Origin: an uncultured Acidobacteriota bacterium
Lineage (GTDB): Bacteria; Acidobacteriota; Thermoanaerobaculia; UBA5066; Gp7-AA6
DNA: 64,000 nucleotides
Direction: 5' to 3'
NCBI GenBank assembly: GCA_963775725.1
Contig: CAVZKA010000001.1
Coordinates: 1,609,468 to 1,673,467 of the forward strand
Shown: in pieces, positions 1 through 64,000 of the stretch
How positions within the stretch are numbered: the first letter of the stretch is position 1
How the letters are laid out: each line of letters begins with the position of its first letter
Position numbers and translations under genes: made by a program
The notes under the pieces: generated by a model
What the model saw: the letters and a program-made list of their open reading frames with translations, nothing else
What the model was told of the DNA's origin: nothing
The model's database searches: none

Positions 1-1250
1 TCGGGCCGCGAGTAGCCGACGACGACGAAGTCGCCCGTGCGGTCCAGGCGCACCTTGACCCAGTCCTCGGACCGGCCGCCGCGGTACCTGGAGTCCGCCT
101 TCTTTCCGATGATGCCCTCGAGCCCGAGGCCGGCGACTTGTTCGAGCAGCGCCTCGCCCTGCCGCTCGACGTGGTCGGCGTAGCGCACGGGCCCGAGGCG
201 CGGCAGGACGCGCTGGAGGAGATTCTTACGTGTCTCGAGCGGGAGGCCGCGCAGGTCGAAGTCCTCGAAGCCGAGCAGGTCGAAGACGAAGAGCGTCGTC
301 GGCAGCTCCACCGACGCGCGCTCGATGTCGAGCCGGCGCTGGAGAAGTGCGCGCTTCTGCAGCCGGCCGAAGCTCGGCCGCGCCCGCTCGTCGAGCACGA
401 CGAGCTCGCCGTCGAGGACGAGCGAGGAGAACGGCATCGCGCGCATCGCCCGCGCGATCTCTGGAAACGTCTCCGTCGCGTCCCCGCCGTTGCGCAGGCG
501 CAGCCGTGCCTGGCCGTCGTCGCGCTCGGCGAGCAGGCGGTAGCCGTCGTACTTCAGCTCCCAGAGCCAGCCCTTCTTCGTGAACGGCGCGTCGCGCGGT
601 TCGGCGAGCATGAGCTTGACGGCGGAGGCGTGGAGTCGGCGGCGCGGCGCTTCGAGGCGTTCGAGTTCGGCCCGCACCTCGGCCGCGCGGCTCTGTCCGG
701 AGGCGAGGTCTTCGACCGTGAGCCCCGAGAAGATCGACTCCTGCGAGTACTCGGCCGCCGAGCCCTTGCGCGCCCACGCGTCGCGCTCCTTGATGAGGAG
801 CCATTCCTTGCCGTCCGCCCTTCCCTTCTTCTTCATGCGGACGAGCGTCCACTTGCCGCGCAGCTTGTAGCCCTGGAGCTCGAAGAGGAGCTTTCCCTTC
901 TTCATCCCCTCGTCGAGGTCGCCCATGGGGATCCAGCGGCCCTGGTCCCAGACGATGACCTCGCCGGCGCCGTAGTTGCCCTCGGGGATCACGCCCTCGA
1001 AGTCGGCGTACTCGACCGGATGGTCCTCGACTTCCATGGCCAGGCGCTTCTCGGACGTGTCGGGCGATGGGCCATGGGGGACCGCCCAGGACTTCAGGAC
1101 GCCGCCCCATTCCAGGCGGAAGTCGTAGTGCAGCCGGGTGGCCGCATGTTTCTGAACCACGAAGAGATGCGGCCGGTCGGCGCTGGCGCGGCCGAAGGGC
1201 TCGGGGGTACGGTCGGCGGACCTTTTCTGGCGATATTTTTCGAGAGACAC
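1..1250 (-). CDS. ligD: DNA ligase D (NHEJ), runs off the window at its 3' end
   Basis: Not in the ORF track because there is no stop in the window. Read by hand from GTG 1250: SLEKYRQKRSADRTPEP...FVVQKHAATRLHYDFRLE...VEDHPVEYADFEG (phosphoesterase domain), then ligase motifs WELKYDGYR and EGIIGK...WVK. Divergent from ku. Confidence 0.93.
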   Translation of the reverse strand, partial: MSLEKYRQKRSADRTPEPFGRASADRPHLFVVQKHAATRLHYDFRLEWGGVLKSWAVPHGPSPDTSEKRLAMEVEDHPVEYADFEGVIPEGNYGAGEVIVWDQGRWIPMGDLDEGMKKGKLLFELQGYKLRGKWTLVRMKKKGRADGKEWLLIKERDAWARKGSAAEYSQESIFSGLTVEDLASGQSRAAEVRAELERLEAPRRRLHASAVKLMLAEPRDAPFTKKGWLWELKYDGYRLLAERDDGQARLRLRNGGDATETFPEIARAMRAMPFSSLVLDGELVVLDERARPSFGRLQKRALLQRRLDIERASVELPTTLFVFDLLGFEDFDLRGLPLETRKNLLQRVLPRLGPVRYADHVERQGEALLEQVAGLGLEGIIGKKADSRYRGGRSEDWVKVRLDRTGDFVVVGYSRP

Positions 1251-1271
1251 CCTCTGGATTCTCCCTCACCC

Positions 1272-1281
1272 ATGTTACCCT
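1272..1281. promoter_or_regulatory. Putative overlapping bidirectional -10 elements for ligD and ku
   Basis: TAACAT on the minus strand (1272-1277) overlaps TACCCT on the plus strand (1276-1281) in the 47-bp intergenic gap. Confidence 0.4.
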
Positions 1282-1297
1282 CGTTGGTCCTAAACCC

Positions 1298-2206
1298 ATG
1301 AGCGCCAGACCTATAGCCGCCGGGACGATCTCTTTCGGGCTGGTCTCGATCCCGGTAAAACTCTACGCGGCCTCCGACGCCTCGGCAGGCGTTTCCTTCA
1401 ACCTGCTCCACGGCGCCGACGGGGCGCGCCTGAAGCAGCAGTACATCTGCACGAAAGACGGCGAGATCGTGCCGCGCGACCAGATGGTCAAGGGCTACGA
1501 GTTCTCCAAGGACCGTTACGTCACGTTTACGACCGAAGAGCTCAAAGCGATCGAGGAGCAGTCCACGCAGTCGATCGAGGTCGTCGAATTCGTGCCGATC
1601 GCGAAGGTGGACCCGGTTTACTTCGACAAGACGTACTACGTCGGCCCGGACAAGGGCGGAGCCAAAGCGTATGCGCTCCTGTCGAAGGTGATGCTGGAGA
1701 CGAAGCGGGTGGCGCTGGCCCGTTATGCCGCTCGCGGCAAGCAATACCTCGTGCTGCTGCGCCCCGTCGACGGCGGGATCGTGATGCAGCAGCTTTATTA
1801 CGCCGACGAGATCCGCCCCTTCTCGGAAGTCCCGCTCGAGCCCGCGGAGGTCACGGACAAGGAGCTCGATCTCGCCAAGCTCCTCGTGGACCAGCGCGCG
1901 ACCGAGAAGTTCGCGCCCGAGACCTACGAGGACGACGTCAAGAAGCGCGTGCTCGGACTCATCCAGAAAAAGGTCGACGGCCAGGAGATCTCGCTCGCGC
2001 CGCCGGAGGCGGGCGGAGGCCAGATCATCGACCTCATGGAAGCCCTCAAGGCGAGCCTCGCCAAGAAGCCCGAGGCCGCGGCCGCGAGCGCCGCCGCTTC
2101 GAAGGCCGCCCCGGCCGCCGACGAGGGGACGCCCGCGCGCAAGCCCGCCAAGCGCTCCCCGGCGCGCGTCGCCCAGATGCGCACGGAATCGGGCCGCAAG
2201 GCCTGA
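1298..2206 (+). CDS. ku: NHEJ DNA end-binding protein Ku
   Basis: MSARPIAAGTISFGLVSIPVKLY...VKGYE...IIDLMEALKASL with a basic C-terminal tail. Confidence 0.95.
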   Translation: MSARPIAAGTISFGLVSIPVKLYAASDASAGVSFNLLHGADGARLKQQYICTKDGEIVPRDQMVKGYEFSKDRYVTFTTEELKAIEEQSTQSIEVVEFVPIAKVDPVYFDKTYYVGPDKGGAKAYALLSKVMLETKRVALARYAARGKQYLVLLRPVDGGIVMQQLYYADEIRPFSEVPLEPAEVTDKELDLAKLLVDQRATEKFAPETYEDDVKKRVLGLIQKKVDGQEISLAPPEAGGGQIIDLMEALKASLAKKPEAAAASAAASKAAPAADEGTPARKPAKRSPARVAQMRTESGRKA

Positions 2207-2243
2207 CCCCCTCGCCTCTCGCCTCGGGTATTCTCGAAGGCCC

Positions 2244-3071
2244 GTGAAGGGCTACTCCACGAAAGAGGTCGCGAAGCTCCTCGCCATGACCGAGGCCGAG
2301 GTCCGCGGCTACGTGCGCGCCGGATTGCTTTCCCCCGAGCGGGGTGCGCGGCGGGAGATGATCTTTTCCTTTCAGGACCTCGTCTTCCTGCGCACCGCGC
2401 ACGGGCTCGCGGCGGCCGGCGTGACTTCGCGGCGCATCCGGGCGGCCCTTTCGCACCTGCGCGCGGGGATGCCCGACGGAAGGCCGCTCACGGCGGTGCG
2501 CATCGCGGTCGAGGGCAGCCGCGTCGTCGTCGAGGACGGCGCGCGCCGCTGGCGGCCCGAGTCCGGCCAGATCCTGTTCGACTTCGGCGTGGCGGATCTT
2601 GCGCGCAAGGTTGCGCCCATGGTGCGGCGCGCGTTTCGCGAGGCGCAGGAAGAAGGCCCGGAGTTCTCGGCCGACGACTGGTACGAGTGGGCCTGCGAGC
2701 TCGAGCCGTCCTCGCCGGCCGAGGCGAGAAAGGCCTACGAGGAGGCGCTCGTGCTCGATGCGGGCCATGCGCAGGCGCACGTCAACCTGGGGCGCCTCCT
2801 CCACGAGGCCGGCGACGCCGCGGCCGCCGCGCCGCACTACGAGGCGGCACTCCGGACGCGGCCCGACGACGGGACGGCGGCTTTCAACCTCGGCGTGGCG
2901 CTCGAGGATCTCGGAAAGACGCCGGAAGCGCTGCTCGCGTACGAGCAGGCCGTGAAGGTCGATCCCGACAATGCGGACGCGCATTTCAACGCCGCCGCGC
3001 TGGCGGAGAAGCTGGGGCAGCCAGCCGCGGCCTTGCGGCACCTCCGGACCTATCGGAAGCTGACGCGGTGA
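2244..3071 (+). CDS. MerR-type HTH plus tetratricopeptide-repeat protein
   Basis: N-terminal YSTKEVAKLL...VRGYVRAGLLSP...FSFQDL (MerR-like HTH); C-terminal TPR motifs AHVNLGRLL, AAFNLGVAL, AHFNAA. Confidence 0.8.
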   Translation: MKGYSTKEVAKLLAMTEAEVRGYVRAGLLSPERGARREMIFSFQDLVFLRTAHGLAAAGVTSRRIRAALSHLRAGMPDGRPLTAVRIAVEGSRVVVEDGARRWRPESGQILFDFGVADLARKVAPMVRRAFREAQEEGPEFSADDWYEWACELEPSSPAEARKAYEEALVLDAGHAQAHVNLGRLLHEAGDAAAAAPHYEAALRTRPDDGTAAFNLGVALEDLGKTPEALLAYEQAVKVDPDNADAHFNAAALAEKLGQPAAALRHLRTYRKLTR

Positions 3072-3131
3072 GCGCGATCGGCCGTGGAATCCGCGTGCCG
3101 GCGGGTCTGTTGTGAGACACTGTTGACGCAC

Positions 3132-3473
3132 ATGAACCGGATCTACAGGGGTTTGCTGGCCTTCGGTCTCGCTCTGGCGCTGTTGGCCGGGCCGGTCGGC
3201 GCCGTCTGCGTGGACTGCTGCCCCCGGGCCGACGCGCCGCTCACCCTGGCGGTGGCCGCGGCCTGCTGCGGCGACTGCGCCCCGACGATCGACCGGGCGC
3301 CGGACCCGGCCTCGCCATCCGTCAAGGCGGCTTCGTTCGGGCTCGAGACGGCCTTTGCCCTCATCGTGTCTTCGGCGCGACCCCATGTCGCTGTGTCCTT
3401 TCGCCCCCCCGTGACCGGCACCCCCTCTGCAGGCGTTTTCGCGCGAGCCCTTCCGGCGCCACTGCGCCTCTAA
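3132..3473 (+). CDS. Small Cys-rich membrane/exported protein upstream of the metal-efflux operon
   Basis: MNRIYRGLLAFGLALALLAG hydrophobic N-terminus, then CVDCC and CCGDC motifs. Confidence 0.6.
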   Translation: MNRIYRGLLAFGLALALLAGPVGAVCVDCCPRADAPLTLAVAAACCGDCAPTIDRAPDPASPSVKAASFGLETAFALIVSSARPHVAVSFRPPVTGTPSAGVFARALPAPLRL

Positions 3474-3542
3474 GACCCCCTCTTTCTTTCGACTGGTTCG
3501 AACGGTCCGGGGCAGACCCGGTCCGAAAGAGGGAGCATCACC

Positions 3543-4823
3543 ATGCGTCGGTCTCAATTTGGATTGATCCTTTTTCTCGCCGCGGCCCTCGTGCGCGCGG
3601 ACGGGCCGGACTGGCAGACGAGGCTGGCGGCGGCGGTAGCCAGGGCGGTCGCGCAGAACCCGTCGATCGTGCAGATGGAATCGGAAATCGAAGCGACGCA
3701 GCATCGCGTAGGCCAGGCCGCGGCGCTGCCGGACCCCGAGATCGAGGCCGGCATCGTCAACGTCCCCACTTCGGACTTTTCGCTCTCGCGCGACTTCATG
3801 ACGATGGAACAGGTCGGGGCGCGGCAGAGGTTTCCCGCTGCGGGGGCGCGGCCGGCGCGCAAGAGGCTCGCCGAGGCGGCCGTGGCGTCCGCGTCCTCGA
3901 TGCACGAGGATCACGTCGTGCGCCTGGCCGCCGAGGTGGCCGACGCGTTCTTCGCGGTCGCCGAGCTGGACGAGCGGATGGCCGTGCTCGAGCAGAGCCG
4001 CGAGCGTCTCCGGCGGGTCTCGGCGTCTGCCGAGGAGCGATACCGCGTCGGCAAGGGCGCCCAGGCGGACGTGCTGCGGTCGAACGTCGAGACGACGGCC
4101 GTCGAAGAACGGCTGGCCGGGCTGCGGGGCCAGCGGCGGGCGGCGGCGGCGCGGCTGAATACGCTGCAGAACCTGCCTCCGTCCTTTTCGGTGGCGTCGA
4201 TCGCGATCCCGGATTCCGAGCCGTCGGTGCCCGACGAGGGCCAGCTCATGCTCCGCGCCGAGGGGGCCAGCCCGGCCGTCGCGGCCGCCTCGGCCCTGGT
4301 GCACGGCGCCGAGGAAGAACGCGCGCTCGCCGAGCTCGAGAAGCGGCCGGAGATCTCGGCGTTCGGCTACTACGCGCATCGCGTGTCGTACGACGACATG
4401 GCGGGCGCGACCGTGGCGGTGAGCCTGCCGTTCTTCCAGCCCAAGCGCCTGCGGGAGAAGGCCGCCGAGAAGGAGGCTTCGCTCTCGGGAGCCCGGGCGA
4501 ATCTCGAGATCGTGAAGAACGACATCCGCCGGGGCGTGGCGCAGGCGTACGCGGACCTCGACGCCGCGGTCGAGCAGGCGCGCCTCTACCGCGGCTCGAT
4601 CCTGCCGCAGGCGGAGACCAACGCGCGCGCGGCGGCGGAGGCGTATGCGGTCGGCCAGATCGACTTTCTGACGTACGCGCGGGCGGCGCTGGACCGGGAC
4701 GCGTACGAGGCGGAGCTGGCGATGCGCCGGGCGGGCGCGTGGCGCGCGGTCGCCGCGTTGCAGAAGGCTGCGGGACTTCCGCTTCTGCCCGGCGTGCCCG
4801 AGGAGGGGATGAGCCATGAGTAG
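3543..4823 (+). CDS. TolC-family outer-membrane efflux protein (CusC-like)
   Basis: Signal peptide; AALPDPEI, YRVGKGAQADVL and YAVGQIDFL OEP repeats; first gene of a CBA operon. Confidence 0.88.
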   Translation: MRRSQFGLILFLAAALVRADGPDWQTRLAAAVARAVAQNPSIVQMESEIEATQHRVGQAAALPDPEIEAGIVNVPTSDFSLSRDFMTMEQVGARQRFPAAGARPARKRLAEAAVASASSMHEDHVVRLAAEVADAFFAVAELDERMAVLEQSRERLRRVSASAEERYRVGKGAQADVLRSNVETTAVEERLAGLRGQRRAAAARLNTLQNLPPSFSVASIAIPDSEPSVPDEGQLMLRAEGASPAVAAASALVHGAEEERALAELEKRPEISAFGYYAHRVSYDDMAGATVAVSLPFFQPKRLREKAAEKEASLSGARANLEIVKNDIRRGVAQAYADLDAAVEQARLYRGSILPQAETNARAAAEAYAVGQIDFLTYARAALDRDAYEAELAMRRAGAWRAVAALQKAAGLPLLPGVPEEGMSHE

Positions 4824-6143
4824 GCGAAGGACCGGCGATGCCGGAAGGTGGACGGAGATCGGGATTGGTCTTGGCCTGCTTGCGGCGCTGGCGTGCGGAA
4901 AGAAGGCGGATACGAACCCGGCCGCGGTGACGCCGGGAGCGAAGGCTTCCACGGACGCTTCGGGAAGGAGAGTCCTCTACTGGTACGACCCGATGGCGCC
5001 GGGCTCGAAGTTCGACAAACCCGGCAAGTCGCCCTTCATGGACATGCAGCTCGTGCCCAGGTATGCCGACGAAGCGGACGCCGGCGGCGGCGCGGCAGAG
5101 TCGGCGGCGGTGGCGCTCTCGCCGGAAGCCATCCGCGCAACGGGCATCGCGGTCGTGCCGGCGACCCGCGAGGCGCTCTCGAGGGTGATCCGGGCCGTCG
5201 GAACGGTCGAGATCGACGAGACCCGTCAGGTGCGCGTGGCCGCTCGCGTGGCGGGCCGGATCGAGAAGCTCTACGCCAACTTTACCGGGCAGCGGGTGAG
5301 CGCGGGCGCGCCGCTCTACGACCTCTACAGCCCGGACCTCGTCGCGACCGAGCGCGAGTATCTCCTCGCCCTCGAGAATCGGCGGGGGCTCTCGGGCGGA
5401 ACGCCCGAGTCGATCCGGGCCGCGGACTCCCTCGTGACCGCGACGCGCGAGAGGCTTCGTCTCTGGGGGATCGGGTCGGGCCAGATCGCCGCGCTCGAGG
5501 GCAGCCGCACGCCGGACCTTGCGCTGACGTACCGCTCGCCGATCACCGGGACCGTGATGGAGAAGATGGCGGTCGAGGGCCAGTACGTGTCGGAGGGGAC
5601 GGAGCTCTACCGGCTGGCGGATCTTTCGACCGTCTGGCTGATGGTGCAGGTCTACGAGTACGAGCTTGGCCGACTCGCCGTCGGGATGCCGGCCGAGGTC
5701 ACGGTGGCCGCGCTGCGGGGCCGGACCCTGCGCGGGCGCATCGCTTTCATCGATCCGGTGCTCGACCGGGATGCACGCTCGGCCGGCGTGCGCATTGCCC
5801 TGCCCAATCCGGGCGGCGAGCTGAAACCGGGCATGTTCGCCGACGCGCGCCTCGAGATTCCAGCCGCGCCGTCGATCGTAGTCCCGCGCAGCGCGCTCAT
5901 CGACACGGGCACGCGTCGGGTCGTGTACGTCGAGACCTCGCCAAACGTCTTTGCAGCCCGCGAGGTCAAGGTTGGCGACGCCTCCGGGGACCGGGTCGCG
6001 ATCCTCGACGGCCTCGTGGAGGGCGATCGCGTCGTCGCGAAGGCCAATTTCTTCATCGACTCCCAGGCGCAGCTGGCCGGAGGCTCCGCGATCCAGTGGA
6101 GCGGGGCCCTCGACGTCAAGGAAAAGCCGAAGGAGGAAAAGCC

Positions 6144-6147
<4 letters not shown>
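4816..6147 (+). CDS. cusB: CusB-like RND periplasmic adaptor subunit
   Basis: YWYDPM...[16 protein letters not shown] metal-binding motif; [19 protein letters not shown]. Confidence 0.9.
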
Positions 6148-9446
<3,299 letters not shown>

Positions 9447-9498
9447 CGTGCCGTCACGGAAGTTTCAGGTCTTCGTGCCGCAGATTCCCTGATCGCCG

Positions 9499-11229
9499 TC
9501 AAGGGCGGGGCTGGGTTACCGCCGGCCTGCGGCCGTCGTTGCCTACTGCCGCGGGTCTGCCTTCGCTGGTCGGCTGTCCCCCGCCCGCCTCCGCCATGCC
9601 GTGACTTGGGCGGGCGGCCGCAAGGGCCGCCCCGACGGCACCGGAATTTGTCCGATGTCCGCCTCCGGCAGGGGAGATCGTGGTCACGCCGCAGCGCTCG
9701 AGCATCGCGTCGATCTCGCCGCGCGTGGCGCCGAGCTTGTGCGCGGCGGCCCGGATGTCGTCCGGGTCGACCGGATACCAGTTGCGGCGCGAGGAGTCGC
9801 CGAGGCCGATGACGTCGAGCGGCTCGGTGGCCTCGCGGATCGCGGCGAGCAGCCGTTCCCGGTCGCCGGGCACGCCGTCGATCGCCATCCGGCAACAGCG
9901 GGTCAGCGCGGGGCCGAACACCGGGTGGTCCGCGGAGAGAAACGAGCCCGCCAACGCCGGCTTGTCGAGACGCCGGGCGCTCTCGGCAAAACTCGCCGCG
10001 GCAAAGTACAGCGTCGTCAGGGCGGCGAAGGCCGGGAAGTCGTGCATTCGCGCATAGAGCGCCGAGACCAGGAGGGCGGCGACGTCGACCTCGAACAGCG
10101 TCGTTGCGCCGTGGCGGCGCATCTTCTCGTCGAAGCTCGGGCGGCCCCAGTCGGCCCGCAGCACTTCGCCGAGCCGCTCGAGGCCGAGGAGCGTCAGCGG
10201 GAACCCGGTCGAGAGCAGGGGATCGACGAACGCGGCGGCCGAGGGCAGCATCGCCCAGCCCGGTCCCGCAGCCGAGGCGCTGCGGAAGGGGAGCCTCGGC
10301 CGGTGCACGAAGGGAATGGTCGGCCGCGCTCCGGCGAACTGGTCGCGCACCGTGGGAAAACGATCGAGCAGACGCTGCCACGCGGGCGCGCCATCGGCGA
10401 GCCGCAGGTCGCGGGCCAGAGTGGGTGTCGCGGCAACGCCGGCGCTCGCAATGCCGTTCTCGAACCGCAGCACCCAGATCCATCCTCCGTCGAAGACGTG
10501 GTGGAGGGCCGCGTCGTCCACCGGGTAGGGCGGCTGGTCCGGAGACGGGAAGATCCCCATCGCGTCGAGCCGCCGGACGCCCTGGAAGTGCGTGAAGAGA
10601 CCCTCGGTCTGCGGCAGGTCGGGGAACGCGGCGGACCCGAGGGCGAGAGCGCGGTGAAGAACACCTCCGGGTCCGGACGCGTCGATGACGAAGCGGGCGC
10701 GCGGCCGAACCGCCCGCCCGTTCCGGGCGGCTTCTATGTCGAACCCGGCGGCGCCGCCGGAGATCCCGGCGATCTCGGTCCCATCGAGATACTCGGCGCC
10801 CTCGGCCGCGGCCTCGCCGGCGAGGAACCGGTCGAAGTCGGGACGGTACCAGTGCGTGTCGGCGACCGCGTCGTTGGGGCTCGCCGCGACGAGCAGCTGG
10901 TCGCTCCGGTCCCGAGCGCCGCGAAATGGTCGTCCGGCCTCGTGCCCGTAGAACGTGAAGCCGCGCTTCAAGCCGCAGCCGATCTGCGGGTAGATCCGCT
11001 GCCACGTGCCCCAGGCGGACAGCGGCCGGATGCGGGGCAGGTCGTATCGATCGGCGAGCTCCTCGAGCAGGAGGTTGGCGAGCGGGGAGGAAGATTCGCC
11101 GATCGCGAACCGCGGATGGGATCCGCGCTCGATGAGCACGACGGACCGCCCGGCGCGTCGCGCGAGCAGGGCGGCGAGAGATCCGCCGAATCCGGATCCA
11201 AGGACCGCGACGTCGAAGGCGCCGCTCAC
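9499..11229 (-). CDS. Flavin-dependent halogenase-like FAD oxidoreductase
   Basis: GTG 11229. DVAVLGSGFGG, HPRFAIGESS, GGWIWVLRF (WxWxIP variant), FVDPLLSTG. The last ~60 aa look like non-conserved read-through. Confidence 0.8.
   Translation of the reverse strand: MSGAFDVAVLGSGFGGSLAALLARRAGRSVVLIERGSHPRFAIGESSSPLANLLLEELADRYDLPRIRPLSAWGTWQRIYPQIGCGLKRGFTFYGHEAGRPFRGARDRSDQLLVAASPNDAVADTHWYRPDFDRFLAGEAAAEGAEYLDGTEIAGISGGAAGFDIEAARNGRAVRPRARFVIDASGPGGVLHRALALGSAAFPDLPQTEGLFTHFQGVRRLDAMGIFPSPDQPPYPVDDAALHHVFDGGWIWVLRFENGIASAGVAATPTLARDLRLADGAPAWQRLLDRFPTVRDQFAGARPTIPFVHRPRLPFRSASAAGPGWAMLPSAAAFVDPLLSTGFPLTLLGLERLGEVLRADWGRPSFDEKMRRHGATTLFEVDVAALLVSALYARMHDFPAFAALTTLYFAAASFAESARRLDKPALAGSFLSADHPVFGPALTRCCRMAIDGVPGDRERLLAAIREATEPLDVIGLGDSSRRNWYPVDPDDIRAAAHKLGATRGEIDAMLERCGVTTISPAGGGHRTNSGAVGAALAAARPSHGMAEAGGGQPTSEGRPAAVGNDGRRPAVTQPRP
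9611..9636 (-). repeat. REP-like GC-rich palindrome
   Basis: GGGCGGCC-gcaag-GGCCGCCC stem-loop; minus strand reads GTCGGGGCGGCCCTTGCGGCCGCCCG. Confidence 0.4.
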
Positions 11230-12188
11230 CCGGCCCCCCCGCAGGCCGGGCACGCGACACCTGGGAGGACGGTCTGCCGCAGGTTCGTCTGCCACAGGCG
11301 CGCCGCGCGCTCCGGGTAGCATGCCGCGCAGCGGCTGAATCGCGCGACGTCCCAGAGGTCGGCGAAGACGCGCCCCCGACCGAGCTGGATCCCGAAGTCC
11401 ACGGCAGCCTCGAGGCTCTCGAGACCCGGCTGCGCGAAGTCTCCGCTGGCGGAGAGGGCATCGAGGGCGCCGTTGCCCCCTCGGGTCGGAATGAGGGACA
11501 CGGCCGTAGCGCCGCAGGCGAAGGCAAAGTGGATCGAGCGGCAGGTCCAGTCGACGGTCTCCGCCTCCGCCAGCCAGGGCAGGCCGACGAGGACGAAGGC
11601 GCGCATCGCGATGTCGGCTTCGCGCAGGAAGGCGGCGGCGCGCTGGAAGTCGTCGGCCGACATGCGCTTGTTGAGGCGGGAGAGGATTTCCGGGTGGATC
11701 GTCTCGAGCCCGAGCGCGACCTCGAGCTCGCCGTCGAGCCGGTCGCGCAGGCGCAGGCAGCGCTCGCCGACGAGGGCCGGGTGCGATTCGACGATGATGC
11801 GCTCGAAAGGGCGGAGCAGACTTGCGATCTCGGCGTCTTCCTCCGGCCGGATCGCCTGCGCGTCGAAGAAGCTCCCGGCGTTGTAGAGCTTGACCTGCCG
11901 CGCCGGCGGCAGCGACGCGAGGGCGGCGCGGATCTGCGCGGCGACCGCGCCCGGAGGGGCCGCCTCCGGGAGGGTGTCCTTCCAGAGGTCGCACATGACG
12001 CACCGCCACGGGCACTCCCGATTGGTCAGGAAGATCGTGGCGACGGGGACGACCTCGCCCGACTCCGACGCCTCGTCTTCGACGAACGCGGCGTAGGGCC
12101 GCGACGGGTCGAGGGCATGACGCGCGGGGCGCCTCTCGAGAATCCACCGGTCGCGGTCCCGGTCGGCCGACGGGTAGGCGGAGCTCAA
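11226..12188 (-). CDS. Radical SAM protein resembling the TIGR01210/RaSEA-like family
   Basis: CPWRCVMC (CxxxCxxC); KLYNAGSFFD, VESHP, EVALGLET, LNKR motifs. Confidence 0.8.
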   Translation of the reverse strand: MSSAYPSADRDRDRWILERRPARHALDPSRPYAAFVEDEASESGEVVPVATIFLTNRECPWRCVMCDLWKDTLPEAAPPGAVAAQIRAALASLPPARQVKLYNAGSFFDAQAIRPEEDAEIASLLRPFERIIVESHPALVGERCLRLRDRLDGELEVALGLETIHPEILSRLNKRMSADDFQRAAAFLREADIAMRAFVLVGLPWLAEAETVDWTCRSIHFAFACGATAVSLIPTRGGNGALDALSASGDFAQPGLESLEAAVDFGIQLGRGRVFADLWDVARFSRCAACYPERAARLWQTNLRQTVLPGVACPACGGAG

Positions 12189-12195
12189 CGAAGTC

Positions 12196-13515
12196 TCAGG
12201 CGTAGAGGGAGAGGAAGTGCTCCCGGTAGCGCGCTTCGCCGAACGCGAGCCGCCGGTTCTCTCCAGCCGCGAGCGCCCCGTGCTGGAACCGGCGCTTCGG
12301 GAATACGGGCATCGCGATGCCCATCACCGACTCCACGCCGCGGCGCACGACCTCGCCCTTGAGGGCATAGAGGCGCTCGGTGTCGCCCGCGGCCAGGTCT
12401 GCAAACGGGATCGCCTCCGCGACGGCGACGACCGCCGGCCGCGTGAAGGGGCTGAAGCCCTCGAAGCCATAGCGCCGCAGGGGAGCGTAGGTGCGGCTGT
12501 ACGAGCGGCTCTGTCCGCCCGAGTACGTCAGGGAGTGCTTCATCTTTCCGACGCCCCAGCCTTCCTGGTAGAGCAGCGGATTGTTCACGACGCTGCGGAT
12601 CGTCAGCTCCGGGTTCTCCTCGATCGGGTAGTCCTTCAGGTTCTCGTCGCCGCCGTCGCCATCGAGGAGGTATCGCCAGTCCGGATAACGCTCCCGGATG
12701 CCCCGGCAGAGCGCGAGCGCCATGGTCGCCGACTCGATGTCGAGAGGCTTGTAGTCCTCGACGACGCGCACCGCCTCGAAGGGGTCGACGGCGCCGGGCG
12801 CGGCCTCGACCGGCTCGAGGAAGAGGCCGAGTCCGAGCGGCGCGAGGAAGGCGCGGGCCTGCGCGAGGTCCTCGCCGCCGCCGATCGAGAGCGTGAACGC
12901 CTTGAGCCGCCCGAGATTGCCGCCGGACGCGCGCAGGACGTGGTGCGCCGCGAGGAACACGGCGCCGCTGTCGATGCCGCCCGAGAAACAGACGCCGATC
13001 GGCTCGCGTTCGGGAACCGCCCGGACCCACTTGGCGACCTCGTCCGCGAGTGCGGCGACGTAGCGCGGACCGATCGCCGCCGGGTCCGGCGGCAGGGCGT
13101 TGCGCTCGGGAGTGAAGTAGCGCGTGTACGTGGGCGCCGGGTCCGGGCATCCGAGCAGCTCGATCTCGACGACGTAGTGCGCCGGAACCATCCGCGTGTA
13201 GCTCGGATGGAACTGGCCGTCGAGGCCCTCGCTCGCGAGAAACGCGTGGATCGCGTCGATGCGGTCGGAGACGACGAGCGCCGGCCCCGCCGCCTGCTTC
13301 GCGAGGAAGTACCGCAGGGGGCGGTCGAGAGAGCGGGCGAGGACGACCCGCCGCCCGTCGCGCGCCACGAGGGCGAAGGAGCCGTCGATCCCGCGCACGG
13401 CGTCGGGGCTGCCGCCGGCCAGAACCGCCCGCGCTTCGTCGAGGGTCATGTTGTGGATGCGATTGCGGGCCGGATCGGTGAGATCGATCACGCGCTCGAC
13501 GTACTGGTCGTTCAT
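12196..13515 (-). CDS. Asparagine-synthetase-like ATP pyrophosphatase (no N-terminal catalytic Cys)
   Basis: ATG 13515 after a GGGAGGAG RBS; FSGGIDSG PP-loop, DGDGGDE, IDGSFALV. Confidence 0.8.
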   Translation of the reverse strand: MNDQYVERVIDLTDPARNRIHNMTLDEARAVLAGGSPDAVRGIDGSFALVARDGRRVVLARSLDRPLRYFLAKQAAGPALVVSDRIDAIHAFLASEGLDGQFHPSYTRMVPAHYVVEIELLGCPDPAPTYTRYFTPERNALPPDPAAIGPRYVAALADEVAKWVRAVPEREPIGVCFSGGIDSGAVFLAAHHVLRASGGNLGRLKAFTLSIGGGEDLAQARAFLAPLGLGLFLEPVEAAPGAVDPFEAVRVVEDYKPLDIESATMALALCRGIRERYPDWRYLLDGDGGDENLKDYPIEENPELTIRSVVNNPLLYQEGWGVGKMKHSLTYSGGQSRSYSRTYAPLRRYGFEGFSPFTRPAVVAVAEAIPFADLAAGDTERLYALKGEVVRRGVESVMGIAMPVFPKRRFQHGALAAGENRRLAFGEARYREHFLSLYA

Positions 13516-13610
13516 GAGCTGGCTCCTCCCATCGCCCACGCATCCTACAGCGGTCTCGAGGGTGCGATCCGCGAGAGACAACGGGGCGTAGATCGTTTAG
13601 AATGAGAGGA

Positions 13611-14543
13611 ATGCCTGTGACATCGTCGAGGCTACCGATGCCGGCCGTACAGCCGGCCGTCGGCGGTTCTTTGTCCGCCCTGGTCGCCGCGGCGCGGCCC
13701 AAGCAGTGGATCAAGAATCTCGTTCTGCCCCTGCCGTTTCTCTTCGGCCGGGCCCTCGGGACGCCCGCCGGCTGGCTGCTGGCGGCGGCGGGTTTCGTCG
13801 TGTTCAGCTGCATCGCGAGCGGGATCTACATCGTCAACGACGTGATGGACCGGGAGCGGGACCGTGCCCACCCCGAGAAGCGCCACCGGCCGCTTGCTTC
13901 GGGCCGTCTGGCCGTGTCGACCGCGGTCGCGGCGGCGGTCGTCATGGAGATCGCCGGCCTCGCGGCCGCGTTCCTGCTGCGCGCCGACTTCGGGCGATGG
14001 TGCGCCGCGTATGCCGCCCTGATGATCGCCTACTCGCTCGTGCTCAAGCGGATCCCGTTCCTGGAGGCGCTGATCGTGGCCGCGGGCATGCCGCTGCGGG
14101 CGCTGGCGGGCGCGGCGCTGGCGGGCGTCTTCCCCTCGCGGTTCCTGCTGATCTGCGCGTACCTGCTGGCCCTCTTCCTCGTTGCCGGCAAGCGCCAGTG
14201 GGAGTTTCACAACGCCGGTGAGCGCTCGTCCTCCGAGCACCGGCCCGCACTGGCGGCCTATCGCGCGGAGGGGCTGGACTACCTGTTCATCGTCACGGGT
14301 CTGACGACCGTTTCGGCATACAGCGCCTACAGCGTGCTCGGGACGACGGCGGCCCACTATGGCCAGTCGCTGGCGGCCACGGTGCCGTTCGTCGTCCTCG
14401 GCCTCGCCCGATACATGCACCTCGTCTACCGCCGCGGGGGAGGGGGCAGTCCCACCCAGGCCCTCCTCGTCGACGACTCGTGGCTCCTGGTCATCGTGGT
14501 TGGCTGGGTGGCGACAGCAGGATGGATCATCTATGGTCACTGA
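13611..14543 (+). CDS. UbiA-family prenyltransferase (decaprenyl-phosphate phosphoribosyltransferase-like)
   Basis: RPKQWIKN, YIVNDVMDRERDRAHPEKRHRPLASG, GKR; multiple TM segments. Start uncertain (13602, 13611 or 13638). Confidence 0.85.
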   Translation: MPVTSSRLPMPAVQPAVGGSLSALVAAARPKQWIKNLVLPLPFLFGRALGTPAGWLLAAAGFVVFSCIASGIYIVNDVMDRERDRAHPEKRHRPLASGRLAVSTAVAAAVVMEIAGLAAAFLLRADFGRWCAAYAALMIAYSLVLKRIPFLEALIVAAGMPLRALAGAALAGVFPSRFLLICAYLLALFLVAGKRQWEFHNAGERSSSEHRPALAAYRAEGLDYLFIVTGLTTVSAYSAYSVLGTTAAHYGQSLAATVPFVVLGLARYMHLVYRRGGGGSPTQALLVDDSWLLVIVVGWVATAGWIIYGH

Positions 14544-15327
14544 TCGGGAAGTCGGGGGCATGAAGGGCATTCCTCCCATCGAACGCCCGGTGCGTCTCGG
14601 CGTCGGGTTCCTCGCCTACAACGAAGAGGAGCTGATCGCGAAGACGGTCGGCGAGGCCGTCGCGTCGCTGTCGGCGATACCGGGCCTCACCTGGCACGTG
14701 GTCGTCGTCAACGACGGCAGCAAGGACCGGACGGGCGAGATTGCCGAGGATCTGTCGAAAAAGGACCCGCGCGTGTCCGTCGTGCACCACGACGGCAACA
14801 AGGGCTACGCGGTCGCGACGGAGACGGCACTGCGCAACGTGCCCGGCGAAGTCGTCATGGTGGTGGACGGCGACGGGCAGCACACGATGGCCGACGCCCC
14901 GCTGTTTCTCACGGCGATCGACCAGGGCTACGACGTCGTCTTCTGCTGGAAAAAGGTGCGGCACGACCCCGTCGGCCGGCTGATCCTCTCGCGCGGCCTG
15001 CGCATCCTGTCCCACTGGATCCTCGGCTCGCCGCTGCACGACATCAACGCGGGCTGCCGCGCCTTTCGCAAGGACGTGGCCCGGCGGATCGAGATCAAGC
15101 ACCGGATCAACTTCGTGGGCGACGAGATCTACGCCCGCTGCCGGATCGCGGGCTGGAAGGTCACGGAGGTCGTCGTGCGGCACTTCCCGCGCGAGGCCGG
15201 CCAGTCGATCCACCGGCCCTTCAAGATGCTCGGGACGATCTGGCGGGTGATCCGATACCTCTTCGACCTGCGCGCCGAGATGAACCAGGCCGAGCAGCTG
15301 CGCCGTCTCGTGGTGAAGTCGAAGTGA
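14533..15327 (+). CDS. GT2 glycosyltransferase (polyprenol-phosphate sugar synthase-like)
   Basis: AYNEEE, VVNDGSKDRT, VDGDGQH, HDINAGCRAF. Confidence 0.88.
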   Translation: MVTDREVGGMKGIPPIERPVRLGVGFLAYNEEELIAKTVGEAVASLSAIPGLTWHVVVVNDGSKDRTGEIAEDLSKKDPRVSVVHHDGNKGYAVATETALRNVPGEVVMVVDGDGQHTMADAPLFLTAIDQGYDVVFCWKKVRHDPVGRLILSRGLRILSHWILGSPLHDINAGCRAFRKDVARRIEIKHRINFVGDEIYARCRIAGWKVTEVVVRHFPREAGQSIHRPFKMLGTIWRVIRYLFDLRAEMNQAEQLRRLVVKSK

Positions 15328-16682
15328 GCGGCGGAATCGTCATCCTCGGCGCCGGGCCGACGGGACTCGGCGCGGCGTACCGGCTGCGCGAGCGGGGCGA
15401 GAGCGAGTTCGAGATCTTCGAGCGCTCCGGGCAGGTGGGCGGTCTCGCGACGAGCTTCGTCGATCCGAAGGGATGGACCTGGGACGTCTCGGGCCACATC
15501 ATTTTCTCGGGCTTCAAGTACTTCAACGAGTTCCTGGGCAAGGTCCTTGGGCCAGACGGCATCCGCTGGATCGACCGCGAGAGCTGGATCAAGTTCGAGG
15601 ACAAGTACGTCCGCTATCCCTTCCAGAACCACCTGTCGTCGCTGCCCGAGCAGGCGATGCTCGAGTGCCTGATCGGCCTCGTCGAGTCGCAGACGATCGA
15701 CAAGGACCGGGCGTTCCGGAACTTTGAAGAGTGGGTGCTCGCGAAGTTCGGCGCGGGCGTCGCGAAGCACTTCATGAACCCGTACAACTTCAAAGTCTGG
15801 GCGACGCCCTTGAAGGAGATGGGTTACTACTGGATCGCAGAGCGCGTTTCGGTCGTCGAGTGGCGAAAGGCCATCGCGGCGACGGTGTCGTCGAAGACCA
15901 CCGACTGGGGACCGAACGCGAAGTTCGGCTATCCGCTCCACGGCGGAACGCTCGGCCTCTGGAAGGCCGTGCTGCCGTTCGTGGGCGACCGCGTCCGATA
16001 CCACAAGCGCGCGATCGGCGTGAACGAGGAGAAGCGGGAGATCGAGTTCTCCGACGGCACGACCCGCCAGTACGACAAGCTCCTGACGACGCTCCCGCTC
16101 GAGGCTTTCGTGTCGCGCCTGAAGCACGCGCCCGAGGCGGTCCGCGAGGCTGCGCAGAAGCTGCTCTTCAACCGGCTCTTCTCGGTCGGCGTGGGTCTCA
16201 AGCGCCCGTCGCCGTCGGACAAGAACTGGATCTACTTTCCGAACCCGAAGACGCCGTTCTACCGGATGACCTACCTCTCCAACTACTCCCCAGAGATCGT
16301 ACCGGGCGGCGACACCAGCAAGTACTTCTCGGTCCTGACCGAGACCTCGTACTCGAAGTTCAAGCCGTTGCCTGATGGCGATTTCGGCGAGGCGGTCGTC
16401 GACGGCCTCGTGGCGGAAGGGATCCTGCAGCCGTTGGACCTGCCGCTCATCGAGACGATCTTCCTCATCCACGCCGGGCACTCGTACCCGATTCCCTCGG
16501 TCGACCGCAACGCGTCGCTCGACGTCATCCACGCCTACCTCGAGCCCCGCGGCATTTATTCACGCGGCCGCTTCGGGTCCTGGAAGTACGAGATCGGCAA
16601 CCAGGACCACTCGCTCATGCAGGGGGTCGAGCTCGTGGATCGATGGATGGACGGGACGGAGGAGAAGGTGTTTCGGAGCTGA
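15324..16682 (+). CDS. FAD-dependent oxidoreductase (protoporphyrinogen-oxidase / UDP-galactopyranose-mutase-like fold)
   Basis: ILGAGPTGLGAA...VGGLA; PYNFKVWA; SRGRFGSWKYEIGNQDHSLMQG. Confidence 0.85.
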   Translation: MSGGIVILGAGPTGLGAAYRLRERGESEFEIFERSGQVGGLATSFVDPKGWTWDVSGHIIFSGFKYFNEFLGKVLGPDGIRWIDRESWIKFEDKYVRYPFQNHLSSLPEQAMLECLIGLVESQTIDKDRAFRNFEEWVLAKFGAGVAKHFMNPYNFKVWATPLKEMGYYWIAERVSVVEWRKAIAATVSSKTTDWGPNAKFGYPLHGGTLGLWKAVLPFVGDRVRYHKRAIGVNEEKREIEFSDGTTRQYDKLLTTLPLEAFVSRLKHAPEAVREAAQKLLFNRLFSVGVGLKRPSPSDKNWIYFPNPKTPFYRMTYLSNYSPEIVPGGDTSKYFSVLTETSYSKFKPLPDGDFGEAVVDGLVAEGILQPLDLPLIETIFLIHAGHSYPIPSVDRNASLDVIHAYLEPRGIYSRGRFGSWKYEIGNQDHSLMQGVELVDRWMDGTEEKVFRS

Positions 16683-16728
16683 CTCCGGTCGCAATTTCGC
16701 CTCCGGCAAGTCCAAAAGGGGGTAGGCG

Positions 16729-17030
16729 ATGACCACGATCGGAAGAGTTGGAAGGGTGGTCGCGTTGGGTCTCGGCGCTTCCGCCCTCATGTTCGGCCAA
16801 CCATGGCCGGCACAGAAGAGCGCGCCCAACTTCGGCACGCAGAACGTGACGATTACCGGGTTCCCGCATACGAGTTCTCGCCGCTCAATGACGACGCTTA
16901 CTTGAATGGAGCACACCACGATCGTCACTCCAACGGGTCCACCGCCAACTTCGTCACCGTTGGTCAAATCAGCGGGCATGATTCGTTTGCTGCGGTCGCT
17001 TCGGTCGGTCTCGCGGCTGAGAGCAGGTAG
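16729..17030 (+). pseudogene. Truncated, frameshifted relic of an SLH-array paralog (N-terminal part only)
   Basis: RBS plus ATG 16729; signal-peptide-like MTTIGRVGRVVALGLGASALMFGQ, then PNFGTQ. Continues in another frame as YRVPAYEFSP, matching PATYGT...YRMGGSEFTP and PDFGTAQ...RIGGSEFVP of the intact paralogs. No SLH end. Confidence 0.6.
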
Positions 17031-17137
17031 GCCGTGTGCTAGGCTGTGCTATTCCTACCGGGAGCCCTCTCGCAGCATCAGGAGTCCCAAACCCGCCGCA
17101 AGCGCCTGCGGATTCGCAGCGCGCCAAAGGAGACCGC

Positions 17138-17929
17138 ATGCATCGAAGACAGACCGTTTCGTTTGCGATTCTCGTCGCCGGAGCGCTCGCGACGTCCGCG
17201 CTGGCGCAGGAGACGCCGAGCGTCGTGAAGCCGAACAGGCCCGCGCTTCCGTCGCAGCCCCTCAAGGATCAGGCTCCGGCAACCTACGGAACCAGCTACA
17301 GCAGCTTCTACCGCATGGGAGGCTCGGAGTTCACCCCGGTCGAGGTTCCCGGGGTCGACAACTACTCCGACACCTTTTACTCGGGCGGCACATCTTACAG
17401 GCGTTTCGGGACGGTCGGCGCCGGCTACTTTATCGGTACCCCTCATCTGCCATCGGGCGCCAAGGTGATCGGCGTCATCGTCAACGGTTGCGTCGCCAGC
17501 ACCGGCTCGCTCCATGGCACCGTCCAGTCGTGCAGTTATTTCGGAAGCTCCTGCGTGGAGCTCGCGCCATACCTCGGGACCACGGGCTGCGGAACGGATT
17601 ACATCGATCTCGCCCCGGCGGGCTACGTCGTGGACAACAGCCGCTATGGTGACCAGCTCGTAATCCGCCTCATCACGAATGCCACCGACGGTTCCGACAG
17701 CTTCTCCGGCGTGACCATCGAGTATCAACTCCAGGTCAGCCCCGCGCCGATCACAGCGACCTTTCCGGACGTCCCGACCTCGGACTTCGGATTCCAGTAT
17801 GTCGAGGCGCTCGTCAAGGCCGGTGTCACGGGCGGTTGCGGCGGCGGAAACTACTGCCCCGACAGTTTCGTGACGCGGCGCCAGATGGCGATCTTCATCG
17901 CCAAGGCGCTGGGCCTTCAGTGGAACTAG
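17138..17929 (+). CDS. Secreted protein with C-terminal SLH-type domain (array copy 1)
   Basis: AAAGGAG RBS, signal peptide, C-terminus FPDVPTSDFGFQYVEALVKAGVTGGCGGGNYCPDSFVTRRQMAIFIAKALGL. Confidence 0.85.
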   Translation: MHRRQTVSFAILVAGALATSALAQETPSVVKPNRPALPSQPLKDQAPATYGTSYSSFYRMGGSEFTPVEVPGVDNYSDTFYSGGTSYRRFGTVGAGYFIGTPHLPSGAKVIGVIVNGCVASTGSLHGTVQSCSYFGSSCVELAPYLGTTGCGTDYIDLAPAGYVVDNSRYGDQLVIRLITNATDGSDSFSGVTIEYQLQVSPAPITATFPDVPTSDFGFQYVEALVKAGVTGGCGGGNYCPDSFVTRRQMAIFIAKALGLQWN

Positions 17930-17954
17930 GTTAGGCCCTCCGCCCGCATCCTCG

Positions 17955-17983
17955 CGGCCGGCCTTCGGGCCGGCCGTTTCGTT
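17955..17983 (+). terminator. Conserved hairpin / probable intrinsic terminator (copy 1 of 5)
   Basis: CGGCCGGCC-TTCG-GGCCGGCCG followed by TTTCGTT. Confidence 0.7.
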
Positions 17984-18063
17984 CCCAGGCCGCCGAGCGG
18001 CTGGAGCCTGTCGTTCGCCCTGGACCAGTTTGCGGAGTCTTGTCTTGGGGCCATCGTGTATTT

Positions 18064-18119
18064 CTGTAGTTCGCGGGTGGAAATGGAGTGAAGTCAGGAA
18101 CGCACGGCTGACCCCATCG
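18064..18119 (+). repeat. 56-bp junction motif, copy 1
   Basis: Ungapped match to 21678-21733, 45 of 56 identical by manual count. Confidence 0.8.
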
Positions 18120-18120
18120 G

Positions 18121-18333
18121 CGCCGGGGGCCCACTCGTACCCGATTCCCTCGAGCTAGCGAAATGCTTCACTCGATACGATTCACGCCGATCGAGTCGTG
18201 CGGCATCTTCTCCCGCGGCCGCTTTGGGTCGTGGAAGTACGAGATCGGCAACCAGGACCAATCCCTCATGCAGGGCGTCGAGCTGGTGGACCGATGGATG
18301 GACGGAGCGGAGGAGAAGGTGTTCCGGTCGTAA
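18121..18333 (+). pseudogene. Degenerate duplicate of the 3' end of the 15324-16682 oxidoreductase
   Basis: HSYPIPS...GIFSRGRFGSWKYEIGNQDQSLMQGVELVDRWMDGAEEKVFRS*, with a stop and an indel in its 5' part. Confidence 0.9.
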
Positions 18334-18577
18334 GGAGGGATGCACATGGAGGCCGGCCTGGATACTTTCCGCAGTCCTGGCCGGGCTGGACACCTTCGGC
18401 TGTTTGTTTGACCCTATGCGCGCAAGAAAAGCAGCCGAGCTCCAGCCGAAAAGGTCGAAGAACTGGTAAAATAGGCATCATTTCCAGCACACTGGCTATC
18501 CCCAGGAAACAACCGACCGGAGCATCGTCGTTGCCGGCCGCGTGGTCGAACCCAGTTGTTCGAAAAGGAGAATGAGG

Positions 18578-19342
18578 ATGCGTAAGCGGGGTGTTCTGAC
18601 TCTGGTGATCTCGTGTCTGGCTCTCGCGTTACCCCTTCAGGCCGCAAACCCGCGAAAAGGGTCGGCAACGGCAGCGCCGCGAGGAATCGTCGGCGTTCCG
18701 CCCCACAGCCCGGAGTACGGTCTGGGCGATTATTCGGTGACCTCGACCTGGACCGGGGGAATGGCAGTCGCGTACCAGCCGGCCACCATTTTCAAGATCA
18801 ACGACGGGAACGGTTTCTACTATATGACCGCCGGTCCCGAGGACATGGCCGGCGGGATCAGCATCCCGTCGGGCGTGGACATCGAATTCCTGGCCTTCGA
18901 GAACTGCGACACCGTCGGAGGCCGGTGGGCGATGTATCTCTACGACGGCGACACGGAGATCGACTCCTTCACCAGCACGGCGAAGACCGGGTGCGGGTGG
19001 GAGTATCACCCGTTGTCGGCGCTCGGATACCCGTATAACGCCAACGAGTATCACAGCCTCGAGATCTACGTGCTCCAGAACCCGTCTGCCCCCACCGATG
19101 GTTCCGACGGCGTCCGCGGTCTCAACGTCTACTGGCTGCGCAAGGTGAGCCCCGCGCCCGCGATGCAGACCTTCCTCGATGTGGCGCCGGGGGATTTCGG
19201 TTACCAGTACATCGAAGCTCTGGCGGCTTCGGGGATCACGGGCGGCTGCGGTGGCGGCAACTACTGCCCCAATGGCACGCTGACCCGGGCACAGATGGCG
19301 ATTTTCATCTCCAAGGCGCTCGGTCTCTTCTGGCCCCGGTAG
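18578..19342 (+). CDS. Secreted protein with C-terminal SLH-type domain (array copy 2)
   Basis: AAGGAG RBS, signal peptide, FLDVAPGDFGYQYIEALAASGITGGCGGGNYCPNGTLTRAQMAIFISKALGL. Extended -10-like TGGTAAAAT at 18464-18472. Confidence 0.85.
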   Translation: MRKRGVLTLVISCLALALPLQAANPRKGSATAAPRGIVGVPPHSPEYGLGDYSVTSTWTGGMAVAYQPATIFKINDGNGFYYMTAGPEDMAGGISIPSGVDIEFLAFENCDTVGGRWAMYLYDGDTEIDSFTSTAKTGCGWEYHPLSALGYPYNANEYHSLEIYVLQNPSAPTDGSDGVRGLNVYWLRKVSPAPAMQTFLDVAPGDFGYQYIEALAASGITGGCGGGNYCPNGTLTRAQMAIFISKALGLFWPR

Positions 19343-19364
19343 GATCACTGGATCGCTGCTCTGG

Positions 19365-19395
19365 ACGGCCGGCCTTCGGGCCGGCCGTCTCGTTT
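19365..19395 (+). terminator. Conserved hairpin (copy 2 of 5)
   Basis: ACGGCCGGCC-TTCG-GGCCGGCCGT followed by CTCGTTT. Confidence 0.7.
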
Positions 19396-19437
19396 CGGGC
19401 TCCGTGAGCGGCTGGAATCGTCCGACCCAGGGCCGCC

Positions 19438-19560
19438 TTGAACATTAACGAGACCCAGACAGGAATGCGCCGGTTGGCGCCGTGGCTCGGCCTCGCCGGC
19501 CTGACGGCGCTCGTGGTGGCGACCACCTCCATGGAAGAGCAGGCGCTCGACTGGGGCCGT
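19438..19560 (+). pseudogene. Degenerate duplicate of the 5' end of the 23097-25061 glycosyltransferase
   Basis: TTG...GMRRLAPWLGLAGLTALVVATTSM aligns codon for codon with TTG...GLRRVAPWLGLIGLAALVAASTAM at 23097. Confidence 0.8.
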
Positions 19561-19636
19561 TTCTCTCCAAGGCTCTTGGCCTGAACTGGGCGCAGTAGGC
19601 AACCCGCCTGCCGTCGCGACTGCGCGGGCATGAAGC

Positions 19637-19680
19637 CGCCAGATGGCGATCTTGATCGCCGGAGCGATCGGCCTCTCGCT
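19637..19680 (+). pseudogene. Orphan 3' tail of an SLH-array gene
   Basis: RQMAILIAGAIGLS, followed by hairpin copy 3. Confidence 0.65.
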
Positions 19681-19707
19681 CAACGAGGCTTTTGATTCGG
19701 ATAGCTC

Positions 19708-19740
19708 AACGGCCGGCCTTCGGGCTGGCCGTTTCGCTTT
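19708..19740 (+). terminator. Conserved hairpin (copy 3 of 5)
   Basis: AACGGCCGGCC-TTCG-GGCTGGCCGTT followed by TCGCTTT. Confidence 0.65.
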
Positions 19741-19786
19741 CGACGTTCGTGCCGGGTAGCATCTTCGCATCTACCTAGGAGGATCT

Positions 19787-20563
19787 ATGAAAGCGCTCGT
19801 TTGGACTTTCGCTGTGGCGATTTCCGCGTGGCCCCTTCCGACGCAGGGCGGGGCCCAGGGGGGGCGGACTGCTGCCGTCAGCCTCGTGGTTCACGCCGGG
19901 GCCGGCCCGAAGACACCCGCATGGGGAACCGGCGGGACGACGTACGACAACATCGGCGCCGCCGAGTTCCTCCCCAAAGACTCGATTTCGACCTACGGGA
20001 CCTTCGGGTCGCCGTCCGGACGCTACGCGACTTCTTCGGGGGCCCGCTTCCAGGCGACGCCGCACATTCCGGGCGGCGCGCTTCTCACGTACATGGAGTT
20101 CGACTACTGCGACGAGGACCTGTCTGGCGCCCTGACGCTGACGCTCTACGACTGCGACTATCTGGGCAACTGCGGGAATCAGCTGGGCTTCATCGAGACG
20201 CCGGTCAATACGCTCGACTGCGGCAACTACATGTGGGTGGACCTCGCGCCCCTCGGCTACACCGTGAACAACTACAGTCGGAGGCTGCTTCTCGAAGTCA
20301 CGACGGGCAGCGGAACTATCGACAAGTCGTTCTACGGCGCGGTCCTCGGCTACAAGCTCCAGATCAGCCAGCCGCCGCCGACGCCGACCTTCAACGACGT
20401 TCCGGTGGCCGACATCGGCTACCAGTACATCGAAGCCCTGGCGGCCTCGGGAATCACCGGCGGCTGCGGGGGCGGAAACTTTTGCCCGGACAACCCCGTG
20501 ACGCGCCGACAGATGGCGATCTTCATCGCCAAGGCGCTCGGCCTGAGCTGGAGCGGATATTGA
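19787..20563 (+). CDS. Secreted protein with C-terminal SLH-type domain (array copy 3)
   Basis: AGGAGG RBS; FNDVPVADIGYQYIEALAASGITGGCGGGNFCPDNPVTRRQMAIFIAKALGL. Confidence 0.85.
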   Translation: MKALVWTFAVAISAWPLPTQGGAQGGRTAAVSLVVHAGAGPKTPAWGTGGTTYDNIGAAEFLPKDSISTYGTFGSPSGRYATSSGARFQATPHIPGGALLTYMEFDYCDEDLSGALTLTLYDCDYLGNCGNQLGFIETPVNTLDCGNYMWVDLAPLGYTVNNYSRRLLLEVTTGSGTIDKSFYGAVLGYKLQISQPPPTPTFNDVPVADIGYQYIEALAASGITGGCGGGNFCPDNPVTRRQMAIFIAKALGLSWSGY

Positions 20564-20607
20564 GCATCATGGGGGCGACGGCCGAGTCCGGTCCATGGAA
20601 TGCGCCG

Positions 20608-20664
20608 CGGCGCCAGATGGCGGTTTTCCTGGCCACGTTCCCGGGTCTCCGATCGTCCGACTGA
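20608..20664 (+). pseudogene. Orphan 3' tail of an SLH-array gene
   Basis: RRQMAVFLATFPGLRSSD*, 45 bp after the copy 3 stop. Confidence 0.65.
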
Positions 20665-20739
20665 CGGGCTGCAGGACAAAAGTGTTCGCTCCTACGTGCC
20701 GCTGTCGAGCGGGCGCATAGAATGCGCTTGGAGGTGTTT

Positions 20740-21627
20740 ATGTCGAAGAAATCCTGGATCGGCATGCTTTGCTTCGCCGCGCTTCTCTGGATGTGTTTGC
20801 CGGGCTCAGCGCTTGCCGGCGCACGTCATCATCAGCATCCGCAGGCCCGGCCCGGTACAACCGTGAGGCCCTCCAGGACCCACGGTCCGAATGCCTTCGG
20901 AGGGTCCCTGTACACGGTCTCGTCGATCTCGGACCTGGCCTTCTCGCCGTTTGATTCCGGCGTGACGTACAACGTGGACGACAGCGACTACTTCAAGTAC
21001 TCGAGCAACACGCCCGCGGACTTCGGATCGACCGTGGTCATTCCCGCCGGCGCGATCATCGACTACGTTGGCTTGAGCTCCTGCGACGAAGCCGGGGGCA
21101 ACATCGAGCTGGACGTCTACCGCGCCTACGCGGATGGCACGTTCGACACCATTGGGACCATCACGAGCTCCGCGCACGGGGCGGGGACTCCCTGCACCGT
21201 GGACTACAACGGGGCTGCCCTCGCGTATCAGAACGTCGAGAACGACGGTTCGAACATCCAGATCGACGTCTACCAGATGGGCGTGGACGACGGCAGCGTC
21301 CGATTCGGCGGGGTGGAGGTCTGGTGGTACACGGTCGTCAGTCCTGCTCCGGCGATGCCGACGTTCAACGACGTGCCGACGGACCATCCTTTCTACCAGT
21401 ACATCGAAGCTCTCTACACGTCGGGCATCACGGGAGGCTGCGGCTCGGGCAACTACTGCGCGGACAACCCGGTCACGCGAGGACAGATGGCGGTCTTCCT
21501 CTCCAAGGCCCTCGGACTGGCCTGGCCCTCCTGGCGTCGGCCCGGGTCGAAATCGAACGGCCGGCCTTCGGGCCGGCCGTTTCGTTTCCGGGCCTCCGGC
21601 GGCTACAATCTCCCGACACCTTCTTGA
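20740..21627 (+). CDS. Secreted protein with C-terminal SLH-type domain (array copy 4; reads through its terminator)
   Basis: GGAGG RBS; FNDVPTDHPFYQYIEALYTSGITGGCGSGNYCADNPVTRGQMAVFLSKALGLAWPS, then ~30 extra residues across the hairpin. Confidence 0.82.
   Translation: MSKKSWIGMLCFAALLWMCLPGSALAGARHHQHPQARPGTTVRPSRTHGPNAFGGSLYTVSSISDLAFSPFDSGVTYNVDDSDYFKYSSNTPADFGSTVVIPAGAIIDYVGLSSCDEAGGNIELDVYRAYADGTFDTIGTITSSAHGAGTPCTVDYNGAALAYQNVENDGSNIQIDVYQMGVDDGSVRFGGVEVWWYTVVSPAPAMPTFNDVPTDHPFYQYIEALYTSGITGGCGSGNYCADNPVTRGQMAVFLSKALGLAWPSWRRPGSKSNGRPSGRPFRFRASGGYNLPTPS
21556..21587 (+). terminator. Conserved hairpin (copy 4 of 5)
   Basis: AACGGCCGGCC-TTCG-GGCCGGCCGTT followed by TCGTTT. Confidence 0.7.
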
Positions 21628-21648
21628 GCACGACCGGGACGCTGATCG
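21597..21648 (+). repeat. Degenerate duplicate of the promoter/start region of the 23097 glycosyltransferase
   Basis: GCGGCTACAATCTC...CTTGAGCACGACCGGGACGCTGATCG versus GCGGCTACAATCTC...CTTGAGAACGACCGGGACGCCGATCG at 23070-23121. Confidence 0.8.
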
Positions 21649-21677
21649 TGCGGGGCTTGGGGTTCAACTGTGCACCT

Positions 21678-21733
21678 CTGTATGTGGCGGGCGGAACCGG
21701 GGCGAAGTCGGGAACGCACGGTTGATCCCATCG
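21678..21733 (+). repeat. 56-bp junction motif, copy 2 (partial third copy at 22001-22023)
   Basis: Core GGAACGCACGGTTGATCCCAT; third copy reads GGAATACACGGTTGATCCCAT. Confidence 0.8.
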
Positions 21734-21736
21734 TCA

Positions 21737-21990
21737 CCCTGTCGCTCAGCGAGACCGTCCTCCTCATCCAAGCCGCGCACCCGTATCTATCGCATTCGGT
21801 CGATCGAGCGAAATGCTTCACTTGACAAGATCCACGCCCTTCTCGAGCTGCGCCATGTCTTCTCCCGCGGCCGCTTCGGGTCGTGGAAGTACGAGATCGG
21901 CAACCAGGAGCACTCGCCGATGCAGGGCGTCGAGCTCGTTGAGCGGCGGATGGACGGGATGGAGGAGAAGGTGTTGCGGAGCTGACTCCG
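21737..21990 (+). pseudogene. Second degenerate duplicate of the oxidoreductase 3' end
   Basis: ...RNASLDKIHALLELRHVFSRGRFGSWKYEIGNQEHSPMQGVELVERRMDGMEEKVLRS* followed by the same CTCCG as the intact gene. Confidence 0.9.
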
Positions 21991-22175
21991 CTTGCGAATA
22001 CAGGAATACACGGTTGATCCCATGGGAGAGTCCATGGGACCCGTCGAGGGGGACCGGCGAGATGGTAGACCGAAAGTCTCATCGAGACTCAGGTGAGGGT
22101 GGTTTCCAGGAATTCCCAGGTCGGCTCGGGCCGACGGTGAGCCGTTCGTCCGGGCAATTTTGAAAGGAGATCGTG

Positions 22176-23002
22176 ATGCGATCGTGGAGACTTGCCCTGT
22201 CCTTGCGGCGATAGTCGTGGCTGTTGCAGCGAATGGTTATGCGCAAGATAGTGACTCCGGGGTCCCGAGCAAGCCGATCGCTCCTCCCACGGCGCCGGCA
22301 GCACCGAAGGCGCGGCCGGTGAGCCCGGATTTCGGAACCGCGCAAGAGCATTACGTGCGGATCGGCGGCTCCGAATTTGTCCCGGACGGCTCCTCAGCCA
22401 CCGGCTGGACGAACACCTGGATGCCCGAGGGTACGGGCTACTACTGGAGGGGCTTTTTCATCAGCAGCTTCGTCTACCCGCACGTGTACGCATGGATCCA
22501 TGCCCCGGGCGGCTCCCAGTTGGCCTATGCGGAGCTCGATTACTGCAATAGCGACGCGACGCGCAACCTAATCATGAACATCTATTCCTGCGACTATACC
22601 GGCGCCTGCTTCTCGACTCCCATCGCGACGCTGACCGGAGGGGCGAACAGCGGCTGTGCCAGTATCCCCATCTACAGTATCGGATCCTCGACGGTAGACA
22701 ATTATTTGCGCGAGTACCTGCTCGACGTCGTCTGGCCGACGCCCGGACCGCTGAACTCCTCGATCGCGCTCGCGGGCGCCATCATCGGGTGGAAGTATCA
22801 GGTCAGTCCGGCGCCCGGTTCGGCGACGTTCAATGACGTCGCTCCCGGCGACTTCGGATTCCAGTGGATCGAAGCCCTTGCGGCTTCCGGCATCACGGGC
22901 GGTTGCGGGGGCGGCAACTATTGCCCGAACGCGAACCTGACCCGGGCGCAGATGGCAATTTTCCTCTCGAAGGCACTCGGCCTCTACTGGGGCGGTTACT
23001 AG
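22176..23002 (+). CDS. Secreted protein with C-terminal SLH-type domain (array copy 5; apparent 1-nt frameshift in the signal peptide near 22200)
   Basis: AAAGGAG RBS plus ATG 22176 gives MRSWRLAL then a stop; adding one base joins it to VLAAIVVAVAANGYAQ. C-terminus FNDVAPGDFGFQWIEALAASGITGGCGGGNYCPNANLTRAQMAIFLSKALGL. Confidence 0.8.
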
Positions 23003-23024
23003 ATCATCGTAGCGAGGGACCCCG

Positions 23025-23057
23025 AGCGGCCGGCCGTCGACGCCGGCTGTTTCGTTT
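23025..23057 (+). terminator. Conserved hairpin (copy 5 of 5, diverged)
   Basis: AGCGGCCGGC-cgtcgac-GCCGGCTGTT followed by TCGTTT. Confidence 0.6.
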
Positions 23058-23096
23058 CCAGCCCTCCGAGCGGCTACAATCTCTCGTCACACTCAC

Positions 23097-25061
23097 TTGA
23101 GAACGACCGGGACGCCGATCGGACTGCGCCGGGTGGCGCCGTGGCTGGGCCTGATCGGCCTGGCGGCGCTCGTGGCCGCGTCGACCGCGATGGCCTCGCA
23201 GACGCTGCCGGCCCGCGCCGTTGCGTGCCTCGCGTTCGGGCTGGTTGCATGGATGGCAGTCGCGTGGATGGATCCGCCGGCGCCCGATGCCCTCGGACCG
23301 CTCGACGCGCCCGCGCGGCGGCCGCGGATGATCCCCCTCGTCGCGTCGCTCGCGGCGGCAGGAGTGACGTGCTGGAAGATGCCTGCGGAGGAATTCCGCC
23401 TTCCCGGCGTGGCGGCCTGGATTGCGGCGCTCGCCTTCTGGCTCTGGGCCTGGTGGCCGGCGCGGGCGCCGGCGTCCGCGCGGCCGGCGGCAAAGCCCGT
23501 TGGATCGGGACCGCGTTGGCTCGTCGCCGCCGTGCTCGCGGTCCTGGTGGCCATAGCGGCCTGGTTCCACTTTCACGATCTCGCCGGCGTTCCGTCCAAT
23601 CCGGTCAGCGACCACGCGGAGGAGATGCAGGATTTGCGCGACCTGCTCGGCGGGCGGCACGGCATCTACTTTTTCGGCAACCTTGGAATCGCGCCGTTCC
23701 ATTCCTACTGGACCGCGGGGTTCCTGGAGGTCCTCGACCTCCCGGTGCGATACCGGTGGGTGAAGGCCGCGACCGCGACGTTCGGCCTCCTCCTCGTCCC
23801 GGCCCTGTACCTCGTCGGGGCGGAGCTCGGCGGTGCGGGGCTGGGTCTGTCCGCGGCGGCTTTCGCCGCATGGGGCAAGTGGCCCGTATCGCTCGCGCGC
23901 CAGGGGCAGGAATACGACTATGCCGTGCCGATCACGGCCTTCGTGCTCTGGGCCCTGCTGCGCTGGCTGCGTCGGGGAGATCGGGGCTCCGTGATCGCCG
24001 CGGGCGTGGGTGTCGGCGTCGGGTTGTCGACGTATACGTCGTTTCGCATCGTCCCGCTCCTCGTGCCGCTGGCGGTGGCTGCGGCAATCTTCGATGGCCG
24101 CCGCCGGGGCCGACGATGGAGTTGCGTCGGGGACGGCGCCGTTGCGGGGGCGACCGCGACCCTCCTTTTTCTGCCGGTCCTCAAGTACGCGCTCGTCGGT
24201 GAGCATCGGGAGTTCTTCTGGGCACGGATCCTCACGCGCGCCACCGGCGCCGAGAGGACCGTCACGGGCAGCCCGCTCGCGATCTTCGTGAACAACCTCT
24301 GGAACATGGCGAGGGCCTTTCACTGGAAGGGTGCGTCGACCTGGACGGTGCTCGCCCAGTACGACCCGTTTCTCGATGCGATCTCCGGCGCGCTCCTGCT
24401 GGCCGGCCTCATCCTGGCGTTTCGCTGCGCGATCGGCGGCGCGTGGCGGTGGGCCTGGCTCCTGCCCGTTCTCTTCGTTCTGACGCTTCCCTCGACCCTC
24501 GTCTTTGCCTTTCCCTTGGAGAACCCGAGCCTGAATCGGGCCGGGAACGCGATCCCGGTCGTATTCCTCCTGGCGGGACTCTCGTTTGCCCACCTGTGGC
24601 GCGGGTTTCTGCGAGAGCGCGTCGCGCTGCGCGTCGCGGGCATCGTGACGCTGCTCGCGGGGGCAAGCGCATCCATGCGCGCAAACGCGGAGTCCTACTT
24701 CGTGCAGTTCGGAGTGTCGTACGACGCCGTCATCGAACACGCGATGGAGATCGCCGCAGTCATCGGCCAGTATCGCGCGCGGGGAGTCCCGATCGGGCAG
24801 CAGTACCTGCTCGCGGTCGACTACTGGGTGGACGCCCGCAACATCGCGCTCGAGCTCGGCGACCCGTCCTGGAGCGACACCAACAACATCGGGCCGCCGA
24901 AGATCCCGGAGGGGCTGACCGTGCGGCCGCTCGTCTTCGTGTACCGGGCGAACGACAAGGAGCGGGTGCGCGCGCTCGAGCGCCTCTATCCGGGCGGGAA
25001 GACCCGCATCATTCCGCAGTCGCAGCACGACCGCGACTTCGGCGTCTACGTCGTGCGCTGA
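23097..25061 (+). CDS. GT-C (PMT/ArnT/GT39-like) integral membrane glycosyltransferase
   Basis: Many TM helices, periplasmic SDHAEE motif after the first TM block, GLSTYTSFR, and a C-terminal soluble domain. Confidence 0.75.
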   Translation: MRTTGTPIGLRRVAPWLGLIGLAALVAASTAMASQTLPARAVACLAFGLVAWMAVAWMDPPAPDALGPLDAPARRPRMIPLVASLAAAGVTCWKMPAEEFRLPGVAAWIAALAFWLWAWWPARAPASARPAAKPVGSGPRWLVAAVLAVLVAIAAWFHFHDLAGVPSNPVSDHAEEMQDLRDLLGGRHGIYFFGNLGIAPFHSYWTAGFLEVLDLPVRYRWVKAATATFGLLLVPALYLVGAELGGAGLGLSAAAFAAWGKWPVSLARQGQEYDYAVPITAFVLWALLRWLRRGDRGSVIAAGVGVGVGLSTYTSFRIVPLLVPLAVAAAIFDGRRRGRRWSCVGDGAVAGATATLLFLPVLKYALVGEHREFFWARILTRATGAERTVTGSPLAIFVNNLWNMARAFHWKGASTWTVLAQYDPFLDAISGALLLAGLILAFRCAIGGAWRWAWLLPVLFVLTLPSTLVFAFPLENPSLNRAGNAIPVVFLLAGLSFAHLWRGFLRERVALRVAGIVTLLAGASASMRANAESYFVQFGVSYDAVIEHAMEIAAVIGQYRARGVPIGQQYLLAVDYWVDARNIALELGDPSWSDTNNIGPPKIPEGLTVRPLVFVYRANDKERVRALERLYPGGKTRIIPQSQHDRDFGVYVVR

Positions 25062-25888
25062 GGGACGAGGGCGCCGTTCTCGGCGTAGAGGAAGCCGAGC
25101 TCGCGCCACGCGGGGCTCGGATGGACGCGCACGCGGAACCCCCGGGTCTCGAGGAAGGCGGCGAGCTCTTCGTGGGAGTGCTCCGTGACATGGTCGTGGA
25201 ACTCGAGGGCGATGCGGGCGATCCGGGAGAGCGCCGCCTCCGGCAGGCCGAGGAGGATCTCGAATTCCGCGCCCTCGCAGTCGATCTTGAGAAAGTCGCA
25301 GCGAGTAATGCCGAGGCGCTCGAAGGCCGAGGCCAGCGTGCTGGCCCGCACGGCGATGGGGACGCCGGCGCGGTTGGCGCCGTCGCCCGCCGTCCTGTGC
25401 TGGCCGGAGAGTCCCGTGACCGTGTAGAGGGCGAGCATGCCGTCGGCCGCGGCGATGGCCTCCGGGAACGCGCGCGCGTTCCGGACCCCGTTGACGCGCA
25501 GGTGCTCCTCGAGCCGCGCGAAGGATTCGGGGAGGGGCTCGAAGGCGTAGATCCTGCCGCCAGGGCAGAGGCGCCCCGCGTGCACCGTGAAGTCGCCCAT
25601 CCCGGCGCCGACGTCGACGACGGTCCAGTCCGGCTCGATGCGCGCGTCCCGTTCGTAGTCGCGGTCGAGGCACGACTCCTTGAGGATCCAGACGTCCATC
25701 CGGGTCGAAACGCGGAACCGCGCGCCGCCGTCGAGCGTGACGACGAGAGGAAGCGGAACGGGCAGCCCGAGGAAGAGCCGCAGGATCCCGCTGACCGGCC
25801 GCATCCCGAGCAGGATCGTCGGGATGGAGGAGAGATAGTAGATCCAGCGCGTCGCGCCCCGGCTGCCCGCGCGCCGCGTCGGCGTCAC
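25046..25888 (-). CDS. FkbM-family SAM methyltransferase
   Basis: VVDVGAGMG, IYAFEP, DFLKIDCEGAEFEIL, LEFH. Confidence 0.88.
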   Translation of the reverse strand: MTPTRRAGSRGATRWIYYLSSIPTILLGMRPVSGILRLFLGLPVPLPLVVTLDGGARFRVSTRMDVWILKESCLDRDYERDARIEPDWTVVDVGAGMGDFTVHAGRLCPGGRIYAFEPLPESFARLEEHLRVNGVRNARAFPEAIAAADGMLALYTVTGLSGQHRTAGDGANRAGVPIAVRASTLASAFERLGITRCDFLKIDCEGAEFEILLGLPEAALSRIARIALEFHDHVTEHSHEELAAFLETRGFRVRVHPSPAWRELGFLYAENGALVPQRTT

Positions 25889-26883
25889 GATTTCTTCGCG
25901 GCCGCGTGGATGTGGATCGTCCCGATCGCGCTCGCCGCCGTGTCGACCACGTAGAGCACGCCGTTTCCGGCGTCGAGGGCGAGGCCGGTGGGCTTCAGGA
26001 ACTTCTTGCCGGCGTCGTCGGCGTCCCACTTGTGGACGACCCTGCCGGCGTGGTCGATTTCCAGGACGGCGCTTCCAGCCGGGACCGTGGCGAAGATGTT
26101 GTCCTTGTCGTCCACCGCGAGGTAGGGCTCCATGGAGTCCGTCCATGCGGCGACCGGGATCGCGCGCTCGAACTTGCCCTGGGCGCCGAGGACCTGGATG
26201 CGATGGTTCCCGATGTCGGCGACGTAGACGCGGCCCGAAGCGGACACGGCGAGGCCCACGGGCGAGGAGAGGCCGTCCGCGCCCGCGCCGCTCTTGCCGA
26301 CGTAGCGCACGGGCTGGCCCGCCGCCACGATGGCGATGCGGTTGTTTCCGGAGTCGGCGATCCAGACCGTGCCGTCGGGCCCGACCGCCACGCCGCGCGG
26401 CCCATAGAGGCCCTCGACGACCGTGTCGCGGAACTGGCCGGACGTCGTCAGGTGCTGCACGCGGCCGTTCCAGGTGTCCGCGACGTACACATCGTCACCA
26501 TGCACCGCGACGTCGGCCGGGTCCTGCATCTGGAACTTGCCGTTGCCGCGCACGCCGCCCCATCCGCCGAGGGATCCGCCGGCGCCGTCGAAGATCGCCA
26601 CGCGCGAGTGTCCGAAGTCGCTGACCCAGAGGCGGCCCTTGCCGTCGAGCGCGGCGCCCCGCGGCTCGGCGAGCCCGGCCCACGGACCCTTTCCGGGCTC
26701 CGGGGAGGACAGGATCACCGGGGGCGCGTCGACGGGACGAGGGGCCGGCGACGCGGCGGCGGCCGGCGGCGATGCCGCGCCCGCGCCGCCGGGCTTCTCC
26801 TGGCGCTTGCAGGCGGAAGCGGAAACGAGAGCAAGGACGACGCCGACGAGCGGCAATACGACGTTCCACCGTGGCTTGGTCAT
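25885..26883 (-). CDS. NHL-repeat (beta-propeller) lipoprotein
   Basis: Lipobox-like LVSASAC; repeats EPRGAALD, YVADTWNGRV, YGPRGVAV, YVADIGNHRIQV. Confidence 0.85.
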   Translation of the reverse strand: MTKPRWNVVLPLVGVVLALVSASACKRQEKPGGAGAASPPAAAASPAPRPVDAPPVILSSPEPGKGPWAGLAEPRGAALDGKGRLWVSDFGHSRVAIFDGAGGSLGGWGGVRGNGKFQMQDPADVAVHGDDVYVADTWNGRVQHLTTSGQFRDTVVEGLYGPRGVAVGPDGTVWIADSGNNRIAIVAAGQPVRYVGKSGAGADGLSSPVGLAVSASGRVYVADIGNHRIQVLGAQGKFERAIPVAAWTDSMEPYLAVDDKDNIFATVPAGSAVLEIDHAGRVVHKWDADDAGKKFLKPTGLALDAGNGVLYVVDTAASAIGTIHIHAAAKKS

Positions 26884-26915
26884 TGCAGTCGTGCTCCCTT
26901 TCAGCAAAGTCATGA

Positions 26916-29615
26916 CTAGCGCAGCGCGTCCAGCGGCCAGGACAGGACGCGGTTCAGGTCGCGGTCGGTGACGAGGACATGTCCGAAGGCGTCGAGCGCG
27001 ATGCCGGTGGGGCGCTTCAACGCGTCGGACTTGAACGACTTCAGGAACGCGCCGGTCGCGTCGTACTGGGCGAGGCGCGCCTTCCACGAATCGGTCAGCA
27101 GGACGCTGTCTCCCGGCCCGATCACGAGGTAGGGCTCGGTGTAGAAGTCCTTCCAGCCGTAGACCGGGAACTGCCGCAGGAACTTGCCGTCGGCGTCGAA
27201 GACCTGGATGCGATGGTTGCCGGTGTCGGCCACGTAGATGCGGCCCGAGGAGTCGGCGGCCAGGCCCACGGGCTCGATGAACTGCCCCGGATCGGAGCCC
27301 GCCCCGCCCCAGCGGCCCGTCACGGCGCCGGTCGCCGCGTCGAAGCGCACGATGCGCTTGTTCCCGGTGTCCGAGACGTAGAGGGCGCCGCGGGACAGGA
27401 CGAGCGAGCGCGGCCCGAAGAAGGCCTTCTCCGGATCGGTCCAGACGCCGCCCCACTCGCCGTTCGGCCCGAAGCGCGCGATGCGGTGGTTCCAGGTGTC
27501 CGCCACGAAGACCACCCCGTCCGCCCCGACGACGACGCCGGAGGGCTCGTTCAGCTGGCCGTCGCCCGGTCCCTTGTTCCCGATCGCGCGCAGGAATCCG
27601 CCGTTCGGATCGAGGACCTCGATGCGCGAGTTCTTCGAGTCGGCCACGTAGATGTTGCCGCTCCCGTCCGCGGCCACTCCGCGCGGCTCGGCGAACTCGG
27701 CGGGACCGGGGCCGGCCGTCCCGAAGACGCGCGGGGCCGGAAGCTCGGTTGCGTCGGAGGGGTAGTCGCGCGACGACGTGTCCTGGACCTGGAGCTGCAG
27801 CGGTTCGAGGAGCCCCGTGCCGCCGAGGTCCTTGCGCACGAAGAACGTCGCGTCCTGCGACCCGATGGGGCTCCAGATCTCGTGGAAAAGCCACCAGCGC
27901 AAGGCGTCCCGAAGGGTCGGGCGCGAGACGCCGCCTTCCTTCGACGGCTCCGGGAACCACCAGGCGCGGATCGGCACCCGCCTGGCGTCGTACTTGGAGG
28001 CGAGCTGCTTCTCGAGAGCGCCCTCCGGATCCCAGTCGCCGACGATCACGGGCGTGGTGGCCTGGTCGATCCGCGAGGCCCACTGCGCATTGACGTCGCG
28101 CAGGTACCAGGTCAGCGGCCACGTGGCCTCGCCGACGATCGTGACGACCGGCTGCCCGGCGGGAACGCGGGATTTTGCGGTCTCCACCGCGGACAGGGCC
28201 CGGACGAGGTCCCTGGTTGTCTGGACGTAGGCGAGCATCTCGGCGTGGCCGGGCTCCTTCTCCTTGTCGTGCGCGCCGTATCGGAACGCGGCCAGGTACA
28301 TGCCGCTCGTGTTCACCACGAGCAGGAGTCCGGTCGCCGCCAGCGCGACGGCCGCCCAGGGCCGGCGCCGGACGCCCCACAGCCGCACCACGCCGAGCGC
28401 GGCGAGGATGGTGAGCGGCAGCAGCGGGTGCACCGTGAGCCAGGGCACTTTCTCCCGCGCCCAGCCGTAGATCGCGAGCGATCCCACGGCCCAGAACGCG
28501 ACGAAGCGCACGAAGAGGGGCGTCTCGGGCGGATCGGGGTCCTTCCACACGAAGAGCGCCACGGCCGCGGCCGCGAGCGCCAGCAGCAGGGCCCCCCATG
28601 CGGGCAGCATGGGCGACTCGGGGCGCATCGCCTTGTAGAGCCCGGCGACGAGGGTGATCGGGGCGAGCAGAAGGACCGCTCGCAGCAGCGGATCGCGCCG
28701 CCACTCCCTCCACGGAAACGCGAAGCACGCGGCGAGCAGGATCGCCGTGTCGTAGTACGCCAGCTGGGGGAAGTAGTAGTACCAGGGGCCCGGGATGCGC
28801 GCGATGGCGTGCTGGCCCATCCAGTACTTCACGGCCTTCGGGATCGCGAGCCAGTCTCCGGGGTACTTCCCGAACGCCGTGTACATCGTGGACCAGATGA
28901 GCAGGAAGAGAACGCCGGCCGTGATGATCGGCACGAGGTGCTGGAACGTCCACCCGACCGCGCCGCGCAGGGCCGCGCGCGGCCGCGGACCGAGGGGCGA
29001 GCCGATGCCGCGCACGAGGCACCAGAGCCCGTAGACGACGAAGAGGACGCCCGTCATGTAGGCGTTCTCCTTCGTCACGCCCGCGAACGCGAAGGCGGCG
29101 GCCGAGAGCATCAGCCACTTCGAGCGGTCGGTCTCCAGGAAGCGCTGGAAGGCGATGATCGTGGCGAACGTGAAGACGAGCGAATACAGGTCTTCCCGGA
29201 TGAACCGCGAGAAGTACGTGAAGTGCGCCGAGGTCAGCACCAGGACGGCGTACACCGCGGCCGCGGGCTTGCCGATCCAGCGCCGCAGCGGCCAGGCGAA
29301 TCCGATCAGGATCAGGCCGAAGATTGCGGGCATGAGGCGCGCGGTGAAATCGGTCGCGCCGAACACCTTGTAGACGAGCGCGTTGACGTAATAGAGAAAC
29401 GGGCCGTGGTAGGCCGGGTCGTAGCGCCAGTCGCCGCCGCGCGAGAGCGACCACGACTGGTAGGCGTGGATCGATTCGTCGTGGTGGAGCGGACGCGCGC
29501 CGAGCGCCCAGAAACGAGTCAGGCCGGCTGCGATCGCGAGGATCGCGATGAAGAGCAGGGCGCCGGCCGTCAGCCGCGAGCGCTCCGGGGACCGGGCGAG
29601 CCCGGCATCGTTCAA
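26916..29615 (-). CDS. TIGR03663/Agl23-like GT-C membrane protein fused to NHL repeats
   Basis: TTG 29615 overlaps the upstream stop. RPLHHDESIHA, YDPAYHGP, SRFIRED, TKENAY, EKVPWL, YVQT, WPLTWYLR; C-terminal NHL repeats. Confidence 0.85.
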   Translation of the reverse strand: MNDAGLARSPERSRLTAGALLFIAILAIAAGLTRFWALGARPLHHDESIHAYQSWSLSRGGDWRYDPAYHGPFLYYVNALVYKVFGATDFTARLMPAIFGLILIGFAWPLRRWIGKPAAAVYAVLVLTSAHFTYFSRFIREDLYSLVFTFATIIAFQRFLETDRSKWLMLSAAAFAFAGVTKENAYMTGVLFVVYGLWCLVRGIGSPLGPRPRAALRGAVGWTFQHLVPIITAGVLFLLIWSTMYTAFGKYPGDWLAIPKAVKYWMGQHAIARIPGPWYYYFPQLAYYDTAILLAACFAFPWREWRRDPLLRAVLLLAPITLVAGLYKAMRPESPMLPAWGALLLALAAAAVALFVWKDPDPPETPLFVRFVAFWAVGSLAIYGWAREKVPWLTVHPLLPLTILAALGVVRLWGVRRRPWAAVALAATGLLLVVNTSGMYLAAFRYGAHDKEKEPGHAEMLAYVQTTRDLVRALSAVETAKSRVPAGQPVVTIVGEATWPLTWYLRDVNAQWASRIDQATTPVIVGDWDPEGALEKQLASKYDARRVPIRAWWFPEPSKEGGVSRPTLRDALRWWLFHEIWSPIGSQDATFFVRKDLGGTGLLEPLQLQVQDTSSRDYPSDATELPAPRVFGTAGPGPAEFAEPRGVAADGSGNIYVADSKNSRIEVLDPNGGFLRAIGNKGPGDGQLNEPSGVVVGADGVVFVADTWNHRIARFGPNGEWGGVWTDPEKAFFGPRSLVLSRGALYVSDTGNKRIVRFDAATGAVTGRWGGAGSDPGQFIEPVGLAADSSGRIYVADTGNHRIQVFDADGKFLRQFPVYGWKDFYTEPYLVIGPGDSVLLTDSWKARLAQYDATGAFLKSFKSDALKRPTGIALDAFGHVLVTDRDLNRVLSWPLDALR

Positions 29616-32600
29616 GGAGTCCTCCTGTCCGACAGAGAAACTTTGGCGACCGAGGCGTTTCCGGAGTTGACCACGTAGAGGATACGGTTTTTCCGGTCGA
29701 CGGCGATACCGGTCGGGCTCTCGAATTTGTGCCCCGCGTCGTCGACCAGGATCCGGCGCTTGACCACGCCCGACGGGTCGAGGGCGACGACGGCGGCCGT
29801 CCCGGGGTCCGTGGCGTAGATCGTTGCGTCCTTGTCGACCGCCAGGCCCGGCTCGGCGCTGCCCGCCCAGCCCTCGAAGGGCAGGCTCCCGACCAGGTCC
29901 CCCGTCGCCGAGAGAACCTGGATACGGTGGTTGCCGGCGTCGGCGACGTAGATCAGGCCGGATGGCGCCGCGGCGATCCCGACCGGGCTCGTGAACTCGC
30001 CCGCCGCCGTGCCGCGCTTGCCGATGCTCTTCGGATCCTGGAGCAGGGGATCGTAGGAGACGACGCGGTGGTTGCCCGTGTCGCTGACCCAGACGCGGCC
30101 GTCGGGCGCCACGGCGACGCCGCGCGGCCCGTACAGCTCGCCGACCGAGGCGCGCAACAGGCCGGCGATCGTGTAGCCCTGGATCCGGCCGTTCCACGTG
30201 TCCGCAACGTAGAGCGCGTCGCCCTCGATCGCGACGCCGCAGAGCTCCTTGAAACCGTATTCGCCGCTGCCGCGCCCGCCCCAGCCGCCGAGCGAGCCGC
30301 CGTCGGCATCGAAGATCCGGAGGCGGGAGTGTCCGAAATCTGCGACCCAGACGCGCCCGCGCGCGTCCACCGCGATGCCCCGGGGCTCGCGCAGGTTCGC
30401 GAACGGGGGTTCCGTCGTGTCCGCCTTTTCCAGGATGGTGGGCTTTTCCTCGGGCTCGTCCTGCGGCTCTCCCGCGGCCGCGGCCGCCGCGGGCAGGGAC
30501 TCGCGGGCCGGAAGGAGCACGTCCTGCGCCGGCCCCCCGACCACGCGGTAGATCTGCGTTTCCGGATTCTCGTAGGCGAGCTCGAACAGCGCCTTCTCCG
30601 TGCGGAACTTCTGGAGGCCCGCCGCGGGATAGGTCTTGCGTTCGAGCCAGCCGACGTACACGTAGCCGACGCCGTAGCGCCTGAGGAAGGGCGTCGCGCG
30701 CGACGCGTCCGTTTCCGAGTAAATGGCCCTGACCGCGAGGCGGCGCGCCTCGATCTCCGTGTCGGAGTTGCCGCGCTGCTTGACGTGGTAGTCCCAGCCG
30801 AGAACGGTCGGCAGTCCGGTCAGCATCGAGATGCGCCCGAAGTCCTGGTAGGACGGGCCCTGCGCCTCGAGCAGCACCGGCGTTCCCTCGACGGTGCGCC
30901 GCAGCCAGACGACCGCGCGGTATTCGCCGGGATGCAGCTTCTCGAGGTAGCCGAGGCCGTCGAGCGACGGCCCCGTGTACGGCGCGAAGTGCCGGCTGAC
31001 GGCGGCGCGGCCCGCCGTCGCGGTCGTGAAGAGGCCCGCGGCGGTCAGCAGGACCGCGCCGGCGCGCGCGGGGAGGGCCCAGCCGTCGATCACCCCGCGC
31101 CGCTCGCGCGCCCGGAAGACGAGGGCCGCGGTGGCCGCCGCAAAGAGCAGCCAGGCTTCGAGGTAGAGCTTGAAAAAGGTGTTCATCCGGTCGTAGATGT
31201 AGAAGCGCTGGCAGAAGAGCACCAGGAAAAACGCGGTCGCGATGAACCCGATGGCGAGCCGATCGTCGCGCGTCTCGGAAAACGCGAAGAAAGCGACGAG
31301 AAAGAGCGCGACGCCGGCAGCGAGGAACCAGTCGGGCCGGCGCACGGCGAGCCCTGCGAGTAAGAGCGCCGCAGCGGCCACGAGCGCCCACCGCACCAGG
31401 CGCGGGCCGCGGCCCGCCACAGCGGCGGCGAACCACCAGGCGAGCGCGAGAAAAAAGAAGAGGCCGAACACGGTGAGCTGGTCCGGGCCCGAGGCGGAGG
31501 GCTCGAGGTTCCTGCCGATGCCCGGCGCGCCCCCGACCCGGACCCACAGAGGCCGGGCGAGCGCGTAGCCCGAAGCCGCCGCGACGGCGATCGCCGCCGC
31601 GGCGCGGCCGGGCCCCGCCAGCGAGAGCTTCGCGGGCATCAGGGCGGCGGTCAGGGCGACGAGGCCGAGCAGGCCGCAGAGCAGCGGGACGTCCCAGGCG
31701 TTCGTCAGGGCCTGCGCGGCGCCGAGGAAGCCGAGCAGCACGGCGCCGACGAGGCGCGCGCGCCAGGACGCGACGGGGTCTCCATGGAGGCGGACCAGGT
31801 GGAGCGCCGCGGCACAGAAGAGAAGGAAGATCGGGATCGCGAGCACGTGGGCATGGAGGTCGGCAAACGCCAGGCTCCAGAAAGGGTATTCGTTGATGGT
31901 GTCCTTGATGACGCGCGAGGTGGCCCAGAAGTAGTCCCAGTCGAGGGTCCGCTTGTTCACCAGCCATTCGCGCAGCCCGGAAAGATTGCCGACGAGCAGC
32001 GTCAACCCTGCGCCGGCGATCCCGGCCCGGAGCCGGCCGCCCCAGCTGCGGGCGAGCGAGAACGCCCCCTGGAGGATCGTTCCGCCGAGCATGCCGAAGG
32101 CGAGGTTGAACGTCAGGCGCGTCGAAAGGTTGGTCAGCAGCGTCAGAAACACGACCATTTCCTGGCCGAACGTGTAGTAGCCGAGCGGCGCTCCCGCCAG
32201 CCACGGGTCCGACGCGGGCAGCGCGCGCGTGCGGACGAGGATGTTCAGGATCGAGAAGTCCATGGGCTTCTCGCCCCAGTAAATCTCGGGGTTGAAGACC
32301 CTCAGCCCGAGGAAGAGCAGGAAGCCGAGCGCGAAGACCATTTCGCTCTGGATGAGCGGGCGGCGGTGCTCGCGCAGGAAGCGCCGGAGGTCGTGCCGCT
32401 CGCGGATCGCGATCACCGCCGAGACGAACGCGAGGGCGGCCAGGCACACGACGGCTGCGGCGCGGCCGTTGCCCATCACCCGGAAGGTGAGGCCGACCGT
32501 CATCGCGTAGGTCGCGAGCACGAGGCCGAGCAGGCGCGAGAAGCCGAAACCGCGGTCCTGGAGGCGCGGGAAGAGAGTCCAGGCGATGGGCCACGCGGCG

Positions 32601-34513
32601 ACGCCGACGAGGAGCATCGCGAGGTACCAGACGATCGCGGCCCAGAGGGAGCTCGGCGGGACTTCCGTCGGCTCGACCGAAGGCGCGTGCGCGGCCTCGG
32701 GGCGGTGGTCCGGGCGCACGGGCGCGCTGACCTGCCGCAGCGCGCGGGGCCAGCGCTCCCAGTCGTTCATCGTGGGGGGCGTCTTGGTCATGGCCGCGAG
32801 CAGCAGCTTGCGCGCCTGGCCCGGCGAGAACTTCGCGGTCTTCCGGAAGAGCAGGACGCGCGGATGGTCGTAGACGGTGAACTGCTCCTCGGCGCGGTCG
32901 TCGGAGATGTGCAGGGGCCCGAGCGAGGGGTAGGAGGTGAAGTCCGCGGCCCGCTCGAAGCCGAGGCTGCCGTCGAACAGCGCGCGGTAGTACGCGATCG
33001 ACATCGGAAAGACCGACGGCACGCGCGTGACGTTGGCGTAAACCCGGTTCGACGTGACGGCAACCCAGTCCGCCTCGGTCAGCGCCTTGACGACGAGCTC
33101 GGCCTTCTGCGGCGAGTCGGGATCGAAGAGCGGCATCGCCGGCGGCCCCGCGTAAGAGCCCGGGTCGTAGCCGGGCTTGGGCAGGGGCAGCCCGTCGTCC
33201 CAGGATTCGTTGACGATCGTCTTGCGCGCCGGGATGTGGGTGTAGATCCAGTCGGTGGCCGCGACGCGCGTCTGCGGAACGCGGTAGATGTGCGTGAACG
33301 CCAGGGCCCAGAGAAACGTACCGGCGAGAACGCCCACGGCGATGGCGCGCCACAGGCGGGGCATGAGCGAACCCGTGAGGAGCGACGAGAACAGGACGCC
33401 GGTCAGCACCGCGAGGCCCGGGTAAGCGGGATAGAAGTACCGGACCGACTTCACCATCGTGAAGCCGTGGTAGCCGAAAAGGAAGAGAACGTAAAAGAGG
33501 ATCGGCGCGAGGTCGAACACCCGACGCCGCACGATCGCGGCCACGGTCCAGGCCGCAGCGAAGATCGCCGAGATCCCGAAGAACACACCGGCGCCCCAGA
33601 GCACGAAGTTCTCGATCGGAAAGAAGACCGTGCGCCCCGCCCACTGCAGCGCGGGCGGGAACCCCGCCACCGACTGCGACAGCTGGGAGATCCGTTTCAG
33701 GTCGTCCACCCAGCGCGGATCGAGACGGAACGAGAGCACGCTCGGCCCGAGAAAGACGTAGGGCAGGAAGACCCGGACGACCACTGCCGCCGGCACGAGG
33801 ATCGAGGCGCCGCGCAGGATCGCGCGGCCGAGCGCCGGCCCGAAGGGCTTGCCCTGGCGCAGCAGGAGCACGAGGACCCCGAGACCGAGCGGCAGCAGCA
33901 GAGCGAGCGCCGTGATCTTGCAGGCGACGGCCAGGCCGAACGCAATCCCCGTGAGCAGGTCGCCGCCGCGCCCCGAGCGATCCTGGGCGATGCGCACCGC
34001 GCCGAGCATCGCCGCCGCGGAGAAGGTCGTGAGGTACGTGTCGACGGCCCAGAAGTGCGAGAGCTGGATCCCGAGGACGCAGAAGGCCATCAACCCGGCC
34101 GAGAACAGCGCGGCGCGCCGGTTGGTGAAGCGCCGGGTCAGGCGATAGACGAGCCAGACCGTCAGCAGGTCGAAGACGCCCGAGAGCGCCCGGCCGATCT
34201 TGTAGGTCCCGTCGTATCCGGCCTTGCCGAAGGGCTGGGCGATGGCCTTGGCGAGCACCATCGGGAGGGTTCCGTAGACGAAGGATCCTTCGCCGCGGTT
34301 GTAGGGATTGAGGGTCGAGCGCCTGGAGTCGAAGTAGTCGCCCGCCGACTTCGGGAAGGCGATCTTTTCCTCGACCATCGAGATGAAGCGCTCGTCCGGA
34401 TGGAGGTGGTGGCCGGCGTCCCAGGCGAGTCCCTGGAAGCGGAAGATTCCGCCCACGAGGAGCAGACCGAAAAGGAACGCGCGTGCGCGCTCGCGAGACA
34501 GGCTGGTTGACAC
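29612..34513 (-). CDS. Large membrane protein: GT-C domain, DUF2298 (Chlor_Arch_YYY) domain and NHL repeats
   Basis: HLHPDERF...FVYGTLP...YDHP; GEKPMD, DPWLAG...GYYTFG, TINEYPFWS...ADLHAH, RMNTFFKLY, GLPTVLGW; NHL C-terminus. Confidence 0.85.
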   Translation of the reverse strand: MSTSLSRERARAFLFGLLLVGGIFRFQGLAWDAGHHLHPDERFISMVEEKIAFPKSAGDYFDSRRSTLNPYNRGEGSFVYGTLPMVLAKAIAQPFGKAGYDGTYKIGRALSGVFDLLTVWLVYRLTRRFTNRRAALFSAGLMAFCVLGIQLSHFWAVDTYLTTFSAAAMLGAVRIAQDRSGRGGDLLTGIAFGLAVACKITALALLLPLGLGVLVLLLRQGKPFGPALGRAILRGASILVPAAVVVRVFLPYVFLGPSVLSFRLDPRWVDDLKRISQLSQSVAGFPPALQWAGRTVFFPIENFVLWGAGVFFGISAIFAAAWTVAAIVRRRVFDLAPILFYVLFLFGYHGFTMVKSVRYFYPAYPGLAVLTGVLFSSLLTGSLMPRLWRAIAVGVLAGTFLWALAFTHIYRVPQTRVAATDWIYTHIPARKTIVNESWDDGLPLPKPGYDPGSYAGPPAMPLFDPDSPQKAELVVKALTEADWVAVTSNRVYANVTRVPSVFPMSIAYYRALFDGSLGFERAADFTSYPSLGPLHISDDRAEEQFTVYDHPRVLLFRKTAKFSPGQARKLLLAAMTKTPPTMNDWERWPRALRQVSAPVRPDHRPEAAHAPSVEPTEVPPSSLWAAIVWYLAMLLVGVAAWPIAWTLFPRLQDRGFGFSRLLGLVLATYAMTVGLTFRVMGNGRAAAVVCLAALAFVSAVIAIRERHDLRRFLREHRRPLIQSEMVFALGFLLFLGLRVFNPEIYWGEKPMDFSILNILVRTRALPASDPWLAGAPLGYYTFGQEMVVFLTLLTNLSTRLTFNLAFGMLGGTILQGAFSLARSWGGRLRAGIAGAGLTLLVGNLSGLREWLVNKRTLDWDYFWATSRVIKDTINEYPFWSLAFADLHAHVLAIPIFLLFCAAALHLVRLHGDPVASWRARLVGAVLLGFLGAAQALTNAWDVPLLCGLLGLVALTAALMPAKLSLAGPGRAAAAIAVAAASGYALARPLWVRVGGAPGIGRNLEPSASGPDQLTVFGLFFFLALAWWFAAAVAGRGPRLVRWALVAAAALLLAGLAVRRPDWFLAAGVALFLVAFFAFSETRDDRLAIGFIATAFFLVLFCQRFYIYDRMNTFFKLYLEAWLLFAAATAALVFRARERRGVIDGWALPARAGAVLLTAAGLFTTATAGRAAVSRHFAPYTGPSLDGLGYLEKLHPGEYRAVVWLRRTVEGTPVLLEAQGPSYQDFGRISMLTGLPTVLGWDYHVKQRGNSDTEIEARRLAVRAIYSETDASRATPFLRRYGVGYVYVGWLERKTYPAAGLQKFRTEKALFELAYENPETQIYRVVGGPAQDVLLPARESLPAAAAAAGEPQDEPEEKPTILEKADTTEPPFANLREPRGIAVDARGRVWVADFGHSRLRIFDADGGSLGGWGGRGSGEYGFKELCGVAIEGDALYVADTWNGRIQGYTIAGLLRASVGELYGPRGVAVAPDGRVWVSDTGNHRVVSYDPLLQDPKSIGKRGTAAGEFTSPVGIAAAPSGLIYVADAGNHRIQVLSATGDLVGSLPFEGWAGSAEPGLAVDKDATIYATDPGTAAVVALDPSGVVKRRILVDDAGHKFESPTGIAVDRKNRILYVVNSGNASVAKVSLSDRRTP

Positions 34514-34556
34514 TCGGTTCAGGCTCTTGTTCGCAAGCGCATCGCGTCTAAAGCGC

Positions 34557-35372
34557 TCATTCTACAGGAGAATCCGCCCTCCGCGTGCATGTGAACGCGA
34601 TGCAGGAGCCGACTTCCGGCGCCGGCTCCTCGGCGAGGCGGCCGAAGCGCTGCACCCAGAAGGCGGTGTCCGTCAGCGCCGGGAAGGGAACCCAGCGGCC
34701 GGTCAGCTTGCGGGCGAGCAGGTGGGGCAGGCTCAGGTAGTGGTCCCGGTGCATGACGCGGGTTGCCTCCGGCGACAGGTAGTAGCGCCAGCTCTTCACG
34801 TCCAGGCCGGCGCGGGCAAAGCGCGCCCTCCAGACGTCGGGCGAGTCGAAGTGGAAGTGCGCCGCGTTGCGGTTGTACCAGTCGAGGTACGCGCGGTGGG
34901 CGCCGCCGAGGCCCCAGCGCCGCCACGCGCCCGCGTCCGTGAGGAGATCCGAGAAGCGGTCGCCGATGACCGTGCACGCGAAGACCCCGCCGGGCCGGAG
35001 CACGCGCCCGATCTCTGCGATGGTCCGATCGATGTCGGGGATGTGCTCGAAGACGCAGTTCGAAACGACCGAGGCGAAGTGCCCGTCGGCAAAGGGCATG
35101 GCGCCCGAGTCGGCGCCGACGAGCAGCCGGTACACGGCGCGCCCCCGCGATTCGGCGAGGTCGGCGAGGCCGCGGTCGAGGCCCACGTCGGCGCCGTCGG
35201 GAAAGAGGATCGAGCCGAAGTGGCCGTCGCCCGAGCCGATGTCGAGGACCGGCCGGGGCAGCGGGGTCGCGAGCAGGATCCGCGCCTCGATGGTGCGGAT
35301 GAGGATCCGGTGGAAAGGCATCTCGCGCAGGTGCGCGCGCAGGATCCGCTCGGTCGTCTCGTCGGGCCTCAT
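34557..35372 (-). CDS. Class I SAM-dependent methyltransferase
   Basis: VLDIGSGDG, MPFADG, VFEHI, RVLRPGG. Confidence 0.88.
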   Translation of the reverse strand: MRPDETTERILRAHLREMPFHRILIRTIEARILLATPLPRPVLDIGSGDGHFGSILFPDGADVGLDRGLADLAESRGRAVYRLLVGADSGAMPFADGHFASVVSNCVFEHIPDIDRTIAEIGRVLRPGGVFACTVIGDRFSDLLTDAGAWRRWGLGGAHRAYLDWYNRNAAHFHFDSPDVWRARFARAGLDVKSWRYYLSPEATRVMHRDHYLSLPHLLARKLTGRWVPFPALTDTAFWVQRFGRLAEEPAPEVGSCIAFTCTRRADSPVE

Positions 35373-36518
35373 CCTCCATTCCCGGCGACGGACCGATAGA
35401 CGGCCTCGTACTCATCGAGCGCGCGGTCCGGAGAGAACAGGGCCTGGATCTCGGAGTGGGGCCGCCGGTAGCGCTCGGGCGCCTCGAGGACGGCGAGAAT
35501 CCGCCGGGAGAGGTCCGCCGCGTCGCCCCGCCGGGCGATCTCGCCCATGCCGGTCATGCGGACGGGCTGGCGGACGCCGGGAAGATCCGAGGCGACGACG
35601 GGGACGCCGCGCAGCATGGCCTCGACCTGGACGAGGCCGAAGGACTCGGTCGAGTTGATCGAGGGAAGGACGAGCACGTCGGCGATCGTGAAGAGGTCGG
35701 CCAGCGTCTCCGGAGGCACCGTTCCGGTGGCCGTCACTCCCGAGGACGGGTCCGCGATCAGCGGCGCGACCTGGTCGAAGACCGACTCCCCGGCGACTCT
35801 TTGCGCTCCGGCGAGAACGAGCGCGGCGCCGGGAAACCGGCGGCGGATGTCCGGGAACGCCGCGAGCAGCACGGGCAATCCCTTCTCCTCGGCGAAGCGG
35901 CCGAGGAAGAAGACGACCGGGCGGCCCGCGATCTTCAGGTCCCGGCGAACCTCTTCGGCCGGGCGGCCGGTCGCGGCCGGCTCGCGCACGGGCGGCAGGA
36001 TCCATCCGACTTTCTCGGCCCGGTCCACGAGCGGGACGGGTGTGGCGCGCGTAGTCCTCGGTGTTCGCGATGACGCGGTTGGCCCGCTCGAGCGCGAAAT
36101 CCTGCGAGGCGCGCGCCACGACCTCGACGAAGCGCTGGCCGAGGCCCGACGGCGGCTGCAGGTCGCAGTGGTACGTGACGACGATCGGCACGCCCTGGGT
36201 CGAGGCGATGAACGCGAGCGGCACGGCGTTGACGAGCGGGACGTGCAGGTGCAGGACGTCGGACCGCGGCACCTCGGCGAGCGCCCGCGCGAGGATGGCG
36301 GGCGAGACGAGGGCCTTTCCGAGCCGGCCGGCGACCGTGGCCCGGATGACGCGCACGCCGTCCTCCTCGGTCTCGAACGGCAGCTCGGGCAGGTGCTGGT
36401 GCGTGAGCACGGAGACCGTGTGTCCGCGGCGCGCGAGCCCGGCCGCGAGCTGCTCGGCGACGAGGGTCAGCCCGGAATGGTTCGGCCGGTAGTAGTCCAG
36501 CGCCATCAGGATCTTCAT
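35369..36518 (-). CDS. GT4 glycosyltransferase (apparent frameshift near 36035)
   Basis: N-terminal half MKILMALDYYRP...TYHCDL in one frame; C-terminal half FLGRFAEEKG...ESFGLVQVEAM...SDLPGV in another. Confidence 0.8.
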
Positions 36519-38676
36519 CTCTCGGGGCGAGCGACGGAGTAGATCGTCGTGCCGCCCGAGCTGAAGACCGGCGAGAGGAAGGGAAAGGTCTGCACGGCCG
36601 CGGCGCCGCCGTAGAGCTGGCGCTCCATGTCGCCGACGACGACGTGCGTGACCCCGTATCGCCGGATCGCGTTCCAGGCGACGCGGGGGTCGGGCGTCGT
36701 GTAGAAGAGCTTGATCTCCGCCTGCCGCGTGGCGACTTCCGGATCGTTCGACCGCCAGAGGCCCTCGTGGTTCGCCCAGCCGAGCACCGTCGGGATCCCC
36801 GTGTGGGAGGAGATCCGCGCGAATTCCGAGTACGGGTCGCCGGAGGCTTCGAGGACGACGGAGCCCACGTGGGCGTTGTGCATCATCCAGTCGATCGCCG
36901 CGGCGTCGCCGGCGCTCCTGCGAGCAAGGGGACCGCGCGCGTCGAGCGAGAGCGGTCCATCCTTCTGCCGGAACCGGGAGACCGCCGCATTGAGAGGCCA
37001 GAGCGCCGCGAGCAGGGCGCAGACGGTCAGGACGGCGCGGATCGCCAGGCGCTTGCGCGTCCCCGCGGCCAGGGCGCGCCCGGCAAAGACCGCGCCGCCG
37101 ATGGCCAGCGAGGGGCCAGGCCTGGTGGTAGAACTTGAAGATCGTGTTCATGCGCTGCAGGTCCGCGCCGTAGCTGTCCTTGAAGTAGACGAGCTCGCAG
37201 CCGCCGATCATCCCGAGCCCGAGCAGCACCAGGAATGCGGCGAAGACGCCTTCGCCCTCGCCCCCGTCGGCGCGCAGGCTCTTCCACGCGGCGCGCGCGG
37301 CGAGGAATCCCAGGAACAGCACGACGGTCATGGCGGGCATCTGGAGCGCGAGGCCGGCGACGAGCGCGGCCGCGGCGGCCAGGGCGAGGCCGAGGTCGCG
37401 GCGGCGCGCGGCCGTCTCCGAGTCTTCCGCCGAGCGCGGCCAGAGGCCGACCGCGCAGCACGGCAAAGAGGATTCCCCACACGCCCGCAAACTCGATCAG
37501 CCCGGAGAACATCGTCGTGCGGCCGAGGCCGTTGTTCGTGAGCTGGAAGGAGGACGTGTAAGGGTAGAAGAGGATCCACGAGGCGAACAGCGCGGCCACG
37601 CCGGCGAGGCCGCCGATGACGGCCCCGGCGGGGCCCGGCACCCGCTCTCCGCGCGTCGTCAGGAACACGCCGCAGCCCACCAGCAGGATCGCCATGGCCG
37701 GGAGGTTCCAGAAATTCGCCGCGCGAGCCGTCCCCGCCACGAGAGCGACGAGGAGCATCGAGGGCCACGCGCGCAGTCCCTTTCCGCTGCCGATCTCGAC
37801 CCAGCGGTGCGCGACCACGAAGGCGGCGATGAAAAAGGGAAACGCCAGCAGGTGCGGATGCAGGTCCGCGTGGAAAAACGTGAAGAACGGAAACTCGTTG
37901 ATCGTCTTGAGATTGTCGGGGCCGATCACGCGGGAGGCGTGCCAGTAGTCGAAGTCGGCGGCAAAGGGAGCGTTCCAGGCGTCGAGGGCGCCGGCCAGGT
38001 TGCCGGCGAAGACCGCGCCCGCTCCCGCCGCGAGCCCCACGCCGAGGCGGCCCCTGGAGAGACGCAGCCCGAGGGAGGCCGCCGCCGCGAACGAGAAGCC
38101 GGCAAAGCTCGCGACCGAGAGGTTGTACGCGGTCATGGGAGCGACGCCGGAGAGCTGGGCCTGCGCGGCCGCGAGCAGGTAACCCCAGTAGTAGTAGTTG
38201 ATCGTCTTGCCCGCCATCCACGGATCGGCCGGCGGCATGGCGGGAAAGCGCGCGAGCGAGTTCAGGAAGGCGAGGTCCATGAATTTTTCGGCGCCGAGAA
38301 TTGCCGGGCCGGCCGCGCGGATCAGCAGGAAGACGCCGGTCGAGGCCCAGAAGAGGATGGCGCCGAGCTTCTCCTCGTCGCCCCACTGCCACCACCACCA
38401 GGGAGCGCCGGCGGCGGATTCTCCGACCGCGCGCCGGCGGAAGAGGTATGAGGCGCCCGCCACGGCGGCGAGCGCGAGGAGGAGCGTCAAGCGCCGGAAC
38501 CCGAGCGGCGTCGCGAGCGAGAGCGCCCATCCCACGTAGGCCACGACCGCCAGGCCGATCGGCCGCGAGAGCAGGGCCGCGTCGCGCCGGTTGTCGAAGA
38601 AGGAGCGCAGCAGCGGGAGGATGGCGAGGCCGACGAGCTCCGTCGCGAGGGCCCACGCCAGGACGTCCCGGATCAT
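36515..38676 (-). CDS. DUF2298 (YYY) membrane protein (apparent frameshifts near 37460 and 37110)
   Basis: EKFMD, DPWMAG...INYYYWG, TINEFPFF...ADLHPH; then RMNTIFKFY; then GIPTVLGW, spread over three frames. Confidence 0.8.
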
Positions 38677-38682
38677 TGCCCG

Positions 38683-39153
38683 CTAGTCTACAGGCTTGCT
38701 CCGAGACTTTCGAATGTAGATCGTCTTCTCGACGCTCGCGTGGACCGCGCCGCTCGCGTCGGCGAGCTCGACCGTGTAGACGCGGTCGATCGAAGGCGCG
38801 GTCTCCAGGAGCCGCCGAATCTTTTCGATCTCCTCATCGTCGAGCCGGAAGCGGGCGTAGAGCGTCGAGCGGCCGGGCTTTCGAAAGCGGATCGTGGCGG
38901 ACTTGTCCCAGACGGTGTACGCGGGCCCGAGGACGTGGATGAGCATGATCATGTACATCGGATCGACGGCGCCGTAGAGGCTGCCGCCGAAGATGGTGCC
39001 GACGTAGTTGCGGGTGCGCCACGACAGCGGCAGTTGCACCCGGACCTCGCGCCAGTCCGCCGCGATGTACGTCACGCGCGCGCCCGTGCCGCGCCACGCC
39101 GGAAAGAGGTTGAAGCCCCAGCGCGTCCGGCGGGTGGTCCAGGATTCCGGCAT
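38683..39153 (-). CDS. Hot-dog fold / DUF4442 PaaI-like thioesterase
   Basis: FNLFPA...RNYVGTIFGGSLY...DP...VWDKSATIRFRKP. Confidence 0.85.
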   Translation of the reverse strand: MPESWTTRRTRWGFNLFPAWRGTGARVTYIAADWREVRVQLPLSWRTRNYVGTIFGGSLYGAVDPMYMIMLIHVLGPAYTVWDKSATIRFRKPGRSTLYARFRLDDEEIEKIRRLLETAPSIDRVYTVELADASGAVHASVEKTIYIRKSRSKPVD

Positions 39154-39159
39154 GGCCCA

Positions 39160-39169
39160 ATGCTAAGCT
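39160..39169. promoter_or_regulatory. Putative overlapping bidirectional -10 elements for two leaderless genes
   Basis: TAGCAT (minus, 39160-39165) and TAAGCT (plus, 39164-39169), 6 and 8 nt from the respective ATGs in a 24-bp gap. Confidence 0.55.
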
Positions 39170-39177
39170 TTTGCGCG

Positions 39178-40188
39178 ATGACCGAGCCGGGGTACCAGCG
39201 CCTTCTCGAGACGGGGGAGCTCGCCGAGCGCGTGGAGAAGCTCCATGCGCTCCTGCGCGCCTGCACGGTCTGCCCGCGCGACTGCGGCAACGACCGGCTG
39301 GCGGGAGTGCTCGCCTCCTGCGCCTCGGGAGAGAACCCGATCGTGTCGTCCTTCACGCCGCACTTCGGCGAGGAGCCCTCGCTGTCGGGCACGCGCGGGG
39401 CCGGCAACATCTTCTTCGGCAACTGCAACCTGCGGTGCGTCTACTGCCAGAACTACCAGATCAGCCAGGACTACCCGGCGCAGAAGACGAACGAAATCTC
39501 CGTCGAGCGGCTCGCGGAGATGATGCTGGAGCTCCAGGAGCGGGGCTGTCACAACATCGGCTTCGTCTCGCCGACGCATTTCGCCCCGCAGATGGCCAGG
39601 GCCATCCTGTTCGCGGCCCGCGGAGGCCTGCGGATTCCGATCGTCTACAACACCAACGCCTACGATTCGGTCGAGGTGCTTCGCCTGCTCGATGGTCTGG
39701 TCGACGTCTACCTGCCGGACTTCAAGTACGCCGACACCGGGGCGGGCTCGCTCTACTCCAAGGTGCCCGATTACCCGGCGCGCGCGCGCGCGGCGCTCGT
39801 CGAGATGTTCCGGCAGAAGGGCTCGCGCCTCGAGATCGACGACGACGGGCTGCTCCGGAGCGGCCTGCTCGTGCGGGTGCTCGTGCTTCCCAACGGCGCC
39901 GCGGGCGTGGCCGAGTCGCTTTCGTGGATCGCCGAGACGCTGTCGCCCAACGTCGCCATCTCCCTGATGGCCCAGTACTACCCGATCCACCGGGCGGCCA
40001 AGAACGAGAAGTACGCCGCGCTCAACCGCTCCATCACCGACCGCGAGTGGAGCGAGGCCCTCGCGGCTCTCGAGGCGAACGGCCTCTTCAACGGTTACCA
40101 GCAGGAGCTCGATACGGCCAACCGGTACTACCGGCCGGACTTCCGGGACGCCGAAGCGCCGTTTCGCGACATCCGGGACTTCCAATAG
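39178..40188 (+). CDS. Radical SAM protein, PflX-like
   Basis: CTVCPRDC, HFGEEP, NCNLRCVYCQN, YLPDFKY, MAQYYP. Confidence 0.88.
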   Translation: MTEPGYQRLLETGELAERVEKLHALLRACTVCPRDCGNDRLAGVLASCASGENPIVSSFTPHFGEEPSLSGTRGAGNIFFGNCNLRCVYCQNYQISQDYPAQKTNEISVERLAEMMLELQERGCHNIGFVSPTHFAPQMARAILFAARGGLRIPIVYNTNAYDSVEVLRLLDGLVDVYLPDFKYADTGAGSLYSKVPDYPARARAALVEMFRQKGSRLEIDDDGLLRSGLLVRVLVLPNGAAGVAESLSWIAETLSPNVAISLMAQYYPIHRAAKNEKYAALNRSITDREWSEALAALEANGLFNGYQQELDTANRYYRPDFRDAEAPFRDIRDFQ

Positions 40189-40230
40189 GGCCGGAGGGCG
40201 CTACACTACCGGGAACGCCGGGAGGCGAGG

Positions 40231-41031
40231 CTATCGTGTGCGGGCCGGGGCATTCCCCGGCCCTGTTTTTTCCGGCCCGACCAGCGGCTCGCAGGCGTTG
40301 ACGATCGCGGTCTCGAATCCCGAGGCAATGGTCACGGTCGCCGAGGCGAGCGGCTTCCCCTCGGCGCGCAGCTCGAGGCGGTAGTCGCCGCCCGCCGTGA
40401 AGAAGCGGCCGGTCTTCACGGTCTCCCGGATCTCGAGCGGCGCGGGCGCCGCGGGGATCGCGAGCAGCGTCTCCACGGCGCCGCCGGGCGCGATCGCGAC
40501 GAGCGCGGCGCCCCGCGGCACCGCGCTGCCGACGTGGGCGACGAGCGTCAGGCGATCCACGCTGCCCGCCAGCTGCCACAGCGCTTCCTTCGAAACGCCG
40601 CCGGGGACGAAAGCGCGCAGGGCGTCGTAGGGCGGCTCGCGGCGGTTCGTCTTGAGGATCCCGCCGATCGGCATCCTGATCCAGCCGCGGACGGCGACGG
40701 GGTTGCCCTCGATCGTCCCGGGCGAGAAGGTCGCGTGTTGGAGCGAGGCCTCGGCGAAGGGTGCAAGCGGCGGGACCGAAGTCGCGACGAGCCGGATCGT
40801 GCCGGCCCGTCCGTCGCGCCCGACGACGATCTCCTCGACGACTTCGGCGCCCAGGCGCGCCGCGACGTAGCTCTGGGGCAGGGCCACCGGCCCGGCCGCG
40901 ATCAGTGCGGGAGGGGTCAGGCCCGCACAGGCGGGCACGGCGGCCACGGGCGCGGAGCTCGTCGCGCAGCCGATCGCCGAAGCGATCACGGACACCGCGG
41001 CGGCCGCCAGGCGGGCGCGGGCGTGCCTCAC
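40231..41031 (-). CDS. Putative lipoprotein with a TonB C-terminal-like domain
   Basis: IASAIGC lipobox-like; VVGRDG...FSPGTIEGNPVAV. Confidence 0.55.
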   Translation of the reverse strand: MRHARARLAAAAVSVIASAIGCATSSAPVAAVPACAGLTPPALIAAGPVALPQSYVAARLGAEVVEEIVVGRDGRAGTIRLVATSVPPLAPFAEASLQHATFSPGTIEGNPVAVRGWIRMPIGGILKTNRREPPYDALRAFVPGGVSKEALWQLAGSVDRLTLVAHVGSAVPRGAALVAIAPGGAVETLLAIPAAPAPLEIRETVKTGRFFTAGGDYRLELRAEGKPLASATVTIASGFETAIVNACEPLVGPEKTGPGNAPARTR

Positions 41032-41780
41032 GATTGGGGGATCACGAACTGGAAGTGATCCGGGTCGGCCGCGAGCCAGAATTGCCCGCCGCCCGCCGGC
41101 AGCCCGTTGACGGTGAACTTCAGCGCCCACACCCCGTCCTCCCAGTCGTTGCCGATCTGCGCGACGACGGGAAACCGCACCTCGGTCGCTCGGGCGGCGA
41201 CGGCGACGGGCGGCTGGAAGACCGCGACGTGGCGTCCCTTCGCGGACACCGCCTCGACTTTCACGGTCAGCGTGCGCGCCTCCCCCATCGGCGGCAGATC
41301 CAGGAGCACCTCCGCACGCAGGGCCGCGTCCTTGCCGCGCTGGATCGGGAAGCCCTCGGGCGCGGTCGCCTTTCCCGCCGCATTGGCCGGTGCGATGGCG
41401 ATGTCGCCGAGGATGGGCATCTCGATCGAGCCCCGTTTGTCGCCCTGGATGCGGAAGCGGACGCCCACGTTGGCGAAGATCTCGATCGGCTTGCCGTTCT
41501 TCGCAGCCGGCTTGAACCGCCACTGCTCGACGGCGTCGATCGCCGGCTTGATGAAGGCGTTGTTGCTCGTCGCGACGACGCGCAGGTCGCTGATCTGTCC
41601 CTTCGCGTCGATGCGTCCGGCCAGCAGCACGTTGCCCTGGCGCTCGGTCTTGAACAGGCCCTCGGGGTACACGGGGTCGACCTTCTTGGTCTGGACGGCG
41701 GCGCGATCCTGTCCCGTGGCCGCGACGGCGGCCAGGACGGCAAAGGCGCAGACGAGGAGCGTACGGCGGCTCTGGCGCAT
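41028..41780 (-). CDS. Exported protein with a TonB C-terminal domain
   Basis: PVYPE...QGNVLL...IDAKG...AVEQWRFKPA..NGKPI. Confidence 0.8.
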   Translation of the reverse strand: MRQSRRTLLVCAFAVLAAVAATGQDRAAVQTKKVDPVYPEGLFKTERQGNVLLAGRIDAKGQISDLRVVATSNNAFIKPAIDAVEQWRFKPAAKNGKPIEIFANVGVRFRIQGDKRGSIEMPILGDIAIAPANAAGKATAPEGFPIQRGKDAALRAEVLLDLPPMGEARTLTVKVEAVSAKGRHVAVFQPPVAVAARATEVRFPVVAQIGNDWEDGVWALKFTVNGLPAGGGQFWLAADPDHFQFVIPQS

Positions 41781-41788
41781 GGAGGTCC

Positions 41789-42697
41789 TTACGCCGCCGG
41801 CCCTTCGAGGGCGCGGCGGGCGTGGTACGAGGAGCGGACGAGCGGACCCGATTCGACGCGCGCAAAACCCATGGCTTCGCCCTCGCGCCGCAGCCGCTCG
41901 AATTCCTCCGGTGTGTAGTAGCGCTCGATCGGCAGTCGCCGTTCGTGCGGTTGCAGGTACTGGCCGATCGTGGCGATGTCGCAGCCGGCGGCCTTGAGGT
42001 CGCGCAGGAGCCGGAGCACCTCGTCCTCGGTCTCGCCGAGGCCGACCATGAGGCCGGACTTCGTCTTGAGCGCGAGCCCGTCGCGCCTCCGGCGTCGGGC
42101 GGCGCGCGCGATCAGCGCCAGGGACTGCGCGTACCCGGCGTCGGGGCGCACGCGGCGGTAGAGGCGCTCGACGGTCTCCATGTTGTGATTCAGGATCTCC
42201 GGCGCTGCGTCGAGAACGCGGTCGAGCGCGCCGCCGTCGCCCTGGAAGTCGGGGATGAGCACTTCGATCGTGCAGCCGGGAATGCGCCGGCGGATCGCGA
42301 GGATCGTCGCCGCGAAGTGCGCCGCGCCTCCGTCGGGCAGGTCGTCGCGGTTGACCGACGTCACGACGGCGTGCGAGAGGCCGAGCTCCTTCGCCGCCTC
42401 GGCCACGCGTTCGGGCTCTTCCGGATCGAGCGAGGCGGGCTTTCCCTTGCCGACCGCGCAGAAGCCGCAGTGCCGGGTGCAGATGTCGCCCATGAGCATG
42501 AACGTGGCGGTTCGCTCGCGCGCCCAGCACTCGTGGATGTTCGGGCAGCGGGCCTCTTCGCAAACGGTCACGAGCGAGAGGCGCCGCATCATGGCGCGGA
42601 CCTCCTCGTACTCGCCGGTGGTGTTCAATCGGACCCTCAGCCACTCCGGCCGCTCGAGGCGGGAGGCGCGGCCGAGGGCGGGCAGATCGCTCTTCAC
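41789..42697 (-). CDS. lipA: Lipoyl synthase
   Basis: [41 protein letters not shown]. Confidence 0.96.
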
Positions 42698-43380
42698 GGA
42701 CGGATTATCTCCCGGCCGAAGACGTCGCCGAAATGGGGCAGGACCACCCGCGCGACGTCCTCCGGGGCGAGTCGTCGGCCCGTGAGGCGCTCGATGGTGG
42801 TGACGCCGCCGTCCGTGATGCCGCAAGGGACGATCCCGGCAAAGTACTGCAGAGGCGCGTCCGTGACGTTGAGCGCGAAGCCGTGCGTCGTGATCCAGCG
42901 CGAGAGGTGCACGCCGATCGCGGCGATCTTGTCGTTGCCCACCCAGACGGACGTGACGCGCTCCTTCGTGGACGCGCGCGCGGCCCGCACGCCGAGCTCC
43001 GCGAGGGTCCGGATCAGGACTTCCTCGAGGTCCGTGACGTAGCGCTTCACGTCGCGCCGGTCGGGCGAGAGGTTCAGGATCGGGTAGCCGACGAGCTGCC
43101 CCGGGCCGTGGTACGTGACCTTGCCGCCCCGGTTGGACTCGCGGACCGCGACGCCGAGGTCGCGTCGGCGTTCCGGCGTGAAGAGGATGTCGGCGGCCGC
43201 CGCGTTGCGGCCGAGCGTGTAGACCGGCTCGTGCTCGAGCAGCAGGAGCCGTTCCGGACCGCCCGCGGCCACCTCCGCGGCGGCCGACGTCTGCCGTTCG
43301 AGCGCGCGGTCGTAGTCGATCCGGTCGAGCCACTCGGCGCGGACCATTCGGGTGTGACGGCGTGGGGCGAGGGCTGCCAT
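42694..43380 (-). CDS. lipB: Lipoyl(octanoyl) transferase
   Basis: [47 protein letters not shown]. Confidence 0.96.
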
Positions 43381-43401
43381 CGGGCCAGTCTACCTTTGGC
43401 T

Positions 43402-44205
43402 TCAGCGCCCGAGCAGGAGCGTGTCCTGGCCCGTCACGTGCGCCGAGCCCGGGAAGTATCCGGGCGACATCCACTGTATGCGAAGGCCCGCCTCGTGGAC
43501 GATGCGCTCGAAGGCCGAACGCTCGTAGGCGACGGCGGCGCTCGGTCTCGCCCGCAGCCGCCAGCGGAAAGTTCCGTCGTCCGAGGCGAAGGGAAAAGCG
43601 CGGCGCACGAGCGCCCGCCGTTCGGCGCCGCCCTCGAAGAGAAAGGCCGTGACCACGGCCGCGCTGCCGGGCTTCAAGGTCCGCCGGGTTTCGGCGAGAT
43701 AGTGCGCGGCCTCGGGGGCGAGCAGGTGGGTGAACACCGATTTGGCGAGGATCAGAGTTGCCTCCGCGTCCTCGATGGGAAAGCGAAAGCTGGTGGCCGC
43801 GGGCCCCTCGGCCGAACCGTACGCCGACGCGATCTTCGCGAGGCAGAACGCGAGGCGGGGGTCCTTCGCGTAGTGGTTGCGGCACCACTCGATCGAGGGG
43901 GCGTGGACGTCGAACCCGACGTACCGGCCCCCCGGCCCGAGGCGCCGGGCAAGTTCGGGCACCATCGCTCCCGCGCCGCAGCCGATGTCGAGGACATGGG
44001 CGTCCGGGCCGACCAGTCCGAGGCCGTCGAGAAACTGCGCCGTCTCGCGCGCCGCGCTTTCGAATCGCGAGACCGGTCCCGTATGGCGCCGCAGCCACAG
44101 GGGGGGCAGGGGATCCTTCCCCGCCAGGGCGCGCCAGGCCCGGTCCGCCGGCCCGGCGAGGCGGTAGGCGAGCGTGCGGACGCGAACGAGCGCCTGCGCG
44201 ATCAC
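43402..44205 (-). CDS. Class I SAM-dependent methyltransferase
   Basis: [20 protein letters not shown]. Confidence 0.85.
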
Positions 44206-45458
44206 GGTGCCCGGGGCGGCTCGGGCCGCCGCGCCGAGACCGTGGCGGCGCCGTAGGCCGCATACAAAATGAGGACCGGGTCCCAGTACGTCGTGCGGTA
44301 CCTCCAGTTGACCTCCAGCGCGACGTGCTCGAGCATCGTGACGGCGAGGAATACCAGGCAGAACACCCGCACGCCGGGGCGCTCGGCGCGCGCGAATCCG
44401 AGCCCGCCGAGGACGTAGAGAACGACGAAGAACGTTCCGACTCCGGCGACCGCCCAGCCCGGCCAGTAACGGGGATCGGGGTACGGCCGCAGCCAGGTCA
44501 TCGTCTTCCAGGTCAGCAGGCGGACGGTGCCCTCAGGGTTTGCGCGGCGCTCTTCCAACGCCGCCCGCACGAGCGCGCGCGAGAGTCGGGATGGAGAGTC
44601 CTGGACCTCGGCGGAGAGGCTCGCGATGCGACCGCGCAGCGCGCTCTCGATCCGCAGCGCCGCCCGGTCGATCTCCGCGCGATTCCGCGCGTTGGCGGCC
44701 TCCAGCGCCACGTCGGCATTGCGCCCGTAGAAGACGCACCCGGCGCCGTCGTTGACGAGAATCAGCTCGTGAAAGACCAGCGCGTTCCGGACCGTCCACG
44801 GCAGGAGCACGGCGCCGAAGCCGAGCAGGGCCGAAAGGACGATGTGCTCACGTGCCCGGAAGGGAACCCGCCGATCCCAGAGCGCTCCGAGCAGCAGCGG
44901 CGGCAGCGCGAGCGCGGACGAGCGCGTCAGCGCCGCGGCGGCCAGAAACGCGCCTGCGGCGACCGCGAGGTTGGAGGAGGGGCGATCGGTCGCGGCGAGG
45001 AAGAGGTAGCCGGCGGAAAGAAGCAGCACCAGGAAAAGCGGTTCCGACTGGATGTCGAGGGCAACGAGGACCTGTGTGGGGCAGAAGGCGGCGATCAGAC
45101 CGGTGCCGATCGCCAGCCGGCGCCGTCGAAAGATCCGCGCCGACAAGGCCGCGACGATGAGCGCCGCCAGGGCCCCGAGCACGTCGTTGGCGAGCTTGGC
45201 GACCGGGGTGCGCTCCGGATGCCCGAGCGTCACGAGGGCGAGAAACGCCGGGTACCCTGGGGGCCGGAAGATGTGAAGCGTGGGGTCGGTCCGGCGCGGG
45301 TATTGCCCCGTGTCCGCGAGCGCGCGGGCGCCCATCACGTATGCCGGGGCGTCGGGAAACCGGGCGGTCGCGAAACCGGCGACGGCGGTCGCGACGACCC
45401 GGACCGCGAGCGCGACGAGAAAGATCGCCGCGCTCGCCCGGCGCCCGAGCCGGGGAAT
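44202..45458 (-). CDS. GT-C (ArnT/PMT-like) membrane glycosyltransferase; start uncertain
   Basis: FPDAPAY...FRPPGYP...SEPLF...LTRS...PWTVRN. The first TM helix lies upstream of the first canonical start (45338). Confidence 0.72.
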
Positions 45459-45468
45459 CGGACGGGGA

Positions 45469-46884
45469 CTATCCGAGGTCGAACTCTCCGGATTCGAGCG
45501 TCGTCTTGATGCTCGCCATGAACTTGTCCGCGTCCGCGCCGTCGATCAGGCGGTGGTCGAAGGAGAGCGCGAGGTACCCGACGGTGCGGATGCCGAGCGC
45601 GTCCTGGCCGTGCTCGTCGGCGACGACGACGGGGCGCTTCTCGATCGTGCCGACGCCGAGGATCGCGACCTGCGGCTGCGGGATGACCGGAGTTCCAAAG
45701 AGGGAGCCGAAGACGCCCGGATTTGTGACGGTGAACGTGCCGCCGTGGATCTCTTCGGGCTTCAGGCGCTTGGTCCGCGCCCGCTCGGCGAGGTCCTGCG
45801 TGGCGCGCGCGAGGCCGAGGATCGACTTCTCGTCGGCGTTCTTGATCACGGGCACGATCAGGCCCCAGTCGAGGGCGACCGCCATCCCGAGGTGGATGTC
45901 CTTGTGGTACACGATCGACTCGCCGTCGATGGACGCATTGACCTGCGGGAACTGGCGCAGGCTCTGGATCGCGGCGCGAAAGATGAAGGGCAGGTACGTC
46001 AGCTTGACGCCGTTCTTGGCGAGGAAGTCGTCCTTGTGCTTCGACCGGATCCGCGCGATGTTCGTGTAGTCGACCTGGAAGACCGTCGTGACGTGGGCCG
46101 AGGTCCTCTTGGAGAGGATCATGTTCTCGGCCGTGATCTTGCGGATCTTCGTCATCGCGACGACCTCGTCGCGGTCGGTCACCGAGATGGCCGGGCGCGG
46201 CACGGGCGCCGGCGCGGGCTCGGCCCTGCCGACCACGGGCGCCGGGGCTTCGAGTGCGGCGGCGGCCGCCGCCGGGGCCGAGGCCACCTTGCGGTTCTCG
46301 ATGTAGGAAAGGATGTCGTTCTTCGTCACGCGGTTGTGGATGCCCGTGCCGTCGACCTCGCCGACCTCGATCGCGTGTTCCTGGGCGATCTTGCGGACGA
46401 GCGGGGACGAACGGCGGCGGATGCGCTCCTCGATCGACTCGACCTGGCCGCCGGTCGCCTCGACGGGGACCGGACGGGCGGCGGCGGGAGGCGCGGGCGC
46501 GCGCACTGCTGGCGGCGCAGGGGGAGCCGGTGCGGCCGGAGCCGGGGCGGGCGGAGGCGGCGCGACGGGCGCGGGCTCCGGCGCCTTCGGCGCGGCGGCG
46601 ACGGCCGGTGCCGCCGCCAAAGCGGGGGCCGCGGCGGGCTTCTCGGCCGCCTCGCCGATCACCCCGACGACCGTGTTGATGGCGACGGTCGCGCCCTCCT
46701 GGACCTTGATCTCGATCAGGGTTCCGGCGACGGGCGACGGGATCTCGGCGTCGACCTTGTCGGTCGAGATCTCGAAGATCGGCTCGTCGCGCTTGACCGC
46801 GTCGCCGACCTTCTTCAACCACTTCGTGATGGTTCCCTCGGCGATCGACTCGCCCATCTGCGGCATGATGACTTGGGTGGCCAT
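45469..46884 (-). CDS. 2-oxoacid dehydrogenase E2 (dihydrolipoamide acyltransferase)
   Basis: Lipoyl domain MPQMGESIAEGT...STDKVD; SPLVRKIA; GGTFTVTN; SFDHRLIDG. Confidence 0.93.
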   Translation of the reverse strand: MATQVIMPQMGESIAEGTITKWLKKVGDAVKRDEPIFEISTDKVDAEIPSPVAGTLIEIKVQEGATVAINTVVGVIGEAAEKPAAAPALAAAPAVAAAPKAPEPAPVAPPPPAPAPAAPAPPAPPAVRAPAPPAAARPVPVEATGGQVESIEERIRRRSSPLVRKIAQEHAIEVGEVDGTGIHNRVTKNDILSYIENRKVASAPAAAAAALEAPAPVVGRAEPAPAPVPRPAISVTDRDEVVAMTKIRKITAENMILSKRTSAHVTTVFQVDYTNIARIRSKHKDDFLAKNGVKLTYLPFIFRAAIQSLRQFPQVNASIDGESIVYHKDIHLGMAVALDWGLIVPVIKNADEKSILGLARATQDLAERARTKRLKPEEIHGGTFTVTNPGVFGSLFGTPVIPQPQVAILGVGTIEKRPVVVADEHGQDALGIRTVGYLALSFDHRLIDGADADKFMASIKTTLESGEFDLG

Positions 46885-46919
46885 GGTTCCTTCTCCTCTT
46901 CGCGACCGAAGAATAACAT

Positions 46920-46950
46920 CCGTTCGCCGGCAATAAGACGCCGTTGGCCG
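46920..46950 (+). promoter_or_regulatory. Putative LytTR-family binding site (direct repeat, 21-bp period)
   Basis: CCGTTCGCCG (46920-46929) and CCGTTGGCCG (46941-46950) upstream of the LiaF-like/LytS/LytTR operon. Confidence 0.65.
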
Positions 46951-47005
46951 AAAAGAGAGAGACACCTCCGTGCGGCTCTCGTAGCGTGTCGTTGGAGGAC
47001 GCCCC

Positions 47006-47758
47006 ATGAACGACGCTCAGGGTTTCCGGATCAACGAGAAGATCATCACGGGAGTGCTCCTGCTGTTGCTGGGAGCCCTGTTCATCCTCGACAACTTCCA
47101 CGTGATCGATGCGGGCAGCCTCTGGGACTACTGGCCGCTCTTCCTCATCGGGCCGGGCCTCTCGCGGCTGCTGATGCCCGCGCGGCCGGGCCAGAGGGTC
47201 GGCGGCCTCATCCTCGTCGTGATCGGTTCCTTCTTTCTCCTGAGGAACCTCGGCTTCTTCTGGGTGTCCTTCCACAAGGTCTGGCCGTTCGCGCTCGTGG
47301 CCCTCGGCCTCTACGTGATCTGGCAGGCGGCCTCGCCGCGCGTACCGGCGGCGATGACGGGCTCGATGGGCGGTGGGCCGGCCAGCCTGGCGCCGGGCGC
47401 CCCGGCGGGTTCGGGCGGACCGCCTGCCCTGAGCGAGTTCGCGCTCTGCGGCGGCGGTCACCGCATCGTCCAGACCTCGGACTTCCGCGGTGGAACGGTC
47501 ACGGTGATCGCCGGCGCCTTCGACATCGACCTGCGCAGGACCACGATCGCGAGCGACAGCGCGAGCGTCGAGATCTTCGCGATGATGGGCGGCTGCGTAT
47601 TTCGCGTGCCGGAGACCTGGAGGGTCGAGCTGAACGTCACGCCGCTGCTCGGCGGCGTCGACATGAAGGCGCGGATGGTCGCGCCGGCGGAAGGGGCTCC
47701 GAAGATCCTGCGGATCAACGGCTTCATCCTGATGGGCGGCGTGGAAGTGAAGAACTAG
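47006..47758 (+). CDS. LiaF/DUF5668-like membrane protein
   Basis: Two LWDYWP/KVWP TM modules plus C-terminal FRGG...IDLR...VPETW...MGGVEVKN. Confidence 0.8.
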   Translation: MNDAQGFRINEKIITGVLLLLLGALFILDNFHVIDAGSLWDYWPLFLIGPGLSRLLMPARPGQRVGGLILVVIGSFFLLRNLGFFWVSFHKVWPFALVALGLYVIWQAASPRVPAAMTGSMGGGPASLAPGAPAGSGGPPALSEFALCGGGHRIVQTSDFRGGTVTVIAGAFDIDLRRTTIASDSASVEIFAMMGGCVFRVPETWRVELNVTPLLGGVDMKARMVAPAEGAPKILRINGFILMGGVEVKN

Positions 47759-47801
47759 GGCCATGCAGAGCCGTCACGCAACGACCGACGTCGACTGAGC
47801 C

Positions 47802-48863
47802 ATGCATCCCATCCTCGCTCACCGCGGCCGCCTGCTCCCGTACCTCGCCGCCTGCGCGCCGCTCGGCCTGATCCTCACGGGGCTGCTCGCGCGGCCCGGA
47901 GCCCTCGCGCTCGGCCCGGCGGCGGCGCTTGGTTTCCCGCTGACCCTCGCGTTCGCCTTCATGGGCCTCTCGGCCTGGTACCCGTGCCGACGCCTTCCGG
48001 TGAAGGCGACCCGCCTTTCGCTGCTGCTCGCGACGCACGGGGTGGCGGCGCTCCTGACGAGCAGCGTCTGGGTCGTCCTCGGCGCGGGCCTGGCGCGTCT
48101 GCTGGCGCTCGCGCCCGGGTGGGAGGCGCTGCCGGTGCAGTACGACGCGGAAGTCCCCTCGCTCTTCGCGGCGGGCGTCCTGCTCTACCTGCTCTCGGTC
48201 GCCATGCACTACGTGCTCGCCGCCATGGAGGCGGCCCGGGAGTCCGAGCAGCGGGAGGCGGAGCTCACGATCCTGGCGCGGGAGGCGGAGCTGGCGGCGC
48301 TCAAGGCCCAGATCCGCCCGCACTTTCTCTTCAACAGCCTGAACTCCATCTCGGCGCTCGCCGGGAGCGACCCGCCGCGCGCCCAGCAGATGTGCGTGCT
48401 GCTCGGCGACTTCCTGCGCAAGAGCCTCGCGCTCGGCGAGAAGGCGAGCATCTCGATCGGCGAGGAGCTGGCGCTGTCGCGCTCCTACCTCGCCGTCGAA
48501 GAGCTCCGGTTCGGCGCGCGTCTCGACGTCGAAGAGGACCTCGACGAGCGCGGTCGAGGCTGCCTGATTCCGCCCCTGCTGCTCCAGCCTCTGGTCGAGA
48601 ACGCGGTCCGGCACGGGATCGCGACGCGGGTCGACGGCGGAAAGGTGCGCCTCGGCATTGCCTGCGGCGGCGGCCGCGTGAGGATCCTGATCGAGAATCC
48701 CTTCGACCCCGAGAGCCCCGTGCGTCGGGGCAGCGGCCGCGGGCTCACCAACGTGCGCCAGCGCCTGGCCGCCCGGTACGGCGACAGCGCGATGTTCGCG
48801 GCCAGGCCGCTCGGCGACCGGTACCTCGTCGTGATCTCGGTGCCGGCGGAGATGTCGGCGTGA
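47802..48863 (+). CDS. LytS/AlgZ-family sensor histidine kinase
   Basis: LKAQIRPHFLFNSLN, LQPLVENAVRHG, GLTNVRQRL. Confidence 0.92.
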   Translation: MHPILAHRGRLLPYLAACAPLGLILTGLLARPGALALGPAAALGFPLTLAFAFMGLSAWYPCRRLPVKATRLSLLLATHGVAALLTSSVWVVLGAGLARLLALAPGWEALPVQYDAEVPSLFAAGVLLYLLSVAMHYVLAAMEAARESEQREAELTILAREAELAALKAQIRPHFLFNSLNSISALAGSDPPRAQQMCVLLGDFLRKSLALGEKASISIGEELALSRSYLAVEELRFGARLDVEEDLDERGRGCLIPPLLLQPLVENAVRHGIATRVDGGKVRLGIACGGGRVRILIENPFDPESPVRRGSGRGLTNVRQRLAARYGDSAMFAARPLGDRYLVVISVPAEMSA

Positions 48864-49612
48864 GCGACGATGACGCCGTGGGCGTCCTCATCGTCGACGA
48901 CGAGGAGCCCGCCCGCACGATCCTGCGCGAGCACCTCGGAACGGTCGGCGGCGTGCGCATCCTCGGCGAGTGCGCCAACGGGTTCGAGGCCGTCCGCGCG
49001 GCGGGGGAGCTTTCTCCCGATATCGTCTTTCTCGACATCGAGATGCCGAAGCTCAACGGGTTCGAGGTGCTCGAGCTGCTCGAGCCGGGCATCGCGGTGG
49101 TGTTCGTGACGGCCTACGACGAGCACGCTGTGAAGGCCTTCGACGTCCACGCCGTCGACTACGTCTTGAAGCCGTTCTCCCCGGAGCGCATCGCGGCGGC
49201 CGTCGCCCGCGCGCGCGAGCGTTTGCGCCGCGGGGAGACGGTGGCGGCCTCGACGGTCGCCGCGGCGGCCCGGCCCGAAGGCACGTTCGCGACCCGCATC
49301 GTCGTCCGGGACGGCAGCCGCGTCCATCTCATCCCGGCCGACCAGCTCGATGCCGCGGAGGCCCAGGACGACTACGTCGCGTTGAAGAGCGGCGGCAGGA
49401 CGTACCTGAAGCACCAGACGCTCTCGGCGCTCGCGGCCTCGCTCGACCCGGCCCGGTTCGTGCGAGTGCACCGCTCGCACATCGTCCGCCTGGCGGCGCT
49501 CGCGCGCCTCGAGGCATACGCGAAGGGGAGCCACGTCGCGATCCTGACCGACGGCTCGCGTGTTCCCGTCAGCCGCGACGGCCACGCGCGGTTGAGAGAG
49601 CTGTTCGGCTAG
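48860..49612 (+). CDS. LytTR-family response regulator
   Basis: IVDDE, FLDIEMP, FVTAYD, DYVLKP, FVRVHRS, VSR. Confidence 0.93.
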   Translation: MSDDDAVGVLIVDDEEPARTILREHLGTVGGVRILGECANGFEAVRAAGELSPDIVFLDIEMPKLNGFEVLELLEPGIAVVFVTAYDEHAVKAFDVHAVDYVLKPFSPERIAAAVARARERLRRGETVAASTVAAAARPEGTFATRIVVRDGSRVHLIPADQLDAAEAQDDYVALKSGGRTYLKHQTLSALAASLDPARFVRVHRSHIVRLAALARLEAYAKGSHVAILTDGSRVPVSRDGHARLRELFG

Positions 49613-49689
49613 CCGGCTGCGAGTGTCCCGACCGAGCCGCCGCGTGGCGCTATCGACACTTCCGTGACGGAACACTAGACTCGGGCCCC

Positions 49690-50892
49690 GTGCGGTTTTT
49701 TCGAACGCTCGCGCCGGCACTCGCGGTCCTCGTGGCGCTCGGCTGCGCGGCGCCCCCCAGGCCCGACGGCTTCTACATCGCTCCCAAGCGCAAGAAATCG
49801 GCCGTGTCGGAGGAGCGCGAGTCGGTCCGGCGCCGCAGGCCGGGGGACCTCCTGCGCTCGGAACCCATGACACCGCCCTTGCCTGGCACGGCGGCGTGGA
49901 AGATCCTGTACGCGTCGACCGGGCTCGACGGGGAGAGCATCGAGGTGTCGGGCGTGGTCATCGCGCCGACGCGGCAGGCCCCCATCCACGGCCGCAACGT
50001 CGTGGCGTGGGCGCACCCGACGACCGGAGTCGCCCGGAACTGCGCGCCCTCGATCCTGAAGGGCGTGTTCGACACGATTCCGCACCTGCCGGCGCTGATG
50101 GCGCTCGACGACGTGGTCGTTGCCACCGACTATCCGGGCCTCGGCACCAGCGGGCCGCACCCTTACCTCGTCGGCTTGAGCGAGGGGCGCGCGGTGCTCG
50201 ACTCGGTCCGCGCGGCGCAGCAGGTCGAGAAGACGGGCGCGAGCTCGCGGTTCGCGGTGTGGGGCCACTCCCAGGGCGGGCACGCTGCGCTCTTCGCGGG
50301 GCAGCTTGCGAAGACCTACGCGCCGGACCTGACTCTCGTCGGCGTGGCCGCGATCGCACCGGCGACGGACCTCGAGCAGCTCCTGAAGGACGACCAGGAC
50401 GAACGGGCGGGGAAGGTCATCGTCTCCTACTGCGTCTGGTCGTGGTCGCGCATCTACGGGATCCCGATCGAAGACTGGGTCGCGGGTGGCGCGGTGTCCG
50501 CAATCGACCGAGTCGCCGGCGATTGCATCGAGTCGGAGGGGGAGGCGTACGGGGCGCTGATCGCGACGTTCCCGATTCCGTCCAACTACCTTTCGCCCGA
50601 CGTGTTCAGCAACGAACGGTGGCGTCGTTTGCTGGCGGAAAATCGGCCCGGCAACGCCCCGGCGGGCGCGCCGCTCTACGTCGCGCAGGGGACCGACGAC
50701 CCGGTCGTGCGGCCCGCCGTGACCGCGGACTTCGTCGCCGGGCTGTGCCGCGCCGGCGAGACCGTGCGTTACGAAACCTTCCCCGGCGTCGCCCATCTGA
50801 AGGCGGGCCGCATCAGCGCCTCGAGCGCGATCCAGTGGATGAAGAGCCGCTTCGACGGCACCCGCGCGCCGAATACCTGCCCGCCGCTGTAG
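49690..50892 (+). CDS. Secretory lipase-family alpha/beta hydrolase (lipoprotein)
   Basis: VALGC lipobox-like, AWAHPTTG, DYPGLG, GHSQGG, QGTDD. Confidence 0.85.
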   Translation: MRFFRTLAPALAVLVALGCAAPPRPDGFYIAPKRKKSAVSEERESVRRRRPGDLLRSEPMTPPLPGTAAWKILYASTGLDGESIEVSGVVIAPTRQAPIHGRNVVAWAHPTTGVARNCAPSILKGVFDTIPHLPALMALDDVVVATDYPGLGTSGPHPYLVGLSEGRAVLDSVRAAQQVEKTGASSRFAVWGHSQGGHAALFAGQLAKTYAPDLTLVGVAAIAPATDLEQLLKDDQDERAGKVIVSYCVWSWSRIYGIPIEDWVAGGAVSAIDRVAGDCIESEGEAYGALIATFPIPSNYLSPDVFSNERWRRLLAENRPGNAPAGAPLYVAQGTDDPVVRPAVTADFVAGLCRAGETVRYETFPGVAHLKAGRISASSAIQWMKSRFDGTRAPNTCPPL

Positions 50893-50898
50893 GCGGCG

Positions 50899-51777
50899 CT
50901 ACTTCTTCTTCGGCGCCGCGGTGGGGGCCGGCCCCGGGGTCGCGGGCGCGGGCGGAACCGGCGTCGGGAAGACGGGCTTGTCGAAGAGCTTGGCCTCGAC
51001 GCCCGGGTTGATCTTGCACTCCTCGAGGGCGAGGACCTGGTCCTTGCTGCCGTTGCTCATCACCTCGAGGTGGAAGGCGACGGGAAATCCGTCCACGACC
51101 TTGTAGTCGGAGTAGTCGGAGACGATCTTCGCCTCGCCCTGCGGTCCGACGGACGTGTGGGCCGAGCGCAGGATCCGGTACGTGGTGGGATCGAGGTACC
51201 AGCGCACGGAGGCGCCGTCGTAATTGACGTCGAGAATGCGCGCCTCGACGTCGCCGATCTTTTCGGTGCCGGCCGCGGCGACGACGAGCTTTGGATCGTC
51301 CGCCTTCTGGGCGATCAGCAGGGGCACGCGCCGCACCTGCTTGAGCAGCTCGTCCTTCATCCCGGGGGGAAGGTCCTGGACGGCGTTGGGCCCGACGATG
51401 AATGCGCCCGAGGGCGTGGCGACCATGGCCATGCGCCCGAAGGGCGCGTCGAGCTGCTGCGCAATCCGGTCGGGAAAGATCATCGAGGTCTGGACCTCCA
51501 TCGACATGTCGCCCTCCGGCCCCTTGGCCGTGACGAGGCCGCGCGTCTGGACGTCGTGGACCGTGCGCACCTTCGCCGGGCCGCCGAGACCCTCCACGAA
51601 CTTCGCGAAGAGCGCCTTGCCTTCCTTGAGGGACTCGGGCGAGGGCTCGGGCTTCTTCGTGGGCGCGGCGGTCGGAGCCGGAGGAGCCGCCGGCGCCGGC
51701 GCCTGCGCGGCGAGGGGTCCCGCGAGCGCGGCCAGGGCGAGGGCGGCCAGGAGCGGTCGGACGTTGCGGGCGTTCAT
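50899..51777 (-). CDS. Exported hypothetical protein
   Basis: GGAGG RBS, signal peptide, EGLGG...YSDYKVVDG..V...INP, Pro-rich ends. Confidence 0.75.
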   Translation of the reverse strand: MNARNVRPLLAALALAALAGPLAAQAPAPAAPPAPTAAPTKKPEPSPESLKEGKALFAKFVEGLGGPAKVRTVHDVQTRGLVTAKGPEGDMSMEVQTSMIFPDRIAQQLDAPFGRMAMVATPSGAFIVGPNAVQDLPPGMKDELLKQVRRVPLLIAQKADDPKLVVAAAGTEKIGDVEARILDVNYDGASVRWYLDPTTYRILRSAHTSVGPQGEAKIVSDYSDYKVVDGFPVAFHLEVMSNGSKDQVLALEECKINPGVEAKLFDKPVFPTPVPPAPATPGPAPTAAPKKK

Positions 51778-51813
51778 GTTTCCTCCGAGCGCGCAAGCTT
51801 ATATCGAAGTAGC

Positions 51814-53523
51814 ATGCGCGCCGTGCCGAACCGCATCGACTCCCTGCTCGCCCGCCTCGAGCGGGCGCGCCACGTCCGCCCGGGCATGCGCAACGCGGAA
51901 TCCCTCCTGCGGGCCGCCGGCCGCCTCGTGATCGGCGACGCGGAGCGGCTGGTCCGCCTGCACGAGGCGGCCCTCTTCCTGCGCGCCTATCCCCACGGCC
52001 CGGGCGTGCTGAGGCTTTCCGAGCGGATCCTCGACTCCTTCGAGAAGCGCGTGGCGCGGCTGGCCGCGCGCGACGAGGACCTCTCGCTCTTCGACGCGCC
52101 CGAGATCGCCGGTGTCGCGGGCACGCTGCTCGGGACGGATTTCTCCTACGACCTCGCCCGCTGGCTCGTCCGACGCCACCCGAAGAGCGTGCGCGTGGAC
52201 TGGGCCGCGGCCGACGAGGGGGACCGGATGCGGGCCACCTGGCCGGCGTTTCTTCCGCTGCTCGAGGAGGAGGCGCTCGCGGACGCGAACGTGCCGTACC
52301 TCGCGTGGCTGGCCGCGGCGGCCGGAAGGCGCCGGGACGATCTCGGCTGGCTGCTCGATCGCTACGCGCGTCTGCCGGAGGGGGAGGGCGGCCGCGCCGA
52401 GCGCTTCGACTCGCTGGGACTCCCGATCGCGTGGGACCTCGGCGCGGGCCGCGCCTCGCGCACGAAGATGCGGCGGCCCGGGCCCCGGCCCTTCTTTCAC
52501 GACACGCCGCTGCTCGCGCGGCGAGACGTCTCGCTGGACTCGTTGCTGTCCGCGCCGCCCCTGGCCCTGCGGCGCCTCTCTCGCCGCGAGGGAGAGCGGA
52601 TCTGCGACCTGGTTCGCGAGACGACGGCGGCGCGGTATCGCGAGTTCTACACTTTCACCCACGCCGACCCGGCATCGGTCGTCGCGGCGCGCCCGGGGCG
52701 GGGCGTCGAGCTCTTCCTGATGGGTATCCGGCCGGACCGCCGCCTGCCGCTGCGTGCCGCGTACGGCGGATTCGTCGTCAAGAACGGCGTGCCGATCGGG
52801 TACATCGAGGGTCTCGCCTTCTTCGAGCGCCTCGAGATCGGTTTCAACATGTACTACACGTTCCGCGAAGGCGAGTCGGCGTGGATCTACGCGCAGGTGC
52901 TGAAGTTTCACCAGGACGCTCTGGGCGTGACGTCCTTCTCGATCGACCCCTACCAGCTCGGATACGAGAACAAGGAGGCGATCGAGTCGGGCGCATTCTG
53001 GTTCTACCGCAAGCTCGGGTTCCGGCCGACCGACGCCGGCGTGCGCCGCCTGCTCGATCGCGAGGAGCGGCGCATCGCGGCGGATCCGTCGCACCGCTCG
53101 TCGCCGGCCACGCTGCGCCGCCTCGTCACGCACAACCTCCTCTACGAGATCCCGGGGTCGCCGCGGGGCGAGTGGGACCGGTTCCACATTCGCAACCTCG
53201 GCCTCGCCGTGAATCGCCGCATGGAGCGGAGATTCGACGGCGACGCCGCGAAGCTGCGCGCGGCCTCCGAGAAGCGCGTGGCCCGCGTGCTCGGCCTCTC
53301 GCCCGACCGGCTGACGGCACTCGAGCGGGCGGCCTTCCGGGAGTTCGCGCTCGTGCTGGACATGATTCCGGATTTTGGCCGTTGGAACCGCGACGACAGG
53401 AACGGCGTCGTCGAGATCCTCCGGGCCAAGGCGCGCGGCCTCGAGAGCCGCTACCTGCGCCTTCTGCAGCGGCACGCGCCACTGCGCGCGGCGCTCATCC
53501 GCATGGGGTCAGGTCTCTCATAG
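51814..53523 (+). CDS. Hypothetical protein with a GNAT-like C-terminal motif
   Basis: Long ORF with host-like codon usage; DPYQLG...EAIESGAFWFYRKLGFRP. Confidence 0.7.
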   Translation: MRAVPNRIDSLLARLERARHVRPGMRNAESLLRAAGRLVIGDAERLVRLHEAALFLRAYPHGPGVLRLSERILDSFEKRVARLAARDEDLSLFDAPEIAGVAGTLLGTDFSYDLARWLVRRHPKSVRVDWAAADEGDRMRATWPAFLPLLEEEALADANVPYLAWLAAAAGRRRDDLGWLLDRYARLPEGEGGRAERFDSLGLPIAWDLGAGRASRTKMRRPGPRPFFHDTPLLARRDVSLDSLLSAPPLALRRLSRREGERICDLVRETTAARYREFYTFTHADPASVVAARPGRGVELFLMGIRPDRRLPLRAAYGGFVVKNGVPIGYIEGLAFFERLEIGFNMYYTFREGESAWIYAQVLKFHQDALGVTSFSIDPYQLGYENKEAIESGAFWFYRKLGFRPTDAGVRRLLDREERRIAADPSHRSSPATLRRLVTHNLLYEIPGSPRGEWDRFHIRNLGLAVNRRMERRFDGDAAKLRAASEKRVARVLGLSPDRLTALERAAFREFALVLDMIPDFGRWNRDDRNGVVEILRAKARGLESRYLRLLQRHAPLRAALIRMGSGLS

Positions 53524-53578
53524 TGTGAGTTTTCTCGGCTGGACCTGAGAAAAGTCACATCTTGAGAGACCTGACCCC
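53505..53578. repeat. 74-bp palindromic MITE/REP-like element overlapping two convergent stop codons
   Basis: Perfect 16-bp inverted repeat GGGGTCAGGTCTCTCA / TGAGAGACCTGACCCC plus an inner imperfect stem TGTGAGTTTTCTC / GAGAAAAGTCACA. Confidence 0.75.
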
Positions 53579-54574
53579 GTTACGGGCGGCGACGATCTGG
53601 GCCAGGATCGCGAGCGCAATTTCTTCCGGCGAGCGGCCCCCGAGGTCCAGGCCGATCGGCGCGTGCAGCTTCGCGAGGGCGACCTCGCCGACGCCCGCGG
53701 CCAGCAGGCGCGCGCGCCGCTTCTCCTGCGTGCGCGTGCTGCCGAGCGCGCCGACGTAGAAGGCGGGGCTGGCCAGGGCGGCAAGGATCGCGGGGTCGTC
53801 GAGCTTCGGATCATGCGCCAGCACCGCCACCGCCGTGCCCGCATTCAACGCCAGCCGAGCGAGCGCCTCGTCGGGCCACGCCGACACGATCTCGTCGACG
53901 TGCGGGAAACGCCTGACGCTGGCGAACGTCTCTCTCGGGTCCACGAGGACGGTCCGGTAGCCGAGCTCTTTCGCCAGCCGGACCAGGGCTATGGCGATGT
54001 GGACGCCGCCGACGACGATCAGTCGCGGCGATGGCATCAGCACGTCCACGAAAAGCTCGCCGTCGCCATGCGGCAGCCGGCGGCTGCGGCCCTCGGCAAG
54101 AGCGGCGCGCGCCTTCTCGAGCGCGTCGTCGTCGATGGCCCCCGCCGTCGAGCCGTCGGCCAGCACGGCGAGCTTTCGGCCGACCTGCGATCCGGCGATC
54201 ACCGTGGCGACCGCGACGGGTTCTTCTGCGGCAAGCGCGTCGCGCACCGGAAGGTAAGTGGTGTCGTTCAGCGGCTCGACGAAGACCTCGATCGCGCCCC
54301 CGCACGCCAGTCCCACGCTCCACGCGGTGTCGTCGGCGACGCCGAACTCGAGCAGCCGCGGCGTGCCGTTCGCGAGGACCTCGCTGGCGGCTTCGACGAC
54401 CGCGCCCTCGACGCACCCGCCGCTGACGGATCCGACGATGCGCAGGTCCAACGTGACCGCCATCTTGCCGCCGATGGTCCGCGGGGCGGAGCCCCACGTC
54501 GCGACGACCGTGGCGAGCGCAACGGGCTTTCCCTCGGCGCGCCAGCGCTCGACCTCCACCAGAATGTCTCTCAC
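53555..54574 (-). CDS. xdhC: XdhC/CoxI-family molybdoenzyme maturation factor
   Basis: TWGSAPR, GSVSGGCVE, GLACGG, HDPKLD, YVGALGS, PIGLDLG..SPEEIA. Confidence 0.92.
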   Translation of the reverse strand: MRDILVEVERWRAEGKPVALATVVATWGSAPRTIGGKMAVTLDLRIVGSVSGGCVEGAVVEAASEVLANGTPRLLEFGVADDTAWSVGLACGGAIEVFVEPLNDTTYLPVRDALAAEEPVAVATVIAGSQVGRKLAVLADGSTAGAIDDDALEKARAALAEGRSRRLPHGDGELFVDVLMPSPRLIVVGGVHIAIALVRLAKELGYRTVLVDPRETFASVRRFPHVDEIVSAWPDEALARLALNAGTAVAVLAHDPKLDDPAILAALASPAFYVGALGSTRTQEKRRARLLAAGVGEVALAKLHAPIGLDLGGRSPEEIALAILAQIVAARNGVRSLKM

Positions 54575-55782
54575 GCGGCCCCTCCGCCGGCGGCGCGGGG
54601 CCGTGTCTGCTGCCGGCGCGCGGGCCGGTCGGCGGGCAGTTCTTCGAGGCGACGGCCGAGCGCTTCCAGGCTCGCGAGGCTGTGGACCGGAAGGAAGTCG
54701 TCCACGAACGGTAAGGCCGCCCGCATCCCGCGCGCGAGCGGCTCGTAGTCGGGGGCGCCGAGCAGGGGATTGAGCCAGATCAGGCGGTAGGCGCTTCTCT
54801 GCAGGCGCGCCATCTCGGTCCGAAGGGTGTCGGGGTCGCCGCGGTCCCAGCCGTCGCTGATGAACAGCACGACAGCCCCCTGCCCGAGCACGCGCCGGGC
54901 CCAGCGCAGGTTGAATTCGCGCAGCGTCTCGCCGATCCGCGTTCCTCCGGACCAGTCGGCGACGGTCTTCGCGATCCGATCGAGGGCCTCGGCAGGGTCG
55001 CGGTCCTCGAGCTCGCGGGTGACGCGCGTCAGGCGGGTTCCGAAGAGGAATCCCTCGACCCTTCGCCCGAGACCGCGCGTGAGCGAATACAGGAAGAGCA
55101 GCAGCAGGCGCGTGTAGCGTTCCATCGAGCCGCTGATGTCGGCGAGGACGACGATCGGGCGCGGCCTGGTGCGCGGCCCGCGGCGGGACCAGTCGAGGAT
55201 TTCGCCTCCGCGCGGCAGGCTGCGGCGCAGCGTCCGCCGCAGGTCGACCGTGTTCCCGTCGCCCGGGCGCAGCCGGCGCGTGCGCCGCCCGGCGAGCCTG
55301 CAGGCCAGATCGCGGATCGCTCGCTGCACCTTTTCGAGCTCGTCGCCCGTGAGCTCGCCGAAATCCTTGTGGCGCAGCAGTTCCTGCGCGCTCCAGGTCA
55401 GCGTGAGATGAAGCAGTGGCGGCGGCTCTTCGCCCCGCGCGTCGTCGCCCTCGGGAGCGGGCAGCGCGCCGGGCGGAGGCGCGGACGTGAACGCGGGGCG
55501 CCGCAGCTTGCGGCGCTCGCCCAGCGAGCGCAGGTCGAGCGCGGTCGAGCCCTCGGCGGGCTTTCGCCAGAATACCTCGAAGGCCTCGTCGAAGCGGGAG
55601 ATCTCGTCGCGGCGGCGCACGCAGAGGGCGCGCGCCGCGTTGCGGAAGTCGGTGCGCGATCCGACCGGCACGTGGTCGAGGGCGGCCACGAGGTCGAGCA
55701 TCCGGTCGGGGCCCGCGTCGAGGCCGAGGCCGCGCAGGACACGCCCGAAGGCGAGGACGTTGGCGAGGAGTTGCCCCGTCAT
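54571..55782 (-). CDS. coxE: CoxE-like vWA-domain protein
   Basis: DISGSMERY, FGTRLT, WSGGTRIG, SDGWDRG, WLNPL. Confidence 0.9.
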   Translation of the reverse strand: MTGQLLANVLAFGRVLRGLGLDAGPDRMLDLVAALDHVPVGSRTDFRNAARALCVRRRDEISRFDEAFEVFWRKPAEGSTALDLRSLGERRKLRRPAFTSAPPPGALPAPEGDDARGEEPPPLLHLTLTWSAQELLRHKDFGELTGDELEKVQRAIRDLACRLAGRRTRRLRPGDGNTVDLRRTLRRSLPRGGEILDWSRRGPRTRPRPIVVLADISGSMERYTRLLLLFLYSLTRGLGRRVEGFLFGTRLTRVTRELEDRDPAEALDRIAKTVADWSGGTRIGETLREFNLRWARRVLGQGAVVLFISDGWDRGDPDTLRTEMARLQRSAYRLIWLNPLLGAPDYEPLARGMRAALPFVDDFLPVHSLASLEALGRRLEELPADRPARRQQTRPRAAGGGAA

Positions 55783-56723
55783 CCGGCGGCCCGGACGCGG
55801 TCCACGATCGCGCGCGCCGTTTCGCCTCGCACCTTCTCGACGTCGTCCTGGTACTTGAGGAGGATCCCGAGGGTGTCGCCGACGATGTCGGCGTCGAGCG
55901 CGCGCCGGTCGAGCGCGACGAGGGCGGCGGCCCAGTCGAGCGTCTCGGCGATCCCGGGTAGCTTGTAGAGCTCGGCCGCGCGCAGCTCCTGGACGAACCG
56001 CGCCACTTCGCGCGAGAGCTTCTCGGAGGCGCCGGGGACCTTGGCGCGCACGATCGCGAGCTCCTCCTCGAAGGAGGGGTAGTCGATCCAGCAGTAGAGG
56101 CAACGGCGCTTCAGGGCGTCGTGCACTTCTCGGGTGCGGTTGGAGGTGACGACGACGACCGGGGGGTGCGTGGCCTTGATCGTGCCGACCTCGGGGATCG
56201 TGACCTGGAAGTCCGAGAGGACCTCGAGCAGGTACGCCTCGAACTCGGCGTCGGCGCGGTCGACCTCGTCGACGAGCAGCACCGGGGCCTTCGTGCGGAC
56301 GGGGTCGATCGCCTGGAGCAGCGGCCGCTGTTCGAGGAAGTCCGGGCTGAAGAGCTCGCGCTCGGGCGGTGTCTCGTCGCGCGACTCGAGCAGGCGGATG
56401 TGCATCATCTGCCGGGCATAGTTCCACTCGTAGACGGCGTGGTGGACGTCGAGTCCCTCGTAGCACTGCAGGCGGATGAGCTCCGTGTCGAGGATCGCGG
56501 CGAGGACCTTGGCGACTTCCGTCTTTCCGGTGCCGGCCTCGCCTTCGAGGAAGAGCGGACGTCCGAGCTTGAGCGCAAGGAAGATCGCGGTGCTCAGCCC
56601 GCGGGGCGCAAAATAGTTGCGCTCGCGCAGCGCGGCATCGAGCGCCTCGATGGAGGCGAAGGGGCTCGGGCCGGGCCCGCCGGGGCTAGGCCCGCGCGTG
56701 CTCGACGGCGGCCGTGAGGGCAC
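55779..56723 (-). CDS. coxD: CoxD-like MoxR AAA+ ATPase (start uncertain)
   Basis: LEGEAGTGKT, RLQCYEG, DEVDRAD, TSNRTREVHDALKRRC. Confidence 0.9.
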   Translation of the reverse strand: MPSRPPSSTRGPSPGGPGPSPFASIEALDAALRERNYFAPRGLSTAIFLALKLGRPLFLEGEAGTGKTEVAKVLAAILDTELIRLQCYEGLDVHHAVYEWNYARQMMHIRLLESRDETPPERELFSPDFLEQRPLLQAIDPVRTKAPVLLVDEVDRADAEFEAYLLEVLSDFQVTIPEVGTIKATHPPVVVVTSNRTREVHDALKRRCLYCWIDYPSFEEELAIVRAKVPGASEKLSREVARFVQELRAAELYKLPGIAETLDWAAALVALDRRALDADIVGDTLGILLKYQDDVEKVRGETARAIVDRVRAAG

Positions 56724-57555
56724 GTTTGGCGAGGACGGTGGCGAGGTGAACGCGGAATTCTCCGGAGGCGTAGGTGTCTCCCATCGGGTCGGGGATCGCG
56801 GCGGCGATCTCGGCCGCGGCCTTCGCGATCGCCGCCGCGTCCGGCTTGCGGCCGACGAGCGCCGCGCCGGCCGCGGCGACCGGGACCGGATTGGCCGTGG
56901 CGCCGCCGATGACCAGCTCGGCGCGCACGCAGGTACCGTCCTTGCCCACTTCCACGACCGCGGCAGCGGCGGCCACCGCGTAGCGGGAGGCCGGGTGCGG
57001 GTGTTTGAGGTAGGAGGCGCCCGTGCCGCGCCCGTACGGAGCGACGAGGATCCCGATGACGATCTCGCCGGCCTTCAGCGCGGTCGTGAAGAGATCCACG
57101 AAGAACTCTTCCGCCGGGATCTTGCGCTCGCCCTTCGGCCCCCGCGCAACGATCGTGGCGCCGAGCGCGACGAGCGCGGTCGGAAAGTCGGCGGCCGGAT
57201 CGGCGTGGGCGATGGACCCGCCGATCGTGCCGCGGTTGCGCACCTGGAGGTCTCCGATCTGCGCGGCCGTCTCGGCGAGCATCGGGCAAGTCTTGCGCAG
57301 GATGGGGGAGGAGGCGACCTCGGTGTGCGTCGTCGTCGCGCCGATCCAGATCGCCTTGCCGCGGGTCTGGACGCCGCAGAGGCCCTTGATCCCGCCGATG
57401 TCGACGAGCGCCTTCGGGTTGGCGAGGCGGAACTTCATGGCCGGCAGCAGGCTGTGTCCGCCCGCGATCAGGCGCGAGCCCTTGTGCTTCTTCAGCAGCG
57501 CCGACGCCTCGGCGACCGTGCGCGGGCGGAAGTAGGCGAAGTGGTCGGAGTACAT
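56686..57555 (-). CDS. coxM: CoxM/CutM FAD-binding subunit
   Basis: IAGGHSLLP, QVRNRGTIGGS, ADPAAD. Confidence 0.92.
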   Translation of the reverse strand: MYSDHFAYFRPRTVAEASALLKKHKGSRLIAGGHSLLPAMKFRLANPKALVDIGGIKGLCGVQTRGKAIWIGATTTHTEVASSPILRKTCPMLAETAAQIGDLQVRNRGTIGGSIAHADPAADFPTALVALGATIVARGPKGERKIPAEEFFVDLFTTALKAGEIVIGILVAPYGRGTGASYLKHPHPASRYAVAAAAAVVEVGKDGTCVRAELVIGGATANPVPVAAAGAALVGRKPDAAAIAKAAAEIAAAIPDPMGDTYASGEFRVHLATVLAKRALTAAVEHARA

Positions 57556-57559
57556 GGCG

Positions 57560-59911
<2,352 letters not shown>

Positions 59912-59920
59912 GGCCGCCCC

Positions 59921-60391
<471 letters not shown>

Positions 60392-60454
60392 GCGGCCTCC
60401 GATTTGCCGATGTGCGATCGGGCCCGCGGAGTATACCAACCGGAGCCGGGCGGC

Positions 60455-60901
60455 CTATTTTCTTTCGATCTCCTTGCGCACCGAGTCGAAGAATGCGGCG
60501 GTGAGCTTCTTCGTCACGCTGCCCATCAGGCGCGCCGCGAGGCTCGCGATGGTGCCGACGACGTTGACGTCGGCCGTCCACGCGAGGTCCGTCGCGCCGC
60601 CTTGACCGTCGGTCAGCGCCATGGACGTCGTCGCGTCGACGCCGGAGCCCGGCGCCGTCCCGTGTGCTTTCATCTGCGCGCGGTTGGGCGGATCGAGGTC
60701 GACCCACTCGACGTCGTTGACGAAGCGCACCTTCACGGAACCGAAGCCGATCGACGTCGTCGCCCGGAACTTCCTGCCCGGCTCGACGATCTCGAGCGAT
60801 TCGAGCCCGGGCGCGGACCTGGAGACTTTCTCGGGATCCGTCAGGTAGTCCCACACCTTCGCGCGGGGAGCCTGGATGGAGAGGTTGCCTTCGAAATGCA
60901 C
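60455..60901 (-). CDS. coxG: CoxG / SRPBCC-family protein
   Basis: APRAKVWDYLTDP...PG...GTIASL...FF; first gene of the cox cluster. Confidence 0.85.
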   Translation of the reverse strand: MHFEGNLSIQAPRAKVWDYLTDPEKVSRSAPGLESLEIVEPGRKFRATTSIGFGSVKVRFVNDVEWVDLDPPNRAQMKAHGTAPGSGVDATTSMALTDGQGGATDLAWTADVNVVGTIASLAARLMGSVTKKLTAAFFDSVRKEIERK

Positions 60902-60913
60902 CGGCTCTCCGGG

Positions 60914-60949
60914 CTAGTACGCGACCAGGGCGCGGGCCGCCCGGCAAAC
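60914..60949 (-). repeat. 36-bp direct duplicate of the E1-beta 3' end (61006-61041)
   Basis: Both copies encode VCRAARALVAY*; 32 of 36 identical, all four differences synonymous. Confidence 0.9.
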
Positions 60950-61005
60950 GAGTGGGCGGCCGCTCGACGCGGCCGAACGGGAGCAAAGAGCGAGTGTGGC
61001 CTGCA

Positions 61006-62031
61006 TTAATACGCCACCAGGGCGCGTGCCGCCCGGCAAACCTTCTCGGGATTGGGCAGGAAGAACTCCTCGAGCGGCGGCGAGTAGGGGACGGGCGTGT
61101 CGGGCGCGGTGACGCGCACGAGCGGCCCGTCGAGGTATTCGAAACAGCGCTCGGACAGTACCGCCGCGATCTCGGCGCCGATGCCGCCCGTGCGGGTGGC
61201 CTCGTGGAGCAGGATGGCCTTGTTCGTCTTCGCGACGGATTCGAGGACGGTCTGCTCGTCCATCGGGAACAGCGTGCGCAGGTCCACGACTTCCGCGTCG
61301 ATCCCCTCGGCCTCGAGCGTCTTCGCCGCCTCGAGCGCGGTCCACATCATTGCGCCGTAGGTGATGATAGAGAGGTCCCGGCCCGGCCGGCGCACGATGG
61401 CCTTGCCGATCGGCACGACGTAGTCCTCCGTCGGCAGTTCTTCCTTGATGCGGCGGTAGAGAAACTTGTGCTCGAAGAAGAGGACGGGGTCGTCGTCGCG
61501 GATCGCGGCCTTGATGAGGCCCTTCGCGTCGTACGCCGTCGCCGGCTGCACGACTTTCAGGCCTGGCGTGTGCGCGAAGTACGCCTCCGGGTTCTGGGAG
61601 TGAAAGGGGCCGCCGTGGACGCCGCCGCCGGACGGGCCGCGGATGACGAGCGGCACGCCGACGCCCGTGCGGTAGCGCGACTTGGCGGCGAAGTTGGTGA
61701 TCATGTCGAAGGCGCACGAGATGAAGTCGATGAACTGCATCTCGGCGACGGGCCGCATGCCCATCATCGCGGCGCCGACGGCGGCGCCCACGATCGCGGT
61801 CTCGGCGATGGGCGTGTCGATCACGCGTTGCTCGCCGAACTCGGCGATCAGGCCGTCGGTGACCTTGAAGGCGCCGCCATACACGCCGATGTCCTCGCCG
61901 AGGAGGAAGACGCGCCCGTCCCGGAGCATCTCCTCGCGAATCCCCTCGCGGATGGCATCGACGTACGTCGTCTGGCCCTTGACGGCCGGCGTTCCCGTGT
62001 CCGTGCCGCCGAAGTGGGGTGCGCTGCTCAC
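61006..62031 (-). CDS. 2-oxoacid dehydrogenase E1 beta subunit
   Basis: GEDIGVYGGAF, DTPIAE, EMQFIDF, GPFHSQ, FFEHK, DLRTL. Confidence 0.94.
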   Translation of the reverse strand: MSSAPHFGGTDTGTPAVKGQTTYVDAIREGIREEMLRDGRVFLLGEDIGVYGGAFKVTDGLIAEFGEQRVIDTPIAETAIVGAAVGAAMMGMRPVAEMQFIDFISCAFDMITNFAAKSRYRTGVGVPLVIRGPSGGGVHGGPFHSQNPEAYFAHTPGLKVVQPATAYDAKGLIKAAIRDDDPVLFFEHKFLYRRIKEELPTEDYVVPIGKAIVRRPGRDLSIITYGAMMWTALEAAKTLEAEGIDAEVVDLRTLFPMDEQTVLESVAKTNKAILLHEATRTGGIGAEIAAVLSERCFEYLDGPLVRVTAPDTPVPYSPPLEEFFLPNPEKVCRAARALVAY

Positions 62032-63035
62032 GGGTTTCTCCGCACGACGGCGGCCTCGCCGTCCGGGATTCCGGCGGCGTAGACGTTCTTGAGCGCGTCC
62101 TCGGGCGAGGGGAGCGGGCTCCTCTCGGCGGCCTCCACCTCGCGGTCGATCTCGTGGGAGACGGCGCGGTCGATCGCGGCGAGTTCCTCGGCCCCGGCCG
62201 CGGCCGAAGCGACCAGCTCCCGCGCGAACCGGTCGAGCGGATCGCGCCGGCGCCACTGCTCGAGCTCTTCCTTCGGGACGTACGCCTGCGCGTCGTGTTC
62301 CGCATGGCCCTTCATCCGGTACGTCATCGCCTCGATGAGGGTCGGGCCGCCGCCTGCGCGGGCGCGGTCCACGGCCCGCCGGGCCGCGCCGTGCACGGCG
62401 AGCACGTCGTTGCCGTCCACTTGCTCGCCGGGGATCCCGTAAGCGATCGCCTTGTCCACGAGATTCTTCGACGCGGTCTGCTTCTTGAACGGCGTCGAGT
62501 ATGCCCAGCCGTTGTTCTCGGCCACGACGACGAGGGGCAGCGTCTGCACGGCGGCGAAGTTCAGACCTTCGTGGAAGGCGCCCGTCGACGTGCCGCCGTC
62601 GCCGATCCACGTCATGGCGACGAGGTCCTTCTTCTGCATCCGTCCCGCGAGCGCGATGCCGGCCATGACCGGGATGAGGGCGCCGAGCATGGAGATCGGC
62701 GAAATTACGCCGCGATCGGGGTTTCCGAAGTGCAGGTTGCAGTCCTTGCCGCCGGAGGGCGAGGTGCCGCGCGCCATGTACTGCGTCATGACGTCGCGCG
62801 CCGAGTAACCCATCACCAGGACGACGCCGAGGTTGCGGATGAGCGGCCCGACGATGTCGCCCTTCCTGAGTGCGTAGGCCGATCCGACGGACGTCGCCTC
62901 CTGGCCGAGCGAGCGGTAGAGGCCGCCGACGACCTTGCCCTGGCGGTAGAGGTTCACGAGCCTCTCCTCGACGACGCGGTTCAACCGCATGTACCGGTAG
63001 AGCTCGAGTTTCTGTTCGCGGGTCAGGTCGGTCAC
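62028..63035 (-). CDS. 2-oxoacid dehydrogenase E1 alpha subunit
   Basis: [19 protein letters not shown]...NN TPP-binding motif, TYRMKGH, DPL. Confidence 0.94.
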
Positions 63036-63234
63036 GGCGACTCCGGGCCGGAGTTTATACGAGCCGGGCGGTTCCGGGATCCACCCCGAGCCGCCGGCGC
63101 CGGCCTGCGAAGGCCGTGCTCCATGTTCGGAATTCTCGCCGTCTTCGGGCTGCTCGCACTGCGGCCGACGGCGCCCGCGGAGCGCATCCGGTGGGGCCCT
63201 GCCCGCCCGGGCGCGCCCGGCGTATCATTTGGAC

Positions 63235-64000
63235 ATGAGCGAGAAAGACCCGCTGGTTCCGCACGACGTCGCCGCCGGGCGCGAGCGCTTCGACGCCGCG
63301 GCAGAGAAGGCCCTCTCGAAGTCCCCCGCCTGGAAGAAGGATTGGACGACCGTCTCCGGGGCGCCCGTCGTGCCGCTGGCCGGGCCCGACACGCAGCCGG
63401 GCTTCGACTTCGAGCGCGACCTCGGCTGGCCGGGCGAGTATCCCTACACGCGCGGCGTGCACCCGACCGGGTACCGCGGCAAGCTCTGGACGATGCGCCA
63501 GTTCGCCGGCTATGGCACGGCGAAGCAGACGAACGAGCGTTTCCACTATCTCCTCGACCACGGACAGACGGGGCTCTCGACCGCCTTCCACCTGCCGACG
63601 CTCTACGGCTACGACTCGGACCACTACATGGCGCGCGGAGAGGTCGGCAAGTGTGGCGTCGCGATCGACTCGCTGCGCGACATGGAGGTGCTGTTCGACC
63701 GCATCGACCTCGGCAAGGTGACGACGTCGATGACGATCAACTCGACGGCGCCGATCGCGCTGGCGATGTACCTCGCGGTGGCCGAGAAGCACGGCACGCC
63801 GTGGGAAAAGGTCGGCGGCACGCTCCAGAACGACATCCTCAAGGAATACATTGCCCAGAAGGAGTACATCTTCCCGCCGCGCCCGTCGATGCGGCTCATC
63901 ACGGACCAGTTCTCCTTCTGCGCGAAACACGTGCCCAGGTGGAACACGATCTCCATCTCCGGGTACCACATCCGCGAGGCCGGCTCGACCGCGCTGCAGG
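63235..64000 (+). CDS. B12-dependent acyl-CoA mutase large subunit (methylmalonyl-CoA mutase family), runs off the window
   Basis: PGEYPYTRG...[56 protein letters not shown]. Confidence 0.93.

Follow-up and report, generated by a model that had tools for sequence, protein, structure and literature searches.

A chromosomal slot of divergent tandem surface-protein genes interspersed with dead copies of both flanking genes in a soil Acidobacteriota genome

The analyzed window, a 64-kb stretch of a 4.1-Mb metagenome-assembled genome (MAG) of a soil Acidobacteriota bacterium, was found to harbor a chromosomal slot in which five divergent tandem genes, S1 to S5, are situated between an oxidoreductase gene (OX) and the gene for a membrane protein with a predicted GT-C fold. 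All features described below lie on the forward strand. OX (positions 15324–16682) encodes an intact FAD/NAD-binding protein of 452 aa (Pfam Amino_oxidase, E = 7.2e-12; NAD_binding_8, 3.2e-11), and the right-flank gene (23097–25061) encodes a polytopic membrane protein of 654 aa; together with a UbiA-type prenyl-phosphate transferase and a GT2 gene, they form a cell-envelope glycan gene cluster around the slot. The spacers of the array contain two fragments of the OX 3′ end, two of the 5′ end of the right-flank gene and one 5′ gene relic, along with three SLH tails left as orphans and five terminator hairpins.

The relic adjacent to OX, S0 (16729–17030), is a family gene reduced to a frameshifted and truncated pseudo-copy, of which the signal peptide and some 100 codons remain in two overlapping ORFs. 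S1 (17138–17929) is followed by hairpin 1 (17955–17978; −25.1 kcal/mol), a terminator-like structure with a UUCG loop and a U-rich tail, and by copy a of a repeated motif (18056–18124) immediately upstream of the first OX 3′ fragment, FRAG1 (18130–18333; nhmmer E = 9.9e-58, OX model 386–594), which carries an in-frame TAG stop and a 2-nt gap. Behind S2 (18542–19342) and hairpin 2 (19365–19388; −30.9 kcal/mol) lies right-flank fragment a (19437–19547), which is fused directly to orphan tail a (19548–19599, repeat D6 at 19564–19599; frame 3, ending in FLSKALGLNWAQ and a stop) at non-homologous points, codon ~37 of the right-flank gene running into the final 12 codons of an SLH gene. Orphan tail b (19626–19700, repeats D3/D4 at 19632–19674; frame 2, including RQMAILIAGAIGL), hairpin 3 (19708–19733; −28.8 kcal/mol), S3 (19787–20563) and orphan tail c (20575–20660, repeat D3 at 20606–20648; frame 1, including RRQMAVFLATFPGL), which has no hairpin, come next. 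S4 (20722–21627) has lost its stop codon, and its reading frame continues for about 30 extra codons across hairpin 4 (21556–21581; −31.2 kcal/mol). It is followed by the short right-flank fragment b (21593–21648), motif copy b (21670–21738), the second OX 3′ fragment, FRAG2 (21738–21985; E = 1.3e-61, OX model 357–600), with a 4-nt insertion, a 30-nt element with a direct heptamer repeat (21994–22023, repeat D12), S5 (22160–23002) and a diverged hairpin 5 (23028–23050; −19.5 kcal/mol).

Every element that an earlier sequence-only reading had listed was thus recovered in its place by ORF calling, repeat search and reading of the sequence. Its proposal that each allele carries both a left and a right homology arm applied to S2 only: the left arm alone accompanies S5 and the right arm alone S4, while S1 and S3 lack arms altogether. 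The array was confirmed to be richer in AT than its flanks (GC 0.59–0.66 versus 0.68–0.74), except that OX itself is likewise low (0.62–0.64). The S1→S2 and S4→S5 junction regions share 71% identity over ~420 nt, while the genes that they join are 33–41% identical in protein.

All five gene products consist of a signal peptide, a CBM-like β-sandwich and a single C-terminal SLH domain, detected once in each of the five proteins with Pfam E-values of 2.5e-7 (S1), 2e-7 (S2), 5.4e-8 (S3), 1.8e-9 (S4) and 3.1e-6 (S5). In the structural model (AF2; S3, pLDDT 80.5), the β-sandwich was predicted with pLDDT above 90 and best matched CBM6, CBM36 and BT0996-C in the PDB (E = 3e-5 to 1e-4, TMt ~0.6), and the modelled SLH part resembled SbsB and Sap. 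The N-terminal domains are divergent, as had been claimed, but still clearly homologous, given the overall identity of 33–41% and the conserved Cys, Pro and Gly columns. The supposedly near-invariant C-terminus of ~60 aa proved more variable: the last 74 residues are 58–75% identical, and invariance is confined to the core motif. At the DNA level, the repeat search recovered the C-terminal block as five copies of 224 nt with 68–71% identity to the reference copy; in pairwise comparison the copies share 60–73% of nucleotides, 27–41 of 74 third positions differ, which is near saturation, and the longest exact runs are 9–29 nt. Each gene possesses its own leader, start codon, signal peptide and terminator hairpin. 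The start of S5 is uncertain, and the start codons close downstream of an RBS-like AAAGGAG sit in a different frame, pointing to a possible frameshift or assembly indel in its signal peptide. The products are small wall-anchored, lectin-like proteins that are likely surface-exposed and may bind sugars, and all five genes would be expressed.

The slot was compared at 39 congeneric loci (genomes designated by G numbers), at which OX orthologs are 79–96% identical in protein. No family gene was present at 12 of these loci, one at 19, two at five and three at three, and the genes found there belong to different lineages, in keeping with the earlier notion of a fixed variable position after OX. The three closest species differ entirely from each other in this respect, G059 holding a tail relic only, G051 an S0-type gene and G055 an S1-type gene. 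[quoted passage not shown]

Monophyly of S1 to S5 was rejected by the AU test (Δ lnL 386, p = 2.07e-6); since a single clade is rejected, the five genes are not recent local duplicates. In a gene tree of 69 rows, and in line with the stacking of alternative alleles proposed earlier, four genes grouped with slot genes of other species: S1 with those of G055, G049, G003 and G045 (SH-aLRT 99; sister G055 at 96), S3 with slot gene 1 of both G015 and G052 (100), S4 with slot gene 3 of G052 and slot gene 2 of G006 (96), and S5 with those of G022, G056 and G016 (95). The S1 leader is 83% identical to that of G055 over 46 nt, and S3 shares 77–80% of its amino acids with a frameshifted copy in G022. 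S2 is the most isolated cassette, on a long branch, its best identity being 40% (slot gene of G048). The cassette order is collinear elsewhere, S3 preceding S4 in G052 and S5 in G022. No donor was found whose arm or cassette comes close to identity, the best cassette identities otherwise being 45–80% in amino acids. Several slot genes of relatives have their nearest kin at other loci of their own genomes.

The repeat search detected the OX 3′ end in three copies, at 16491–16692, 18142–18343 (68%) and 21794–21995 (81%). To judge whether the two fragments had decayed in place, codon tests were applied to 63–66 codons each. FRAG1 differed from the resident OX by 19.3 synonymous and 11.7 nonsynonymous differences (pS 0.45, pN 0.08), with a pN/pS of 0.18 close to the 0.14–0.17 of real OX orthologs, and departed from in-situ neutral decay (p = 0.0016). 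For FRAG2 (pS 0.43, pN 0.135; 14 of 60 amino acids changed), the same test was marginal (p = 0.054). Between the two fragments a synonymous excess was also observed, with 21 nonsynonymous and 15 synonymous differences (test against equal rates, p = 0.009). The resident OX is nearest to that of G059, the best match in five of nine windows including the 3′ end (91%), so that the fragments, rather than the resident gene, represent the odd alleles. These comparisons suggested that the OX fragments look foreign, that is, other alleles and not decayed local copies. Meanwhile, a single clade of resident OX, FRAG1 and FRAG2 was not rejected in a tree of 203 columns of the OX 3′ end (p-AU = 0.495), and tree placement is thus no proof of foreign origin. 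Both fragments share the junction of the motif with a point matching OX position 16439, as well as three synonymous changes, indicating that they are not two independent captures and that at least one module was copied rather than newly captured. A comparable scar was present at one of the 39 related loci: G050 carries an independent OX 3′ fragment between two cassettes, which begins at OX aa 358 instead of 373 and gave 12 versus 3 differences in the same codon test (p = 0.0003).

The right-flank protein, previously called a glycosyltransferase, matched no Pfam or NCBIfam family even at E ≤ 10, but its AF2 model (pLDDT 80.8) resembles GT-C enzymes, with STT3, ArnT, PglB and AglB as the top Foldseek matches (E = 1e-7 to 1e-5 and TM 0.42–0.50 against STT3/PglB/ArnT). 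The gene is a mosaic that lies mostly within the variable region itself: against its closest relative G059, it is 59–71% identical over approximately the first 1650 nt (one window, 76%) and 87–91% identical over the last ~300 alignment columns. Its 5′ end is repeated at 19437–19547 versus 23096–23206 (75%) and at 21609–21648 versus 23082–23121 (80%). The 223-nt stretch 19343–19565 matched G011 (74.9%) and G055 (72.2%) better than the resident gene (68.1%), and fragment a has diagnostic blocks in common with G011, G055 and G059 and belongs to their allele class, not to that of the resident gene. In the case of fragment b (85% over 59 nt to 23063–23121), which is of the resident class, the resident gene was the closest (70.5%) among eight orthologs compared. 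Together with the FRAG1 result, the class of fragment a supports the earlier view of the arms as parts of alternative alleles.

The repeated motif, earlier given as 56 bp, measures 69 nt, and its two copies are 77% identical. No further copy was found in the 4.1-Mb genome and no match in searches of 43 other genomes of the genus, and copy a was not recognized by the OX profile. Degenerate copies of the 30-nt element occur within both motif copies, and near-copies are present at other loci in genomes of the genus, with three in tandem in G006. As had been stated, integrase, transposase and reverse transcriptase families were absent from the 44 window ORFs scanned with Pfam, and the four tyrosine-recombinase (PF00589) matches of the genome all lie outside the window. 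Genes for ComEC, DprA and Ku are present, that for Ku inside the window; their presence is permissive only. Further tandem expansions of the family lie at other loci of this genome (~8 genes at C1:1330687-1337154; ~5 genes at C2:279123-284240), and fragments of their own flanking genes were found in none of the four other family arrays of this genome; the flank-scar pattern is therefore not general to the family.

Considering all these features, we regard an integrase-free recombination hotspot, which gained variants with their arms and subsequently lost parts of them, as the best and a moderately probable explanation. The slot would usually hold zero to three genes for small secreted proteins with a CBM6-like β-sandwich and a single SLH domain, which probably trimerize via SLH and sit on a wall polymer. 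Other lineages of the genus may have supplied variants, which came in together with the ends of neighboring genes and joined the residents rather than replacing them. One crossover would have occurred in homologous flank or array sequence and the other end would have been joined out of register, either because pairing was unequal or alternative, because a looped-out unit entered in a Campbell-like manner, or by illegitimate end-joining. Subsequent deletions would have taken parts of the stack, leaving the 5′ relic and the three orphan tails. On this reading, the locus bears the scars of ordinary recombination, with its surface proteins under pressure to diversify, and is no dedicated switching machine.

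A rather unlikely alternative is an old tandem array, generated in the genus ancestor by unequal crossing-over across the OX 3′ and right-flank 5′ ends, whose copies diverged in place while species kept different subsets by differential loss, with no transfer between lineages. The right-flank-5′/OX-3′ junction would be exactly what such a crossover gives, and the single junction common to both OX fragments, the collinear order in G052 and G022, the orthology of S0 and the OX–S0 spacer with G051, the unrejected local OX clade and the tandem expansions elsewhere all fit it. Against this, fragments of the same age as the cassette lineages would have changed almost equally at all codon positions, whereas pN was 0.08–0.135 and pS 0.43–0.45; the FRAG1 test, the synonymous excess between the fragments and the allele class of right-flank fragment a, which is not that of the resident gene, are also at odds with it, as are the lack of an OX fragment at 38 of 39 related loci and of the motif at all 39, and the relatives' slot genes whose nearest kin lie at other loci of their own genomes. 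Some islands insert at the 3′ end of a tRNA or other gene and bring a replacement for that end, and a small non-autonomous unit ending in the 69-nt motif, mobilized in trans by a recombinase encoded elsewhere and inserting in this way into the OX 3′ end, would account for the junction seen twice, for displaced OX ends with a history of purifying selection and for the G050 fragment, the four tyrosine-recombinase genes being potential sources. This is improbable, because the motif occurs at only two places in the genome and is unmatched in the other genomes, the G050 fragment begins elsewhere in OX, the right-flank fragments are left unexplained, the resident OX 3′ end is native rather than element-borne, and the window encodes no recombinase.

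Since the genome is a MAG, the assembler might have chained alleles of co-occurring strains, with their flank ends, into a false stack; mostly synonymous arm differences are what co-assembled functional alleles would show, and OX is frameshifted in the related MAGs G013, G018, G054 and G058, as is typical of long-read indel errors. We judged this very improbable in view of the lesions and raised pN of FRAG1 and FRAG2, the junctions at non-homologous points, where assemblers do not change path, and the similar scar in the independent MAG G050. Furthermore, a 468-nt short-read contig from an independent soil run spans 20417–20886 from the end of S3 through tail c to the start of S4 with eight differences, and other contigs match S4 and S5 at 100%. 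The least credible reading is programmed antigenic or phase variation, with one expressed copy, silent donors and gene conversion via the C-terminal block, for which the layout of tandem variable genes with a common end, relics and repeated spacers and the likely exposure of the products would speak. All five copies possess a start codon, signal peptide and terminator of their own, however, which gives no sign of silent cassettes or of programmed swapping. The shared block, conserved at the protein level only, is a poor substrate for conversion given its low nucleotide identity, differing third positions and short exact runs; it bears no sign of recent conversion, and the repeat search revealed neither an invertible promoter nor long inverted repeats.

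Rhs/CDI orphan arrays consist of tandem remnants of alternative versions behind a main gene, a likeness to the present array; they differ in that here the variable part is N-terminal and no toxin/immunity pair is present. The Rhs/CDI-like constant part that had been proposed did not hold, as the shared C-terminus, unlike that of Rhs/CDI or pilS, is no constant region in DNA. In the lpl tandem lipoprotein paralog cluster of Staphylococcus aureus, reshuffled by recombination (Tsuru and Kobayashi, 2008, PMC2568036), the conserved unit comprises a gene 3′ end, a spacer and the next 5′ end, like the S1→S2 and S4→S5 junctions. Its crossover site is a highly conserved central DNA segment within the ORF, whereas the block here is C-terminal and conserved as protein, and pieces of cluster-flanking genes, present in the spacers here, are not mentioned for the lpl spacers in the abstract of that study.

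Tandem duplications made by transformation in Streptococcus pneumoniae (merodiploids), where taken-up DNA with partly repeated homology causes alleles to pair alternatively and cross over unequally (Johnston et al., 2013, PMC3784515), provide a tested route for adding material instead of replacing it, as proposed here. Those duplications span 100–900 kb between IS-derived repeats, unlike here, and require transformation, of which the ComEC and DprA genes are little proof in this organism. Replacement flexible genomic islands place different genes for exposed structures at one position, with border peaks of mostly synonymous substitutions read as inter-lineage homologous recombination (Lopez-Perez, Martin-Cuadrado and Rodriguez-Valera, 2014, PMC4033161), a border-type signature that the OX fragments share with the right-flank mosaic. 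Those islands are glycan-synthesis clusters that replace each other, whereas here single small genes coexist in tandem and divergent borders persist as internal fragments. Around MGE-free hotspots of horizontal transfer lie recombining core genes, and homologous recombination in these genes has been proposed as the way in for exogenous DNA (Oliveira, Touchon, Rocha and colleagues, 2017, PMC5635113); such hotspots likewise combine quick content turnover in a fixed interval with conserved neighbors and no recognizable integrase or mobile element, albeit among strains of one species rather than species of one genus. Their double-crossover model replaces content without scars, whereas the dead copies of both flanking genes persisting inside the present interval imply additive, out-of-register events. 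The sequence-only reading knew of no described system with this layout; comparable concepts have nevertheless been published in these hotspots, replacement islands and transformation-made duplications, and the feature is akin to the MGE-free hotspots and replacement islands already known.

The window forms part of contig C1 of a 4.1-Mb genome assembled in three contigs, and its interval 16683-23096 was found to carry five same-strand ORFs of 258-301 aa, each with one Pfam SLH domain: S1 (17138-17929, +), S2 (18542-19342, +), S3 (19787-20563, +), S4 (20722-21627, +), and S5 (22160-23002, +). The array is bordered on the left by a 452-aa flavin oxidoreductase, OX (15324-16682), and on the right by the gene of a 654-aa membrane protein (23097-25061). 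By repeat search and BLAST, all the spacer elements named in a sequence-only reading of this DNA were recovered in the order it had claimed, namely two OX 3' fragments (fragment 1, 18130-18333, +; fragment 2, 21738-21985, +), two 5' fragments of the right-flank gene (a, 19437-19547, +; b, 21593-21648, +), and a 69-nt motif in two copies (18056-18124 and 21670-21738, +) that are the only two genome-wide. Between or after the cassettes lie five GC-rich hairpins with UUCG and following U-rich tails; three orphan SLH tails were located between cassettes in translated frames, and a frameshifted 5' relic, S0, directly follows OX.

The 69-nt motif, described as 56 bp in the earlier reading, accompanies two of the five cassettes and folded no better than its shuffles (z = -0.76 and +0.94). 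The idea that it represents decayed OX sequence was dropped, as the OX profile does not recognise it. Rfam gave nothing at E ≤ 0.1 within 15000-25500, and a scan with the sigma-70 consensus, which says little for this phylum, returned 0 promoter-like sites. The hairpin at 17955-17978, 19365-19388, and 21556-21581 was nearly identical over 24-31 nt among copies, loci, and many species, with matches of 91-100% in about 20 genus genomes, and was conserved more strongly than the adjacent coding DNA. In the present genome it also stands 3' of three non-array genes (C1:173693, C1:1327983, and C1:1744485), two of which belong to lineages occupying the slot, the interval after OX, in other species. 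An element of about 28 nt at 21994-22023 contains a heptamer in direct repeat and, after it, a TTGA(C/T)C box, with degenerate copies at 18088-18117 and 21702-21731; it was detected at other loci in at least nine genus genomes and as three tandem copies behind an SLH-tailed gene of G006 (L110, C1:2569000-2571500), and within 2 mismatches of its 21-nt core the three array copies were the only ones in the present genome. This element may be a regulator-binding site, a promoter, or a small repeat element. As for the gene bodies, S4 has no stop codon and runs for about 30 codons through its own terminator, and in S5 the starts just after an RBS-like AAAGGAG (22160-22200) open a short signal-peptide-like frame that is offset by one base from the main ORF and ends at a stop; the stop loss and the frame offset represent either real decay or assembly indels.

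The C-terminal SLH domain (PF00395) was recognised in all five proteins (E 1.8e-9 to 3.1e-6; 27.5-37.9 bits against a gathering cut-off of 20.8 bits), and a profile of the S family matched the SLH regions of SbsB and Sap in the PDB (E 3.6e-11 to 1.2e-6). In Sap and SbsB, three SLH repeats make one three-fold binding unit, whereas S1-S5 each possess a single SLH. Since all five align over their whole length, with 33-41% identity to S1 and with Cys, Pro, and Gly columns kept N-terminally, they are paralogs of a single family, as opposed to unrelated N-terminal parts joined to a shared tail. The AF2 model of S3, derived from 34 family sequences (mean pLDDT 80.5), displayed a beta-sandwich at residues ~35-190 with pLDDT mostly >90, and its top Foldseek matches in the PDB included the carbohydrate-binding modules (CBMs) BT0996-C, CBM6, and CBM36 (7zvo, 1gmm, 5fui, 1uxx, 1o8p, and 7ay3; E 2.7e-5 to 1.3e-4, target-normalised TM 0.55-0.62, 8-15% identity). 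The N-terminal part of the S proteins is thus modelled as a CBM6/CBM36-like sandwich by fold, with sugar binding as a prediction. Beyond SLH, Pfam and NCBIfam assigned these proteins to no family, CBM families included, the sole NCBIfam match being NF033190 at residues 201-251 with 22.9 bits against a cut-off of 1275. In the PDB, profile positions 88-194 of the N-domain also weakly matched the sequence of 7eel_H, a phage capsid chain named 'cement (decoration) protein' (E 1.4e-4). A word-based protein search with the S3 N-domain, whose reach excludes distant relatives, retrieved 19 proteins; most had 62-81% identity, and the most specific name among them was 'S-layer homology domain-containing protein'.

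A three-copy model of the S protein gave an ipSAE of 0.90 versus 0.00 for the best control, with run agreement of at least 86% and partner pLDDT of at least 86, and placed the SLH helices at the interface core. The mark applied here was calibrated on two copies, not three; 20 of 30 solved homo-pairs attained it, as did 1 of 23 single chains. Because single-SLH chains have been deposited as three chains (PDB 8bz2), the pass may reflect likeness to such solved structures, and the model supports but does not show trimerisation. The SLH ligand would be made by a CsaB-type polysaccharide pyruvyl transferase; the genome gave two PF04230 matches above the cut-off (141.8 and 78.8 bits), a broad family found also in 9 of 14 control genomes. 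Searching the same genome with a profile of the five genes returned 177 matches, mostly SLH repeats within bigger proteins, and about 36 full-length family copies were counted, 31 of them outside the window and several in other tandem arrays. Two protein-identical family genes on different contigs of G000 (C1:1880192-1881073 and C3:16989-17870) reflect either a recent segmental duplication or assembly redundancy.

To trace the ancestry of the cassettes, a tree of 69 members was built from the 5 window genes, the 31 genes elsewhere in the genome, and 33 slot genes of relatives, and the window genes were found scattered over it. S1 grouped with slot genes of G055, G049, G003, and G045 (SH-aLRT 99), S3 with those of G015 and G052 (100), S4 with those of G052 and G006 (96), and S5 with those of G022, G056, and G016 (95); S2 had no resolved placement. 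Constraining S1-S5 to one clade cost 386 log-likelihood units (p-AU 2.07e-6), and they are evidently not recent local duplicates. Over the last 74 codons the five genes share 60-73% nucleotide identity, with 27-41 differing third positions out of 74 and exact matches of at most 9-29 nt, so that the near-invariant C-terminus does not hold as a DNA-level constant region. These values argue that the common C-terminus is kept by selection on the protein and not by recent gene conversion, and it would be a poor handle for homologous exchange.

The interval after OX was mapped in 39 other species of the genus, several of whose loci end at a contig edge. Family genes were absent from 12 of these loci, single in 19 (in three of which only a partial gene or a tail is present), two in 5, and three in 3, and they represent at least 10 lineages; the window, with five genes plus relics, holds the largest slot. 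The notion of a fixed chromosomal slot with alternative genes was thereby borne out. Among the three closest species (OX 94-96% identical in aa), G059 retains an SLH tail relic only, G051 has one S0-type gene, and G055 one S1-type gene; between G051 and the window, the OX end, spacer, and S0 align in one piece (78% over 434 nt), and S0 is the remnant of a G051-type gene. Cassette order agrees between species, S3 preceding S4 in G052 and S5 in G022. As six slot-gene lineages of relatives were closest in the 69-member tree to genes at other loci of the present genome, cassette lineages do not seem bound to one locus. In L073 (G018), L074 (G013), L103 (G054), L107 (G058), and L097 (G059), OX or the right-hand gene is split over frames, probably by long-read indel errors, and gene integrity in those MAGs should therefore be read with care.

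The right-flank gene was found in the same orientation in eight relatives and as an inverted, 39-46% identical version in 15, with neither version within reach of the slot in the others; the present genome has no inverted second paralog at E<1e-10. Pfam and NCBIfam were empty for its protein even at E≤10, and the best PDB profile match was no lower than E 0.08. Its AF2 model (pLDDT 80.8, pTM 0.84) matched 28 PDB entries at E≤0.001 (TM 0.38-0.55), all of them GT-C enzymes (STT3, ArnT, PglB, AglB, ALG, PMT, and Aft). The protein thus resembles a GT-C glycosyltransferase by polytopic fold, not by sequence family, and such an activity is predicted. Taken together with the upstream genes for a UbiA-type prenyl-phosphate transferase and a GT2, this fold makes the neighbourhood look like one of lipid-linked envelope-glycan synthesis. 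The region beyond the right flank is dense in GT-C type envelope glycosylation genes, with very large ORFs combining PMT_2/PMT (GT-C), DUF2298, and NHL-repeat beta-propellers at 25885-34513 (-) and further PMT_2 and DUF2298 genes at 37027-38676 and 44202-45338. A bacterial Ku gene (Pfam Ku, 1.2e-52) is encoded at 1067-2206 (+), with 14 kb between it and the array; junctions with filler could stem from non-homologous end joining, but the proximity of Ku may be due to chance.

In both OX fragments the homology follows directly after the motif, with an abrupt start that corresponds to 16439 in fragment 2 and lies ~30 nt deeper into OX in fragment 1. This common motif-adjacent start, together with three shared synonymous changes, indicates that the two fragments descend from one junction and that at least one module was copied, not captured anew. 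Codon comparisons, of 63-66 codons each and with two fragments that are not independent of each other, were set against the expectation for duplication in situ followed by neutral decay of the fragment (ratio about 0.575). Against the resident OX, fragment 1 gave pS 0.45, pN 0.08, and pN/pS 0.18 (p = 0.0016 versus in-situ decay) and fragment 2 gave pS 0.43, pN 0.135, and pN/pS 0.32 (p = 0.054); between the fragments the values were pS 0.35, pN 0.144, and pN/pS 0.42 (p = 0.009 versus equal rates), and for real OX orthologs pS 0.37-0.46, pN about 0.06, and pN/pS 0.14-0.17. The divergence of the fragments thus appears unlike that of decaying local copies. In G050 (L091, G050:C219, flipped 3723-5638), an OX 3' fragment covering aa 358-452 and interrupted by a stop codon and indels sits between two cassettes downstream of OX, and this fragment differs from the OX of its own genome by 12 synonymous versus 3 nonsynonymous changes (p = 0.0003). 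Since its junction is other than that of the window, this type of scar arose more than once. The resident OX was nearest to G059 in five of nine windows (91% in the last) with no clear break, and as it stays nearest along most of its length, the fragments are the odd alleles and the 3' end of the resident OX is native. The equidistance of the fragments from all orthologs was set aside as an argument; their placement in the OX 3' tree was unresolved.

Of the right-flank fragments, the one following S2 (a) has diagnostic blocks in common with G011, G055, and G059, its identity being 74.9% to G011 and 72.2% to G055 against 68.1% to the resident gene. The short fragment b belongs to the resident allele class. 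Across its first 12 windows of 150 columns, the resident gene is no more than 59-71% identical to G059 in all but one (76%), rising to 87-91% in the last two windows, and most of it therefore belongs to the exchanged region. Identity between the S1-to-S2 and S4-to-S5 junction regions reaches 71% along some 420 nt, whereas the proteins of the genes they join share 33-41%, which points to different histories of spacers and gene bodies. In four other arrays of the genome, SLH-to-SLH similarities were detected and no pieces of the arrays' own flanking genes, so that the flank scars appear to be a property of the slot, not of the S family. No donor with a near-identical arm or cassette was found among the genus genomes compared.

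On balance we lean, with moderate confidence, toward a recombination hotspot to which arm-bearing variants are added out of register. Variants of other lineages would enter with the ends of both neighbours, by alternative pairing, Campbell-like entry of a looped-out unit, or illegitimate end-joining, and at least one module duplication and several deletions would have followed. As had been claimed, integrase, transposase, and reverse transcriptase genes were absent from the 44 window ORFs scanned, and the four PF00589 tyrosine recombinases of the genome all lie outside the window; ComEC, DprA, and a Ku gene are present and are permissive only. Nothing suggests programmed switching, as all five genes appear to have their own leader, signal peptide, and terminator. 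An old tandem array, instead of import, would give the same cassette order as shared with G052 and G022, and a single local clade of fragments and resident OX was not rejected in the 203-column OX 3' tree (p-AU 0.495); such local origin is to be weighed against the codon pattern of the OX fragments.

The genome being a metagenome assembly, the stacking might also be a mis-assembly, but the flank fragments carry lesions, the junctions lie at non-homologous points, and G050 has a similar scar in an independent assembly. Moreover, a 468-nt contig from another soil run bridges S3, orphan tail c, and S4 with 8 differences, and further contigs of the same run match S4 and S5 exactly; one public soil run held 9% of the sampled words, with short contigs over parts of S1, S3-S4, S5, and the flanks. 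A bolder reading, which we consider improbable, is that circulating units of OX 3' end, lectin gene, hairpin, and right-flank 5' end are captured additively by housekeeping recombination alone. Such units would move between lineages as looped-out or taken-up DNA, the 24-31 nt hairpin would serve as a transferable patch of homology by which cassettes also pass from locus to locus, which fits some slot genes being closest to genes elsewhere in the genome, and cells would build a repertoire of single-SLH lectins forming mixed trimers on a common wall anchor. If true, this would amount to a recombinase-free, integron-like collecting of surface-protein variants.

Many gene-gain hotspots have no mobile-element genes, and the usual model of double crossover in the flanks accounts for replacement, not growth. 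Under the favoured hotspot reading, the locus retains used arms as internal fossils and would therefore offer a direct record, from the little-known, uncultured soil class Thermoanaerobaculia, of side-by-side addition of other-lineage alleles by recombination alone. The locus also brings to light a large, unnamed family of CBM-like surface proteins with a single SLH; from their turnover, the cell surface seems to be under strong diversifying pressure, e.g., from phages, predators, or changing glycan targets. The mechanism and rate of additive capture can be tested with population long-read data.

In Rhs/CDI systems a conserved N-terminal body ends in a variable C-terminal toxin tip that is paired with a cognate immunity gene, and their orphans keep a constant-region stretch at high DNA identity for recombination. 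In contrast, the present array is variable N-terminally and shared C-terminally, has no extra small ORF partners, with only the SLH and the CBM-like fold found, and its shared block is not conserved at the DNA level, so that the suggested likeness to Rhs/CDI orphan stacks fails on both toxin/immunity and constant-region features. Systems of the pilE/pilS and vlsE type combine one expression site with promoterless, truncated silent copies; here the five copies are full-length, and their expression is predicted. An integron or other site-specific cassette array carries an adjacent integrase and a recombination site at each cassette, unlike this locus with its recombinase-free window and a motif at a minority of cassettes. 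Literature searches gave no match linking Thermoanaerobaculia with S-layer homology, and a limited search found no described equivalent of flank-gene fragments inside arrays. The closest concepts, as far as the portions of these reports consulted describe them, are hotspots free of mobile genetic elements with recombining flanks (PMC5635113), replacement genomic islands bordered by peaks of mainly synonymous substitution (PMC4033161), tandem duplications made by transformation (PMC3784515), and the S. aureus lpl cluster, in which the unit of evolution extends over two neighbouring genes (PMC2568036). Like such hotspots and islands, the slot holds different genes in the same interval (0-3 genes of at least 10 lineages at 39 loci), and the codon pattern of the OX fragments and the mosaic right-flank gene correspond to recombination marks at island borders. 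Hotspots without mobile elements and replacement islands are already known; what sets this locus apart from these and from the lpl cluster is the stacking of several versions, with used arms from both flanks preserved between the copies.
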